A stretch of 64,000 bases of DNA. Origin: an uncultured Gemmatimonadota bacterium. Lineage in GTDB: Bacteria; JAAXHH01. The stretch lies in assembly GCA_951812955.1 (NCBI GenBank), contig OX638340.1, positions 3,488,001 to 3,552,000 on the forward strand, read 5' to 3'. Positions 1 to 64,000 of this stretch are shown one piece after another; within the stretch, counting starts at the first letter, position 1, and each line of letters begins with the position of its first letter. The position numbers and the translations under genes were made by a program. The notes below the pieces were generated by a model, which saw only the letters and a list, made by a program, of their open reading frames with translations, did no database searches and had not been told where the DNA came from.

Positions 1-2
1 AC

Positions 3-1259
3 GCGGCGCACATCGAGACGGGCTCGCTTTCGGTGTCCCCCGTGCCGGTGGATCTGGCCGCCATGCTGGATCAGGCGAGGAACATGTTCATCGGCGTAGG
101 GCACAGGAATCCCGTCCTGATCGATATGCCCGCCGATCTGCCCAGGGTGCGGGCGGACCAGCAGCGCATCGTACAGGTCATCAGCAACCTGCTGTCCAAC
201 GCCGCGCGGCATTCGCCCGAAACATCCACCATTCGGGTGGAGGCGGCGCTGAAGGAACATCTTGTGGAGGTATCGGTCGTGGACGAGGGGTCCGGCATAC
301 CGACCGAGCGCCTGCCCCACCTGTTCAGGAAGTATGCCCGGAGCGACCGCGACGACCGTAGGGTCGGCCCCGGCCTGGGCCTGGCCATCTGCAAGGGCCT
401 GGTGGAGGCCCATGGCGGCCGCATCTGGGCCGAAAGCGTGGAAGCTGGCCCGGGTACGCGGTTCACCTTTTCGATTCCTGTGGCCGAGGAGGTCGAGCCC
501 GCGGCGGCGGACTATGGTTGGAGTCAGGCCTCCTCGCCCGGACGCTCCGGCCAAAGGAAACCAGCCATCCTCGTAGTGGACGACGATCCCCAGGCATTGG
601 TATACACGCGGAGCGTACTGGAGAACGCGGGGTACCACGCACTTGTGACCGGCGATCCGGAAAAGGTCCAGAACCTCATCGAGGCTCGCCAGCCCGATCT
701 CGTCCTGCTTGATCTGGTGCTGCCCGGTACAGATGGAATCAAGATGATGCAGAGCATGTCGGCCCTGTCTGAACGGCCGGTCATCTTCCTTTCCGCATAC
801 GGAAGAGACGAGACCATCGCCAGGGCTTTGGAAATCGGAGCGGCGGATTACGTGGTCAAGCCGTTCTCGCCCACCGAACTGATCGCAAGGATCCGCGCTG
901 CCCTGCGCAAGGACGCCGGGCCGCCCGAACCGTTCAAACTTGGCGAACTGGCCATAAACTACGACGAAAGGCGCGTGGTGTTCAAAGGTAGCCCGGTAAA
1001 AATGACGGCCACCGAGTACGACGTGCTCCGGGTCCTTACCGCCAACGCCGGCAAGGCGGTAACCTATGACCAGTTGCTGAGAAACGTCTGGCAGTCGCGC
1101 AATACCGGTGATGCCAGGGTGGTTCGCGCCGTCGTGAAGAAACTACGCAGCAAACTGGGCGACGAGGTGAAAAATCCCCGGTACATCTTTACGGAATCCC
1201 GTGTGGGTTACCGCATGGCCAAACCCGATGGAGCCCCTGATCCTGAAGACGCTCTGTAG
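3..1259 (+). CDS. Sensor histidine kinase C-terminal half (HATPase_c) fused in one polypeptide to an OmpR/KdpE-type response regulator (REC + winged-helix). The 5' end lies outside the window
   Basis: The frame is open from nt 3 (..AAHIETGSLSV..), so the Met at 33 is internal. ATP-lid motifs are present: NLLSNAARHS, VVDEGSGIP, GPGLGLAICKGLVEAHGG. A receiver follows (ILVVDDDP ... DLVLLDLVLPGTDG ... KPF), then a wHTH (MTATEYDVLRVL ... RVGYRM). TAG stop at 1257-1259. Confidence 0.9.
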   Translation, partial: AAHIETGSLSVSPVPVDLAAMLDQARNMFIGVGHRNPVLIDMPADLPRVRADQQRIVQVISNLLSNAARHSPETSTIRVEAALKEHLVEVSVVDEGSGIPTERLPHLFRKYARSDRDDRRVGPGLGLAICKGLVEAHGGRIWAESVEAGPGTRFTFSIPVAEEVEPAAADYGWSQASSPGRSGQRKPAILVVDDDPQALVYTRSVLENAGYHALVTGDPEKVQNLIEARQPDLVLLDLVLPGTDGIKMMQSMSALSERPVIFLSAYGRDETIARALEIGAADYVVKPFSPTELIARIRAALRKDAGPPEPFKLGELAINYDERRVVFKGSPVKMTATEYDVLRVLTANAGKAVTYDQLLRNVWQSRNTGDARVVRAVVKKLRSKLGDEVKNPRYIFTESRVGYRMAKPDGAPDPEDAL

Positions 1260-1313
1260 TCCAGTGTGGCGGAGTAGACCAATGTTGCGGAGTAGCCCAG
1301 CGTTGCGGACATG
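1248..1313 (+). repeat. 18-nt tandem repeat (about 3.5 copies) straddling the stop codon of the HK-RR gene
   Basis: Units are gacgctctgtagtccagt / gtggcggagtagaccaat / gttgcggagtagcccagc / gttgcggacatg. They place three in-frame TAGs at 1257, 1275 and 1293. Confidence 0.7.
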
Positions 1314-1342
1314 TTAACTTCGACGAGCAGACCGCCAGGCCC

Positions 1343-1475
1343 ACGCGCATTCTTCAGGCATATTCTTCAGGCATATTCCTCACGCACATTCCTCGTACGC
1401 ATCCCACACGCGCATCCCTTACGCGTATCCCTCTCCCGCGTGTTTCTTACGCGCAATCCCTCCCGCACATCCCTT
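1343..1475. repeat. Degenerate short-period (about 11-15 nt) tandem array between convergent genes
   Basis: Read by eye: gcgcattcttcag gcatattcttcag gcatattcctcac gcacattcctcgtac gcatcccacac gcgcatcccttac gcgtatccctctccc gcgtgtttcttac gcgcaatccctccc gcacatccctta. Confidence 0.6.
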
Positions 1476-2205
1476 AGAAATTCAATACGTTCGAACGGTA
1501 TCGCAATGGATCGTGTTCTATATATCCACCCGATAATGTGTGTTCGCCTAACGTAACATCACCGACCATTCTGTAGAGTCCGGACTCGGTCGGCGTGTAT
1601 ACGCATAGCCGGTTATCGTTGCGCACCGTTCCAGGTATGGTCGTCCAGCCGAATTCGTCCTGACGTTGCCACCTTGAATGGTGAAACTGGTATTGTACCC
1701 TCTCGTAAACAGATTGAGGATCGACTTCAATACAGGAACCGGAACCCTGCGCGGACAATTCAAAGAACTCCACGCTATCTGTAGTGACGATCAGCCTGGG
1801 CAATATGTGATAGCTTTCGTCATCGTCGGGATGGGCTGGAGCGTTTACCGTTACGGCAATGGTGATCGTGGCACTGTTCCCGCCGGGGTCGGAGGCATTG
1901 ACGGAAGCCGTAGCGCTTCCCTCGGCCAATGGCGTGATCGTCAGGACCGAACCGGACATGGCGACCGAAAGGACCGATGTATCGCTCGATTCCGCCGAGT
2001 ATCTCAGGGACCGCTCCTCGGGATCCTTGAAGGCCGTCGCGAAATCAATCATCAAACGCTCTTGCTCGGCAGTCAGCGTCTGCGCTTCAAAGGTCTCGAC
2101 AACCGTGGGCGGGAAATCCTGTGGGGGTCTTGGCTCTACGCTTTTCTCGCCGCCGCATCCCATGGCCAGGGAAACCAGCAGCATAGACATCGTAATGAAT
2201 TTCAT
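1474..2205 (-). CDS. Secreted lipoprotein with a bacterial Ig-like/cadherin-like domain, function unknown
   Basis: 243-aa ORF with lipobox MKFITMSMLLVSLAMGCGGE and an AAGGAGGGAG SD just upstream. The stretch YSAESSDTSVLSVAMSGSVLTITPLAEGSATASVNASDPGGNSATITIAVTV is Ig-like-repeat-like. Confidence 0.75.
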   Translation of the reverse strand: MKFITMSMLLVSLAMGCGGEKSVEPRPPQDFPPTVVETFEAQTLTAEQERLMIDFATAFKDPEERSLRYSAESSDTSVLSVAMSGSVLTITPLAEGSATASVNASDPGGNSATITIAVTVNAPAHPDDDESYHILPRLIVTTDSVEFFELSAQGSGSCIEVDPQSVYERVQYQFHHSRWQRQDEFGWTTIPGTVRNDNRLCVYTPTESGLYRMVGDVTLGEHTLSGGYIEHDPLRYRSNVLNF

Positions 2206-2221
2206 GGGTTTCTCCCTCCTT

Positions 2222-2330
2222 ATCGAAATGCCCGATCTTTCACGAATCCCGCTTCACTAACGTCTGAATGACCTGGTACCTCCCCAAGTAAGACTGACCG
2301 TGTCCCATACGGCCGATTTCCATTTTATCA
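2222..2330 (-). pseudogene. Short relic homologous to the IS5-like transposase remnant at 36061-36433. It is part of a duplicated upstream block
   Basis: About 110 nt align at roughly 70-85% identity by eye with 36341-36440, for example tcgaaatgcccgatctttcacgaatcccgcttcactaacgtc versus tcgaaagcccggatctgccacgaatcccgctttactaccgtc. No intact ORF. Confidence 0.3.
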
Positions 2331-2536
2331 CATATAATACCAATAATATCACATAAAGATCATATATAACGGGTTTGGGATCCGGATAATTGTCGTGTCG
2401 GGTAAGTTTTCCGTTGTTATTCATTATTATGATTCATAATTATGTATATATCAATTCCTAAAATTACGGCTCGTTCTTTAGTGAACATACGTGGCGGCAT
2501 TTACTTCGCCATGTTTCATCCAAGGAGCGTACTTCG

Positions 2537-5500
2537 ATGTTTTTCGAGTCCCGACGGACTTTTAGGCGGTTCGGACGCGCCCGCGTCCAGTTGCTCGTTT
2601 CCCTGTCCTTAATCCTTGCCCTATCCTTGCTCGTCACGTGCGCCAGGGACAACCCCACGCAGTCCCGGTCCGCGGTCACGGCCCGGGTCGTGGTCACGCC
2701 CGAGACCACGGACCTGGCATCGGCAGGACAGTCCGTGCTTCTCAGCGCCCAGGCGCTTGACGACGCCGGCCTGGAAGTCTCGGAGACTCCTGTCACCTGG
2801 CGCAGCAGCGACCCGTCCGTTGCAAGTGTGAGCAAGAACGGCGTGGTCATCGCTACCGGCGAAGGCAGCGTGGTCATAACGGCCATGGCCGGCCAGAAGA
2901 CGGGAAGCGCGCGGGTGACGGTGTCGGATCCGGTGAGGCGGGCCCTGGTCGCCCTGTACAGGGCCACGGGCGGCGAGAACTGGAAGAACAGCGCGAACTG
3001 GCTCAGCGATGAACCCGTTCAGAGATGGCATGGGGTGACAACCGCTGCCGCGGGTAGCGCGTCGGGAACGCGTCCGCGCGCCGATGCGGCTGGCGCGGCG
3101 CTGAATCTGCCCGACAACGGCCTGTCTGGTACGATCCCGCCGGAACTGGGCGACCTGGTCCATCTGCGCGAACTGGACCTGTCCAACAACGGGTTGACGG
3201 GATCGATTCCACCGGAACTGGGCAACCTGTTCCGGCTCGAATTGCTGGATCTCTCCGGTAACCGGTTGTCCGGACCTGTCCCTGCGGAACTGGGCAATTT
3301 GTTTGTCCTGAAGTCTCTGCAACTACAGGACAACGCCGGATTATCCGGTCCCCTTCCTGTTTCTTTCTCCGGCCTGACGGGTCTGGAGACCATGGACCTG
3401 TCGGGCACGGGATTGTGCGCGCCGGCGAACGCGGGGCTTCAGAGGTGGCTCGGAGGAGTGACGACAAGACGGGGCGTCGCGAACTGCGGAGCCGTTGCCG
3501 AACAGGACCGGAAGGCGCTGATCGCGCTGTACGAGACCACGGACGGCCCGAACTGGACGAACAAGACGAACTGGCTGAGCGGGGCCGCTCTCGACCGTTG
3601 GTACGGAGTCTCCACCAACGCGGAAGGGCGTGTAACCGCCCTGCGTCTTTCCGGCAACCGGCTGTCCGGACTCATTCCGACGGCGCTGGGCAACCTAGCC
3701 GCGCTGGTTTCCCTGGACCTCGGGAGCAATGAGCTTTCCGGTACCATACCCGGGGTGTTGGGCAACCTGTCCGCGCTGGTTTCTCTGGACCTGTCCGACA
3801 ACCGGCTGTCGGGACCGATCCCGACAGTCCTGCTCACCCTACATAATCTGCAGACGCTGGACCTGTCCGGCAACCTGTTCGATCTTGAGGAGTCCACGGA
3901 CCGCGACGCCCTGGTCGCCCTGTACAACGCCACAGACGGTCCGAACTGGGTGCGAAAAGACAACTGGCTGAGCGACAGGCCGCTGGGCGAATGGTACGGG
4001 GTGACTACAGACTCTACGGGGAGGGTGACGGAACTTAATCTATGGACTCTAGATGAAGATAACAGATCCGCTAGCAATGGGTTGGCAGGTAGTATCCCGC
4101 CAGAGTTGGGCAACCTGACTAAACTGACACAGCTGGATCTTCGTCGCAATAGGTTATCGGGTAGTATACCACCGGAATTGGGCAACCTGACCAAACTGAA
4201 AACTCTGAGCCTTTCCATCAACGAGTTGTCAGGCCGCATCCCACCGGAACTGGGCAACCTGACCAACCTGATCTGGTTGTGGCTCGACCGTAATCAGTTG
4301 TCAGGCCGCATCCCACCCGAACTAGGTAGCCTGATCAAGTTGGATCAACTGTGGTTACAAGGAAATCAGTTGTCAGGCAGTATTCCATCGGAACTGGGCA
4401 ACTTGAGTAGCCTGAGGCAGCTAGCTCTTATGTCCAGCGGTTTGTCGGGCAGTATACCAGCGGAACTGGGCCGCCTGACCAACCTGATCTGGTTGTGGCT
4501 CGAAGATAATCAACTGTCAGGCCGCATCCCTTCAGAGTTGGGCAATCTGACCCGCCTGGAATCCCTGAGTCTTAACGGAAATGAGTTATCGGGCAGTCTC
4601 CCTTCGGAGTTGGGCAACCTGAGCAACCTGAAACGCCTGTATCTTTTTGACAATACCAATCTGTCGGGTCCGCTGCCCGATTCATTCACTCATCTCAATA
4701 TCGCCAGCCTGTTTCTACGTGGCACGGGGTTGTGTGTGCCGACGGACGCCGCGTTCCAGGCGTGGCTGCAGGGAATCAGGAATAAGGATGGTGTGGTGAA
4801 CTGCACGCTCGCGACGGATGATCGCGACGCCCTGGTCGCCCTGTACAACGCCACCGACGGGCCGAACTGGCGGAACGGCAGGAACTGGCTGAGTGACAGG
4901 CCGCTCGAAGAGTGGTACGGGGTCTCCACCAACGCGGAAGGACGCGTGGACAGCCTGAAGCTATTAGGAAATCGGCTATCGGGCAGCATTTCATCGGAAT
5001 TGGGTAACCTGAGCAACCTGCAAGTCCTGGATCTTCAACGCAATACTGGTTTGTCAGGCAGCATCCCGCCGGAGTTGGGCAATCTGACCAACCTGGAAGT
5101 GCTTGAATTTGATAGAGTTCCTTTGTCAGGCAGCATCCCGCCGGAGTTGGGCAAATTGAGGAACCTGCGTTATCTGGGTCTTTCCCGTAACCAGTTGTCA
5201 GGCCAGGTCCCATCAGAGTTGGGAAACCTGACCAATCTGGAAGTTCTGTGGCTTCACTTCAACGCCAATCTGTCCGGTTCTCTGCCCGCGTCACTCACTG
5301 ATCTCGATAAACTCCGAATCGTGAATCTACGAGGAACCGGGTTGTGCGCGCCGACGGACGCTGCGTTCCAGGCATGGCTGCAGGGCATAGGGAGCAAGAG
5401 TGGTGTGGTGAACTGCGACCCGGTGGGCCCTGTCCCGGGGGACGACCGCGCCGTCCTGGTCGCCCTGTACAACGCCACGGACGGGCCGAACTGGCGGAAC

Positions 5501-8500
5501 GGCACGAACTGGCTGAGTGACAGGCCGCTGAACGAGTGGTATGGGGTCGAGACCAACGCGGCGGGAAGGGTGACGGAACTGAGTCTTTTCGAAGTCGATG
5601 CAAACAACAGGCTAGTTCCCTACGGATTGTCGGGAAGCATTCCGCCGGAACTGGGCAACCTGAGCGAGTTGCAGGCACTGTATCTTCACGGCAACGAGTT
5701 GTCAGGCCGTATCCCGCCGCAACTGGGAAATCTGAGTAAACTTGTAGCCCTGGGCCTTTCCGAAAACGACTTGTCTGGCCGCATTCCGCCGGAACTGGGC
5801 AGTTTGAGTGAGCTAACACACCTGTGGCTTTATGGAAACCAGTTAACGGGCGGTGTCCCTTCGTCCCTGGGCAACCTGAGCAAACTGGAACGCCTGTATC
5901 TACATGCCAACAGCGGGCTTACCGGTCCCTTGCCTGATTCGTTCACCCAACTCAAACAACTGTTTCTACTGAGGCAGGACGGCACGGGCTTGTGCGTTCC
6001 GACAGACACCGCATTCCAGGAGTGGCTTGCTGGAATTCAAGTCAAGACAGGGGTGGTGAACTGCTCGACTCCCGACTCGGACGACCGTGCTGCCCTGATT
6101 GCGCTTTACAACGCCACCGACGGGCCGAACTGGCTTTTCAGCACGAACTGGCTGAGCGACAGGCCGCTCGAAGCGTGGTACGGGGTTACGACCGATGCGA
6201 CGGGTCGCGTTGTTCGGCTGAGTCTACCCGACAACCAGTTATCGGGTTCTATCCCCGCGCAACTGGGCAACCTGAGCAAGTTGAGAGATCTGACCTTGCG
6301 CAGCAACCCTTTATCGGGCCGTATCCCGCCTGAGTTGGGCAACCTGAACAACCTCGAACTGGTTGATTTTCAAGGCATCAGGTTTACGGGAAGTATCCCT
6401 CCGGAACTGGGTAACCTGACCAACCTGGAACATCTGTACATTACCTTCAGCCCGTTGTCAGGGAGTATCCCTCCAGAGTTGGGTAACATGACCAATCTGA
6501 AATCGCTCAACCTTTGGGGCAATCAGTTGTCAGGGCGTATTCCTTCTGAACTGGGCAACCTGACCAACCTGACATGGCTGGCTCTCAGCAACAATCAGTT
6601 GTCGGGCAGCATCCCTTCGGCCCTTGGCAACCTGAGCAATCTGCAAGGGTTGCTTCTTGACGGCAACTCCGCTCTGTCGGGTCCGCTTCCCGCTTCTTTC
6701 ACCGGTCTCGACCGGGTCGGGCGACTGGATCTTCTTGGTACGGGGCTGTGCGTGCCAACGGACGCAGCACTCCAGGCATGGCTCCAGGGGATCGGAACCA
6801 AGAGCGGTGTCGAGAACTGCACGCCCTCCGACTCGGACGACCGCGCCGCCCTGGTCGCCCTGTATAACGCGACCGACGGACCGAACTGGACGAGAAACGA
6901 CAACTGGCTGAGCGACCGGCCGCTGGGAGAGTGGTACGGGGTGACCACCGACTCTGAGGGTAGAGTGACACAGCTGCGGTTCGTAGGTGCAGATGGTTTA
7001 AGTGGCAACGGATTGTCGGGTTCGATCCCCCCGGAACTGGGAAGCCTGAGCGACCTGACATGGCTGAGCCTTCAGCATAACCAGTTGTCGGGCAGCATCC
7101 CTTCTACACTGGGAGACCTGAATAACCTGAGATGGCTGCAACTTTACAATAACCAGTTGTCAGGCAGCATCCCATCTGCACTGGGTAACCTGAGCAATCT
7201 GCAAGAGCTGACCCTTTACCGTAACCAGTTGTCGGGCAGCATCCCATCTGCGCTGGGCAACCTGGGCAACCTGCAAACCCTGGCTCTTAGAAACAACCAG
7301 TTGTCGGGCAGCATTCCATCTGCGCTGGGCAACCTGAGCAACCTGCAAACCCTGGATCTTCAAGTAAACACGGGCCTGACCGGTCCTCTGCCAGCCTCCC
7401 TCACAAATCTCGATGAACTGAATTACCTGTCTCTAAACGGCACAGGGTTGTGTGCACCGACGGAAGCGGCGTTCCAGTCATGGCTCGACGGGATACCAAA
7501 CAAGAGCGTTGTGGTGAACTGCTTCGTGGAGCAGGAAGACCGTGACGCCCTGGTCGCACTGTACAACGCCACGGATGGACCGAACTGGATGAACAACACG
7601 AACTGGCTGAGCGACGACCCGATTGGCAATTGGTACGGGGTGACCACCAACGCCGAAGGGAGGGTAACACGTCTTGGCCTGTACACTATAGTCAACAATA
7701 CATTTACCAGCAACGGTTTGTCCGGTCGCATCCCGCCGGAACTGGGCCGGCTGAGTAAGCTGGAAGTCCTTCGGCTTAGTCCAAACGAGTTGTCCGGTTC
7801 GATCCCGTCGGAGCTGAGCAACCTGAGCAACTTGACACGGCTTGAACTTGGCGGTAATGAGTTGTCGGGCAGCATTCCGCCGGAGTTGGGCAACCTGAGC
7901 AAACTGACAAGTCTGGGTCTTGCCGTCAATGAGTTGTCAGGTAGCATCCCGCCCGAGTTGGGTAATCTGACCAACCTGGAAGAATTGTATCTTCGCAACA
8001 ACACCGGCCTGTCGGGTCCTCTGCCCCATTCGTTCACTCATCTCGAAGATCTCAACGAACTGCTTATGGATGGAACGGGACTGTGCGTGCCGGCGGACGC
8101 CGAGTTTCAGGCGTGGCTAGACGGTATTCAAGGCAGGAAATGGGGGGTGGTGAATTGCGTCTCGCCTTCACCGGACCGTGACGCCCTGGTCGCACTGTAC
8201 AACGCCACGGATGGACCGAACTGGATGAACAACACGAACTGGCTGAGCGACAGGCCGATCGGAGAGTGGTACGGCGTGAGCGTAGACGCCGAAGGGAGCG
8301 TAACAAGCCTTCGCCTGTTCACTGATTCAACATCCAGCAACGCGTTTACCGGCAACGGGTTGTCGGGCAGCATCCCGCCGGAACTGGGTAACCTGGGCAG
8401 CTTACAATCGCTGGATCTTCGCTTCAACAGGTTGTCGGGGAGCATCCCTTCGGCCCTGGGCAACCTGGGGAACTTACAATCGCTGGATCTTCGCTTCAAT

Positions 8501-9769
8501 GTGTTGTCGGGCAGCATCCCTTCGGCCCTGGGCAACCTGGGCAACCTGACACACCTGTATCTCGAAAACAACCAGTTATCGGGCAGCATCCCGCCGGAAC
8601 TGGGCAACCTGGGCAACCTGACACTCCTGTCCCTGTTCTATAATGAGTTGTCGGGCAGTATCCCTTCGGCCCTGGGCAACCTGGGCAACCTGACACACCT
8701 GTATCTTGACGACAACCAGTTGTCGGGCAGCATCCCTTCGGCCCTGGGCAACCTGGGGAACCTGACGCGCCTGATACTTGACAACAACCAGTTGTCGGGG
8801 AGCATCCCGGGGAATCTGGCCCGTCTGCTCGACCTGGAATACCTGTGGCTTGACGGCAACGCGGATCTTACCGGGAGCCTGCCTGTATTTTTCGCCGATC
8901 TTTTAGATAACCTTCGTTCCCTTCGTCTGGAAGGCACGGGACTTTGCGCGCCAGGGACCGCCGATTTCCAGCGTTGGCTCCGCGGGATTGAAGAAAAGAA
9001 CGGTGTGGTGAACTGCGCCGCACAAGATCGGTCCGCCCTGGTCGCCCTGTACAACGCGACCAACGGCCCGAATTGGGAGCGCGACGACAACTGGCTGAGC
9101 AATAGACCCCTTGGAGAGTGGTACGGTGTCAGAACCGACGGAATCGGACGCGTGAGCAGTCTGAATCTCAGAGGCAACCAGTTATCGGGCAGCATCCCGT
9201 CGGAGTTGGGCAGCCTGAACAACCTGGAATCTCTGTGGCTTTCCGGTGGTTTGTCGGGTAGCATTCCATCATCCCTGGGCAACCTGAGCAATCTGGAGCT
9301 CCTGTATCTTGTCAGCCCGTCCAGCGGCGGGTTGTCAGGCAGTATTCCATCATCCCTGGGCAACCTGGGCAACCTGGAACTCCTGGTGCTTGCCGGCCGC
9401 CAGTTTGGCAGCATCCCTTCGTGGATGGGCAACCTGGGCGACCTGGAGCAATTGGTGTTACACGGTGTATCGGGCAGTATCCCGTCAGCACTGGGCAACC
9501 TGAGCAACTTGAAATCACTAAATCTTGCTTACAACGACGGGTTGATCGGCAGCATCCCACCGGCACTGGGCAACCTGGGCAACCTGACATCTATGAATCT
9601 TTTCGACAGCTCCAACCTGTCCGGTCCCCTTCCTACCTCGCTTACCCGTCTTGATCTTCTTGATACCCTGGACATTCGATTTACAGGCTTATGTGCGCCT
9701 CGGATCGCCTCGTTCCAGGCGTGGCTCCGGGGGATTGACGACAAACGGGGTGTGGTGAACTGCCAATAA
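2537..9769 (+). CDS. Giant surface lipoprotein (2410 aa): signal/lipobox, one Big_2 Ig domain, then ten concatenated LRR solenoid modules (nine with a two-Cys C-terminal cap)
   Basis: AAGGAG SD before the ATG and lipobox LLVTCARDNPTQS. Big_2-like stretch VVVTPETTDLASAGQSVLLSAQALDDAG...ITAMAGQKTGSARVTV. There are ten N-cap motifs (ALVALYNATDGPNW..NWLSDRPLGEWYGVTTD..GRVTEL). They are followed by 24-residue units L..L..L.L..N.LSG.IP.ELGNL and caps GTGLCAP.DAAFQAWLQGI....GVVNC. Confidence 0.92.
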   Translation: MFFESRRTFRRFGRARVQLLVSLSLILALSLLVTCARDNPTQSRSAVTARVVVTPETTDLASAGQSVLLSAQALDDAGLEVSETPVTWRSSDPSVASVSKNGVVIATGEGSVVITAMAGQKTGSARVTVSDPVRRALVALYRATGGENWKNSANWLSDEPVQRWHGVTTAAAGSASGTRPRADAAGAALNLPDNGLSGTIPPELGDLVHLRELDLSNNGLTGSIPPELGNLFRLELLDLSGNRLSGPVPAELGNLFVLKSLQLQDNAGLSGPLPVSFSGLTGLETMDLSGTGLCAPANAGLQRWLGGVTTRRGVANCGAVAEQDRKALIALYETTDGPNWTNKTNWLSGAALDRWYGVSTNAEGRVTALRLSGNRLSGLIPTALGNLAALVSLDLGSNELSGTIPGVLGNLSALVSLDLSDNRLSGPIPTVLLTLHNLQTLDLSGNLFDLEESTDRDALVALYNATDGPNWVRKDNWLSDRPLGEWYGVTTDSTGRVTELNLWTLDEDNRSASNGLAGSIPPELGNLTKLTQLDLRRNRLSGSIPPELGNLTKLKTLSLSINELSGRIPPELGNLTNLIWLWLDRNQLSGRIPPELGSLIKLDQLWLQGNQLSGSIPSELGNLSSLRQLALMSSGLSGSIPAELGRLTNLIWLWLEDNQLSGRIPSELGNLTRLESLSLNGNELSGSLPSELGNLSNLKRLYLFDNTNLSGPLPDSFTHLNIASLFLRGTGLCVPTDAAFQAWLQGIRNKDGVVNCTLATDDRDALVALYNATDGPNWRNGRNWLSDRPLEEWYGVSTNAEGRVDSLKLLGNRLSGSISSELGNLSNLQVLDLQRNTGLSGSIPPELGNLTNLEVLEFDRVPLSGSIPPELGKLRNLRYLGLSRNQLSGQVPSELGNLTNLEVLWLHFNANLSGSLPASLTDLDKLRIVNLRGTGLCAPTDAAFQAWLQGIGSKSGVVNCDPVGPVPGDDRAVLVALYNATDGPNWRNGTNWLSDRPLNEWYGVETNAAGRVTELSLFEVDANNRLVPYGLSGSIPPELGNLSELQALYLHGNELSGRIPPQLGNLSKLVALGLSENDLSGRIPPELGSLSELTHLWLYGNQLTGGVPSSLGNLSKLERLYLHANSGLTGPLPDSFTQLKQLFLLRQDGTGLCVPTDTAFQEWLAGIQVKTGVVNCSTPDSDDRAALIALYNATDGPNWLFSTNWLSDRPLEAWYGVTTDATGRVVRLSLPDNQLSGSIPAQLGNLSKLRDLTLRSNPLSGRIPPELGNLNNLELVDFQGIRFTGSIPPELGNLTNLEHLYITFSPLSGSIPPELGNMTNLKSLNLWGNQLSGRIPSELGNLTNLTWLALSNNQLSGSIPSALGNLSNLQGLLLDGNSALSGPLPASFTGLDRVGRLDLLGTGLCVPTDAALQAWLQGIGTKSGVENCTPSDSDDRAALVALYNATDGPNWTRNDNWLSDRPLGEWYGVTTDSEGRVTQLRFVGADGLSGNGLSGSIPPELGSLSDLTWLSLQHNQLSGSIPSTLGDLNNLRWLQLYNNQLSGSIPSALGNLSNLQELTLYRNQLSGSIPSALGNLGNLQTLALRNNQLSGSIPSALGNLSNLQTLDLQVNTGLTGPLPASLTNLDELNYLSLNGTGLCAPTEAAFQSWLDGIPNKSVVVNCFVEQEDRDALVALYNATDGPNWMNNTNWLSDDPIGNWYGVTTNAEGRVTRLGLYTIVNNTFTSNGLSGRIPPELGRLSKLEVLRLSPNELSGSIPSELSNLSNLTRLELGGNELSGSIPPELGNLSKLTSLGLAVNELSGSIPPELGNLTNLEELYLRNNTGLSGPLPHSFTHLEDLNELLMDGTGLCVPADAEFQAWLDGIQGRKWGVVNCVSPSPDRDALVALYNATDGPNWMNNTNWLSDRPIGEWYGVSVDAEGSVTSLRLFTDSTSSNAFTGNGLSGSIPPELGNLGSLQSLDLRFNRLSGSIPSALGNLGNLQSLDLRFNVLSGSIPSALGNLGNLTHLYLENNQLSGSIPPELGNLGNLTLLSLFYNELSGSIPSALGNLGNLTHLYLDDNQLSGSIPSALGNLGNLTRLILDNNQLSGSIPGNLARLLDLEYLWLDGNADLTGSLPVFFADLLDNLRSLRLEGTGLCAPGTADFQRWLRGIEEKNGVVNCAAQDRSALVALYNATNGPNWERDDNWLSNRPLGEWYGVRTDGIGRVSSLNLRGNQLSGSIPSELGSLNNLESLWLSGGLSGSIPSSLGNLSNLELLYLVSPSSGGLSGSIPSSLGNLGNLELLVLAGRQFGSIPSWMGNLGDLEQLVLHGVSGSIPSALGNLSNLKSLNLAYNDGLIGSIPPALGNLGNLTSMNLFDSSNLSGPLPTSLTRLDLLDTLDIRFTGLCAPRIASFQAWLRGIDDKRGVVNCQ

Positions 9770-9798
9770 ATACCGTGTAAGAGATTCCCGGGAGTAAC

Positions 9799-11454
9799 AT
9801 GCTCAGAATGAACCAACGAATTCTGCTGATATTCATTGGTCTGTCGTTGTTTACATTGACTTCCTGTGGCAAGGACAGTCCGACCGAACCCGAGCTGCCT
9901 GAATCACCACCTCCCCCACCCATACCCTCCCGGATCGTGATTACCCCTTCGTCGGTGACGCTCGATGCCATAGGACAGACTGGTCAGTTGACAGCTCAGG
10001 TATTCGATCAGAACAACGCGCTCATGAGCAGCGCGGTAGTCACCTGGACCGGCAGCGATGACGCCGTAGCGACAGTCAGCACTGCCGGATTGGTGACGGG
10101 GGTCGGAAATGGAAGCGCCAGCATCACGGCCAGGTCGGGCGGCTCTTCCGCGAGCGTAAACGTAACGGTCATGCAAACTGCCCACGGTATAGCCATCGAA
10201 CCGCAGACGGCGACGCTCACGGCAATCGGCGAGACCATGCAGTTGACCGCGACCGTACTGGACCGGAACGAACAGCCCGTGGCTGGCGTTGCCGTCTCAT
10301 GGACCAGTAGCGACACAGGCGTTGCGACGGTCGACGATGAGGGACTGGTGACGGCGCTCAGTAGCGGCGAGGTCCGGATCACTGCGTCGCACGGCGGCAT
10401 ATCTGACACTGTCCAGATCAAAGTAGATATCGCCAGTCCCGACAGAGGTACATTGATTACGCTCTACAACGCCCTTGACGGACCGAACTGGACGCACAGT
10501 GCCAACTGGCTATCCAACCGGCTTCTGGGTACATGGCACGGTGTGGAGACCGACGATAATGGAAGAGTCACTAGTCTGAGTCTTTCAGACAACAACCTCA
10601 GCGGCAGTATTCCGCCGGAGTTAGGGAACCTGACCAACCTACAAGAGCTGGATCTTCACGAAAACGCGCAGTTGTCTTGTAGCATTCCGCCGGAGTTGGG
10701 GAACCTGACCAACCTGCGACGACTAAGTTTATTTTCCACTCCGTTTTTACCGGCGATCTTCCCGCCAAGTTGGGATCCTGTACCCAACCCGTTGTGCAGC
10801 ATCCCTGCGGAGTTGGGGAACCTGACCAACCTGCAGGAACTGCGTCTTGGCCTCCACGATTTATCTGGTGGCATCCCTCCGGAGTTGGGGAACCTGACCA
10901 ACCTGCAAAGGTTGGACCTCAGCTTCAACGCATTGTCTGGTAGTATTCCATCGGAGTTGGGGAACCTGGCCAACCTGTATTGGTTGGACCTCAGCATCAA
11001 CGCATTGTCTGGTAGCATTCCGTCGAAGTTGGGGAACCTGGCCAACCTGCAAATACTAAATCTTAACCTCAACGGTTTATTTGGTGGCATCCCTCCTGAG
11101 TTGGGAAACTTGTCCAACCTGCAAGCGTTGGAGCTTGGTTTCAACCGGCTATCTGGTGGCATCCCTCCTGAGTTGGGGAACTTGGCCAACCTGAAAGCGT
11201 TGGAGCTTGGTTTCAACAGATTGTCCGGGAGCGTTCCACCGGAATTGGGAAACCTCTCCGAACTCACGCATCTGTCATTGAGTTACAATGAGGACCTGAC
11301 GGGTCCTCTGCCCGACACATTCACCAGCCTCGACAACCTCCAGTGGCTGATTCTGGATTCTACCGGTTTGTGCGTGCCGTCGGACGCCGCGTTCCAGACG
11401 TGGTTAGAGCATATTCTGGTTGCCCCTGAAGAGGTGTACTGCGAAGCGATGTAG
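9799..11454 (+). CDS. Lipoprotein with two Big_2 domains and one capped LRR module (551 aa)
   Basis: Starts 30 nt after the previous stop. Lipobox LFTLTSCGKDSPTEP. Two Big_2-like repeats (IVITPSSVTLDAIGQTGQLTAQVFDQNN..., IAIEPQTATLTAIGETMQLTATVLDRNE...). N-cap LITLYNALDGPNWTHSANWLSNRLLGTWHGVETDDNGRVTSL, then LRRs, then cap STGLCVPSDAAFQTWLEHILVAPEEVYC. Confidence 0.9.
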   Translation: MLRMNQRILLIFIGLSLFTLTSCGKDSPTEPELPESPPPPPIPSRIVITPSSVTLDAIGQTGQLTAQVFDQNNALMSSAVVTWTGSDDAVATVSTAGLVTGVGNGSASITARSGGSSASVNVTVMQTAHGIAIEPQTATLTAIGETMQLTATVLDRNEQPVAGVAVSWTSSDTGVATVDDEGLVTALSSGEVRITASHGGISDTVQIKVDIASPDRGTLITLYNALDGPNWTHSANWLSNRLLGTWHGVETDDNGRVTSLSLSDNNLSGSIPPELGNLTNLQELDLHENAQLSCSIPPELGNLTNLRRLSLFSTPFLPAIFPPSWDPVPNPLCSIPAELGNLTNLQELRLGLHDLSGGIPPELGNLTNLQRLDLSFNALSGSIPSELGNLANLYWLDLSINALSGSIPSKLGNLANLQILNLNLNGLFGGIPPELGNLSNLQALELGFNRLSGGIPPELGNLANLKALELGFNRLSGSVPPELGNLSELTHLSLSYNEDLTGPLPDTFTSLDNLQWLILDSTGLCVPSDAAFQTWLEHILVAPEEVYCEAM

Positions 11455-12002
11455 GGCAGCGTGATGCCTTGATCTCCCTTCGCAACGTCATCGACGCCCT
11501 CGCCCGACACCGCTTTATACGCTGTCTTGGTTGCACCTCCAGCGCGATGGACATGGCCGGTGATGACCGTCGCCGCGTGCGTCTCGCCGCGCGGATCGGT
11601 TCCACTCCCGATACGACTCGAACACGGGAAGGCCTCTGCAGGATTCGGAGAAACTTGACCGAAAACTGCAGGCGCCTTTTGTTTAGAGATTTTTAGAATA
11701 TCCGCAAGCAGCGGTCCGGAACCCTGCATCGATGGTTTTCTAGGGTAGAAATGAAACCGGAACTATACGTCTTGCGTTTCAATATCTAGTAGCGGTACTT
11801 TGACGTAACCATCCTGTCCTGCATACCATCGTGTGAAGCCGTCATTTCCTGCGTAATGACGGTCGTCCCAACAGGCGATCCGGATCCAGGCTCAGTTGAG
11901 ACCCTGCGACGGCGCCCGTCCTTAACCAGCGCCAAACCATCCGAAACCAGGATGAACATGGCCGAATCAGGTAGTTCCAACTGCCATGACAGGAGAACGG
12001 AA

Positions 12003-12449
12003 ATGAAAAAGACACTGATCGCAGGAATGATCGTGACGGTTGCCGCGATCCTGACGGGATGCATGGCCTCGCAGCACAGAAGGGCCGTGCAGGATGATTC
12101 CGCCGACCGGGTGACCGTAGGGACGGTACAGCAATCGATCCGGGTGGGCATGAGCGGCGCCGAGGTCGCGGGCGTGCTCGGATCGCCCAACATCGTGTCG
12201 ACCGATGAAGAGCGTCGCGAAGTCTGGATCTATGACAAGATTTCGACGGAGTCCGTGCGTTCGTCCAGCGAAGGCGGGGTCCTGTCGCTCATTTTCGTGG
12301 ATCTGGCCGATGTATTCACCGGTGGGGCGGGCGGGCTTTCCGGATCGTCCGGCGCCGAGTCCACGTCCCAGCGGACGCTCACGGTGATTATAAAGTTCGA
12401 TGAAGAAAAACTGGTGAGAGACTTCGCGTACCACACGTCGCGATTCTGA
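12003..12449 (+). CDS. Small lipoprotein, BamE/SmpA-OmlA-like fold suspected
   Basis: ATG at 12003 preceded by AGGAGA. Lipobox MKKTLIAGMIVTVAAILTGCMAS. The pattern IRVGMSGAEVAGVLGSPN...EVWIYDK resembles the SmpA_OmlA pattern. The upstream part of the track ORF (from 11856) has no signal peptide or SD. Confidence 0.65.
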   Translation: MKKTLIAGMIVTVAAILTGCMASQHRRAVQDDSADRVTVGTVQQSIRVGMSGAEVAGVLGSPNIVSTDEERREVWIYDKISTESVRSSSEGGVLSLIFVDLADVFTGGAGGLSGSSGAESTSQRTLTVIIKFDEEKLVRDFAYHTSRF

Positions 12450-12606
12450 GTTGGACGTTTTCGTTCCACAATGGCGCGAAATAAAACCGTGCTACCCACG
12501 GCGAGTATTCAGAACATGTTCAGGTCGGTGTAGTCCCTTCTCCCTCGAAGTATTGTTCAACAGCGAATCCAATTCCTTTGGCGATGTTTCTAAGGGGGTA
12601 TCCAAC

Positions 12607-13164
12607 ATGGGTTGGAAAGCTATCTGCCAACTTACGGGACCAATCCTGGCTGTCCTGGTCTTGACCGGTTGTTTGAGCGGCGAATCCGGAAATCCGTTTG
12701 AACTGACTCCAGAACATCTGCAAAAGAGGGAGATGCGGACCAGGATGTATGAAGGGATATCCGAGGTGGGTATGTTGTCCGCGTGTGCCGGAGTGCTGCA
12801 GGACCTGGGTTTCACCATCGACGAGAGCGAGTCAAAACTCGGTGTGATTGTCGGGTCGAAGAGAAGTGACGCGACGGAGGCGGGGCAGGAGGCCTGGTGG
12901 CTGGTAAAGGCGTTGTTGACTTACGGGTTGGCGGCACTTACGGACGAGACGGATGACTACCAGAGATTCCGGGCGTCTGTAGTCGTCCGTCCGGCTTCGA
13001 CGATTACATCAGAAAACCACTACGTAAGCGTGACCTTCCAGCGGACCGTCTGGGATACAGACGACAAAGTATCGAAACAGGAAACCCTGGAAGTGCCCGA
13101 AATCCACGGGGATTTCTTCGATCGGCTTTCGAAATCGGTTTTTTTGGAAGCCCAGGGTATCTAA
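12607..13164 (+). CDS. Lipoprotein, intact member of a local three-paralog family, function unknown
   Basis: ATG at 12607 after AAGGGGG. Lipobox ILAVLVLTGCLSGE. Shares the motifs ..AGVLQDLGF.IDE...LGVI.. and ..FF..LSKS.FLEAQ with the two downstream decayed copies. Confidence 0.7.
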   Translation: MGWKAICQLTGPILAVLVLTGCLSGESGNPFELTPEHLQKREMRTRMYEGISEVGMLSACAGVLQDLGFTIDESESKLGVIVGSKRSDATEAGQEAWWLVKALLTYGLAALTDETDDYQRFRASVVVRPASTITSENHYVSVTFQRTVWDTDDKVSKQETLEVPEIHGDFFDRLSKSVFLEAQGI

Positions 13165-13259
13165 TGCGCCGGATTTCGGTGACGTCGGTCGCCAACCGGT
13201 TTCTTCATCTTTCGGCCGTGTAGTTTGCGGTCCTAATGATCACATGCTCCGAGGCTGAT

Positions 13260-13600
13260 ATGATCAGTAAGGAAGGACGGAAACTCAACCGGTTCCAACG
13301 TGGCCAATGTTTGATTCTTTTTCTGGCGTTTATGATCATGGCCGGATGCGGGGGCGGTGCATCGTTGGAAGCTTTCGTTCCGACGGAGGAAACGCTGCGG
13401 AAAAGGGTGCTGACCACCAGGCAGTTCGATGGTATTGCGGAAGCAGACCTTTTGTCGGCGTCTGCGGGTGTGCTTCAGGACCTGGGTTTTAACGTCGATG
13501 AGAAGCCATTCATTCAAAAAGCGTAGACGATCCGGAACTGTACGGCGAGTTCTTTGAACTGCTTTCGAAATCGGTATTTCTGGAAGGACAGAAACTATGA
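13260..13600 (+). pseudogene. Truncated paralog of 12607-13164 (internal deletion plus frameshift)
   Basis: The N-terminal part, MISKEGRK...IMAGCGGG...SAGVLQDLGFNVDEK, stops at 13524-13526. The family C-terminal tail DDPELYGEFFELLSKSVFLEGQKL* continues in another frame to 13600. The central ~90 aa of the family are missing. Confidence 0.7.
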
Positions 13601-14025
13601 AATTTGCCAGCACATTGACGCTTGTAGTCGCCGTCGGATTTGCGGCCAGCCTTGCGGGATGTGGCACGTCGAGCCGTCAGTTGACGGAAATGGAAGACAG
13701 TCAGGTCAATTTGCGGACCGTTCAGTCCCGTGCGTTCGACAGTACGGACAAGAACCGGATGCTAAGGACGGTGATCGCCACGCTGTAGGATTTCGGCTAC
13801 GTAATGGACAAAGCGGATGAAGAGCTTGGTGTGATTACAGCGACGAGACTGGACGGGGGAACGCAGAGAATAACGGTGACCGTTCGACCGAGAGGAGAGA
13901 CCCAACTGCTGGTTCGCGCTAACATGCTCCGTGGGCGGAGGGCTGTAACAGACCTCCTGGCCTATCAGAATTTTTTCACGTCGCTGTCCAAATCGATCTT
14001 TCTGGACGCGCACCTTGTCGAGTAG
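13597..14025 (+). pseudogene. Paralog of 12607-13164 interrupted by a single in-frame TAG
   Basis: ORFs 13597-13788 and 13804-14025 are in the same frame. The TAG at 13786-13788 sits where paralogs have Gln (VLQDLGF versus ATL*DFGY). Lipobox AASLAGCGTS and family tail FFTSLSKSIFLDAHLVE. The ATG overlaps the previous relic stop (ATGA). Confidence 0.75.
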
Positions 14026-14061
14026 CGAAGTTGGTTAAGTGCATGTGCGGCATCTTTCGAT

Positions 14062-14676
14062 TCAAGGTACTTTCCAGGCACAGAAGTGCCCCGTGGTAAC
14101 CGACAGGTCCAGCCCACTGCCACTACCGCTGCGCCAACTTCCGGCAAAGCCGTCCTCGTCGGATTGTCTTACCCTCAACACCGTGTAAGCGCCATCGTAG
14201 CGCACCACGTCCCTCCTGTTTGCATTCGAGCCCAGACGTAACGTGATGACGCGCCGTCCGTACTCTTCTCTTTCAAGCACGAGCACGCCGGGTGCTGATG
14301 GATCCCTGCTTCCCGGATCTCCGACGCGATGCGCGCCGACCGCTTCGAGATCGATGTCCGTGAACCCATAGAGTGGGGTCGAGGGATCGCTCGTCGAGTC
14401 TGATTCCTGCGTCGGGTCTGATTCCTGCATCTGTAGACGCAGGGTGAGCAGACCGGAAACGACGCGATGGTCTGTGCCGGTGGAATCCGGTACAAGCATG
14501 ATCCGATAACGTCCGGCTCGATCCGACAGCGTCGCATCGGCGCTTAGGCTTTGTTCAGAAGGTTCGCACCTGAATTCCCGTGAAATCGTGGTTGTGGGAT
14601 CGTCGGTTACAGCAGTCTGCCCTGGAAAAGCGCAGGCGGCTGAAAGAATAAAGAAGTGAATCATCAGGTGAGCCAT
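14062..14676 (-). CDS. Hypothetical secreted protein
   Basis: ORF with a probable start at MAHLMIHFFILSAACAFPG (signal-like). No recognisable motifs. The start is uncertain, since the track ORF extends to 14733. Confidence 0.5.
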   Translation of the reverse strand: MAHLMIHFFILSAACAFPGQTAVTDDPTTTISREFRCEPSEQSLSADATLSDRAGRYRIMLVPDSTGTDHRVVSGLLTLRLQMQESDPTQESDSTSDPSTPLYGFTDIDLEAVGAHRVGDPGSRDPSAPGVLVLEREEYGRRVITLRLGSNANRRDVVRYDGAYTVLRVRQSDEDGFAGSWRSGSGSGLDLSVTTGHFCAWKVP

Positions 14677-14814
14677 CGAAATCAAAAACCCCGCATCAAG
14701 GAGTAAATACACCTCACTAAGGAGAAAACTCAACGGACACGATGGCAGGCATCCACTGGGTGACTGGTTCTTCGGTCAACGAGTGACCGTATCGAGCGAA
14801 TCGAGCGTCAAGCG

Positions 14815-24101: not shown

Positions 24102-25250
24102 ATGATCAGACCGGGTAACAGGCTGCTGGTTTGGTTTCTGGTCTGCAGCTTCGTGTTTTTCGTTGTGGCAGTGATCGTGGAGGAGTTCGCGTTGTTCGAT
24201 TCCGAAGAGGAAATGCAGCGTGACGACGCATCTGGAGGCGTTTTTCAGCAAGAGGGCGCCGCGGATGGTCCGGTATCTGCAACCGCTTCGCGGATGGCGC
24301 GCGGTGACCATCCCGCGCTGACGAGCCGGCAATTGCGGCTGGTGTCGACGACGTGGCCGCCTTTCATCGACGCGCCTGGTAAACCACGGTTCGCCCTCGA
24401 ACTGGTCGACGCGGCCCTGGAACGCATGGGAATCGGCGCCCAGGCGATCGTTCTGGACGAGGGCGAGTTGTCGTCCGCGTTGCTGAACGGGGCGTTCGAC
24501 GGAAGCGCGGCGGTCTGGAAGGACGAAGCGCGCGAGGGTTCGATGCTTTACTCAAAGCCGTATCTCGAGAACCGATTGATACTCGTCGGCCGAGGAGGCA
24601 GTGACGTGTCCGCCACCTCGCTGTCCGGACTCGCAGGAATCAGGATCGCCCTGGCCGACGGGCACGCGTACGCCGAAATGGCAGAACAAACAGACGGGCC
24701 GGTTTTCATCCGCTCGGACAGCGATGAGGACAGCGTCGCCAAACTGCTCGACGGCGAGGTGGATTACGCGCTGATGGATGACCTGGTCGTCCAGTACCTC
24801 ATCAGCAAACACGGAGAAGAAGCGCGATCTCGGCTGGTGTTCGGTACGGCGCCTCTGCTCAACCGTTCGCTTCACCTCGCCGTCCGCCGGTCGCTTCCTG
24901 ACGCCGATTCGATCATCTCGCGATTCGACGCCGAGGTGCGTGCCATGATGGCCGACCGGACCTATCACCGCCTGCTCCTGCTCGACTGGATTCGAACGGA
25001 CGTCGATGGCGACGGTCTCGTGGAGAACCTGCCGCACGCTAATCGGACCGGTCCGGATCCGCCGGAGCACATCTACGAACTCTTCCTTTCGGGCGGTCCC
25101 TCCATGGAACCGGGTATGGCGCAGCGATTCTACCTGGACGGAGATATCTACGAAGATTGGTCGGCCGTGCCAGTACAGTACAAGACCTTGGACTCCGGCG
25201 GACCCGACCCCGATCCACGCACCGTCAACACATTCAGCTTCGTGTGGTAG
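24102..25250 (+). CDS. Membrane-anchored periplasmic solute-binding-like protein (SBP_bac_3-like) with a C-terminal extension
   Basis: GAGGAG SD and N-terminal TM LLVWFLVCSFVFFVVAVIV. The core LRLVSTTWPPFID...ALELVDAALERMGI...LLNGAFDGSAAVWKDEAREGSMLYSKPYLENRLILVGR...LLDGEVDYALMDD fits the family-3 binding-protein pattern. Confidence 0.6.
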   Translation: MIRPGNRLLVWFLVCSFVFFVVAVIVEEFALFDSEEEMQRDDASGGVFQQEGAADGPVSATASRMARGDHPALTSRQLRLVSTTWPPFIDAPGKPRFALELVDAALERMGIGAQAIVLDEGELSSALLNGAFDGSAAVWKDEAREGSMLYSKPYLENRLILVGRGGSDVSATSLSGLAGIRIALADGHAYAEMAEQTDGPVFIRSDSDEDSVAKLLDGEVDYALMDDLVVQYLISKHGEEARSRLVFGTAPLLNRSLHLAVRRSLPDADSIISRFDAEVRAMMADRTYHRLLLLDWIRTDVDGDGLVENLPHANRTGPDPPEHIYELFLSGGPSMEPGMAQRFYLDGDIYEDWSAVPVQYKTLDSGGPDPDPRTVNTFSFVW

Positions 25251-25296
25251 GCATGTGGATTCACCGCGCCCGCATCGCACGATTCCGAGGTGAATT

Positions 25297-26220
25297 ATGA
25301 AAGGAACTTCCCTGCTCGACCATATAATTGTGCGGCTCGTGGTCCACTATTTCGCTACATTCCTGTTTTTCGGGGGCCTGTTGGAGCTGCTGCCGGGGGT
25401 CTTTCTCGAACTGCAAGTGGCCGAGCGAATCGAGTCGAGCTCGCTCTCAGCCATGAATTTCGAACAAGCCGAGCCCGATACGGGACTGACCCAGGTGTTT
25501 ATACCAGTGACGATGTCGTTGTTGTTCTCCTTTCTTTTTACCCTGCCGGTGGTCTGGGTCTATCGCTGGACGCGGACCCGCAAGAAATACGACCAGGCCT
25601 TTGCCCAGACCCTCCTCGTCGTCCCCATTGCCATCGCGCTCGTCGTATTTCTCGTTAAGGACAGCATCGCCCTCGCCTTCAGTATCGCGGGCATAGTCGC
25701 CGCGGTACGCTTCCGCACGTCGTTGAACGAAACCATGGACGCCATCTATATGTTCATCGTAATCGGCATCGGGTTGGCCGCCGGGATCCAATACGGTTCA
25801 GTGGCCGTCCTGGCATCGGTGACTTTCAATGCCGTTGTGCTTGTCGTCTGGCGCATGAACTGGGGCGCGGAGCCCGTGGTCCTGGACGGATTCAGGCTGG
25901 TGCATTCGGACAATGGGCGTTCGATGATTGGTGCCGGCGATCCACGGACGGATAAGAAACCCAAGCCCTTTAACGCGAGGCTCAGGGTATTCACTTCGCG
26001 CGTCGGTTCGGCACAGCATGCCACCGAAGCAAACCTGCCGACCTATGCATCACGCTGGCAGCTCGCGCGAGTCGTGGAACGGGAAGGCGACGCTTCGATT
26101 GTGGAATTTGACGTTCGGCTCAAGAAAAAGGCGGATCCGGATGCCTTTACCGCGGCACTTGAAAGCATCACCATGGGACATATCCAGAAAGTGGAACTGG
26201 AAGAGCTACCCAGGTCCTGA
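25297..26220 (+). CDS. DUF4956-family membrane protein with a C-terminal soluble extension
   Basis: GAGGTG SD. Hallmark DUF4956-like stretch VVWVYRWTR...AFSIAGIVAAVRFRTSLNETMDAIYMFIVIGIGLAAGI with flanking TM helices. Confidence 0.75.
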   Translation: MKGTSLLDHIIVRLVVHYFATFLFFGGLLELLPGVFLELQVAERIESSSLSAMNFEQAEPDTGLTQVFIPVTMSLLFSFLFTLPVVWVYRWTRTRKKYDQAFAQTLLVVPIAIALVVFLVKDSIALAFSIAGIVAAVRFRTSLNETMDAIYMFIVIGIGLAAGIQYGSVAVLASVTFNAVVLVVWRMNWGAEPVVLDGFRLVHSDNGRSMIGAGDPRTDKKPKPFNARLRVFTSRVGSAQHATEANLPTYASRWQLARVVEREGDASIVEFDVRLKKKADPDAFTAALESITMGHIQKVELEELPRS

Positions 26221-26308
26221 GGAGATGCTGATTTTGAGCGCCGGAGATGCTGATTTTGAGCGCGGGAGATTTGGCCTATGAACGCCGGAGATATGGTCTA
26301 TGAGCGCC
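26221..26308 (+). repeat. 22-bp tandem repeat x4 spanning the intergenic spacer, SD and start codon of the next gene
   Basis: ggagatgctgattttgagcgcc / ggagatgctgattttgagcgcg / ggagatttggcctatgaacgcc / ggagatatggtctatgagcgcc. The ATG at 26300 lies in copy 4. Copy 3 carries an out-of-frame ATG at 26278. Confidence 0.9.
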
Positions 26309-27445
26309 ACGGGTAACAGACTGCTGTTGTCGTTTCTGATCTTCAGCATGTTGTTTTTTGCTGTGGCGCTGCTTGTGCGGAATGATCCGGAGCCTGATTC
26401 AGGAGTGGAAGAGCGCCAGGACGCACATCAGGACGTAGGTCAGGACGTGCGTCAGGTATCATCAGTCGTTGAGCCTGCGACGCAGGTCGCTGCCGTCGAT
26501 CCGCGGATTGGCGCCGAAGCCGGCTCCGTGATCCCTTCAGCGATTGATTCCGAAGCCGGCTCCGTGATCCCTTCCGCGATTGACTCCGAGGCCGAAGCCA
26601 CGGCCACGTCGGCATCCGCATACGCTTCCTCGACGGTGCGTAGGGACCGTCCCGTGGACCATTCTATCCTCGGAAGCTTCGATTTCGAAGAGCCGGCTAG
26701 ACATTTTAAGCTGCCGAAGCGGATACGGGAGATTTCCGGTCTGGCCATGCTCGCGGGGGATCGGCTTCTGGCCCACGACGACGAAAAAGGCGTGGTAGTA
26801 GAAATCGATCATCGCGACGGTTCGATCGTAAAGGATTTCAAACTCGGCGGTCCGCGTGGCCTGGTCGCCGACGACCTCGAAGGCATCGCCGCCGCCGATG
26901 GCAGCCTGTACCTTGTCTCGAGTTCGGGCCGGCTGTACGAGTTCGGCGAAGGCGCCGACGGAGCGACCGTTTTCTACAATCGGTACGAGACTGGCATTGG
27001 CCGATTTTACGAAATCGAGGGACTTGCATACGATCCGGATCAGCGTATGCTGTTGCTCGTCAGCAAGAACCCGAAAAACTCCGGGCAGGCGGACTTGATC
27101 GCGCTATACCGCTGGTCGCTTGATACCCGTCGGCTCGTCGAAGACGGACATACCTTCATTGAGACCTCCGCGCTCGCGCACCGTATCGGCCGCAAGAAGT
27201 TTCAGCCTTCCGGCATCGAACGGCATCCGGTATCGGGAAACTACATTGTCGTAGCGGCCCGCCAGCGCGCCGTTGCCGAGATTACCCCCCAGGGAACGGT
27301 CCTTGCCGTACGTGAGCTGAAGGCCGGCCGGCATCGGCAGGCCGAGGGCATCTCATTTGCTTCCGATCATACCATGGTCATAGCGGATGAAGGGGCGGGG
27401 AAGCGCGCGACCCTGAGTTTCTACCCCGTAGTAAAGGAAAGATAA
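26300..27445 (+). CDS. Secreted/anchored beta-propeller protein, SdiA-regulated (YjiK-like) family suspected
   Basis: N-terminal TM LLLSFLIFSMLFFAVALLV. In-frame 36-nt duplication (EAGSVIPSAIDS x2). The core ISGLAMLAGDRLLAHDDEKGVVVEIDHRDGSIVKDFKL...DLEGIAAADGSLYLVSSSGRLYEF resembles PF06977-type repeats. Confidence 0.5.
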   Translation: MSATGNRLLLSFLIFSMLFFAVALLVRNDPEPDSGVEERQDAHQDVGQDVRQVSSVVEPATQVAAVDPRIGAEAGSVIPSAIDSEAGSVIPSAIDSEAEATATSASAYASSTVRRDRPVDHSILGSFDFEEPARHFKLPKRIREISGLAMLAGDRLLAHDDEKGVVVEIDHRDGSIVKDFKLGGPRGLVADDLEGIAAADGSLYLVSSSGRLYEFGEGADGATVFYNRYETGIGRFYEIEGLAYDPDQRMLLLVSKNPKNSGQADLIALYRWSLDTRRLVEDGHTFIETSALAHRIGRKKFQPSGIERHPVSGNYIVVAARQRAVAEITPQGTVLAVRELKAGRHRQAEGISFASDHTMVIADEGAGKRATLSFYPVVKER

Positions 27446-28756
27446 TTGCGAGTTTCGGAAGGCGCGCGGCAGGATATTCGTCCGTCGATCGGGATTCCGC
27501 GGCTGTGCCGGCGTCGTACCGTAATACGAGAAAACAGTCCGGTCCGGCTGCAGGTCTCACGGCGCGTACCGGGATCGTGGCTCGTGCCGGGATCGTGGTT
27601 CTTGCCGGGATCGTGGTTCTTGCCGCTCGTTGTGCTGGCCGTGGTCCTTGCGGGTTGCCGGTCAGGTCGGCTGCTGGGGGAAAACTACGACGCCAGCGGG
27701 GACCCGTTTATCCTCAGGGCCGCCTCCGCGGAAGCCATAGCCGTTGGTCCGGCCGACACGTCCGGTGTCGCATATCGCGTCATCCTGGTCGGCGACACAG
27801 GGGAACCTGTCGAGGAGGATCCCACCCTTGCCGCGATCGGACGCTGGGCGGTTCCGCGCGACCGTGCCGCCGTCGTGTTGCTGGGCGACAATATCTATCC
27901 GTCGGGGCTGGAAGCACATGACAGGGTATGGGGCGAATCCATACTGAGGCAGCAACTCGAGACTACCTCGGCGCTTAGGGTTTTCGTGCCGGGCAATCAC
28001 GATTGGGGTTCCTCTCCGGGAGACTGGTCGGAAGATCGCGTCATTGCGCAACAAGAATTCGTACTGGCCTGGTCCGAGGGCGAAGTGGCCTTTCTACCCC
28101 GCGACGGATGTGCAGGTCCGGCGGTACGCGAACTGCTCCGTCCCGGGGACGGGATGGAACGGGGGATCGCGGTCGTCGCCATCGACTGGATGCCATGGTT
28201 TACTACGGCCGCGGACACGAGCGGATGCCCGCCGGGGGATTTCGGGAAACGGATAGACGACGCCTTCGCGGCGCTGACGAATCATTTCGTAATCGTGGCG
28301 AGTCATTACCCGCTACGATCGGGTGGCGCCCACGCCGGATTGGGCCGCGGACTGCTCATCGACACCCTCGTTAACATTTATCACCTGGTGCGGCCACGAT
28401 CGATCCTCAGGCTGTACCATCCGCGGTATGCGGAATTGGCAAGGCAGGTGAAAGACGCGCTCGAAAGACATCGTCCTCTCGTCTATGCCGCGGGCCACGA
28501 TCACAACTTGCAACTTTTCGAAGGGGATGAAACCGCCCTGATGCACGTCGTGAGCGGATCGGGATCCGCCGGGAAAGTGGAACGTGTGACCGCCGTGCCC
28601 GGGACGATTTTCGCGCACGCGGTTTCCGGATTCGTAGTGCTCGATTTCGTCACCCGCAACGGGATCGGCACCCCCGTAGTACGCGTCGTAAGAACGGAGC
28701 GGGAAACGCCCGTGTTCCAGATGCGCGTTCCGCTGCAGGACGACCGGGACCGGTAA
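27446..28756 (+). CDS. Calcineurin-like metallophosphoesterase, probable lipoprotein
   Basis: Motifs ILVGDTGEP, VVLLGDNIYPSGL, VPGNHDW, ASHYPLRSGGAHA and AAGHDHNLQLF. Lipobox LAVVLAGCRSG. The start is uncertain: TTG at 27446 directly after the previous stop, with alternative GTG/TTG codons inside the PGSW(L/F)(V/L) x3 repeat. Confidence 0.8.
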   Translation: MRVSEGARQDIRPSIGIPRLCRRRTVIRENSPVRLQVSRRVPGSWLVPGSWFLPGSWFLPLVVLAVVLAGCRSGRLLGENYDASGDPFILRAASAEAIAVGPADTSGVAYRVILVGDTGEPVEEDPTLAAIGRWAVPRDRAAVVLLGDNIYPSGLEAHDRVWGESILRQQLETTSALRVFVPGNHDWGSSPGDWSEDRVIAQQEFVLAWSEGEVAFLPRDGCAGPAVRELLRPGDGMERGIAVVAIDWMPWFTTAADTSGCPPGDFGKRIDDAFAALTNHFVIVASHYPLRSGGAHAGLGRGLLIDTLVNIYHLVRPRSILRLYHPRYAELARQVKDALERHRPLVYAAGHDHNLQLFEGDETALMHVVSGSGSAGKVERVTAVPGTIFAHAVSGFVVLDFVTRNGIGTPVVRVVRTERETPVFQMRVPLQDDRDR

Positions 28757-28829
28757 CCTGCCCATCCTTGTACGCCGCAACCACTGCTATCATGTGACGA
28801 AGCCCGTTGGGCAGACCACCCGCCCGCAT

Positions 28830-31580
28830 CTAGAACATGAACCCGACGAACAGATACTGGCCGATCTTGTCCTTGCCTTGCATCATCGCCACGCTCAACG
28901 TCGCACGCCGCTCGGCAAAGGAAACCCAGAGCCCGCCGCCCCTGGCGAAATGCCAGTCATCGGCCTCCCGGGGGTCGTCCGCAAAGAATACCCGTCCCGC
29001 GTCGACGGCGGCGAACACGCCGAGTTCACCGGGAACCAGGAACTTGATTCGAGTCAGCCGAAACCGGAACTCGCCGTTCCCGAATACCGCGGAATCCCCC
29101 GCAAATCGATACTTGAGGAATCCCCGCAGGTTGCCGGATCCCCCAATCGCGGCCGCTTCGTGGAAAGGGTACGCTCCAAGGACGGTTATGCCGCCCACGC
29201 GCAGGGCGAGGGTGGGGGAAGCGGGTACGTCAACTGACAGGTAGGTGGACGCCTCGCCGGCAACGTGGCCGAATACCGACTCCACGTCCCAAAGCGCAGG
29301 GTAGAGTTCGCCCGCGAGCCTTAACCGTACGCCCCGCATTGCATGGCCCGGATTGTCGCGGGTATCAAAATCGAGTTCTCCACGAACGCCGATCTGCCCG
29401 AAGCTTCCCGTCCCGTACAGTGGTGTTTCATAGGTGTTGATAAATTTGCCCTCGTTATTGTCCAACAAGGAGTTGGTTATCTTGACGATCGGTCCCCCCG
29501 CCAGATTCCACTTCCCATGAGTCGCCACGGAACCGGAGAAGGATAGCGCGGGCGCGAGAAAAAACTGCGCCTGATCCATCTCGTAGAACGGTTCGTCCTG
29601 CGCGAGGTCCACACCGTTGCCGAAGCCGTTGAAGCGAACCATGTTGATGCCGGAGTATCCCATGTCCAACTGACCGTCCAGGTTACGCAGCAAATGGCGG
29701 AACGTACCGGAATAGGAAACGAAGGGCTTTACTCCTCCCCGGGAGGCGATTCCGATGTCAATAGCATGCCGCGAGGCATACGGATCCTTTCGATAGCCAT
29801 AGTTTAACCGGTTGTAGCGCAGCCCCGTGTAAATCCCGGTATCAGAGGTATAGTTGACGATCGGCTTCGTGCCCGATACGGAGCCCCAGTCGAGTTTGTA
29901 CACGTCCTGCGAAATCGCGCTCTCGTTTCTTGGACGCCTGTACCGGCGCTCGTTGATATGCGCCCTGTTATCGTCGAAGCGGTTCTGCCCGCGCGCGTCG
30001 TAAAACCGCGTCATCCGCCGTCCGGACCGGGACCGGTTCGCGTAGGTGTCGTCACCGCCTCCACCGTCCACGTGAATCCTGATCCCGGCCCGCTCTCCGA
30101 TGACGGCGATCCGATCGTCCCCTCCATGCATGTAGATCCTGACTTCCTTTGTCTCGCGGGGATACAGGATACGGTGGAAGTAGGGGGCATTCTCCGTACC
30201 GGCCAGGCTGATACGAACTTCGAGCGCGCCGTCCTCCCGGTGTTCCAACTCGAGGTGTTCGTCCTCGTCCGTTCCCCTGATCTCGACCTTCCTGCTGATC
30301 AAGCCGTAGTACCGCGCCGCGAACTCGCCGAGTCGATCCCGGCGTACCTTCAACGTCCGGGTAAGGAAGTCCCCCACCTGCCGGTAGTACGGGTCCGGTA
30401 GCCGCCGGACGGCATCCTCGATCACCGGGTTCGACAATTCGGACTGGACCGTGGCGACCACCGCGTCCCACGCGCTCCACTCCAGTTCCGCCAGCAGCCT
30501 GCGGTCCAGTTCCCAGCCCGTGCGGGAGAGTCCCAGATGGTTTGGAAACTTCACCTGAAAGCGGACGAACTTGGGTTCGATACGGCGCACCAGTTTCATC
30601 AATTGGCCATCCAGATCGATAAACGCCTTGTCTCTGTCTTCGGGGACGGGCAACCACGTGTAGCAGTCCCCGACCGGAAACTGCGCCCAGCGCCATTGTC
30701 CCCGGTGCCGGTCCGAATCGCCGATGAGAAAATCGATGAGCCGCGCCTTGAGATAGGCCCGCGCGTCCACGCTTTCGCAGGGCGTCTCCTCGAGGCGTTC
30801 GTACAGTCTCTCCGAGCCGCTCACCCTGCGGGACCCGGCAAACCCCGGCTCGTTACCGGCGGCCTCGGACGGATGTTCCTGCAGGGTACCTATCAGTCCG
30901 GCATATTCCTCGCGAAACGATCCCAGCCTGGGATCATCGGGTATCACCAATAGCTTGTGCGGCGCGTGCAGAATGCCCGTTGCCTCCATCAGAGCATCCA
31001 CCACAAGGCCCGCCGCCGGCAGATGGGCGCTCACGAGATCCTGGATCACGTCCTCGACGACGGTGTCCTTGAGCTCCTCCAACAGCCGCTTGGACGGATC
31101 CTTGTCGATGGAGCGCACCGTGTAACGGCGGCCGTCATTGCCAATAAAGTGCAATGAAATGGACTGGCCGGCGCCGCCCGGCCGCATGGGCGACAATCCG
31201 CCGCCAACTTCATCGAGATCGAGGACCGGAAGCTCGACCGGTGTCGTCCAAAGCTGCCGGTAGTTTTTGCCATAAACCCACTGTCCGTAACTACTTGCCC
31301 TGAATCTTCCTCCCGGTACGGCCGTATGCGTCGAGTCGCCCATCTCGGGGATTGAACGGTGAATCAACTGACCAGCCCGGTTCGCCTCGCTTGCTTGGCC
31401 TTCTTGACCTGCCTGGCCTGGCTGATCTGCTTGATCTGTCTGGCCTGTCTGACCTGCCTGCCCTTCCTGGCCTGCCTGCGCCGCTGCCGAATCAGTACCC
31501 GCAAAAGACAGAACGATTACAGGGAGAGCAATGATCCACCAAAACTTGCAGGGATGGAACAAGCGCACGTTGAGGTTCAT
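28830..31580 (-). CDS. Omp85/BamA-TamA-family outer-membrane protein with an atypical N-terminal region
   Basis: ATG at 31580 after AGGAGA. Signal MNLNVRLFHPCKFWWIIALPVIVLSFAGTDSAAAQ, then a GQ-rich low-complexity tract (AGQEGQAGQTGQTDQADQPGQAGQEGQ). The C-terminal ~350 aa are beta-barrel-like and end ...YLFVGFMF (aromatic terminus). Confidence 0.7.
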   Translation of the reverse strand: MNLNVRLFHPCKFWWIIALPVIVLSFAGTDSAAAQAGQEGQAGQTGQTDQADQPGQAGQEGQASEANRAGQLIHRSIPEMGDSTHTAVPGGRFRASSYGQWVYGKNYRQLWTTPVELPVLDLDEVGGGLSPMRPGGAGQSISLHFIGNDGRRYTVRSIDKDPSKRLLEELKDTVVEDVIQDLVSAHLPAAGLVVDALMEATGILHAPHKLLVIPDDPRLGSFREEYAGLIGTLQEHPSEAAGNEPGFAGSRRVSGSERLYERLEETPCESVDARAYLKARLIDFLIGDSDRHRGQWRWAQFPVGDCYTWLPVPEDRDKAFIDLDGQLMKLVRRIEPKFVRFQVKFPNHLGLSRTGWELDRRLLAELEWSAWDAVVATVQSELSNPVIEDAVRRLPDPYYRQVGDFLTRTLKVRRDRLGEFAARYYGLISRKVEIRGTDEDEHLELEHREDGALEVRISLAGTENAPYFHRILYPRETKEVRIYMHGGDDRIAVIGERAGIRIHVDGGGGDDTYANRSRSGRRMTRFYDARGQNRFDDNRAHINERRYRRPRNESAISQDVYKLDWGSVSGTKPIVNYTSDTGIYTGLRYNRLNYGYRKDPYASRHAIDIGIASRGGVKPFVSYSGTFRHLLRNLDGQLDMGYSGINMVRFNGFGNGVDLAQDEPFYEMDQAQFFLAPALSFSGSVATHGKWNLAGGPIVKITNSLLDNNEGKFINTYETPLYGTGSFGQIGVRGELDFDTRDNPGHAMRGVRLRLAGELYPALWDVESVFGHVAGEASTYLSVDVPASPTLALRVGGITVLGAYPFHEAAAIGGSGNLRGFLKYRFAGDSAVFGNGEFRFRLTRIKFLVPGELGVFAAVDAGRVFFADDPREADDWHFARGGGLWVSFAERRATLSVAMMQGKDKIGQYLFVGFMF

Positions 31581-31811
31581 TTCAGTCTCCTGGTCTATAC
31601 CTTCAAATAGGCTGGATCCAGTTAACATGAATGATCTATGATTCTTGTAGCGTTACGTCCTTACAGTAGTTTAACGTCGACAGGCAACACAGGGAAGTGT
31701 TACTTACAAGCGTACCACAAACACAACATTTTATGAAGACCGGATGAGGTTTGTCGCGCCGATGAGCGGTCTCATGCCCACCTGGCCGCAGGATACGGTG
31801 AAACTTGACCG

Positions 31812-31834
31812 GGCGTCGCAGACGCCTTTTCTTT
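31812..31834 (+). terminator. Weak terminator/attenuator-like hairpin upstream of the RidA-like gene
   Basis: ggcgtc-gca-gacgcc followed by ttttcttt. Only a 6-bp stem, and no upstream plus-strand gene is evident. Confidence 0.2.
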
Positions 31835-31909
31835 GAATACACACCGTTTTCGAACCATCCCGGTGATTTCATGGACAGTCACCGCCAACACCAACACCTG
31901 GAGCGAAAG

Positions 31910-32524
31910 ATGATCGGAAAACTACGCCATGTCGTTTCGCAGTTGATGATGACCTCCATGCCGATACGTATGATCTCCGTGCCACTGCTGCTAACCGGGT
32001 TTATGATGTGGTCGGTTGTTGGCTGCGCGGAGACTGCGCAGGACGCATCGTCGGATCCGCAGGAGGCTCCTCAGCCGCCCGCGATGTCCGCGGTGCCGGA
32101 TGTGCCTGAGGCGGCATCGCCACCGGCCATGCCTTCGCACGAGCCGGTCTACCTCACCTCGGAGGCCACGGAGAGCATGAACCTGCCCTTTTCGGATGCC
32201 GTGCGCACGGGGCACCTGCTGTTCCTCTCCGGCCAGATCGGAATGGTACCCGAAACGAAGGAACTGGCGCCGGGGGGCATACAGGCAGAGGCCCGTCAGA
32301 CCATGGAAAACATAAAGACGGTGCTCGAGGCCAACGGATCCTCCATGGACCGGGTGATCAAGGCGACGGTCATGCTCGCGGACATCTCCGAGTGGCCGGC
32401 ATTCAACGAGGTGTACGTCACGTACTTTCCCGGCCACAAGCCGGCCCGCAGCGCCTTCGCCGGCAGCGGACTGGCCTTCGGCGCGCGGTGCGAAGTCGAG
32501 GTGATCGCCACGGTGGGAGAGTAG
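31910..32524 (+). CDS. RidA/YjgF-family protein with an N-terminal export (lipoprotein-like) signal
   Basis: ATG at 31910 after GGAG. ISVPLLLTGFMMWSVVGCAE is lipobox-like. The core DAVRTGHLLFLSGQIG...GGIQAEARQTMENIKTVLEANGSSMDRVIKATVMLADI...FNEVY..YF....PARSAF is classic RidA. In-frame starts at 31805 and 31871 are also possible. Confidence 0.8.
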   Translation: MIGKLRHVVSQLMMTSMPIRMISVPLLLTGFMMWSVVGCAETAQDASSDPQEAPQPPAMSAVPDVPEAASPPAMPSHEPVYLTSEATESMNLPFSDAVRTGHLLFLSGQIGMVPETKELAPGGIQAEARQTMENIKTVLEANGSSMDRVIKATVMLADISEWPAFNEVYVTYFPGHKPARSAFAGSGLAFGARCEVEVIATVGE

Positions 32525-32525
32525 G

Positions 32526-32555
32526 AAAGATCAATAGCCATGGCCAAAGGAAAGT
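32526..32555 (+). repeat. Left copy of a perfect 30-bp direct repeat
   Basis: aaagatcaatagccatggccaaaggaaagt, identical to 32941-32970. It contains an orphan copy of the ykgJ-like start (ATGGCCAAAGGAAAG) that reads into a 15-codon ORF. Confidence 0.95.
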
Positions 32556-32715
32556 GTGGATGTTTGCCACCTCTCTGTGATTATTGATTCAGTTAAATGA
32601 TCGTTGAGTGATTCGAGAAAACCACCAATGCGCCGACTAATCATAAACACACATCACTCGTTTCCGGATGGCAATTGGCTAAGCCATATCCAATCTCATC
32701 ACCGGGCTCGGCGAA

Positions 32716-32952
32716 TTGGAACTGATCGAATTCCTATCATCGTTTTTAAATATCGTGAAAGATGCCGTTCAGGCTGGAAAGGCGGTGTATGATATGTCAA
32801 AATCAGGAAAGAAATCCGCACCCAACGAATCGGAACTCGACCGGGAATACAAGTCACTGATGGACGACCATAGGCGGGTACTGCGCAAGATCGAACGCAT
32901 CGTCGACGCGAAGGCGAAAGAGCAAGGTATCTCTTTCAATAAAGATCAATAG
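32716..32952 (+). CDS. Small ORF (78 aa from TTG, or 52 aa from an internal ATG) inside the low-GC insertion. May be non-coding relic sequence
   Basis: Open frame only, with no convincing SD. The N-terminal part (LELIEFLSSFLNIVKD) could be a decayed IS1595-like transposase tail. Confidence 0.25.
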   Translation: MELIEFLSSFLNIVKDAVQAGKAVYDMSKSGKKSAPNESELDREYKSLMDDHRRVLRKIERIVDAKAKEQGISFNKDQ

Positions 32953-32970
32953 CCATGGCCAAAGGAAAGT
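32941..32970 (+). repeat. Right copy of the perfect 30-bp direct repeat
   Basis: aaagatcaatagccatggccaaaggaaagt. It contains the functional start of 32955-33419. Confidence 0.95.
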
Positions 32971-33419
32971 ACTGGCACGACGGATTGCAGTTCTCCTGTC
33001 AGGGATGCGGCCACTGCTGCACCTTCCCGGGTGGATTCGTATACGGCAGCGAGAAGGAGTTCCGGCGCATTGCCGAGTACCTGGACCTGCCGTTCGAGAC
33101 CTTCCTGGAACGGTACACGGAAGAAATCGACGGCCATGTCTCCCTGGTGTCCCCGGATAACGGTCCCTGCGTCTTCTATGACGGGGAATGTACCATCTAT
33201 CCGGTGCGTCCGTCCCAGTGCAGCAGCTATCCCTTCTGGCAGGATATCCTGAAGTCGAAACGCCGGTGGGAACGGGAAGCGGAGACGTGCAGGGGCATGG
33301 AAAAGGGGAAGCGCTGGACGCGCAAGGAGATCGAGGTGGAAGCGGCAAGCCGGACGGAGAACCTGATGGCGGCGAAGAAGCGGCCGCAGTCCGAACCGAG
33401 GGAGGACGTACATGGATGA
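32955..33419 (+). CDS. YkgJ-family cysteine-cluster protein (CxxCxxCC)
   Basis: FSCQGCGHCCTFPGG ... GPCVFYDGECTIYPVRPSQCSSYPFW fits the family pattern. Confidence 0.8.
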   Translation: MAKGKYWHDGLQFSCQGCGHCCTFPGGFVYGSEKEFRRIAEYLDLPFETFLERYTEEIDGHVSLVSPDNGPCVFYDGECTIYPVRPSQCSSYPFWQDILKSKRRWEREAETCRGMEKGKRWTRKEIEVEAASRTENLMAAKKRPQSEPREDVHG

Positions 33420-34791
33420 GCGCATCACGGTTGGAAATGATCGCATCGACACGGTCGAAAATGATCGATTCGACGAAGAAACCGGTTCACGGCGGTTTAA
33501 TCGGCGTGGCTTTCTGAAGATCGGCGCCCTGGCCGGGGTCGCGGGCGTGGCTGCTGCGAATTGTAGCGGCCTGGACGGGTCAGGGAGTGATGCGGGAGGT
33601 GATGAAAGCGCCGCGACCGGCGTTTCTTCGGACCCGGAAGCCGTGGCGGCCGATTTGCAGCAAAATGTCTATACACGAATGCTCGGCGTACGGCCCCACA
33701 TCGGCGCGCACTCGCACCTGTCCAGCATGGGAGGTTCCCGCATGCCGCCGGAAGTCATGGAGGCGATGACCGAGGCCAACCGTTTCTTTGTGGATATGGA
33801 AGACCTGCACGTAGCCGCCGGGCGCCGTCTCGCGGAAATCGCGGGCGCCGAGGATGCCCTCGTATCATCCGGCGCCTTCGCCGCGTTGCTTGTAGGCGCG
33901 GCCGGGGTCCTTACCGGGACCGACGAGGAACGCATGGCGGTCCTGCCCCGTCCGACCTGGCCGAAGGTCGAATGCCTTTTTCAAACGCCGCACCGGTTTT
34001 TCTACGACAAGGTCTTTCAATACGCGGGCATGACCCTGGTGGAAGCAGATACCAGGCAGGCGTACGAAGAGGCCATCACGGACCGAACGGCCCTGCTCGT
34101 GGGACTGTCCTTCATCGAGCATCAGAACACGGGGCGGCCGCCGTTTCCCGCGAAGTACCGCCAGCCCACGCCGCCGGAAACGCTCATGCCGGAGGAGATC
34201 ATCGAAATCGGAAAGCGGAAGGGCGTGCCGGTCATGATCGACATGGCTTCCGACGTGCGTCCCATCAGAAACCTGAAGCGCTATATCGAGATGGGGGCCG
34301 ACCTGGTCATCGTCAGCGGCGGCAAGGCGTTGCGGGGCCCCAATTCGTCGGGCATACTGGCAGGCCGCGGAGATCTGATCGAAGCCGCGCGGATGCAGAA
34401 TGCGCCGAACAACGGCATCGGGCGGGGACTCAAGGTCGGCAAGGAGGAGATCATCGGTCTCATCGCCGCGGTGGAGCGGTTCGTCGAGATCGACGAAGAC
34501 GCAATGATCGCAGGTTGGAACCAGAAGGCCCAGTGGCTGGCGGACCAGCTCCAGGATATCTCCGGACTCGAAGCCAGTTACGAGATCAATACGGCCGGGT
34601 ATGCCGACGTGGAACTGATCTGGGACCAGGAGGTCATTCCCCTTTCCCGGGAAGACGTCGACAGCGCGCTTAAGGATGGGACTCCGAGCATCATCTACTA
34701 CGGGGAAGGTATCTGCACCAAGCAGTTCGAAGACGGCGAGGAGGTCCTCGTCGCCAATCGCCTACGGGAACTCTTTACGCAGGGTAGCTGA
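33412..34791 (+). CDS. Tat-exported PLP-dependent enzyme, SelA-like/aminotransferase fold
   Basis: Twin-arginine motif SRRFNRRGFLKIGALAGVAGVAA. VSGGKALRGPNSSGILAGR is similar to the SelA-type lysine region. GAGGGAGG SD, and the start overlaps the previous stop (ATGGATGA). Confidence 0.55.
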   Translation: MDERITVGNDRIDTVENDRFDEETGSRRFNRRGFLKIGALAGVAGVAAANCSGLDGSGSDAGGDESAATGVSSDPEAVAADLQQNVYTRMLGVRPHIGAHSHLSSMGGSRMPPEVMEAMTEANRFFVDMEDLHVAAGRRLAEIAGAEDALVSSGAFAALLVGAAGVLTGTDEERMAVLPRPTWPKVECLFQTPHRFFYDKVFQYAGMTLVEADTRQAYEEAITDRTALLVGLSFIEHQNTGRPPFPAKYRQPTPPETLMPEEIIEIGKRKGVPVMIDMASDVRPIRNLKRYIEMGADLVIVSGGKALRGPNSSGILAGRGDLIEAARMQNAPNNGIGRGLKVGKEEIIGLIAAVERFVEIDEDAMIAGWNQKAQWLADQLQDISGLEASYEINTAGYADVELIWDQEVIPLSREDVDSALKDGTPSIIYYGEGICTKQFEDGEEVLVANRLRELFTQGS

Positions 34792-34805
34792 CGGAAAGGG
34801 CGTAA

Positions 34806-36014
34806 ATGGCTGATGATCGACCTGACAGTGCAGGATCCGACTTCGACGGCTCCGGCGGCGAACGCCTGACTTATGAAAGTTCCGGTGTGGATTACGACCG
34901 GATAGATCCGCTGAAGGTCCTCGCCCAGCGCGCGGCGCGGGACACGGGGGCCAACCTCGACGGCGCGGGCGCCCGCGAGGTGGCGGCCAGCCGTGGGGAG
35001 TCGGCGTACGTGGTGGACATCGGCGACGCCTATCTCGCCTCCATCACCGAATGCCTGGGTACCAAGGCCCTGGTGGCGGACGCGATGTGTGAGGCGTCGA
35101 GTGTATTGAGGGCGTCAGAGGAGTCGGAGGAGTCAAAGGCGTCGGAGGCGTCGCGAAGGACCTGGTACGACCACATCGCACAGGACACCATCGCCACGGC
35201 CGTCAACGACATTGTCACCGTGGGCGCCCGGCCCCTGAGCATCCACGCCTACTGGGCGGCCGGTTCGTCGGACTGGTTCGACGACGTGGAACGCATGAAC
35301 GACCTGGTCGAGGGATGGAAGGCGGCCTGCGACGTCCTGGGCGTGGCCTGGGGCGGCGGCGAGACGCCGTGCCTGACGGGCGTGGTGGAGGAAGGCGCCA
35401 TCGACCTGGCCGCGTCCTGCGTGGGCATCATCCGGCCTAAATCACGCCTCACCCTGGGCGAAGACCTCAGCGCCGGGGACGCGATCATTCTCCTGGAAAG
35501 CAGTGGCATTCACGCCAACGGCCTCACCCTCGCGCGCAAGCTGTCCGAACGGCTGCCGGAGGGCTATGCCACCCTCCTGCCCGGCGGCCGGACGTACGGC
35601 GTGGCGCTGCTCGACCCGACCGTGCTCTACCCTCCCGTTACCGAAGCGGCCTTCGCGGCCGGTATCGACCTGCGCTACATCGCCAACATCACCGGCCACG
35701 GATGGCGCAAGATCATGCGACACCCCGGCAGGTTTACCTACCGCATTACCGAAGTGCCCCCCGTTCCCGAGGTGCTGAAGTTCATGGTGGATGAGACCCA
35801 ACAGACCGCGGAAGAAGCCTATGGCAGCCTCAACATGGGCGCCGGCTTCGCCCTCTTCGTCCGCCCGGAAGACGGGGACGCGGCCGTGGCGTGCGCCGAG
35901 ACCGAAGGCATCCGCGCTTGGGTCGCCGGCGTGGTGGAAGATGGCCCCCGCCAGGTGGTCATCGAGCCGCTGGGCGTTACGCTCGCCGGGGAAAGCCTCG
36001 CCCTGCGGGACTGA
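34806..36014 (+). CDS. AIR-synthase-related (PurM-like) protein
   Basis: The pattern SGVDYDRIDP..., DTIATAVNDIVTVGARPL, GGGETP, ESSGIHANGLTLARKL and ITGHGWRKI parallels PurM-family motifs. It may not be canonical purM. Confidence 0.55.
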   Translation: MADDRPDSAGSDFDGSGGERLTYESSGVDYDRIDPLKVLAQRAARDTGANLDGAGAREVAASRGESAYVVDIGDAYLASITECLGTKALVADAMCEASSVLRASEESEESKASEASRRTWYDHIAQDTIATAVNDIVTVGARPLSIHAYWAAGSSDWFDDVERMNDLVEGWKAACDVLGVAWGGGETPCLTGVVEEGAIDLAASCVGIIRPKSRLTLGEDLSAGDAIILLESSGIHANGLTLARKLSERLPEGYATLLPGGRTYGVALLDPTVLYPPVTEAAFAAGIDLRYIANITGHGWRKIMRHPGRFTYRITEVPPVPEVLKFMVDETQQTAEEAYGSLNMGAGFALFVRPEDGDAAVACAETEGIRAWVAGVVEDGPRQVVIEPLGVTLAGESLALRD

Positions 36015-36054
36015 GCCGCGGGCTGACTTCTCTGGTCGAATCCTCTATTCTCTA
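36001..36054 (+). repeat. Left copy of a ~40-55 bp direct repeat that brackets a 14.2 kb block
   Basis: ccctgcgggactgag [ccgcgggctgacttc] tctggtcgaatcctctattctct. Compare 50244-50296. Confidence 0.6.
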
Positions 36055-36060
36055 CGATTC

Positions 36061-36433
36061 TATAATCCAGCGTAACTCAGTGCTTTTAACCATACGGAAC
36101 CGCTGATCGACTCGGTTGTTCGGTCGAGAGGTATCGTTTGAGTCCGTTGAACGTACGATCACGTTGAAAATGGTGTCGCTCTGGATGCTTACGAGACTGT
36201 TTTCGACCTTGAACGAGTCTGGAACGAGCCGCTTTGCCCTTCGTCCGCATAGGCCTTGTCACCGTAGATCGCCTTCCCTGGACGGTCAGTTTTATTGACG
36301 CGGACTTCGCGGGGCATTGACACCTGCCTGGGTTGACCTTGTCGAAAGCCCGGATCTGCCACGAATCCCGCTTTACTACCGTCAGTAAGACTTAGTACCC
36401 CCTCCCCTAATATACTGTACGCGCCCTATCCGT
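36061..36433 (-). pseudogene. Decayed IS5-like (DDE_Tnp_1-type) transposase relic
   Basis: The minus-strand reading GAYSILGEGVLSLTDGSKAGFVADPGFRQGQPRQVSMPREVRVNKTDRPGKAIYGDKAYADE contains an AIYGDKAY DDE-like motif. After frameshifts and stops it continues ..NNRVDQRFRMVKSTELRW (R.VE..F...K tail-like). Confidence 0.45.
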
Positions 36434-36643
36434 TTGTTTACAATATAATCATATTTAATTCTTATAATTTCACATTTAAGCCACGAGTTATTGATCTTAG
36501 ATTTGATAAGTTAAGACTCCAGCGTTAGTATTATGTTGAAAAATCCAGTTTGATTCACATATTGAATTTATCAATCTCTGAAACAACTGACCCGTTCGTT
36601 TGTGAATACAGGGGCAGCATTTTCTTCCAAAGAATGTACCTCG

Positions 36644-38980
36644 ATGACTTTCGAGTTCCGACTTACGTCACGGCGTTTGGGACGCTTCCTCGTCCTGCTG
36701 CTCGCCTGCCTTGCCCTTCCTTTGCTCGTCACGTGCGGCAGGGACACTCCCACGCAGTCACGGACCGCGGTCCCGGCGCGGGTAGTGGTCACGCCTGTGG
36801 CCACGGATCTGGCATCGGCAGGACAGACTGTGCGACTCAACGCCCGGGCGCTTGACGACGCCGGCCAAGAAGTCTCGGAGGCTCCTGTTGCCTGGCGCAG
36901 CACCGACGCGTCGGTGGCGCGCGTGAGCGCGGACGGCGTGGTCACCGCCGTGGGGGAAGGCAGCGCCCTCATAACGGCCATGGCCGGCCAGAAGACGGCT
37001 CAAGCGAAGGTGACGGTGGCGGACCCGGTGCGCGCGGCGCTGCGGGCGCTGTACGAGGCGACGGGCGGGGCGAACTGGAAGAACAGCGACAACTGGCTGA
37101 GCGCCCGGCCCGTTGGCGATTGGTACGGGGTAATCGGCGAGCCATCCGGACCGAGCGGGATTTCGCAACGGAGAACCAGCGCCGGCGGACTGACGCGCCT
37201 GGACCTGTCCGGCAACGGATTGACGGGCGAGATCCCTCCCGTGCTGGGCAGCCTGGCCGGTCTTCGTTATCTGGACCTTTCCGACAACGCGCTGTCCGGC
37301 GCGATCCCTCCTGCGCTGGGCAACCTGTCGTCCCTCGAGACGCTGAAGCTGCACGATAACCGGTTGTCGGGCGAGATCCCTTCGGAACTGGGCAACCTGG
37401 AAAGTCTCCGGGAGCTGTCTCTGCACGGCAACGGGCAACTGACCGGTGCGTTGCCCCTTTCGCTCGCCAACCTGGACCGTCTGGAAACGTTATCCCTTTC
37501 GGGTACGCAGTTGTGCGCGCCGACCGATGCCGCGTTTCAGAACTGGCTGCAAGGAATCGCGAACAGGACCGGCATCTTCAATTGCGGCAACGATACGGAC
37601 GGCGACCGGAACGTGCTGCTCGCCCTGTACAACGCGACGGACGGTCCCAACTGGACGACCCGTACGAACTGGCTGAGCACCCGTCCCCTGTCGTCCTGGC
37701 ACGGGGTGGGCGTGAACGCCGCAGGGCGCGTCGACAGCCTGATCCTCGAAGACAACGCGCTGGCCGGACCGATCCCCGCCAGCCTGGGCAGTCTCGCCGG
37801 CCTCGTGGCGCTGGACGCGAGTGGCAACCAGTTGTCCGGCAGCATCCCGGAGGAGCTGGGCGATCTCTCCGGTCTGGTTACGCTTGATCTCAGCAACAAC
37901 GCGTTGACCGGACCGATCCCGCCGGCGTTGTTCAGCCTGCCCAATCTCGTTACGCTGGAGCTCTCCGGCAATCGGTTTACGGATATCCCGGATACAGACA
38001 TCCCGGATACAGGCACCCCGGTCCTGACGGATCGGGATGTGCTGGTTGCGCTCTACAACGCCACGGACGGCGAGAACTGGACGAACAACACCAACTGGCT
38101 GAGCGACAGGCCGCTAGGGGAATGGCACGGGGTTCGCGTCAATGCGGAGGGGCGCGTCGAAGGACTGGACCTTAGCGCTAACCAGCTATCGGGCCCGATC
38201 CCGACCGAACTCGCAAGCCTCACCAAGTTGACACATCTGTATCTTTACGATAACCAGCTATCGGGCCCGATCCCGGCAGAAATCGCAAGCCTCACCAATT
38301 TGACAGAGCTGGACCTTAGCGAGAACCAGCTATCTGGCCCGATCCCGTCCGAACTCGGCAGCCTCACCAAGTTGGAAGATCTGTGGCTTTTCGGTAATCA
38401 GCTATCGGGTCCCCTGCCCGGAACGTTCACCGGTCTGACAAACTTGGAAAGACTGTCCATCGAAGGAACCGGGTTGTGCGCGCCGACGGACGCGGCCTTC
38501 CAGGCGTGGTTGAGGGGAGTCGATGACAAATCTGGAGTGGTCAACTGTGCCGGCTCAAGCCCAGACCTGATCGTCGCATCGCCATCGGTAAGCGACGACA
38601 CCCTGACGACGGGGCAGTCTTTCACGCTGAGCGCGTCGGTGCGCAACCAGGGCACGGGGCGGTCAGCCTCGACGATCCTGCGCTATTACCGGTCTTCGAA
38701 TTCGACCATCTCATCGTCCGATACGCAGGTCGGCACGGACGCCGTGAGCGCACTGGCCGCATCGGGAACGAGCGCTGAATCGATCAGCCTGTCCGCGCCT
38801 TCGAGCGTCGGGACGTACTACTACGGCGCGTGCGTGGACGAGGTAAGCGGCGAGAGCGATACGGGCAACAACTGCTCTACGGGCGTGCGCGTCACGGTGA
38901 TGGTCGAGGATGACCACGGCGATACTCGGTCTGGAGCGACATCCCCTCGCGCTGAGCGGTTCGGTCTCGGGACGGATTGA
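36644..38980 (+). CDS. Lipoprotein: Big_2, three LRR modules and one CARDB domain. Reading frame broken by a 1-nt frameshift near 38943-38946
   Basis: The ATG at 36644 aligns with the start of paralog 2537. Lipobox LPLLVTCGRDTPTQS. About 65-70% aa identity by eye to 2537-9769 over the first ~200 aa. CARDB-like stretch PDLIVASPSVSDDTLTTGQSFTLSASVRNQG...GTYYYGACVDEVSGESDTGNNCS. The tail after DDHGDTRSGATS is out of frame. Confidence 0.85.
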   Translation: MTFEFRLTSRRLGRFLVLLLACLALPLLVTCGRDTPTQSRTAVPARVVVTPVATDLASAGQTVRLNARALDDAGQEVSEAPVAWRSTDASVARVSADGVVTAVGEGSALITAMAGQKTAQAKVTVADPVRAALRALYEATGGANWKNSDNWLSARPVGDWYGVIGEPSGPSGISQRRTSAGGLTRLDLSGNGLTGEIPPVLGSLAGLRYLDLSDNALSGAIPPALGNLSSLETLKLHDNRLSGEIPSELGNLESLRELSLHGNGQLTGALPLSLANLDRLETLSLSGTQLCAPTDAAFQNWLQGIANRTGIFNCGNDTDGDRNVLLALYNATDGPNWTTRTNWLSTRPLSSWHGVGVNAAGRVDSLILEDNALAGPIPASLGSLAGLVALDASGNQLSGSIPEELGDLSGLVTLDLSNNALTGPIPPALFSLPNLVTLELSGNRFTDIPDTDIPDTGTPVLTDRDVLVALYNATDGENWTNNTNWLSDRPLGEWHGVRVNAEGRVEGLDLSANQLSGPIPTELASLTKLTHLYLYDNQLSGPIPAEIASLTNLTELDLSENQLSGPIPSELGSLTKLEDLWLFGNQLSGPLPGTFTGLTNLERLSIEGTGLCAPTDAAFQAWLRGVDDKSGVVNCAGSSPDLIVASPSVSDDTLTTGQSFTLSASVRNQGTGRSASTILRYYRSSNSTISSSDTQVGTDAVSALAASGTSAESISLSAPSSVGTYYYGACVDEVSGESDTGNNCSTGVRVTVMVEDDHGDTRSGATSPRAERFGLGTD

Positions 38981-39482
38981 TCCCGGCACTGACGTCGATT
39001 ACTTCGAGATGGAAGTCACCGAATCGGGAACATTGACGGTCAATACGACCGGCAGCCTCGACACAACGGGCGAACTCGAGGACAATTCAGGCTCCCGCTT
39101 GGCGCGTAATGACGATGGCGGCAGCGGATCTAACTTCAGAATCAGCCATTCGGTGAGTGCGGGAACGTATTACGTCAAAGTGGAAAGCTTTAGCTCGAAC
39201 ACCGGGAGCTACACGATCCACGCGAGTCTGGCGAGCGGCGGCGGTGGCGGCGGTGGTGGCGACGGTGCCTGCGTAGCCGGATTGGTCGTGAATCCCGGTG
39301 AGAGTTGTACGTACAAGGGCTATGACTTTTCCGTTAGTTCCACAGGCAGAGGGAGCATTGCCTTTTTCTCCGCGGGAACCGGTATAGATGCAAGGGGTAG
39401 CACGATCAACGGCGTGCGTTGGAACTTCCATGCCACCCGAAACAGTGGTAGTAACAGTTGGACCATCCATACTGCTGATTGA
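38910..39482 (+). CDS. Frameshifted continuation of 36644-38980: PPC (bacterial pre-peptidase C-terminal) domain and a C-terminal domain
   Basis: LALSGSVSGRIDPGTDVDYFEMEVTESGTLTVNTTGSLDTTGELEDNSGSRLARNDDGGSGSNFRISHSVSAGTYYVKVESFSSNTGSYTIHASL is PPC-like. It has no SD or signal of its own. Confidence 0.7.
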   Translation: MTTAILGLERHPLALSGSVSGRIDPGTDVDYFEMEVTESGTLTVNTTGSLDTTGELEDNSGSRLARNDDGGSGSNFRISHSVSAGTYYVKVESFSSNTGSYTIHASLASGGGGGGGGDGACVAGLVVNPGESCTYKGYDFSVSSTGRGSIAFFSAGTGIDARGSTINGVRWNFHATRNSGSNSWTIHTAD

Positions 39483-39784
39483 ACGGTTTCACCAGGTACG
39501 CTTCATCTCAATGGTCTTCATCTTCAGATAGTGTCAACCAGATCTGCGTACGAAACACGGCTATCGAAAACCTGGCTGGCATGGAGGAATTGTCATGTTC
39601 GGTAACTGGATTTCGAGAAGCGTCAGACTTTCGGGAACGTGACCATTGTAAGTCCGGCTGAGAAGAGCTTCAGATGCAGTGGGTCTTCTTGAGGCGGTGA
39701 CCTCATTGACACGCGTTCCGTTCAGGATTGACGGTCCATCCTTCCGGACACGTGTAACCGAGCCTGCTCGGCAGGAGGTATGAA

Positions 39785-40336
39785 ATGCGTATTTTACTTA
39801 TGATGATCGTCCTGGTCGCATTGGCCTGTGGCGATGACGATATGCCGACGGCCCCAACTCCCACACCGGAACCGGATCCTGCCGAGAAGCTGATCGGCAC
39901 GTGGAAATACACGGGGAACGATTTCGATACCAAACTGGCCGCCAACGTGCGGAATTACCTGATCGGCGAGGGCCATACTGCGAGCGAGGTCGACAAGGCG
40001 GTATCTGGCGCCCTTGGTGAACTCGACTTGGCGTTAGCCCGTACCTTTAACTTTAGGTCAGACGGAACGGTGATTGTCGACAGCGAACCTCCTTACCGGT
40101 ACCAGGTGTCCGGCAATCGAATAATCATCACGACTTCGGATGGTGAGACTCTTTTCTTGGGGGGTGGTGAGACTCTTTCCGGGGAATACGCCGTTACGGA
40201 CACCGCGCTTACCCTGCATTTTCCAGTAGCCCCGCTGCTGGCGACTGTTGTACCGGAGGACGAAGAGGAAGCGGAACTGATGAGGACCATATATATGGGG
40301 ATAGAGGTCTTGACTATGTATTTCTCGAGGCAGTGA
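39785..40336 (+). CDS. Hypothetical lipoprotein
   Basis: AGGAGG SD and lipobox MRILLMMIVLVALACGDDD. No recognisable motifs. Confidence 0.7.
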   Translation: MRILLMMIVLVALACGDDDMPTAPTPTPEPDPAEKLIGTWKYTGNDFDTKLAANVRNYLIGEGHTASEVDKAVSGALGELDLALARTFNFRSDGTVIVDSEPPYRYQVSGNRIIITTSDGETLFLGGGETLSGEYAVTDTALTLHFPVAPLLATVVPEDEEEAELMRTIYMGIEVLTMYFSRQ

Positions 40337-40686
40337 TTTCTTGTTGAACTGATCACCGTAAATCAGGCGCTTTACTTGATTTCCATGTGGACTGCGCCGC
40401 TCACCAGCATTTAGTATTTTCGCCGACCGCCCTCTGTCGGACTGCGCCTCCCGCCCGTTTTGAAACTGCGCCGCCTGACCGGGACGCATCTGTATTGAGT
40501 ATCTTCTGAGCAAGGAACGTATACGAATCTCTTGAGTGAAGCCAGAGTCCGCACCGGCTGCCTTATTGAAGAGTTCTGCAATCTTAAGGCACCTCTGATC
40601 AACCTGGTTGTTCGATCAAGTGGTATGATCCGAGTCCGTTCAGAGATCGATCACGGTGATAATGATGTCGTTATGGGTAATTGCCT

Positions 40687-40922
40687 TTGGATTCTTGCCA
40701 AGGTGTTTTCATCCTCGGTCGGGTCCGGGAACAGCTTGGCCTGCCCGGGGTTTCGCCTGATCTAGGCGCACATTCAAATAGGAGGCCATCTACCTCAACT
40801 CCTATGACACCGTGTTGGAACTGATCGGTAGGCTAAATCCCTGTTTCTCGTTCTACAGCCATGAAAGGCAGAATCCGTCGCTGGGTTATCTCGCTCCGGC
40901 CGAGGTACACTTTGAACCGTAG
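40687..40922 (+). pseudogene. Decayed integrase-core (rve; IS3/IS481-like) transposase relic
   Basis: 40782-40922 reads EAIYLNSYDTVLELIGRLNPCFSFYSHERQNPSLGYLAPAEVHFEP*, which resembles the ..YN..RPH.sLGY.tPae tail. Out-of-frame upstream, LDSCQGVFILGRVREQLGLPGVSP (40687-40758) resembles the DNG.EF...v...L...G region. Stops lie between them. Confidence 0.55.
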
Positions 40923-41082
40923 TTTTACGTAGAGGATCCACCTTAAGTCTTACAACCTGTGGTCCATACTTGGTGATAAGTTTGCCATTTTAACATTCTT
41001 TAAACACAAACGTGCTACACGCGAGGAAAACAGTTCGACCTGCGGTGTAAAAACACCGAGCCGTTTGTCGTAACTGCCGATC

Positions 41083-44000
41083 ATGCCAATATCATACAGG
41101 CTGAGTACAATTTTCAATTTTCATTTCTTTTATAGCGTCGTCGCGGTGCTGTCATTCTTCGTACTGGTTACCTGTGGCAAGGACAGTCCGACCCAACCCA
41201 GGCCGCCAAGTCAACCGCCGGTCCAACCACCCACGCCGGTCCAGCCACCTCCTGCTCCGCAACCCTCTCGCATCACCATCACGCCATCCTTGGTGAATCT
41301 CATGGCGATCGGTCAGACGACGCAGCTCACGGCCTCGGTCCTTGATCAGAACGGGCAGCCAGTTCCCGGCGCGGTCGTTGCATGGTCCAGCAGCGATGAG
41401 GATGTCGCCACCGTGAGCGGCCAGGGGTTGGTAACCGCGGTCAGCAACGGTACGGCCACGATCACCGCCATGGCGGGAAGCGTGTCGGCGACCGCCAGCG
41501 TGCGGGTCTCCCAGACCGCTGGCAGCGTCAAGATCGATCCGGACATGGCCACCCTGATGGCCATTGGGGAAACAGCGCAGCTCACGGCCGTGGTACTCGA
41601 CCAGAACGGGCAGCCAGTTCCCGGCGCGGTCGTTGCATGGTCCAGCAGCGATGAGGATGTCGCCACCGTGAGCGGCCAGGGGTTGGTAACCGCGCTCAGC
41701 AACGGTACGGCCACGATCACCGCCATGGCGGGAAGCGTGTCGGATTCTGCTTTGGTCACGGTCCTCGTTCCCAGAACGGACCGGGATGTTCTGATTGCCT
41801 TCTACGAGAGCACTGGTGGTGAGCAATGGACGGTCAGGTCAAACTGGCTTAGCGTACATCCTCTTGAAACGTGGCTTGGCGTGACCGTCAACTCGGAAGG
41901 CCTGGTAACGGAGATCGACTTGCCGAACAACAATTTGCGCGGACCGCTCACGTCCGAGTTAGGTTATCTGGAAGAGCTCGCGACGCTCCGTCTGAACCAT
42001 AACCAGTTAACGGGTCACATTCCTCCGGAACTCGGCCGACTGGCGAAACTGCGTCACCTGGTGTTGTCCAGCAACCAATTGACCGGAGTGATTCCGACGG
42101 GACTCGGTCAATTAACCGGATTAGAGGAACTGTTGCTGTCCTTCAACCGTCTTTCAGGATCCATACCGGGGGAACTGGGTGACCTGAAGGGACTCAAGAG
42201 GCTGTCGCTTTCAGTCAATGAACTGGATGGACCGGTCCCGGCAGAATTGGGACGACTAAAACAACTGACATCGTTGCGGCTGGACCAGAATCGGTTGTCC
42301 GGGTCAATCCCGCTACACCTTGGCGGGATGACGGTTTTGCGGTCAATGGTACTCGCCGACAATCAGTTAACAGGTGCAATACCAGCCCACCTGTCCTCGT
42401 TGGATAATCTCGAAGAACTGGTGCTGGATCACAACAGACTGGAGGGCGGCATACCCTCACAGTTGTACCGACTTGCCAATCTGAAACGGCTTGGACTCGC
42501 CGGCAACCGGTTATCCGGCGGCGTGCCGGCGTTCTTGGGCAGACTCACCAACCTTACGCACCTGCATCTGTTCTCGAATCGCGGTCTTTCCGGTGTCCTG
42601 CCGCGTTCATTCACCGGTCTTCAACTGGAAGAACTGTTGCTTGAAGGCACGCAGCTTTGCGTACCGCCGGATGACGATTACGAGGCATGGTTGGACCAGA
42701 TTCCAGTGAAGACGGTAACGACCTGCTCCAACCTGGAGTCCAGCGTGTTGGCAACGCTGTACAACGCAACGAATGGAATAAACTGGGCGGATAACACGAA
42801 TTGGCTGAGCGACCGGCCATTGGGTACATGGTATGGCGTGACCACGGACGCCGATGGCTACGTGACGGGTATCGATCTTACGAACAACAATCTGAACGGG
42901 TCCGTACCGGGTGAACTGGCTGGCCTTTCGAAGCTCAAATCGCTGAATCTCAGTACCAACGGTTTTTTGAGAGGGCAGTTACCCCGGGAACTCATCAATC
43001 TTGAACTTCGGGAACTGCTGCTGGAAGACACCCGGTTGTGCGCGCCGCCGGACGCCGAATTCCAGGACTGGCTTCAGACCATTCCGGCAAGAAGCGTATC
43101 CACATGTGATGATCTTGATCTCAATTCGCTTAAGGCCCTGTTCGCGCTCTTCAACGACACGAACGGTCCGGGCTGGCATGACCGGACAAACTGGAACAGT
43201 GATGCGCCGCTGGAGGAATGGTACGGCATCACGGTAGACGAGGACGGCAGGATAACCGAACTGAATCTTGCCGGCAACAATCTCAGCGGCTCGCTCCCCG
43301 CTGACCTGGCAGCACTAACGGAACTGGAACGGCTCGATTTCAGCGACAACGAAGGGCTGACGGGCCCGCTACCGCACGAATGGACAGCACTGACCCTCGA
43401 GTATCTGCGGGTGGAAGGAACGCAGTTGTGCGCTCCACCGGATACCGGGTTTCAGGCCTGGTTGAACGAAATCCCCGAGTACGGCATACCGGAATGTACC
43501 GATACCAGGCCGGACTGGGCTGATACCAATCCTGAATGGGATGTCCTCGAACTCTTGTATAATAGTACGAACGGGAAGGACTGGACGAACAATGAGAACT
43601 GGTTAAGCGAAGCGCCCTTGGATCAGTGGTACGGCATAAAGACGGACGAGGAAGGAAGAGTGACTGAACTTAATCTGGAAGACAACAACCTGTCTGGCGA
43701 ACTACCCCCAAGACTGGGAGATCTAATCGGACTCACGTCGCTGGAACTTTCGTTTAATAAACTTTCGGGTTCAATTCCCGCTGAACTCGGACAGTTGACA
43801 GCCCTTGAAACTTTGTTTCTGGACGATAACGCCCTTTCGGGTCCGATACCCGCCGAACTCGGACAATTTTCCGGCCTGCGAAGATTGGATCTGGGCTGGA
43901 ACGATCTCTCTGGCGTGATTCCCGCTGAACTCAGGCAGTTGACGGGCCTTACCTCGCTCGGTCTGCGCTTCAACAACCTTTCGGGCGTGATTCCCGCTTT

Positions 44001-46005
44001 CCTCGGACAGTTGACCGGCCTTGAAACTTTGTATCTGGACGGTAACGCCCTTTCGGGTCCGATACCCGCCGAACTCGGACAGTTGACCGGCCTGCAATGG
44101 TTGCTTTTGGACGACAACAACCTTTCGGGCGTGATTCCTGCTGAACTCGGACAGTTGACCGGCCTGCAATGGTTGCTTTTGGACGACAACAACCTTTCGG
44201 GCGTGATTCCTGCTGAACTCGGACAGTTGACCGGCCTGCGAAGATTGGGGCTGGGCAATAACAATTTTTCGGGGGTGATACCTGCCGAACTCGGACAGTT
44301 GACCGACCTGGGAAGATTGAGGGTGGACAATAACAATCTCTCTGGCTCGATCCCTCGCGAATTAGGTCAGTTGACAAGCCTCAGAACGCTGGATCTTGGC
44401 TCGAATCCCCTTCTGTCAGGCGCGTTGCCCGAATCTATTACGACGCTGCGACTGGAGACGCTTCTACTGGGTAATACGGCACTCTGCATGCCAATGACAA
44501 CCACATTTCGGACCTGGTTGCAGAGTATTCAGAACCACAGGGTGGCTTCTTGTCTCGAGTACACCGGCGCAACCGCGTACATGACGCAGGCCGCACAATC
44601 ACTGGCCCATCCCGTGCCGCTGGTAGCCGGTGAGGCTGCGTTGCTGCGCGTGTTCATAACAGCCGATTCGGACGTAGGAGCGAGCATGCCTCCCGTTCAG
44701 GCAGTCTTCTTCAACGGGAACCAGATCGTCCACTCTGTGGAGATCCCGGAACAGGATACGGCTGTTCCGGAGCGGTTTGAAGAGGGCGCGCTGATGTATT
44801 CAGCAAATGCGGAAGTGCCCGGAACGGTGGTGATGCCTGGTCTGGAGATGGTAATAAATATCGATACGATGGGATCACCAGGCGATGAATCGAACGTAGT
44901 CTTGCGAATACCTGAAACGGGTCGGCAGCCACTGGACGTGAGAACGGTCCCTCCGTTCAATCTGACCCTTGTACCCTTCCTGTGGATGGAAAGCCCCGAT
45001 ATTGGCGTGTTGGCGGAAACGGACGGCTTGACTGCCAACGATGACCTTTTCTGGCAAACGCGCAATCTGCTTCCTATCGCGGATTTCGAGGTAGCAGTAC
45101 GGGAGCCCGTCTGGACTGCGACGGATCCTCTCTATTCATATGAAATATTGCAGGAAACCAAGGCGTTACGGGTGCTGGACGGTTCTGACAGTTACTACAT
45201 GGGCATCCTCCGGGCAGGCGGCGGACAGGCCGAACTGCCCGGTACCTCAAGCGTGTCTGTCCTCGATGCAGAGGTTATCGCACATGAAATCGGGCACAAC
45301 ATCAATCTCTATCATTCCCCGTGTGGTGGCGCTGGTGGACCAGATCCGCTCTACCCCTATGACGACGGCTCGATCGGTTCCTGGGGTTACGATTTCCGTG
45401 ATGGCACCCTCGTCGCTCCCGGGACAGCGGATCTGATGAGTTACTGCAATCCGCAATGGATCAGCGAATATGGGTTCACCCGGGCTATGAATCACCGGGG
45501 CACAGCGCCGCGGCTGATGGCTGCCATCGCCCGATTCAGTTCGAAGGGACTGCTGGTTTGGGGAGGGGTAAATGAGGAAGGTGAATTGGAACTGGAGCCA
45601 AGTTTTGCGGTCAATTCCGGCCCATCAGTCCCCTTGCTGTCCGGACCTTACCGACTCACGGGTCAAGCCGCGGATGGCATCGTTTTATTCTCCGTAGACT
45701 TCGGAATGGCCGAACTGGGAGACGGACCGGGTAATGCCTTTGCTTTCGTACTACCAGTACAACCCGGCCGGGCGGAAAGGCTTTACACCATTACATTGTC
45801 CGGTCCCGAAGGCGTCGCAACCTTAGACAGGGACGGCGATCGCAGCGCTGCGCTGCTGTTGGATCGGGACACGGGAACAGTCCGCGGTATATTGCGTGAC
45901 TGGCTGGATCCTTCAAGCATATCACCCAGCGCACGGCCCACGCTTCCGGAGCCGGGTCTGGAGATCGTCGTAAGCCCCGGCGTTCCCGAACCGGATTCCT
46001 GGTAG
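41083..46005 (+). CDS. Giant lipoprotein (1640 aa): Pro-rich linker, two Big_2 domains, four capped LRR modules, C-terminal metzincin-type protease domain
   Basis: Lipobox FFVLVTCGKDSPTQP. Two near-identical Big_2 units (QLTA.VLDQNGQPVPGAVVAWSSSDEDVATVSGQGLVTA.SNGTATITAMAGSVS). Four N-cap/cap pairs. The C-terminal domain runs from ~44556 with HEIGHNINLYH and DLMSYC. Confidence 0.92.
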   Translation: MPISYRLSTIFNFHFFYSVVAVLSFFVLVTCGKDSPTQPRPPSQPPVQPPTPVQPPPAPQPSRITITPSLVNLMAIGQTTQLTASVLDQNGQPVPGAVVAWSSSDEDVATVSGQGLVTAVSNGTATITAMAGSVSATASVRVSQTAGSVKIDPDMATLMAIGETAQLTAVVLDQNGQPVPGAVVAWSSSDEDVATVSGQGLVTALSNGTATITAMAGSVSDSALVTVLVPRTDRDVLIAFYESTGGEQWTVRSNWLSVHPLETWLGVTVNSEGLVTEIDLPNNNLRGPLTSELGYLEELATLRLNHNQLTGHIPPELGRLAKLRHLVLSSNQLTGVIPTGLGQLTGLEELLLSFNRLSGSIPGELGDLKGLKRLSLSVNELDGPVPAELGRLKQLTSLRLDQNRLSGSIPLHLGGMTVLRSMVLADNQLTGAIPAHLSSLDNLEELVLDHNRLEGGIPSQLYRLANLKRLGLAGNRLSGGVPAFLGRLTNLTHLHLFSNRGLSGVLPRSFTGLQLEELLLEGTQLCVPPDDDYEAWLDQIPVKTVTTCSNLESSVLATLYNATNGINWADNTNWLSDRPLGTWYGVTTDADGYVTGIDLTNNNLNGSVPGELAGLSKLKSLNLSTNGFLRGQLPRELINLELRELLLEDTRLCAPPDAEFQDWLQTIPARSVSTCDDLDLNSLKALFALFNDTNGPGWHDRTNWNSDAPLEEWYGITVDEDGRITELNLAGNNLSGSLPADLAALTELERLDFSDNEGLTGPLPHEWTALTLEYLRVEGTQLCAPPDTGFQAWLNEIPEYGIPECTDTRPDWADTNPEWDVLELLYNSTNGKDWTNNENWLSEAPLDQWYGIKTDEEGRVTELNLEDNNLSGELPPRLGDLIGLTSLELSFNKLSGSIPAELGQLTALETLFLDDNALSGPIPAELGQFSGLRRLDLGWNDLSGVIPAELRQLTGLTSLGLRFNNLSGVIPAFLGQLTGLETLYLDGNALSGPIPAELGQLTGLQWLLLDDNNLSGVIPAELGQLTGLQWLLLDDNNLSGVIPAELGQLTGLRRLGLGNNNFSGVIPAELGQLTDLGRLRVDNNNLSGSIPRELGQLTSLRTLDLGSNPLLSGALPESITTLRLETLLLGNTALCMPMTTTFRTWLQSIQNHRVASCLEYTGATAYMTQAAQSLAHPVPLVAGEAALLRVFITADSDVGASMPPVQAVFFNGNQIVHSVEIPEQDTAVPERFEEGALMYSANAEVPGTVVMPGLEMVINIDTMGSPGDESNVVLRIPETGRQPLDVRTVPPFNLTLVPFLWMESPDIGVLAETDGLTANDDLFWQTRNLLPIADFEVAVREPVWTATDPLYSYEILQETKALRVLDGSDSYYMGILRAGGGQAELPGTSSVSVLDAEVIAHEIGHNINLYHSPCGGAGGPDPLYPYDDGSIGSWGYDFRDGTLVAPGTADLMSYCNPQWISEYGFTRAMNHRGTAPRLMAAIARFSSKGLLVWGGVNEEGELELEPSFAVNSGPSVPLLSGPYRLTGQAADGIVLFSVDFGMAELGDGPGNAFAFVLPVQPGRAERLYTITLSGPEGVATLDRDGDRSAALLLDRDTGTVRGILRDWLDPSSISPSARPTLPEPGLEIVVSPGVPEPDSW
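44071..44238 (+). repeat. Exact 72-nt (one LRR unit) tandem duplication inside the gene
   Basis: Period-72 self-identity without mismatch across this span. It encodes LSGVIPAELGQLTGLQWLLLDDNN twice. Confidence 0.9.
45283..45315 (+). other. Zinc-binding motif HEIGHNINLYH
   Basis: cat gaa atc ggg cac aac atc aat ctc tat cat, in frame with 41083-46005. Confidence 0.8.
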
Positions 46006-46063
46006 GATCGTTCGACGAGGACGGACGACCAGTCTTGTTGAATTCAATTCAGGATAGCGCTCT

Positions 46064-49000
46064 ATGATTCGACATACAAGACTCACATCGATGACGGTCA
46101 TCATGTTGCTGGCGCTGCCGATCCTGGTCAGGTGCGGCAGGGACAGCCCGACTAAGCCACAGCCGCCGACACCTGCGAGGATCACGGTCACGCCGCAGTC
46201 GCCGACCCCGACGGCTGCAGAACAGATTTCAACACGCGATGACTTGGTTAAGGACGAAAGCGGCGCGGAGATCGCCGATGCAGTTTCGGACAGGGCGGCG
46301 CTGATCGCACTGTATAACGCCACGAACGGTCAGCACTGGACGAACAATAGGAACTGGCTGAGCGAGGCGCCTTTAGGGCAATGGCATGGCGTGACGACCG
46401 ACGAGAATGGGCGGGTACAGCGGTTGAAACTGTTTCAAAACAACCTTTATGGACCTGTTCCAGCCGAGTTGGGAAGTTTGGAAAAGCTCGTTCAGATAGA
46501 TTTTGGGGCAAACAGGCTAAATGGCGTCATACCACCCGAACTGGGAAGTTTAAGCAAACTTGGAGATCTGGGGCTGGGTTATAATAACCTTTCGGGCGCC
46601 ATACCACCCGAACTGGGCAAATTGAGTAACCTTAGTTGGCTGTATCTGGCTGCCAATAACCTTTCGGGCGCCATCCCCGACGAACTGGGCAATCTGGTTA
46701 TAATGCGGTATATGAGTTTTAATAACAACCCCGGCCTGTACGGAACGCTGCCGCTGACTTTCACCAACCTTACTTCTCTGGAATCTCTGTACATAGGTGG
46801 CACGAAGATCTGCGCCCCGCCGACGCCCGAGATGGAGGCGTGGATAGCCACTGTTCCAGATCATGATGTCGCCACCACCTGCGCCGACCTGGATATCGAA
46901 GCGTTGACGGGGTTGTTTAACTCGACTGGCGGGTCGGACTGGACAAACAAAGAGAACTGGCTGAGCGATGCGCCTTTGAGCGACTGGTACGGCATAACGA
47001 CGAATGAAATCGGGCGAGTCAAGGGGCTTAGTCTACCAAATAACAACATGCGCGGGGTGTTGCCTCCGGAGATCGTGGATCTGGCCGCCCTGAGGAATCT
47101 GAACCTGTCTCTCAACGAGGGATTGGCCGGATCATTGCCCTTGAGATTCACCACGCTGAGTCTGGAGTCACTGCGTCTCGAAGGGACGCACGTTTGCGCA
47201 TCCCGGGACGCAAGCTTCCAGGATTGGTTAAATGGCATTCCGAATCGGTCCGTCGCAGACTGTGCCGAACTGGATACGGACGCGCTGGTTGCCCTGATCG
47301 GATTGTACGCGTCCACGGGCGGCAAGAACTGGACGAACAACGAGAACTGGCTGAGCCAGTCTCCCCTGTCCTGGTGGTACGGGGTGACCGTTGATGCCAA
47401 CGGCCGGGTAACTGAGCTGGACTTGTCCGATAACAATCTGAGCGGTGCTCTGCCCGCAAGTATGGGCAAACTGGTGGATTTGAAACTAATCGACCTGGGG
47501 GGCAATACCGGGCTCGTTGGACCACTGCCGGAATCGCTTACCGGGCTTCCAATTGAATCACTTAATCTTGAGGGCACCGGACTGTGCGCGCCTGCCGATT
47601 CAGGCTTCCGGTCCTGGCTAAACGGTATTGGTGGCACGTCCGGTGTCGACGACTGTGCGGAAGATCTTCCGGATTGGCAAGCGCTGGTTACTTTTTACAA
47701 TGAAACAAATGGATCGAACTGGGAGGACAATACCAACTGGCTGAGCGCCGAACCGCTGGATGAATGGTTTGGCGTGTCCACGGACGCTAGCGGACGGGTG
47801 ACTGCTCTGGAGCTTGCCTGGAACAACCTTTTGGGGCCGTTACCTGCCGCCCTGAGTCGTCTGGACAAGCTTGAACGCCTGAATTTAGGAGCAAACGAAC
47901 TGTCCGGCCCTATCCCACCCGATCTGGGCAAGCTGGAAAACCTTCGAGTACTGAATCTGTTCTTTTGTTGGATTTCGGGAACGATACCGCCCGAACTGGG
48001 GAGGTTGACCAATCTTGAAATACTTGATCTCAGTGCGAATGGCAGGACGCTAACCGGCACGCTGCCCGTGGAGCTTGGGAAGCTGGCCAAACTCAAAGTC
48101 CTGGATCTCGGTGGTAACGGTCTGTACGGGCCCATACCGGAAGAGTTGAGCCGTTTGGCGGAGCTCGAGGTCCTGGATCTGCGATGGAACGGTTTTTCTG
48201 GGTCAATTCCCAGAGTATTTGGAAAACTGGCCAATCTCACAGTGTTGCGTCTCAACGGAAACAAGGTGTCGGGCGGGATACCGAGGGAGTTGGGGCTGTT
48301 GTCCGAAATTGAAATTTTGGATATGGGCCGTAATGGCCTGGCGGGGCCGGTACCCGGGGAGTTCGAAAATCTGACCAATCTGAGTGGCTTAAACTTAAGT
48401 AGAAACAATCTGTCCGGCTCGATCCCCGCTGAATTGAGTCATATGAACGCACTGGAGACATTGGATCTTTCATACAATAAACTAACTGCTTCGGTACCTG
48501 GTGGACTGGGTAGGTTGGCCAATTTAAGAGAACTGGTATTGGCCGGAAACACCGGAATGGCCGGACCGTTGCCGGCTGAATTCGTAGAGCTGAATCTCGA
48601 AACGCTCATGTTGGGTGATACCGGGCTCTGCGCGCCACGGGACGCCGAATTTCAGAGCTGGCTTCGTTTCGTTCAGAACAGCCGGGTGACTCCGTGTGCC
48701 GTCCCGGTGGAGGCAACGGCCTACCTGACCCAGGCGAGTCAGTCCCTGGACCATCCCGTCCCCCTGGTCGCGGGCGAAGACGCGCTGTTGCGGGTTTTCC
48801 TGAAGGCCGACGGGGAAACCGACATCCCCATCCCTCCGGTCCGGGCTTCGTTCTATCAAGGCGGCGGGGTTGTCTATATTGCTGATGCACCGGGCGAGGC
48901 TTCGGACGTACCGGCTTCCTTCGAGGAAGAGACACTGACCGCCACGGCCAACGTACGCGTACCGGGTTCTGTAGTGATACCGGGTGTCGAGTTGGTGGTC

Positions 49001-50176
49001 GAGATCGATCCCGACAGGACGTTGGACTCCGCGCTCGGTATCGCCGGCCGCATCCCCGAGACGGGAAGGATTACGCCGGATGTGCGAGAGCTTCCGACCT
49101 TCGATCTGACGCTGATCCCTTTTTTATGGACAGAAGGTCCCGATCATTCCGTGTTGTCCGCAATCGAAGGGCTCACGCCGGAATCCGATCTGATGCGGCC
49201 GACCCGAGATCTGCTGCCGGTGAGCGACTTCCAGTTGTCGGTGCACGCGCCGGTATGGACTTCAGTGGATCCCGTATCCGATAACGTAGGCGATCTCGGA
49301 CCCGAATTGGAGGCCATCTATGCCCTTGAAGGAGAAACAGGCTACTATATGGGCATCTTCAGACTGGCCGGACCGCAGGGCGGACTACTGGGGATAGCTC
49401 AGGATATACCCAGCTACTTGAGTTTCTCCATCCTCGATCCTTACGTCATTGCACATGAACTGGGGCACAACCTGAATCTCTATCATGCGCCATGCGGCGG
49501 TGCTCGCGGCCCCGATCCGTTCTACCCATATGGGGATGGTTCCATTGGGGTTTCCGGATACGATATGATGAATGAATCCCTGGTGAGTCCGCAAACCTGG
49601 GACCTGATGAGTTATTGCGAACCGATGTGGATCAGCGACTATTCCTTTTCCAGGGCGTTGAGCCATCGAATCGCGCTGGGCGCTACGATCCCGCCGGCTT
49701 TTGCGGCCGTCACGAGAGGCCTGCTGGTCTGGGGGGGTCTGGACGAAGCCGGGGAACTCACCCTCGAGCCCGCCTTTGTAGTTGACGCGCCGCTTAAGCT
49801 GCCGGAATCCGATGGTCCGTATACCATCAGGGGAGAGCGCGAAGACGGCAGCAATCTGTTCTCACTTTCCTTTGCCATATCGGAATACGCCGATACCGAG
49901 GGAGGATCCTTCGCTTTCATTGTCCCCGTGCGGGAGACCTGGCCCGGAAACCTGCACCGTATAACGCTTTCCGGTCCCGGGGGGTTTGCCGAGATCGACG
50001 GAGACGGGGACCGTTACATGGCGCTCATGCGGGACAGCGTAACCGGCGAGGTCAGAGGCATTCTCAGAGACTGGCCTGATCCATCGGATACCTCGGCAGC
50101 GGGCCGGCGTATCCCGCCCGAACCCGGGATGGAAATAACAGTCAGCGGTGGTGTTCCCGATCGGGATTCGTGGTAG
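46064..50176 (+). CDS. Giant lipoprotein (1370 aa): four capped LRR modules and a C-terminal metzincin-type protease domain
   Basis: Lipobox LALPILVRCGRDSPTKP. N-caps are ALIALYNATNGQHWTNNRNWLSEAPLGQWHGVTTDENGRV and three more, and each module is capped (for example GTGLCAPADSGFRSWLNGIGGTSGVDDC). The C-terminal domain runs from ~48700 with HELGHNLNLYH and DLMSYC. Confidence 0.92.
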   Translation: MIRHTRLTSMTVIMLLALPILVRCGRDSPTKPQPPTPARITVTPQSPTPTAAEQISTRDDLVKDESGAEIADAVSDRAALIALYNATNGQHWTNNRNWLSEAPLGQWHGVTTDENGRVQRLKLFQNNLYGPVPAELGSLEKLVQIDFGANRLNGVIPPELGSLSKLGDLGLGYNNLSGAIPPELGKLSNLSWLYLAANNLSGAIPDELGNLVIMRYMSFNNNPGLYGTLPLTFTNLTSLESLYIGGTKICAPPTPEMEAWIATVPDHDVATTCADLDIEALTGLFNSTGGSDWTNKENWLSDAPLSDWYGITTNEIGRVKGLSLPNNNMRGVLPPEIVDLAALRNLNLSLNEGLAGSLPLRFTTLSLESLRLEGTHVCASRDASFQDWLNGIPNRSVADCAELDTDALVALIGLYASTGGKNWTNNENWLSQSPLSWWYGVTVDANGRVTELDLSDNNLSGALPASMGKLVDLKLIDLGGNTGLVGPLPESLTGLPIESLNLEGTGLCAPADSGFRSWLNGIGGTSGVDDCAEDLPDWQALVTFYNETNGSNWEDNTNWLSAEPLDEWFGVSTDASGRVTALELAWNNLLGPLPAALSRLDKLERLNLGANELSGPIPPDLGKLENLRVLNLFFCWISGTIPPELGRLTNLEILDLSANGRTLTGTLPVELGKLAKLKVLDLGGNGLYGPIPEELSRLAELEVLDLRWNGFSGSIPRVFGKLANLTVLRLNGNKVSGGIPRELGLLSEIEILDMGRNGLAGPVPGEFENLTNLSGLNLSRNNLSGSIPAELSHMNALETLDLSYNKLTASVPGGLGRLANLRELVLAGNTGMAGPLPAEFVELNLETLMLGDTGLCAPRDAEFQSWLRFVQNSRVTPCAVPVEATAYLTQASQSLDHPVPLVAGEDALLRVFLKADGETDIPIPPVRASFYQGGGVVYIADAPGEASDVPASFEEETLTATANVRVPGSVVIPGVELVVEIDPDRTLDSALGIAGRIPETGRITPDVRELPTFDLTLIPFLWTEGPDHSVLSAIEGLTPESDLMRPTRDLLPVSDFQLSVHAPVWTSVDPVSDNVGDLGPELEAIYALEGETGYYMGIFRLAGPQGGLLGIAQDIPSYLSFSILDPYVIAHELGHNLNLYHAPCGGARGPDPFYPYGDGSIGVSGYDMMNESLVSPQTWDLMSYCEPMWISDYSFSRALSHRIALGATIPPAFAAVTRGLLVWGGLDEAGELTLEPAFVVDAPLKLPESDGPYTIRGEREDGSNLFSLSFAISEYADTEGGSFAFIVPVRETWPGNLHRITLSGPGGFAEIDGDGDRYMALMRDSVTGEVRGILRDWPDPSDTSAAGRRIPPEPGMEITVSGGVPDRDSW
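49454..49486 (+). other. Zinc-binding motif HELGHNLNLYH
   Basis: cat gaa ctg ggg cac aac ctg aat ctc tat cat, in frame with 46064-50176. Confidence 0.8.
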
Positions 50177-50243
50177 TATCAGCGCTTCGGCTAACTGAGT
50201 CTGCACACGTCAGAAGCCACGCACCCGGCCTTCGAACCCGCCA

Positions 50244-50296
50244 CCCTGCGGGACTGAGTCTGGGTTGAATCCTATTGTATCTCCCCGGCTGACTCC
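50244..50296 (+). repeat. Right copy of the direct repeat bracketing the 14.2 kb block
   Basis: ccctgcgggactgag tctgggttgaatcctattgtatct ccccggctgactcc. The 15-mer is identical to 36001-36015. The next 24 nt match 36031-36053 with a few mismatches. The ggctgact segment is permuted relative to the left copy. Confidence 0.6.
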
Positions 50297-50327
50297 TGCT
50301 GTTTTATTACTCCCTCCTCACTTTTAT

Positions 50328-50501
50328 TTAAAAAAGCAACGAGATCTGCACGAAGATCTCCGACTAATACATTGTAACGGTCAGGCTTCTTTCTTGCAGA
50401 TGCTGAAGAGGTCTAGAGCGATACCGCCGGCAATACATTATGTAAACGAGTTCGCCGGACGTTTCAATGACCGAGACAAGGAACGACCCTGTGTCAGATA
50501 G
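50328..50501 (+). pseudogene. IS1595-family (ISXO2-like) transposase C-terminal relic
   Basis: Reads ..LRLIHCNGQASFLQMLKRSRAIPPAIHYVNEFAGRFNDRDKERP..*. Compare the family hallmark ..HTN.IE.FW..LKR....Y..EFAGR.N.R. It is short and internally deleted, with no intact ORF or ends. Confidence 0.55.
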
Positions 50502-50576
50502 AGAACATGGTTACGGGTATAGGCGGTATACGATTACATTGTACCGAATGACACCAGTCTGGAGAGGAGCCAGACG

Positions 50577-50828
50577 ATGACCGTAATGTCCCGCGAAAAC
50601 TGGGCCTTTGGAGCGCAGATCGTGTCAGCTATTGGCATCCTCGTTATCGCGATTGTCACCTTCAGCGATCAATCCAACAAGGAATTCCGGGATGAGATTC
50701 GGACCGAATTGACCGGGTTGCGCACGGACATGCGATCCGAATTTGCCTTGATTCGTTCCGAAATTCATGATCTGAACACACGCCTCGGTCGGGTCGAAGG
50801 TTACTTTCGCGTGTCTGGTAACGAGTAG
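50577..50828 (+). CDS. Small membrane protein: N-terminal TM helix plus a C-terminal 11-residue-periodic coiled-coil-like tail (paralog 1 of 3)
   Basis: GGAGAGGAG SD. TM AQIVSAIGILVIAIVTF, then FRDEIRTELTGLRTDMRSEFALIRSEIHDLNTRLGRVEGYF. Confidence 0.55.
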   Translation: MTVMSRENWAFGAQIVSAIGILVIAIVTFSDQSNKEFRDEIRTELTGLRTDMRSEFALIRSEIHDLNTRLGRVEGYFRVSGNE

Positions 50829-50953
50829 AGATGATTCCTGCATTCAACGTCTACCGAAGAGCGAGATGAATAGCGATCATTGATGAGTAGCGAAATCTGA
50901 TGAATGGCGAAATCTGATGAAGATCAGTGCGATTAGATACTGAGGAGTCAGTA

Positions 50954-51166
50954 ATGGGTGAAAACGGGATGAGAGATTGGTCGTGGACTCCGATTCTTAC
51001 CATGGCCGGTATGCAGGTTATGATGACCGGTATAATTGTTACAATCATGCTCTACTTAAACAGTGATCTAAGTAATAGGATGCTATCGGTGGAAGAGAAA
51101 TTGAGAGACTTGAATGAAGATGTATCAGGACTGGAGACCAGGCTCGATGAGAGAAAGCAAGAATAG
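50954..51166 (+). CDS. Small membrane protein, TM plus coiled-coil-like tail (paralog 2 of 3)
   Basis: ATG at 50954 after GAGGAG. TM ILTMAGMQVMMTGIIVTIMLYL, then LSNRMLSVEEKLRDLNEDVSGLETRLDERKQE. Confidence 0.5.
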   Translation: MGENGMRDWSWTPILTMAGMQVMMTGIIVTIMLYLNSDLSNRMLSVEEKLRDLNEDVSGLETRLDERKQE

Positions 51167-51208
51167 TCAAAGTAGAAACTTGATCTGATCTCAAGGACGC
51201 AGGGTACT

Positions 51209-51502
51209 ATGGAAATCGCTCAACTGGTCGTATCGCCGGCTATCTTGCTGGGAGCATTCATCTTCTTCTGGAAGGAATCCAAAGCGGGAAGAATGGAGCT
51301 GGAAACCCGGCTGGTAAAGCGCATGGATCGCATAGAGGACAGGCTGGATGCACGCATCGTCTCCCTGGAGGACAAGATGGATGCGCGCTTTATCGCTCTG
51401 GAGGACAAGATGGATGCGCGTTTTATCTCTCTGGAGGACAAGATGGATACGCGCATTGGCCGGCTGGAAGGGGTGCTCATCACACAACAGAAGGTGTCCT
51501 GA
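51209..51502 (+). CDS. Small membrane protein, TM plus hendecad-repeat tail (paralog 3 of 3)
   Basis: TM LVVSPAILLGAFIFFW. The tail contains a 33-nt tandem repeat encoding LEDKMDARFI(A/S) x3, then RIGRLEGV, which matches the RLGRVEG end of paralog 1. Confidence 0.6.
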   Translation: MEIAQLVVSPAILLGAFIFFWKESKAGRMELETRLVKRMDRIEDRLDARIVSLEDKMDARFIALEDKMDARFISLEDKMDTRIGRLEGVLITQQKVS

Positions 51503-51516
51503 TCAACGAGTGGAAA

Positions 51517-51951
51517 CTACCTCTCGGATCGCACCACCAGCGTCCGCGCGATGAGATCGTGAAAGGCCTGTCTGTGCTGCGTGAAGACCGCGGCGAGGTA
51601 GCCCGGCCAGAGGACGGGGAGGCACTTGGGAATGGCTCTGAGTGCGGCGCGGCCGAAGGTGGGGGTATATCCCTCGGCGTCGGCCACCCGGATGCCGAGG
51701 ATCATCTTGCCGATCGTGGCGCCGCGCGGTGAACTCTCCATGGCCGCGTAGTAGAACCAGGGCATGAACAACTGGAATGCGCTCATCAGGGGGAGGGTTA
51801 CGGGGTCGGAGTCGGCGCCCAAATATTCGACCGCCAGCGCAATCACCGCGGAGGCCGCGGTGAGGATCGCCAGGTCGATGGCAAAAGCGCCGATCCGCTG
51901 CAGGTGGCCGGCATAGTCTTCGGACAGGGAGTAGCCGGAAATGAAGGTCAC
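51517..51951 (-). CDS. RDD-family membrane protein
   Basis: RIGAFAIDLAILTAASAVIA ... GATIGKMILGIRV....G.....GRAALR ... FHDLIARTLVV. The likely GTG start at 51951 forms a GTGA overlap with the upstream stop. The track start at 51993 would overlap the upstream gene by 46 nt. Confidence 0.75.
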   Translation of the reverse strand: MTFISGYSLSEDYAGHLQRIGAFAIDLAILTAASAVIALAVEYLGADSDPVTLPLMSAFQLFMPWFYYAAMESSPRGATIGKMILGIRVADAEGYTPTFGRAALRAIPKCLPVLWPGYLAAVFTQHRQAFHDLIARTLVVRSER

Positions 51952-53147
51952 GGCCTGGCGGGACCTCCGTCGGGCGTGCGGGCCTGGGTCCAATTGATGA
52001 TTTCGTCCTCGCAGGGATACCGCGCTGCAAGCTTCTCGTCCACGTCGATGCCCAGGCCGGGAAGGTCGTTGGGATACATGTAGCCGCCGCGTACTTCGGG
52101 CGTGCCGGGGAAGATCTCGTATACCAGTTCATTGAAGCGGCACCACTCCTGGATGCCGAAATTCGGCGCCCACAGATCGAGGTGCAGGTTGGCGGCGTGG
52201 CCCACGGGGGAGACGTCGCCCGGTCCGTGCCACGCCGTGCGGATGCCGTACATGGCCGCCATGGCCGCGACGTTGCGGGCCGGCGTGATTCCGCCCATCT
52301 GGCTGATGTGCATGCGCAGGAAGTCGATGAGCCGTCCTTCGATCAGGGGTAGCCATTCCGCGGGATTGTTGAACAGTTCCCCCATGGCGATGGGCGTAGT
52401 GGAGGTCTGCCGCATGCGGCGGAACCACTCGTTGTCTTCGGGCGCCAGGGCATCTTCGAGGAAGAACAGGTTGTAGGGTTCGAGTTGCTTCGCGAAGACG
52501 ATGGCGTCGGCGGGCGTGAGCCGTTCGTGCACGTCATGGAGCAGTTCCACCTCGTCGCCCACGGCTGCGCGCAGGTGCTCGAACATCTTGACCGTGCGGC
52601 GCATGTAGCTTCGCGGATCGAAATAGTCGCCGGATTTCGCGCCCTCGGGCGGCGTGATCCGCGGCTTCCTTCCCCCGTATCCGCCGATCTGGCAGCGAAC
52701 GTGCCGATAGTCCTGCGCCATGTACCGCTGCACGTTTTCCGCCACTTCTGCAGGCGATGCGCCGTCGGCGTGGACATAGGTGGCCGCCGCCTCGCGGCAC
52801 TTTCCGCCGAGGAGCTGGTACACGGGCATGCCGGCCTGTTTGCCCTTGATGTCCCACAGCGCCTGGTCCATGCCGGATATGGCGTTGTTCAGTACTGGTC
52901 CGTTGCGCCAGTAGCCGTTCACCATGGCCGTCTGCCACAAGTCTTCGATGGCGTCCACTTCCTTTCCGATGAGAAAGGGCTTCAGGTGGCGTTCGATGGC
53001 TGCGTGGACGGCGTGGAACCGCTGGGTGAAGGTGGCGCAACCCAGGCCGTACAGGCCGGGTTCCGAGGTCAGGATCTTCACGACGATCAGGCGCGACCCG
53101 GCGGGCTGGGTCAGTATGGTTATCACGTCGATAATGGTCACGGGCAT
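51948..53147 (-). CDS. Enolase-superfamily dehydratase, ManD/RspA-like (D-mannonate/D-galactonate dehydratase family)
   Basis: The N-terminus MPVTIIDV..ILTQPAGSRLIVVKILTSEPGLYGLGCATFTQR...ISGMDQALWDIKGKQAGMPVYQLLGGK is typical of this subgroup, and the length is 399 aa. Confidence 0.8.
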   Translation of the reverse strand: MPVTIIDVITILTQPAGSRLIVVKILTSEPGLYGLGCATFTQRFHAVHAAIERHLKPFLIGKEVDAIEDLWQTAMVNGYWRNGPVLNNAISGMDQALWDIKGKQAGMPVYQLLGGKCREAAATYVHADGASPAEVAENVQRYMAQDYRHVRCQIGGYGGRKPRITPPEGAKSGDYFDPRSYMRRTVKMFEHLRAAVGDEVELLHDVHERLTPADAIVFAKQLEPYNLFFLEDALAPEDNEWFRRMRQTSTTPIAMGELFNNPAEWLPLIEGRLIDFLRMHISQMGGITPARNVAAMAAMYGIRTAWHGPGDVSPVGHAANLHLDLWAPNFGIQEWCRFNELVYEIFPGTPEVRGGYMYPNDLPGLGIDVDEKLAARYPCEDEIINWTQARTPDGGPARP

Positions 53148-53158
53148 GGTTGTTTAGC

Positions 53159-55798
53159 CTAAAAGGCGCCTCCGAAGAAGACTGCGTTCAGGAAAAGGCC
53201 GTTCGTGCCGTACCAGAAGGCTCTGAAATTGGGATTGTCCGCGAAGAGTATGACTGCGCCGTCGCCCAGCCGGCGGGCGATAAGCGCGGCCGTGCCGGCC
53301 AGTTCGTCGTGACGCTTCGGCGAGATGTAGCCGCTGAGCAGGGGCGAGGATGCGTACCGCGCCACCGTAGCGCCGGGTGTCCCGGACGGTTCAAAAAAGA
53401 TCTCGTGGTTGCGGAACAGGGCCGTCTGGTCGCCATAGCCGAAAGCCAGCGGGTGGGTAGTGTCCAGCGCGGCTGCGAATATGGCCCCGCCGATGCGCTG
53501 CGCGCCACGCGTGGAAGGCACCAGTTCATAGGACAGGTCGGTCGTGTCGGGCGGGCTGGCCCGGAGCCTTTCGTCGATCAATTCCTTGCCGATGAGCCAG
53601 CGAACGGCGCTCTTCCAGGCGATGAGCGTGCCGCCCTCGCGCACCCACCACTTCAGGCGATTCACGTCTTCGGTGTCCAGACCATAACTGCCCGTCACCA
53701 TGACCAGGGTCGTGTAGCGATCCAGGTCCAGGTCCGAAAAACCGTCGGCATCGACCAGGGAGACCGGGATGCCGAACCGCTCGTTGAGCAGGTGCCAGGC
53801 CTCGCCGACCTCGTATGCCCGGGTGCCGGGACCCGATAGCACCGCGATCTGCGGTTTGACCAGCACGGGGGAGGTGGGGCCGCCGAGATCACCGCCCGAT
53901 GGCGTGAGCCCCGTGTCCGCGCGATGGATGACGACATGGTCCTCCGCGACGACGCGGTCGATCAGCGCCCGGACCTGTTCGGCCGTCACCGTAGATGCCG
54001 CGTCCCGCTGGACGACGGGGATGATGATCGTACCCCGGTTGAAGGTCTGTTCCGCGTTACCCGGTCCGCCTGATCCACCCGCGCCGCCCGGGCCGCCGGT
54101 GGCCAGCGTAAAGGGCTTGCGGGCCAGCCGCGGCCGGATGCCCGCGTCCAGGATCCGGTACAGCGCGCGGGGGGCGTAGTACCGGTCCCATTCCATCAGG
54201 TAGGCGTAGGACCCGTGGCCGCCGATCAGCTGGCCGCCGTCGAAATCCGCCGCCGTGATTTCATCCCCGGCCATATCATCGGAATACCTGCGCAGTTCGC
54301 CGCTCGCGACGCCCATGGCCAGGGGCAGGGTCCAGGCCGACACGTCGTAGAAGAGGGAGTCCTCGAAAGTCGTGACCCGCTCCATGGCGGCCTTGATCAG
54401 CCGCGTCTGGGGTTGGTCCAGGGGAATGACGACCGTCCCGCCGGCCCGGAACGACCGGCCGCCGGTTCCCTCTGCCCGTCCGGTCGGCATGGCCTGCACG
54501 GTCCGTGCGAGTTCGTACACACGGACGCGATGGCGGAGCAGCATCTCCACGAGGGCCTGGGTGCGCGTGCGCGAATCGCCCAGGTCGAGGACATAGGCCT
54601 TGACGGGGTCCTGCCGGGCCGCTTCCGGCGCCGAGGCGTAGAAATCGCGCTGGTTGGAGAGCAACTCCGTCCGCAGGGCCAGGCTGCCGGCCAGCGTCGA
54701 CATGGAGGTGGTGAACTGGTTGCGGATGGTGAAGGGGAAGGTCAGCACCCCGTCGTTGGTCATCCGCTCCAGCGATCGGGCCGAGGCCTGCTCGAAGAGG
54801 ATGCCGATGGCACCGTTCACGTCCGGAAATGTGGACCCCTTCCCGTAAAAGAAGTCGTCGAAGGTCTCTTCCGAGTAATACAGCGTACCCTGGCGGTCGT
54901 GCCACTCGGCGTGGTGTTCGGCGAGCGCCGCCGTCAGCTCGAAGGTCCGCTCCGGCGTGTTTGGGTTGTTGCGGCTCGGGATCCCCGGCTGGAAGAAATA
55001 GGTGGCGTTGCTGCCCATCTCGTGAAAATCGGTCAGCACCTGGGCGCGCCAGTGGTGGAACAGGGCCACCCGGCCCTGTGACTCGGGATGCTGCGCCACG
55101 AGCCAGTCCCGGTTCAGATCGAACCAGTAATGGTTGGTCCGCCCGCCCGGCCACGGCTCCACGTGCTCCCGGTCCTGTCCGTCCCGCGTGGCCACCCGGC
55201 CCCGGTTGGCATTGACCCAGTTGACGAAGCGGTCCCGCCCATCCGGGTTGTAGTTGGGATCCAGGATGATCACGGCGCGGTCCAGCAGGGCGTCCACAGC
55301 CGGTCCGCTGCCCGCGGCCAGGTGATAGAGCACCAGCATGGCCGCCTCGGAACTGCTGCCCTCATTGCCGTGCACGCCGTAACCCATGTGGACGACGACG
55401 GGCATGGCCTCGATCATGGCGTCGGACACCGCGTCCGGCGCGTCGGACAGCCGGTGGTTGGCCAACCGGATTTCCTCCAGGCGGCCGTGGTTGGCCGGCG
55501 ACGTCACCACGGCATGGAGCAGGTGGCGCCCCTCGTAGGAGGCGCCGTGGCGGCTCACCACGACGCGGTCCGATGCCGCGGCCACCTCGCGGTAATAGGC
55601 GGCGACCAGGTGGGAACGCGTATGCGTGGCGCCCACCACGTGGCCGGTGACCGATTCGGGCCGGGGGATGGCCGGGTCGTAGGATGCGACGCCGGGTACG
55701 CGGACGTCCATGACGAAGGGCAGGTCCTGGGCCCGGGCGTTCCCGGCAACGAGGACCAGCGCGGCAATGAGCAGGGACAGCGGGCGGACTCGGAACAT
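53159..55798 (-). CDS. Secreted M14-family zinc carboxypeptidase with a large C-terminal extension
   Basis: ATG at 55798 with signal MFRVRPLSLLIAALVLVAGNARAQ. Motifs HGNEGSS, DPNYNPDGRDRF, LNRDW and DFHEMG. The upstream 106 codons of the track ORF lack coding features. Confidence 0.8.
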   Translation of the reverse strand: MFRVRPLSLLIAALVLVAGNARAQDLPFVMDVRVPGVASYDPAIPRPESVTGHVVGATHTRSHLVAAYYREVAAASDRVVVSRHGASYEGRHLLHAVVTSPANHGRLEEIRLANHRLSDAPDAVSDAMIEAMPVVVHMGYGVHGNEGSSSEAAMLVLYHLAAGSGPAVDALLDRAVIILDPNYNPDGRDRFVNWVNANRGRVATRDGQDREHVEPWPGGRTNHYWFDLNRDWLVAQHPESQGRVALFHHWRAQVLTDFHEMGSNATYFFQPGIPSRNNPNTPERTFELTAALAEHHAEWHDRQGTLYYSEETFDDFFYGKGSTFPDVNGAIGILFEQASARSLERMTNDGVLTFPFTIRNQFTTSMSTLAGSLALRTELLSNQRDFYASAPEAARQDPVKAYVLDLGDSRTRTQALVEMLLRHRVRVYELARTVQAMPTGRAEGTGGRSFRAGGTVVIPLDQPQTRLIKAAMERVTTFEDSLFYDVSAWTLPLAMGVASGELRRYSDDMAGDEITAADFDGGQLIGGHGSYAYLMEWDRYYAPRALYRILDAGIRPRLARKPFTLATGGPGGAGGSGGPGNAEQTFNRGTIIIPVVQRDAASTVTAEQVRALIDRVVAEDHVVIHRADTGLTPSGGDLGGPTSPVLVKPQIAVLSGPGTRAYEVGEAWHLLNERFGIPVSLVDADGFSDLDLDRYTTLVMVTGSYGLDTEDVNRLKWWVREGGTLIAWKSAVRWLIGKELIDERLRASPPDTTDLSYELVPSTRGAQRIGGAIFAAALDTTHPLAFGYGDQTALFRNHEIFFEPSGTPGATVARYASSPLLSGYISPKRHDELAGTAALIARRLGDGAVILFADNPNFRAFWYGTNGLFLNAVFFGGAF

Positions 55799-55920
55799 GG
55801 CCTTTTCCTGACTTGTAGACGGATTTTGGTCGAGCGGTTTGTGGGTAAATGTAACCGCCAAGATAAAGATCGGGGATAGCCGGAGCAAGGGATATGAGGA
55901 CGTCGAAGCGCAGGGGTGAA

Positions 55921-55966
55921 CCGTCCGCCGCCGGGGAACGCAACCGTCCGCCGCCGGGGAACGCAA
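55921..55966. repeat. 23-bp perfect tandem repeat x2 (plus degenerate partial copies) in a divergent promoter region
   Basis: ccgtccgccgccggggaacgcaa appears twice, followed by related ccgggcgatgccggcgaacgcaa... Lies between the M14 gene (minus) and the saccharopine dehydrogenase gene (plus). Confidence 0.85.
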
Positions 55967-56165
55967 CCGGGCGATGCCGGCGAACGCAAAAAGGTTCCGC
56001 CGGGGATCGCGACCGGGCGATTGCGGTCCGTTCCATTCCCGCGATCTACATGCCAGTTTGCCCTTGACGCGGTACCCGTCGACCGCGCTAATTGAAAGTC
56101 CGGCTTCCGGTTTCAATCACCTGTACATTCCATTCCGACGGGATCTGTGTCATACGGAGGTATCC

Positions 56166-57335
56166 GTGCGTATTCTGGTGATCGGCAGCGGCCTGATGGG
56201 ACCCGCGGCTGCCTACAACGCCATGGTGGACGATGCGGTGGAGCGCGTTACGGTCTGCGACCTCAGCGACGACCAGCTCGCGGCCTGCCGCGACAGGTTG
56301 AGGGACATGCCGGGAGCGGACAAAGTCGCGTACCGCAGGCTGGACATGAGCGACCGGGACGAGTCCATCGCCGTGATGAAGGACCACGGCGCAGGCGTGG
56401 CGGCCCTGCCGCGCGCGGCGAGCATGATGGCCATTCCGCTGTCGCTCGAGGCAGGCATGCCGTATATGGACCTGACCCGCGTGGCGGACGAGGAACTGGC
56501 AGGCTGGACGTCCGAGTTCGCCGGATCCGACGGGTTCGTGATCCTGGGCTGCGGGCTGGAACCGGGACTGACCGAGATCATGGCGCGCCACCTGGCCGAA
56601 TTGCTCGACCGGACCGACGAACTGCACATAGTCTGCGGCGGCATACCGGATCGGCCGGCCCCGCCCCTGGGGTACAAGATCGTATTCGGCGGCCGGCGCT
56701 TGCCCCTACGCGCGTCCACGGCCCGTGCCGTCGTCGACGGGCGCCTCGTGGACGTCCCGCGCTACTCGGATCCTGAACCGGCGGTCTTCGAAGGCGTCGG
56801 GGAATGCGAAGCCTGGCACGAGGGCTTCATGCCCTGGCTCCTGGAGTTGGAAGCCCTGAAGGGCCTTCGAGCCGGGACGCAGAAGACCGTGCGCTGGCCG
56901 GGATATGCACACAAAGTTACCGTGCTGCGCGAACTCGGCCTGCTCGGCGAGGACCCGGTGGACGTGGACGGCGTACCTGTTATACCGAAGCACGTGGTGG
57001 ACGCCGTGCTCTATCCCTCCGTGAAGATGACCCCGGAGGACCGGGACATCACGGCCTACCGCGTCACGGTGATCGGCGAAAAGGACGGGCGGCCCGCCGC
57101 GAGAACGGCAGAGATGATCGACCGCTACGACGAAGGGACGGGGTTTACCTCCATGGCGCGGACCACGGCCTTCACCGCGGCCATCGCAGCGCGCATGGCG
57201 GCCCGGGGCGACCTCGCCCATCCGGGCAGTCCTTTCGTGACCCCCGAACAGGCGATTTACGGGGACCGGTATCATATGATGATCGACGAACTCGAGCGGA
57301 TGGACGTGCGGTTCAGGATCAGCGGTACTGATTAG
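56166..57335 (+). CDS. Saccharopine dehydrogenase-family NAD(P)-binding oxidoreductase
   Basis: GTG at 56166 after GGAGG. Rossmann motif VRILVIGSGLMGPAAAY. The length and the C-terminal domain are consistent with the Sacchrp_dh family. Confidence 0.7.
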   Translation: MRILVIGSGLMGPAAAYNAMVDDAVERVTVCDLSDDQLAACRDRLRDMPGADKVAYRRLDMSDRDESIAVMKDHGAGVAALPRAASMMAIPLSLEAGMPYMDLTRVADEELAGWTSEFAGSDGFVILGCGLEPGLTEIMARHLAELLDRTDELHIVCGGIPDRPAPPLGYKIVFGGRRLPLRASTARAVVDGRLVDVPRYSDPEPAVFEGVGECEAWHEGFMPWLLELEALKGLRAGTQKTVRWPGYAHKVTVLRELGLLGEDPVDVDGVPVIPKHVVDAVLYPSVKMTPEDRDITAYRVTVIGEKDGRPAARTAEMIDRYDEGTGFTSMARTTAFTAAIAARMAARGDLAHPGSPFVTPEQAIYGDRYHMMIDELERMDVRFRISGTD

Positions 57336-57430
57336 ACCGGGGCCGGTTACGATACTATAACGAATTAGCGCCAGAGCCGGGCCGGATTCGCGGTGAACCA
57401 AGTGATGAGCAGATCGCGGGAGGAACACGC

Positions 57431-58267
57431 GTGAAGAATTCTGACGAAAAGCAACCGGCGGCCACCGGTAAGAAAAAGAAGAAGAAGAATAAGCTGAGCC
57501 GCGAGGCCTACGAGGCGGAGTTGGCCCGCCTGCAGGTCGAGTTGTCCAAACTGCAGGAATGGGTGGTCGGCCAGGGCAAAAAAGTGGTGGTCATCTTCGA
57601 GGGTCGCGACGCGGCCGGCAAGGGGGGCACCATCTCCCGCATCACCGCGCGGCTGAATCACCGCGTCTGCCGCGTGGCCGCGCTGGCCAAGCCGACGGAC
57701 CGGGAACAGTCGCAGTGGTACTTCCAACGTTACGTGGCCCAACTGCCCTCGGCGGGCGAGATCGTGCTCTTCGACCGGAGCTGGTACAACCGGGCCGGCG
57801 TCGACCGGGTGATGGGGTTCTGCACCGAGGAGGAGTACCGGGAATTCCTCCGGACCTGTCCCCAGTTCGAGCGCATGCTCGTGCGTTCCGGCATCAAGTT
57901 AATCAAGTACTGGTTCTCGGTGAGCGCGAAGGAGCAGGAACGGCGGTTCAAGAACCGGATCAAGGATCCCCTCAAGAGCTGGAAGTTCAGCGACATGGAC
58001 CGGCAGTCCTACATGAAGTGGGACGAATATTCGCTCGCCAAGGACGAAATGATGAACTACACGGACATCAATCAGGCGCCCTGGTACGTCGTGCCGTCGG
58101 ACAGCAAGCGCCGCGCCCGGCTGAACTGCATCACCCACCTGCTCAGCCTCTTCCCCTACGACGAGAATCCCCCAACGTCGGGCATCGAACTGCCGGACCG
58201 CGATACAGACTCCGGCTATGTCCGTCCCCCCATGGACGATCAGCGATTCATTCCTGAATTTTACTGA
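57431..58267 (+). CDS. ppk2: Polyphosphate kinase 2
   Basis: VVIFEGRDAAGKGGTISRI (Walker A), QWYFQRY, LFDRSWYNRAGVDRVMGF, KYWFSVSAKEQERRF, KSWKFSDMD and WYVVPSDSKRRARLN are hallmark PPK2 motifs. Confidence 0.92.
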   Translation: MKNSDEKQPAATGKKKKKKNKLSREAYEAELARLQVELSKLQEWVVGQGKKVVVIFEGRDAAGKGGTISRITARLNHRVCRVAALAKPTDREQSQWYFQRYVAQLPSAGEIVLFDRSWYNRAGVDRVMGFCTEEEYREFLRTCPQFERMLVRSGIKLIKYWFSVSAKEQERRFKNRIKDPLKSWKFSDMDRQSYMKWDEYSLAKDEMMNYTDINQAPWYVVPSDSKRRARLNCITHLLSLFPYDENPPTSGIELPDRDTDSGYVRPPMDDQRFIPEFY

Positions 58268-58367
58268 GTGCAGTGTGGAACTTGATTCGAGCGGCCTGGC
58301 GGACCTGAATGAACCTGTGCCGCCGGGTTCCGGTCCGCCGCCGAGCCTGGCGGCTCCCGCTCCGGGC

Positions 58368-64000: not shown

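What the first reader, a model, noticed from the sequence alone, without database searches (positions are those of the whole stretch)
50577..51502. Tandem trio of small proteins: one N-terminal TM helix plus an 11-residue-periodic (hendecad) charged tail, in a low-GC patch
Three consecutive short genes (83, 70 and 97 aa) each have an SD-like element and the same design. The tails are:
- FRDEIRTELTG LRTDMRSEFAL IRSEIHDLNTR LGRVEGYF
- LSNRMLSVEEK LRDLNEDVSGL ETRLDERKQE
- VKRMDRIEDR LDARIVSLEDK MDARFIALEDK MDARFISLEDK MDTRIGRLEGV
The third contains a 33-nt tandem repeat (ctggaggacaagatggatgcgcg.tttatc.ct x3). Topology is the reverse of XhlA/DUF1640-type proteins, which have the coiled coil first and the TM last. 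They lie between an IS1595-like relic and an RDD-family membrane protein gene. The function of such membrane-anchored hendecad proteins is not obvious to me.
Basis: partly seen in the sequence, partly recalled or inferred. Interest (0 to 1): 0.5.

Follow-up and report, generated by a model that had tools for sequence, protein, structure and literature searches.

The report
Membrane-anchored coiled-coil stalk protein trio
Three real, conserved small genes of a sponge/coral-associated bacterium encode single-pass membrane proteins whose tails are rod-like coiled coils of evolvable length; two belong to an undescribed multi-copy family, and what they do is still unknown.

Summary
The three ORFs (83, 70 and 97 aa) exist as described and are real genes. 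They have AGGAG-type ribosome-binding sites, median dN/dS of 0.12-0.22, and the order g1-g2-g3 is kept next to the same RDD gene in many sponge/coral MAGs labelled Latescibacterota or Gemmatimonadetes.

Only g3 is a pure hendecad protein (five 4-4-3 units, encoded by a 33-nt repeat). g1 has two hendecads followed by heptads. g2 is purely heptad.

g1 and g3 are paralogues of one family: an N-terminal TM helix, 7/11-residue repeats and an invariant tip N-x-R-L-G-R-V-E-G. That tip contains the R-h-x-x-h-E trimerisation motif. g2 shows no detectable homology to them but has the same design and motif.

No Pfam, NCBIfam, PHROG or PDB family is matched above threshold. The repeats resemble the stalk of C-anchored DUF1640/CCDC90-like proteins, so the topology is reversed. 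The family has at least 6-9 copies per genome at unrelated loci, often in tandem, and tail length varies (g3: 70-152 aa).

In four genomes g3 has lost its anchor yet stays under purifying selection. It starts at an SD+ATG that lies inside a repeat unit.

Best reading: parallel, probably trimeric, cytoplasmic stalks acting as scaffolds or spacers. Function is inferred, not shown.

The parts
50577..50828 (+). g1: 83-aa bitopic protein. The TM helix is about residues 11-29 (nt 50607-50663). The tail has two hendecads followed by heptads and ends in the tip NTRLGRVEGYF.
   Evidence: ORF. 100 homologues. Median dN/dS 0.12. Core steps 443 443 43 43. AF2 gives a single helix over residues 3-80, pLDDT 69.7.
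50781..50798 (+). g1 R69-L-G-R-V-E74: an R-h-x-x-h-E trimerisation motif inside the invariant tip of the family.
   Evidence: R69, L70, R72, E74 and G75 are invariant in alignment A1. The motif is present in 97 of 100 homologues. Motif definition: PMC3653964.
50954..51166 (+). g2: 70-aa bitopic protein. The TM helix is about residues 14-32 (nt 50993-51049). The tail is four canonical heptads, with R42-MLSV-E47 (nt 51077-51094) at its base.
   Evidence: 21 homologues, with N41, R42, L44, S45, E47 and E48 invariant. Median dN/dS 0.22. Steps 4343434, period 3.52. No detectable homology to g1 or g3.
51209..51502 (+). g3: 97-aa bitopic protein. The TM helix is about residues 3-21 (nt 51215-51271). 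The tail is five consecutive hendecads (L31-L86), each carrying R-h-x-x-h-E, with the tip TRIGRLEGVL.
   Evidence: 34 homologues of 55-161 aa. Median dN/dS 0.15. Steps 443 repeated five times. Five motifs spaced 11 residues apart, P < 1e-4 against shuffles. AF2 gives a single helix over residues 4-96, pLDDT 84.5.
51302..51466 (+). 33-nt tandem repeat array: five units encoding the hendecads of g3. The unit consensus is GAGGACAAGATGGATGCGCGCATTATCTCTCTG.
   Evidence: TRF: period 33, 3.7 copies. The repeat finder family D1. Unit number differs among orthologues, giving g3 lengths of 70-152 aa.
51367..51379 (+). Internal GGAGGACAAGATG: an SD-like GGAGG, 5 nt, then an in-frame ATG (Met57). It recurs at 51400-51412 (Met68) and 51433-51445 (Met79). 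These are candidate internal starts that would yield anchorless tails.
   Evidence: The same element is the start of the TM-less but selected g3 orthologues in L011, L015, L016 and L018. Its use in this window is inferred only.
51517..51993 (-). RDD-family membrane protein gene, convergent with g3, with 14 nt between the stop codons. It is a syntenic neighbour. There is no evidence that it is a functional partner.
   Evidence: PF06271, E 9e-24. It is adjacent to the g3 orthologue in the three relatives with called genes, L001, L004 and L005, and the downstream MR_MLE and M14 genes recur in most other orthologous loci. Paralogous family loci lack an RDD gene.

Best explanation
g1, g2 and g3 are real, translated genes for single-pass inner-membrane proteins.

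Each has a short N-terminal helix that anchors the protein. The rest forms one uninterrupted alpha-helix that most likely pairs with identical or sister chains into a parallel coiled-coil stalk, probably three-stranded. The stalk would project roughly 5-11 nm from the cytoplasmic face of the membrane.

g1 and g3 are paralogues of an undescribed family. Its parts are an N-terminal anchor, 7/11-residue repeats, and an invariant tip N-x-R-[LI]-G-R-[VL]-E-G. The family is multi-copy in this host-associated lineage and occurs in other bacteria. g2 is a lineage-specific heptad analogue that travels with them.

Stalk length is evolvable. In g3 it changes by gain and loss of 33-nt units. In g1 and g2 it changes by 4-, 7- and 11-residue indels.

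The proteins carry no other domain. The anchor residues and the tip are the most conserved parts. The most likely role is therefore structural: a scaffold or spacer on the inner face of the membrane that self-assembles and docks a partner through the TM helix or the tip. Anchorless g3 tails may join the anchored stalks.

Shown here: the genes, conservation, periodicity, motifs, family structure and copy-number variation. Inferred: orientation, oligomeric state, hetero-assembly and function.
For: Coding:
- Median dN/dS is 0.12, 0.22 and 0.15, and every pair is below 1.
- An AGGAG-type SD lies 6-9 nt upstream of most family genes across the 57 loci.
- Length differences fit 4-, 7- and 11-residue indels.

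Helix and coiled coil:
- AF2 predicts one continuous helix for g3 (pLDDT 84.5) and for g1 (pLDDT 69.7).
- Core spacing is 443 x5, 443 443 43 43 and 4343434, with P = 0.0002-0.004.
- In g3 the hydrophobic stripe F/L/M is flanked by R/K on one side and E/D on the other. This is read directly from the sequence.

Trimer hint:
- R-h-x-x-h-E is the invariant element in all three proteins. It occurs once per hendecad in g3 (P < 1e-4). Motif definition: PMC3653964.

Family:
- The g1 and g3 profiles align over their full length (hhalign 81.5%, E 1e-5).
- P0230 bridges them: E 1e-18 to g3 and 1e-14 to g1.
- The profile search gives 1235 hits at E <= 1e-3, including N-anchored proteins with the same tip. 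One of these is from an Acidimicrobiia genome, Ca. Poriferisodalis.
- An unrelated 5.1-Mb genome carries a tandem trio of paralogues.

Orientation:
- K+R counts are higher after the TM than before it in 95/97 g1 and 22/22 g3 relatives.
- The anchorless g3 has no export signal yet is under selection, with dN/dS 0.13-0.18.

No operon partner:
- Paralogous loci sit among unrelated metabolic genes.

Not phage-borne:
- Scans of viral contigs found no relatives.
Against: - There is no experimental or expression data.
[quoted passage not shown] In two g3 units the a position is Phe, which lies outside the strict motif definition.
- No multimer modelling could be run.
- The positive-inside argument is weakened because the tails are intrinsically rich in K/R. 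It is ambiguous for g2 (7 against 6), and 7 of 54 distant members point the other way.
- g2 is not demonstrably related to g1 or g3.
- 'Scaffold or spacer' is a default role for a domain-less stalk, not a tested function.
- The lower GC3 is unexplained.
Confidence: 0.5

Rival explanations
1. They work like DUF1640/MCUR1 proteins: membrane-anchored trimeric stalks that act as assembly or scaffold factors for a specific channel or transporter. Here the anchor has simply moved to the other end.
For: A profile of g1 homologues retrieves many C-anchored proteins through the repeats. Two of them scanned (P0171, P0186) pass Pfam CCDC90-like at 41-42 bits. N-anchored relatives reach 30.2 bits against a cut-off of 33.5. 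The same genomes encode C-anchored proteins with nearly the same unit: SLDDKMDDRMQ against ALEDKMDARFI. TM residues are highly conserved, as expected if a membrane partner is bound.
Against: The trio gives no CCDC90-like hit at all. It has no head domain, no beta-layer A-T-K motif (PMC4786415) and no C-terminal TM. No channel or transporter gene is a consistent neighbour. The function of bacterial DUF1640 proteins is itself unknown.
Confidence: 0.15
2. The tails are not coiled coils. They are 11-mer amphipathic helices of the apolipoprotein, LEA or alpha-synuclein type that lie flat on the membrane and protect it under stress.
For: There is 11-residue periodicity. Sub-threshold hits occur to Pfam Apolipoprotein (g3 E 4e-4; relatives down to 2e-10) and to ApoA-I chains in the PDB. 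There is a weak hit to the sll1863 stress-protein family.
Against: All scores are far below the cut-off of 90 bits. The hydrophobic stripe is narrow, 3 of 11 positions. It is flanked by basic residues on one side and acidic on the other, which is the e/g pattern of coiled coils rather than the class-A pattern. The 7-residue units and 4/7/11 indels and the invariant R-h-x-x-h-E fit coiled coils. g2 is purely heptad.
Confidence: 0.1
3. The orientation is the opposite (N-in, C-out). The stalks would then be periplasmic, like FtsB/FtsL or phage i-spanins, bridging or measuring the envelope.
For: The g2 flanks are ambiguous, and 7 of 54 distant members have more K/R before the TM than after it. There are weak PHROG hits to Rz-like spanin and holin (E 0.17-0.4).
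Against: g1 and g3 relatives favour C-in in 95/97 and 22/22 cases. The g3 N-terminus has no positive charge. Anchorless g3, which has no signal peptide, is maintained by selection. There is no phage context and there are no viral relatives. No DivIC/FtsB-type family was listed in the Pfam scan at E <= 10.
Confidence: 0.1
4. They are PspB-like or other small regulatory membrane proteins that sense envelope stress and signal through the coiled coil.
For: Size and predicted topology match PspB: about 75 aa, N-out/C-in, with a cytoplasmic helical tail. There are weak NCBIfam and Pfam hits for g3 (E 0.076-0.7).
Against: Scores are 10-13 bits against cut-offs of 25.6-90. No pspA or pspC-like gene lies beside any locus examined. 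Having 6-9 paralogues per genome with variable repeat number is unlike PspB.
Confidence: 0.07
5. They are small membrane toxins of the holin, XhlA or type-I-toxin kind, kept in multiple copies.
For: They are small TM proteins with charged tails, multi-copy, in tandem arrays, inserted between unrelated genes and with lower GC3. There is a weak XhlA hit in relatives (about 20 bits).
Against: They are much longer than type I toxins and have a long conserved coiled coil. No antisense RNA or Rfam hit was found. There is no phage context. Their positions are stable and syntenic across genomes. The anchorless g3 is still under selection.
Confidence: 0.05

Closest known systems
DUF1640 / CCDC90-like family (PF07798; MCUR1, CCDC90B and prokaryotic homologues)
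   Same: It is a membrane-anchored, domain-poor protein with a long coiled-coil stalk built of repeats such as EMRxEFAAVRx. These repeats are similar enough in sequence that a g1-family profile retrieves DUF1640 members. Repeat number varies.
   Different: The anchor is at the N-terminus, not the C-terminus. There is no N-terminal head and no A-T-K beta-layer motif. A distinct invariant C-terminal tip is present (NxRLGRVEG). The Pfam score is below the gathering threshold, or absent.
F-type ATP synthase subunit b (peripheral stalk)
   Same: It has an N-terminal TM helix followed by a cytoplasmic coiled coil with hendecad periodicity (PMC3293630 and PMC6131620, listed, plus established knowledge).
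   Different: Subunit b is about 156 aa, has a delta-binding end and sits in an atp operon. Here there is no sequence similarity and no atp context, the proteins are multi-copy with variable length, and the motif suggests a trimer rather than a dimer.
Borrelia Bdr (Borrelia direct repeat) proteins
   Same: They are a multi-copy paralogous family of small inner-membrane-associated proteins. The number of internal repeats differs between strains, and their function is still unknown (PMC10016077, PMC3303823). That the repeat unit is 11 residues is from my own knowledge.
   Different: Bdr proteins are anchored C-terminally (my knowledge), plasmid- or prophage-borne and restricted to Borrelia. No sequence similarity was detected here.
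PspB (envelope stress response)
   Same: It is a bitopic N-out/C-in protein of about 75 aa with a helical cytoplasmic tail.
   Different: Only chance-level scores were obtained. There is no psp operon, no repeats and no tip motif.
XhlA (PF10779) and apolipoprotein/LEA 11-mers
   Same: All have charged helical repeats with RLxRxE-like strings or 11-residue periodicity.
   Different: XhlA is C-anchored and phage-associated. Apolipoprotein and LEA repeats are lipid-surface or disordered helices without a coiled-coil e/g charge pattern. All scores are far below the cut-offs.

Membership tests
DUF1640 / CCDC90-like (PF07798) | Score at or above the Pfam gathering threshold (33.5 bits) | tested here: not met
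   g1, g2 and g3 give no PF07798 hit at E <= 10. Relatives score 15.8-30.2 bits.
DUF1640 / CCDC90-like (PF07798) | C-terminal transmembrane anchor with an N-terminal head domain | tested here: not met
   The only hydrophobic helix is at residues 11-29, 14-32 and 3-21. The tail runs to the C-terminus as one helix.
DUF1640 / CCDC90-like (PF07798) | Beta-layer motif [aliphatic]-A-T-K-[polar]-[DE] at the start of the stalk (PMC4786415) | tested here: not met
   None of the three sequences contains an A-T-K string (sequences; motif).
DUF1640 / CCDC90-like (PF07798) | Trimeric coiled-coil stalk | not testable with these tools
   There are only indirect hints: an invariant R-h-x-x-h-E. No multimer prediction or experiment was possible.
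XhlA (PF10779) | Pfam threshold of 34.7 bits, and a C-terminal TM | tested here: not met
   The trio gives no hit. Relatives score 19.8-20.8 bits. The anchor is N-terminal.
PspB (TIGR02976 / PF06667) | Curated score cut-off, and a psp operon context | tested here: not met
   g3 scores 11.5 and 13.4 bits against 51.7 and 90, and 10.4 against 25.6. The neighbours are LRR, RDD, MR_MLE and M14 genes.
ATP synthase subunit b | Sequence match to the family, and location in an atp operon | tested here: not met
   The Pfam scan lists no ATP-synt_B hit. The flanking genes are unrelated. Only the design is shared: an N-terminal TM helix plus hendecads.
N-anchored, RLGRVEG-tipped repeat proteins (undescribed family defined here) | N-terminal TM helix, then 7/11-residue repeats, then the C-terminal tip N-x-R-[LI]-[GA]-R-[VIL]-E-G | tested here: met
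   g1 and g3 have all three features. They are linked by hhalign and by P0230. g2 has the anchor and heptads but not the tip, and shows no detectable homology.
RDD family (PF06271), neighbouring gene only | Pfam gathering threshold of 24.1 bits | tested here: met
   84.7 bits, E 9.3e-24, for 51517-51993 (-).
IS1595 transposase (relic upstream of g1) | Match to a DDE_Tnp_IS1595 or NCBIfam IS1595 model, or to annotated transposases | tested here: inconclusive
   There were no hits for ORF 50265-50501 at E <= 10 and none by tblastn against plasmids. The fragment (...HYVNEFAGRFNDRD...) is too short to score.

The most novel reading that the evidence does not exclude
Each hendecad unit of g3 carries its own ribosome-binding site and an in-frame ATG (GGAGGACAAGATG). 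One gene could therefore yield a nested set of anchorless tails as well as the anchored protein. These would co-assemble with g1, g2 and g3 into hetero-oligomeric stalks of tunable length and anchoring. This would amount to a repeat-encoded, length-programmable layer on the cytoplasmic membrane, expanded specifically in sponge and coral symbionts of several phyla.
Probability: 0.08. Interest if true: 0.65.

Novelty: new variant of a known kind. Interest (0 to 1): 0.4.

Why it matters
Small membrane proteins are under-annotated, and this family has no Pfam or NCBIfam model despite more than a thousand profile hits in the search. It offers three things:
- a natural series of hendecad and heptad coiled coils whose length changes by whole units, which is useful for coiled-coil structural rules and design;
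- the mirror-image architecture of DUF1640/MCUR1 proteins, whose bacterial function is also unknown, so that solving one may explain the other;
- a candidate lineage-expanded gene family in sponge and coral symbionts, alongside the well-known eukaryotic-like repeat proteins.

If the function turns out to be mundane membrane scaffolding, the finding is a useful annotation but not a surprise.

Tried and rejected
- Family scans. Pfam, NCBIfam and PHROGs scans of the trio and of distant relatives gave only sub-threshold coiled-coil noise. PADLOC was not run.
- Solved structures. PDB sequence profiles gave no homologue. The best hit was a SARS-CoV-2 HR1 mimic at E 2e-4, through ...SRLDKVEG, which I take to be convergent coiled-coil similarity. 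Foldseek of the single-helix model against the PDB gave 0 hits. The fold search was not pursued further because a lone helix is uninformative.
- RNA and signals. Rfam at E <= 1 found nothing over 49.8-52.0 kb. The promoter and terminator scan was at chance level.
- Phage origin. Viral contig scans with the g1 and g3 profiles found no relatives, so a phage or lysis origin was dropped.
- Functional partner. Neighbours at six classes of paralogous loci are unrelated metabolic genes: GFO/IDH/MocA oxidoreductase, 2-oxoacid dehydrogenase E2, nitrile hydratase beta, methylmalonyl-CoA mutase and an aminotransferase. The RDD gene was therefore rejected as a general partner.
- IS1595 relic. It is not verifiable.
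- Source records. Exact-sequence look-ups of g3 and g1 found no record. The source names returned were 'hypothetical protein' with no function.
- Technical failures. The first genome scan, with a too-diverse alignment, failed because no conserved stretch was found. Kyte-Doolittle Fourier analysis was underpowered and was replaced by a binary core analysis.
Full report
**1. The observation**

- g1: 50577-50828, 83 aa
- g2: 50954-51166, 70 aa
- g3: 51209-51502, 97 aa

For g2 the ORF list offers a longer GTG start at 50927. All 20 aligned homologues begin M-[GSC]-[EA] at the ATG, so 70 aa is right. Each protein has one hydrophobic helix near the N-terminus (residues 11-29, 14-32 and 3-21) followed by a strongly charged tail.

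The 33-nt repeat in g3 is real. TRF reports period 33, 3.7 copies and 85% matches at 51335-51457. Five units are in register over 51302-51466. At the protein level the g3 tail has 29 identical residues at lag 11 and 19 at lag 22, against 0-8 at lags 1-10.

The patch is low in GC: 43-51% against 59% for the window and 64-66% downstream. GC3 is also low (0.63, 0.52 and 0.69, against 0.75-0.85 in core neighbours). That is similar to the adjacent LRR genes (0.64), so amino-acid composition alone does not explain it.

The gene at 51517-51993 (-) is an RDD-family protein (E 9e-24).

The 'IS1595-like relic' could not be verified. Only the string HYVNEFAGRFNDRD resembles such transposases, and that comparison is from memory.

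**2. Periodicity**

I traced the longest chain of hydrophobic residues linked by steps of 3 or 4 and ran a Fourier test on a binary hydrophobic pattern:

| Gene | Core steps | Reading | Best period | P (shuffles) |
|---|---|---|---|---|
| g3 | 443 443 443 443 443 (L31-L86) | five hendecads | 3.63 | 0.0002 |
| g1 | 443 443 43 43 | two hendecads, then heptads | 3.57 | 0.0006 |
| g2 | 4343434 | four canonical heptads | 3.52 | 0.0036 |

'Hendecad' is therefore right for g3, half right for g1 and wrong for g2. Homologues agree:
- g2 relatives expand by 7-residue units (VDVIKQE).
- g1 relatives differ by 4, 7 or 11 residues.
- g3 relatives mix 11-residue units with occasional 7-residue units such as VDERFIA.

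This 7/11 arithmetic is that of coiled coils with stutters (PMC4786415).

**3. Are they genes?**

Yes.
- g1 has 100 homologues, g2 has 21 and g3 has 34 in the protein collection.
- Median pairwise dN/dS among orthologues is 0.12 (g1), 0.22 (g2) and 0.15 (g3). Every pair is below 1.
- Most family genes in the 57 loci examined have an AGGAG-type element 6-9 nt before the start.

**4. Where they sit**

The named relatives are MAGs labelled Gemmatimonadetes, Candidatus Latescibacterota or simply 'bacterium'. Isolate names such as APA_bin, IRC1_bin, SB0665 and Plut point to sponge and coral hosts. This matches the large LRR/Ig-like genes beside the trio and the report of LRR 'eukaryotic-like proteins' in sponge Latescibacterota (PMC12993501).

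The locus is syntenic: SelA-like, AIR-synthase-like, [small genes], RDD (-), MR_MLE (-), M14 peptidase (-). In this window about 14 kb of LRR genes is inserted between the AIRS gene and g1.

The order g1-g2-g3 recurs in L008, L010-L013, L015, L016 and L018. Other genomes carry different sets:
- g1, a second g1 copy, g2 and g3 (L001, L009, L015)
- g1 and g3 only (L004, L006)
- g3 only (L005)

g3 ranges from 70 to 152 aa, while its first 28 residues are almost unchanged among the anchored orthologues.

**5. One family or three?**

g1 and g3 are paralogues.
- Their profiles align end to end (hhalign 81.5%, E 1e-5).
- P0230 has the g3-type anchor (MELAQL...FIFFWK) and the g1-type tip (HDMNGRLGRVEGLL). 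It matches g3 at E 1e-18 and g1 at E 1e-14.

g2 shows no detectable homology to either. It does share the design, and a g2-type gene is again paired with a g1-type gene at a second locus (L056).

**6. The wider family**

A profile of g1 homologues was searched against 1.84 billion representative proteins. It gave 1235 hits at E <= 1e-3 and 39 at E <= 1e-10. Among the best 147 hits, two architectures dominate:
- about 55 are N-anchored, many ending in the same tip;
- about 50 are C-anchored.

Two C-anchored hits that were scanned (P0171, P0186) pass the Pfam CCDC90-like/DUF1640 threshold at 41-42 bits. N-anchored ones stay below it; the best scores 30.2 against 33.5. The trio itself has no significant hit in Pfam, NCBIfam or PHROGs, and there is no solved homologue.

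The repeat module is thus shared with DUF1640-type proteins, while the anchor is at the other end and the tip is specific to this family.

The same genomes also encode C-anchored proteins with nearly the same unit: SLDDKMDDRMQ against ALEDKMDARFI in g3. Two orthologues of these are 179 and 291 aa long.

Within this lineage each genome has family genes at 4-6 separate, syntenic loci, and at least 9 genes in one genome. They are often in tandem, and their neighbours are unrelated metabolic genes.

N-anchored members also occur elsewhere:
- in an Acidimicrobiia genome, Candidatus Poriferisodalis, WP_420626646.1;
- as a tandem, start/stop-overlapping trio of paralogues (110, 100 and 122 aa) in an unrelated 5.1-Mb contig.

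No relatives were found in viral contigs.

**7. Anatomy and likely mechanism**

AF2 predicts one uninterrupted helix for g3 (residues 4-96, pLDDT 84.5) and for g1 (residues 3-80, pLDDT 69.7).

In the g3 unit R-F-I-A-L-E-D-K-M-D-A the core residues are F (a), L (d) and M (h). Basic K/R flank one side of this stripe and acidic E/D the other. That is the complementary pattern of parallel coiled coils, not the class-A pattern of lipid-surface helices. This is read directly from the sequence.

The most conserved element in all three proteins is an R-h-x-x-h-E string:
- g1: R69-LGRV-E74, at the tip
- g3: R82-IGRL-E87, at the tip, with one further copy in each of the other four hendecads (positions 38, 49, 60 and 71; P < 1e-4)
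- g2: R42-MLSV-E47, at the base of the tail

The string is the trimerisation motif Arg(g)-h(a)-x-x-h(d)-Glu(e) of parallel three-stranded coiled coils. [quoted passage not shown]

K+R counts favour a cytoplasmic tail for g1 (95/97 relatives) and g3 (22/22). They are ambiguous for g2.

I therefore read the proteins as N-out/C-in bitopic proteins that form parallel, probably trimeric, stalks on the inner face of the membrane. From helix rise, tails of 35-72 residues correspond to about 5-11 nm. The anchors carry invariant polar and small residues (Q14, A18 and G20 in g1; P10, A16, F19 and F20 in g3). This suggests specific contacts within the membrane.

There is no other domain and no conserved neighbour. 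A scaffold, spacer or docking role is the most economical function, but it is inferred.

**8. An unexpected detail**

In four genomes (L011, L015, L016, L018) the g3 orthologue has lost the entire anchor-coding part. The remaining 70-aa ORF starts at the ATG of a repeat unit. It is preceded by GGAGGACAAG, an SD-like string made by the L-E-D-K codons themselves.

Pairwise dN/dS among the four is 0.13-0.18. The counts are small (6-10 non-synonymous and 10-14 synonymous differences) and the pairs are not independent. Even so, the anchorless tail appears to be maintained by selection. All four genomes keep g1 and g2.

The window's g3 contains the same in-frame GGAGGACAAGATG three times, at Met57, Met68 and Met79. 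This argues that the tail is the functional part and acts in the cytoplasm. It also raises the untested possibility of internal starts and of mixed assemblies with the anchored proteins.

**9. Comparison with what is known, and verdict**

| Known family | Relation to the trio |
|---|---|
| DUF1640/CCDC90-like | Closest in sequence, but membership fails on score, anchor position, head domain and beta-layer motif |
| ATP synthase subunit b, PspB | Closest in design (N-terminal TM helix plus cytoplasmic coiled coil); no sequence or operon support |
| Borrelia Bdr | Closest in genomic behaviour: multi-copy, inner-membrane, variable repeats, function unknown (PMC10016077, PMC3303823) |

The finding is a genuine, previously unmodelled family. 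It is a new variant of a known kind, the membrane-anchored coiled-coil stalk, and its function is unresolved. Interest is moderate at 0.4.

Noticed in passing
window 50865-50921: A 17-nt unit (GATGAATAGCGAAATCT) is repeated 3.4 times in tandem in the g1-g2 spacer. Orthologous spacers hold a single related copy, and two genomes have only a 10-nt spacer. This looks like a local slippage expansion with no sign of function.
   Followed up: partly
L011 6536-6748, L015 6956-7168, L016 6658-6870, L018 6536-6748: These g3 orthologues have lost the TM-coding part. They start at an SD+ATG inside a repeat unit and are still under purifying selection, with dN/dS 0.13-0.18.
   Followed up: yes
window 36602-50176: Three large LRR / Ig-like (Big_2) / CARDB genes (792, 1640 and 1370 aa) lie between the AIR-synthase-like gene and g1. 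Relatives L001 and L004 have only about 150 nt there, and L005 has a different LRR/Big insertion on the other strand. This is a variable island of 'eukaryotic-like' repeat proteins, typical of sponge symbionts.
   Followed up: partly
window 50430-50480 (frame of ORF 50265-50501): The peptide ...AIHYVNEFAGRFNDRDKE... resembles the C-terminus of IS1595-family transposases, from memory. No model or tblastn support was found.
   Followed up: partly
L020 2147-2686 and L021 1792-2667: These are C-terminally anchored proteins in the same genomes, built from SLDDKMDDRMQ hendecads that closely resemble the g3 unit. The two orthologues are 179 and 291 aa, so repeat number varies here too. They do not pass the CCDC90-like threshold.
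   Followed up: partly
L064 2676-3664 (and L063): An unrelated 5.1-Mb genome carries a tandem trio of N-anchored paralogues (110, 100 and 122 aa) with overlapping stop/start codons and the tip INSRLGR[IM]EG. The first gene is 88 aa in a second contig, a repeat-number difference.
   Followed up: partly
L001 5754-6095 (= L009 6679-7020): In this relative the g2 orthologue has no stop at the usual place. It reads on for 113 aa into g3 in another frame, and the gene caller did not call it. It may be a decaying copy.
   Followed up: no
window 51209-51502: Exact copies of g1 and g2 are on record from a 3,813,436-bp public contig (P0035, P0135). No protein identical to g3 is on record. The repeat-bearing gene may have been called differently, or may differ, in the public assembly.
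   Followed up: no
window 51948-51993: The longest RDD ORF (158 aa) overlaps the end of the MR_MLE gene by 46 nt. RDD orthologues are called at 144 aa in L001 and L004 but at 158 aa in L005. The true RDD start here may be downstream.
   Followed up: no
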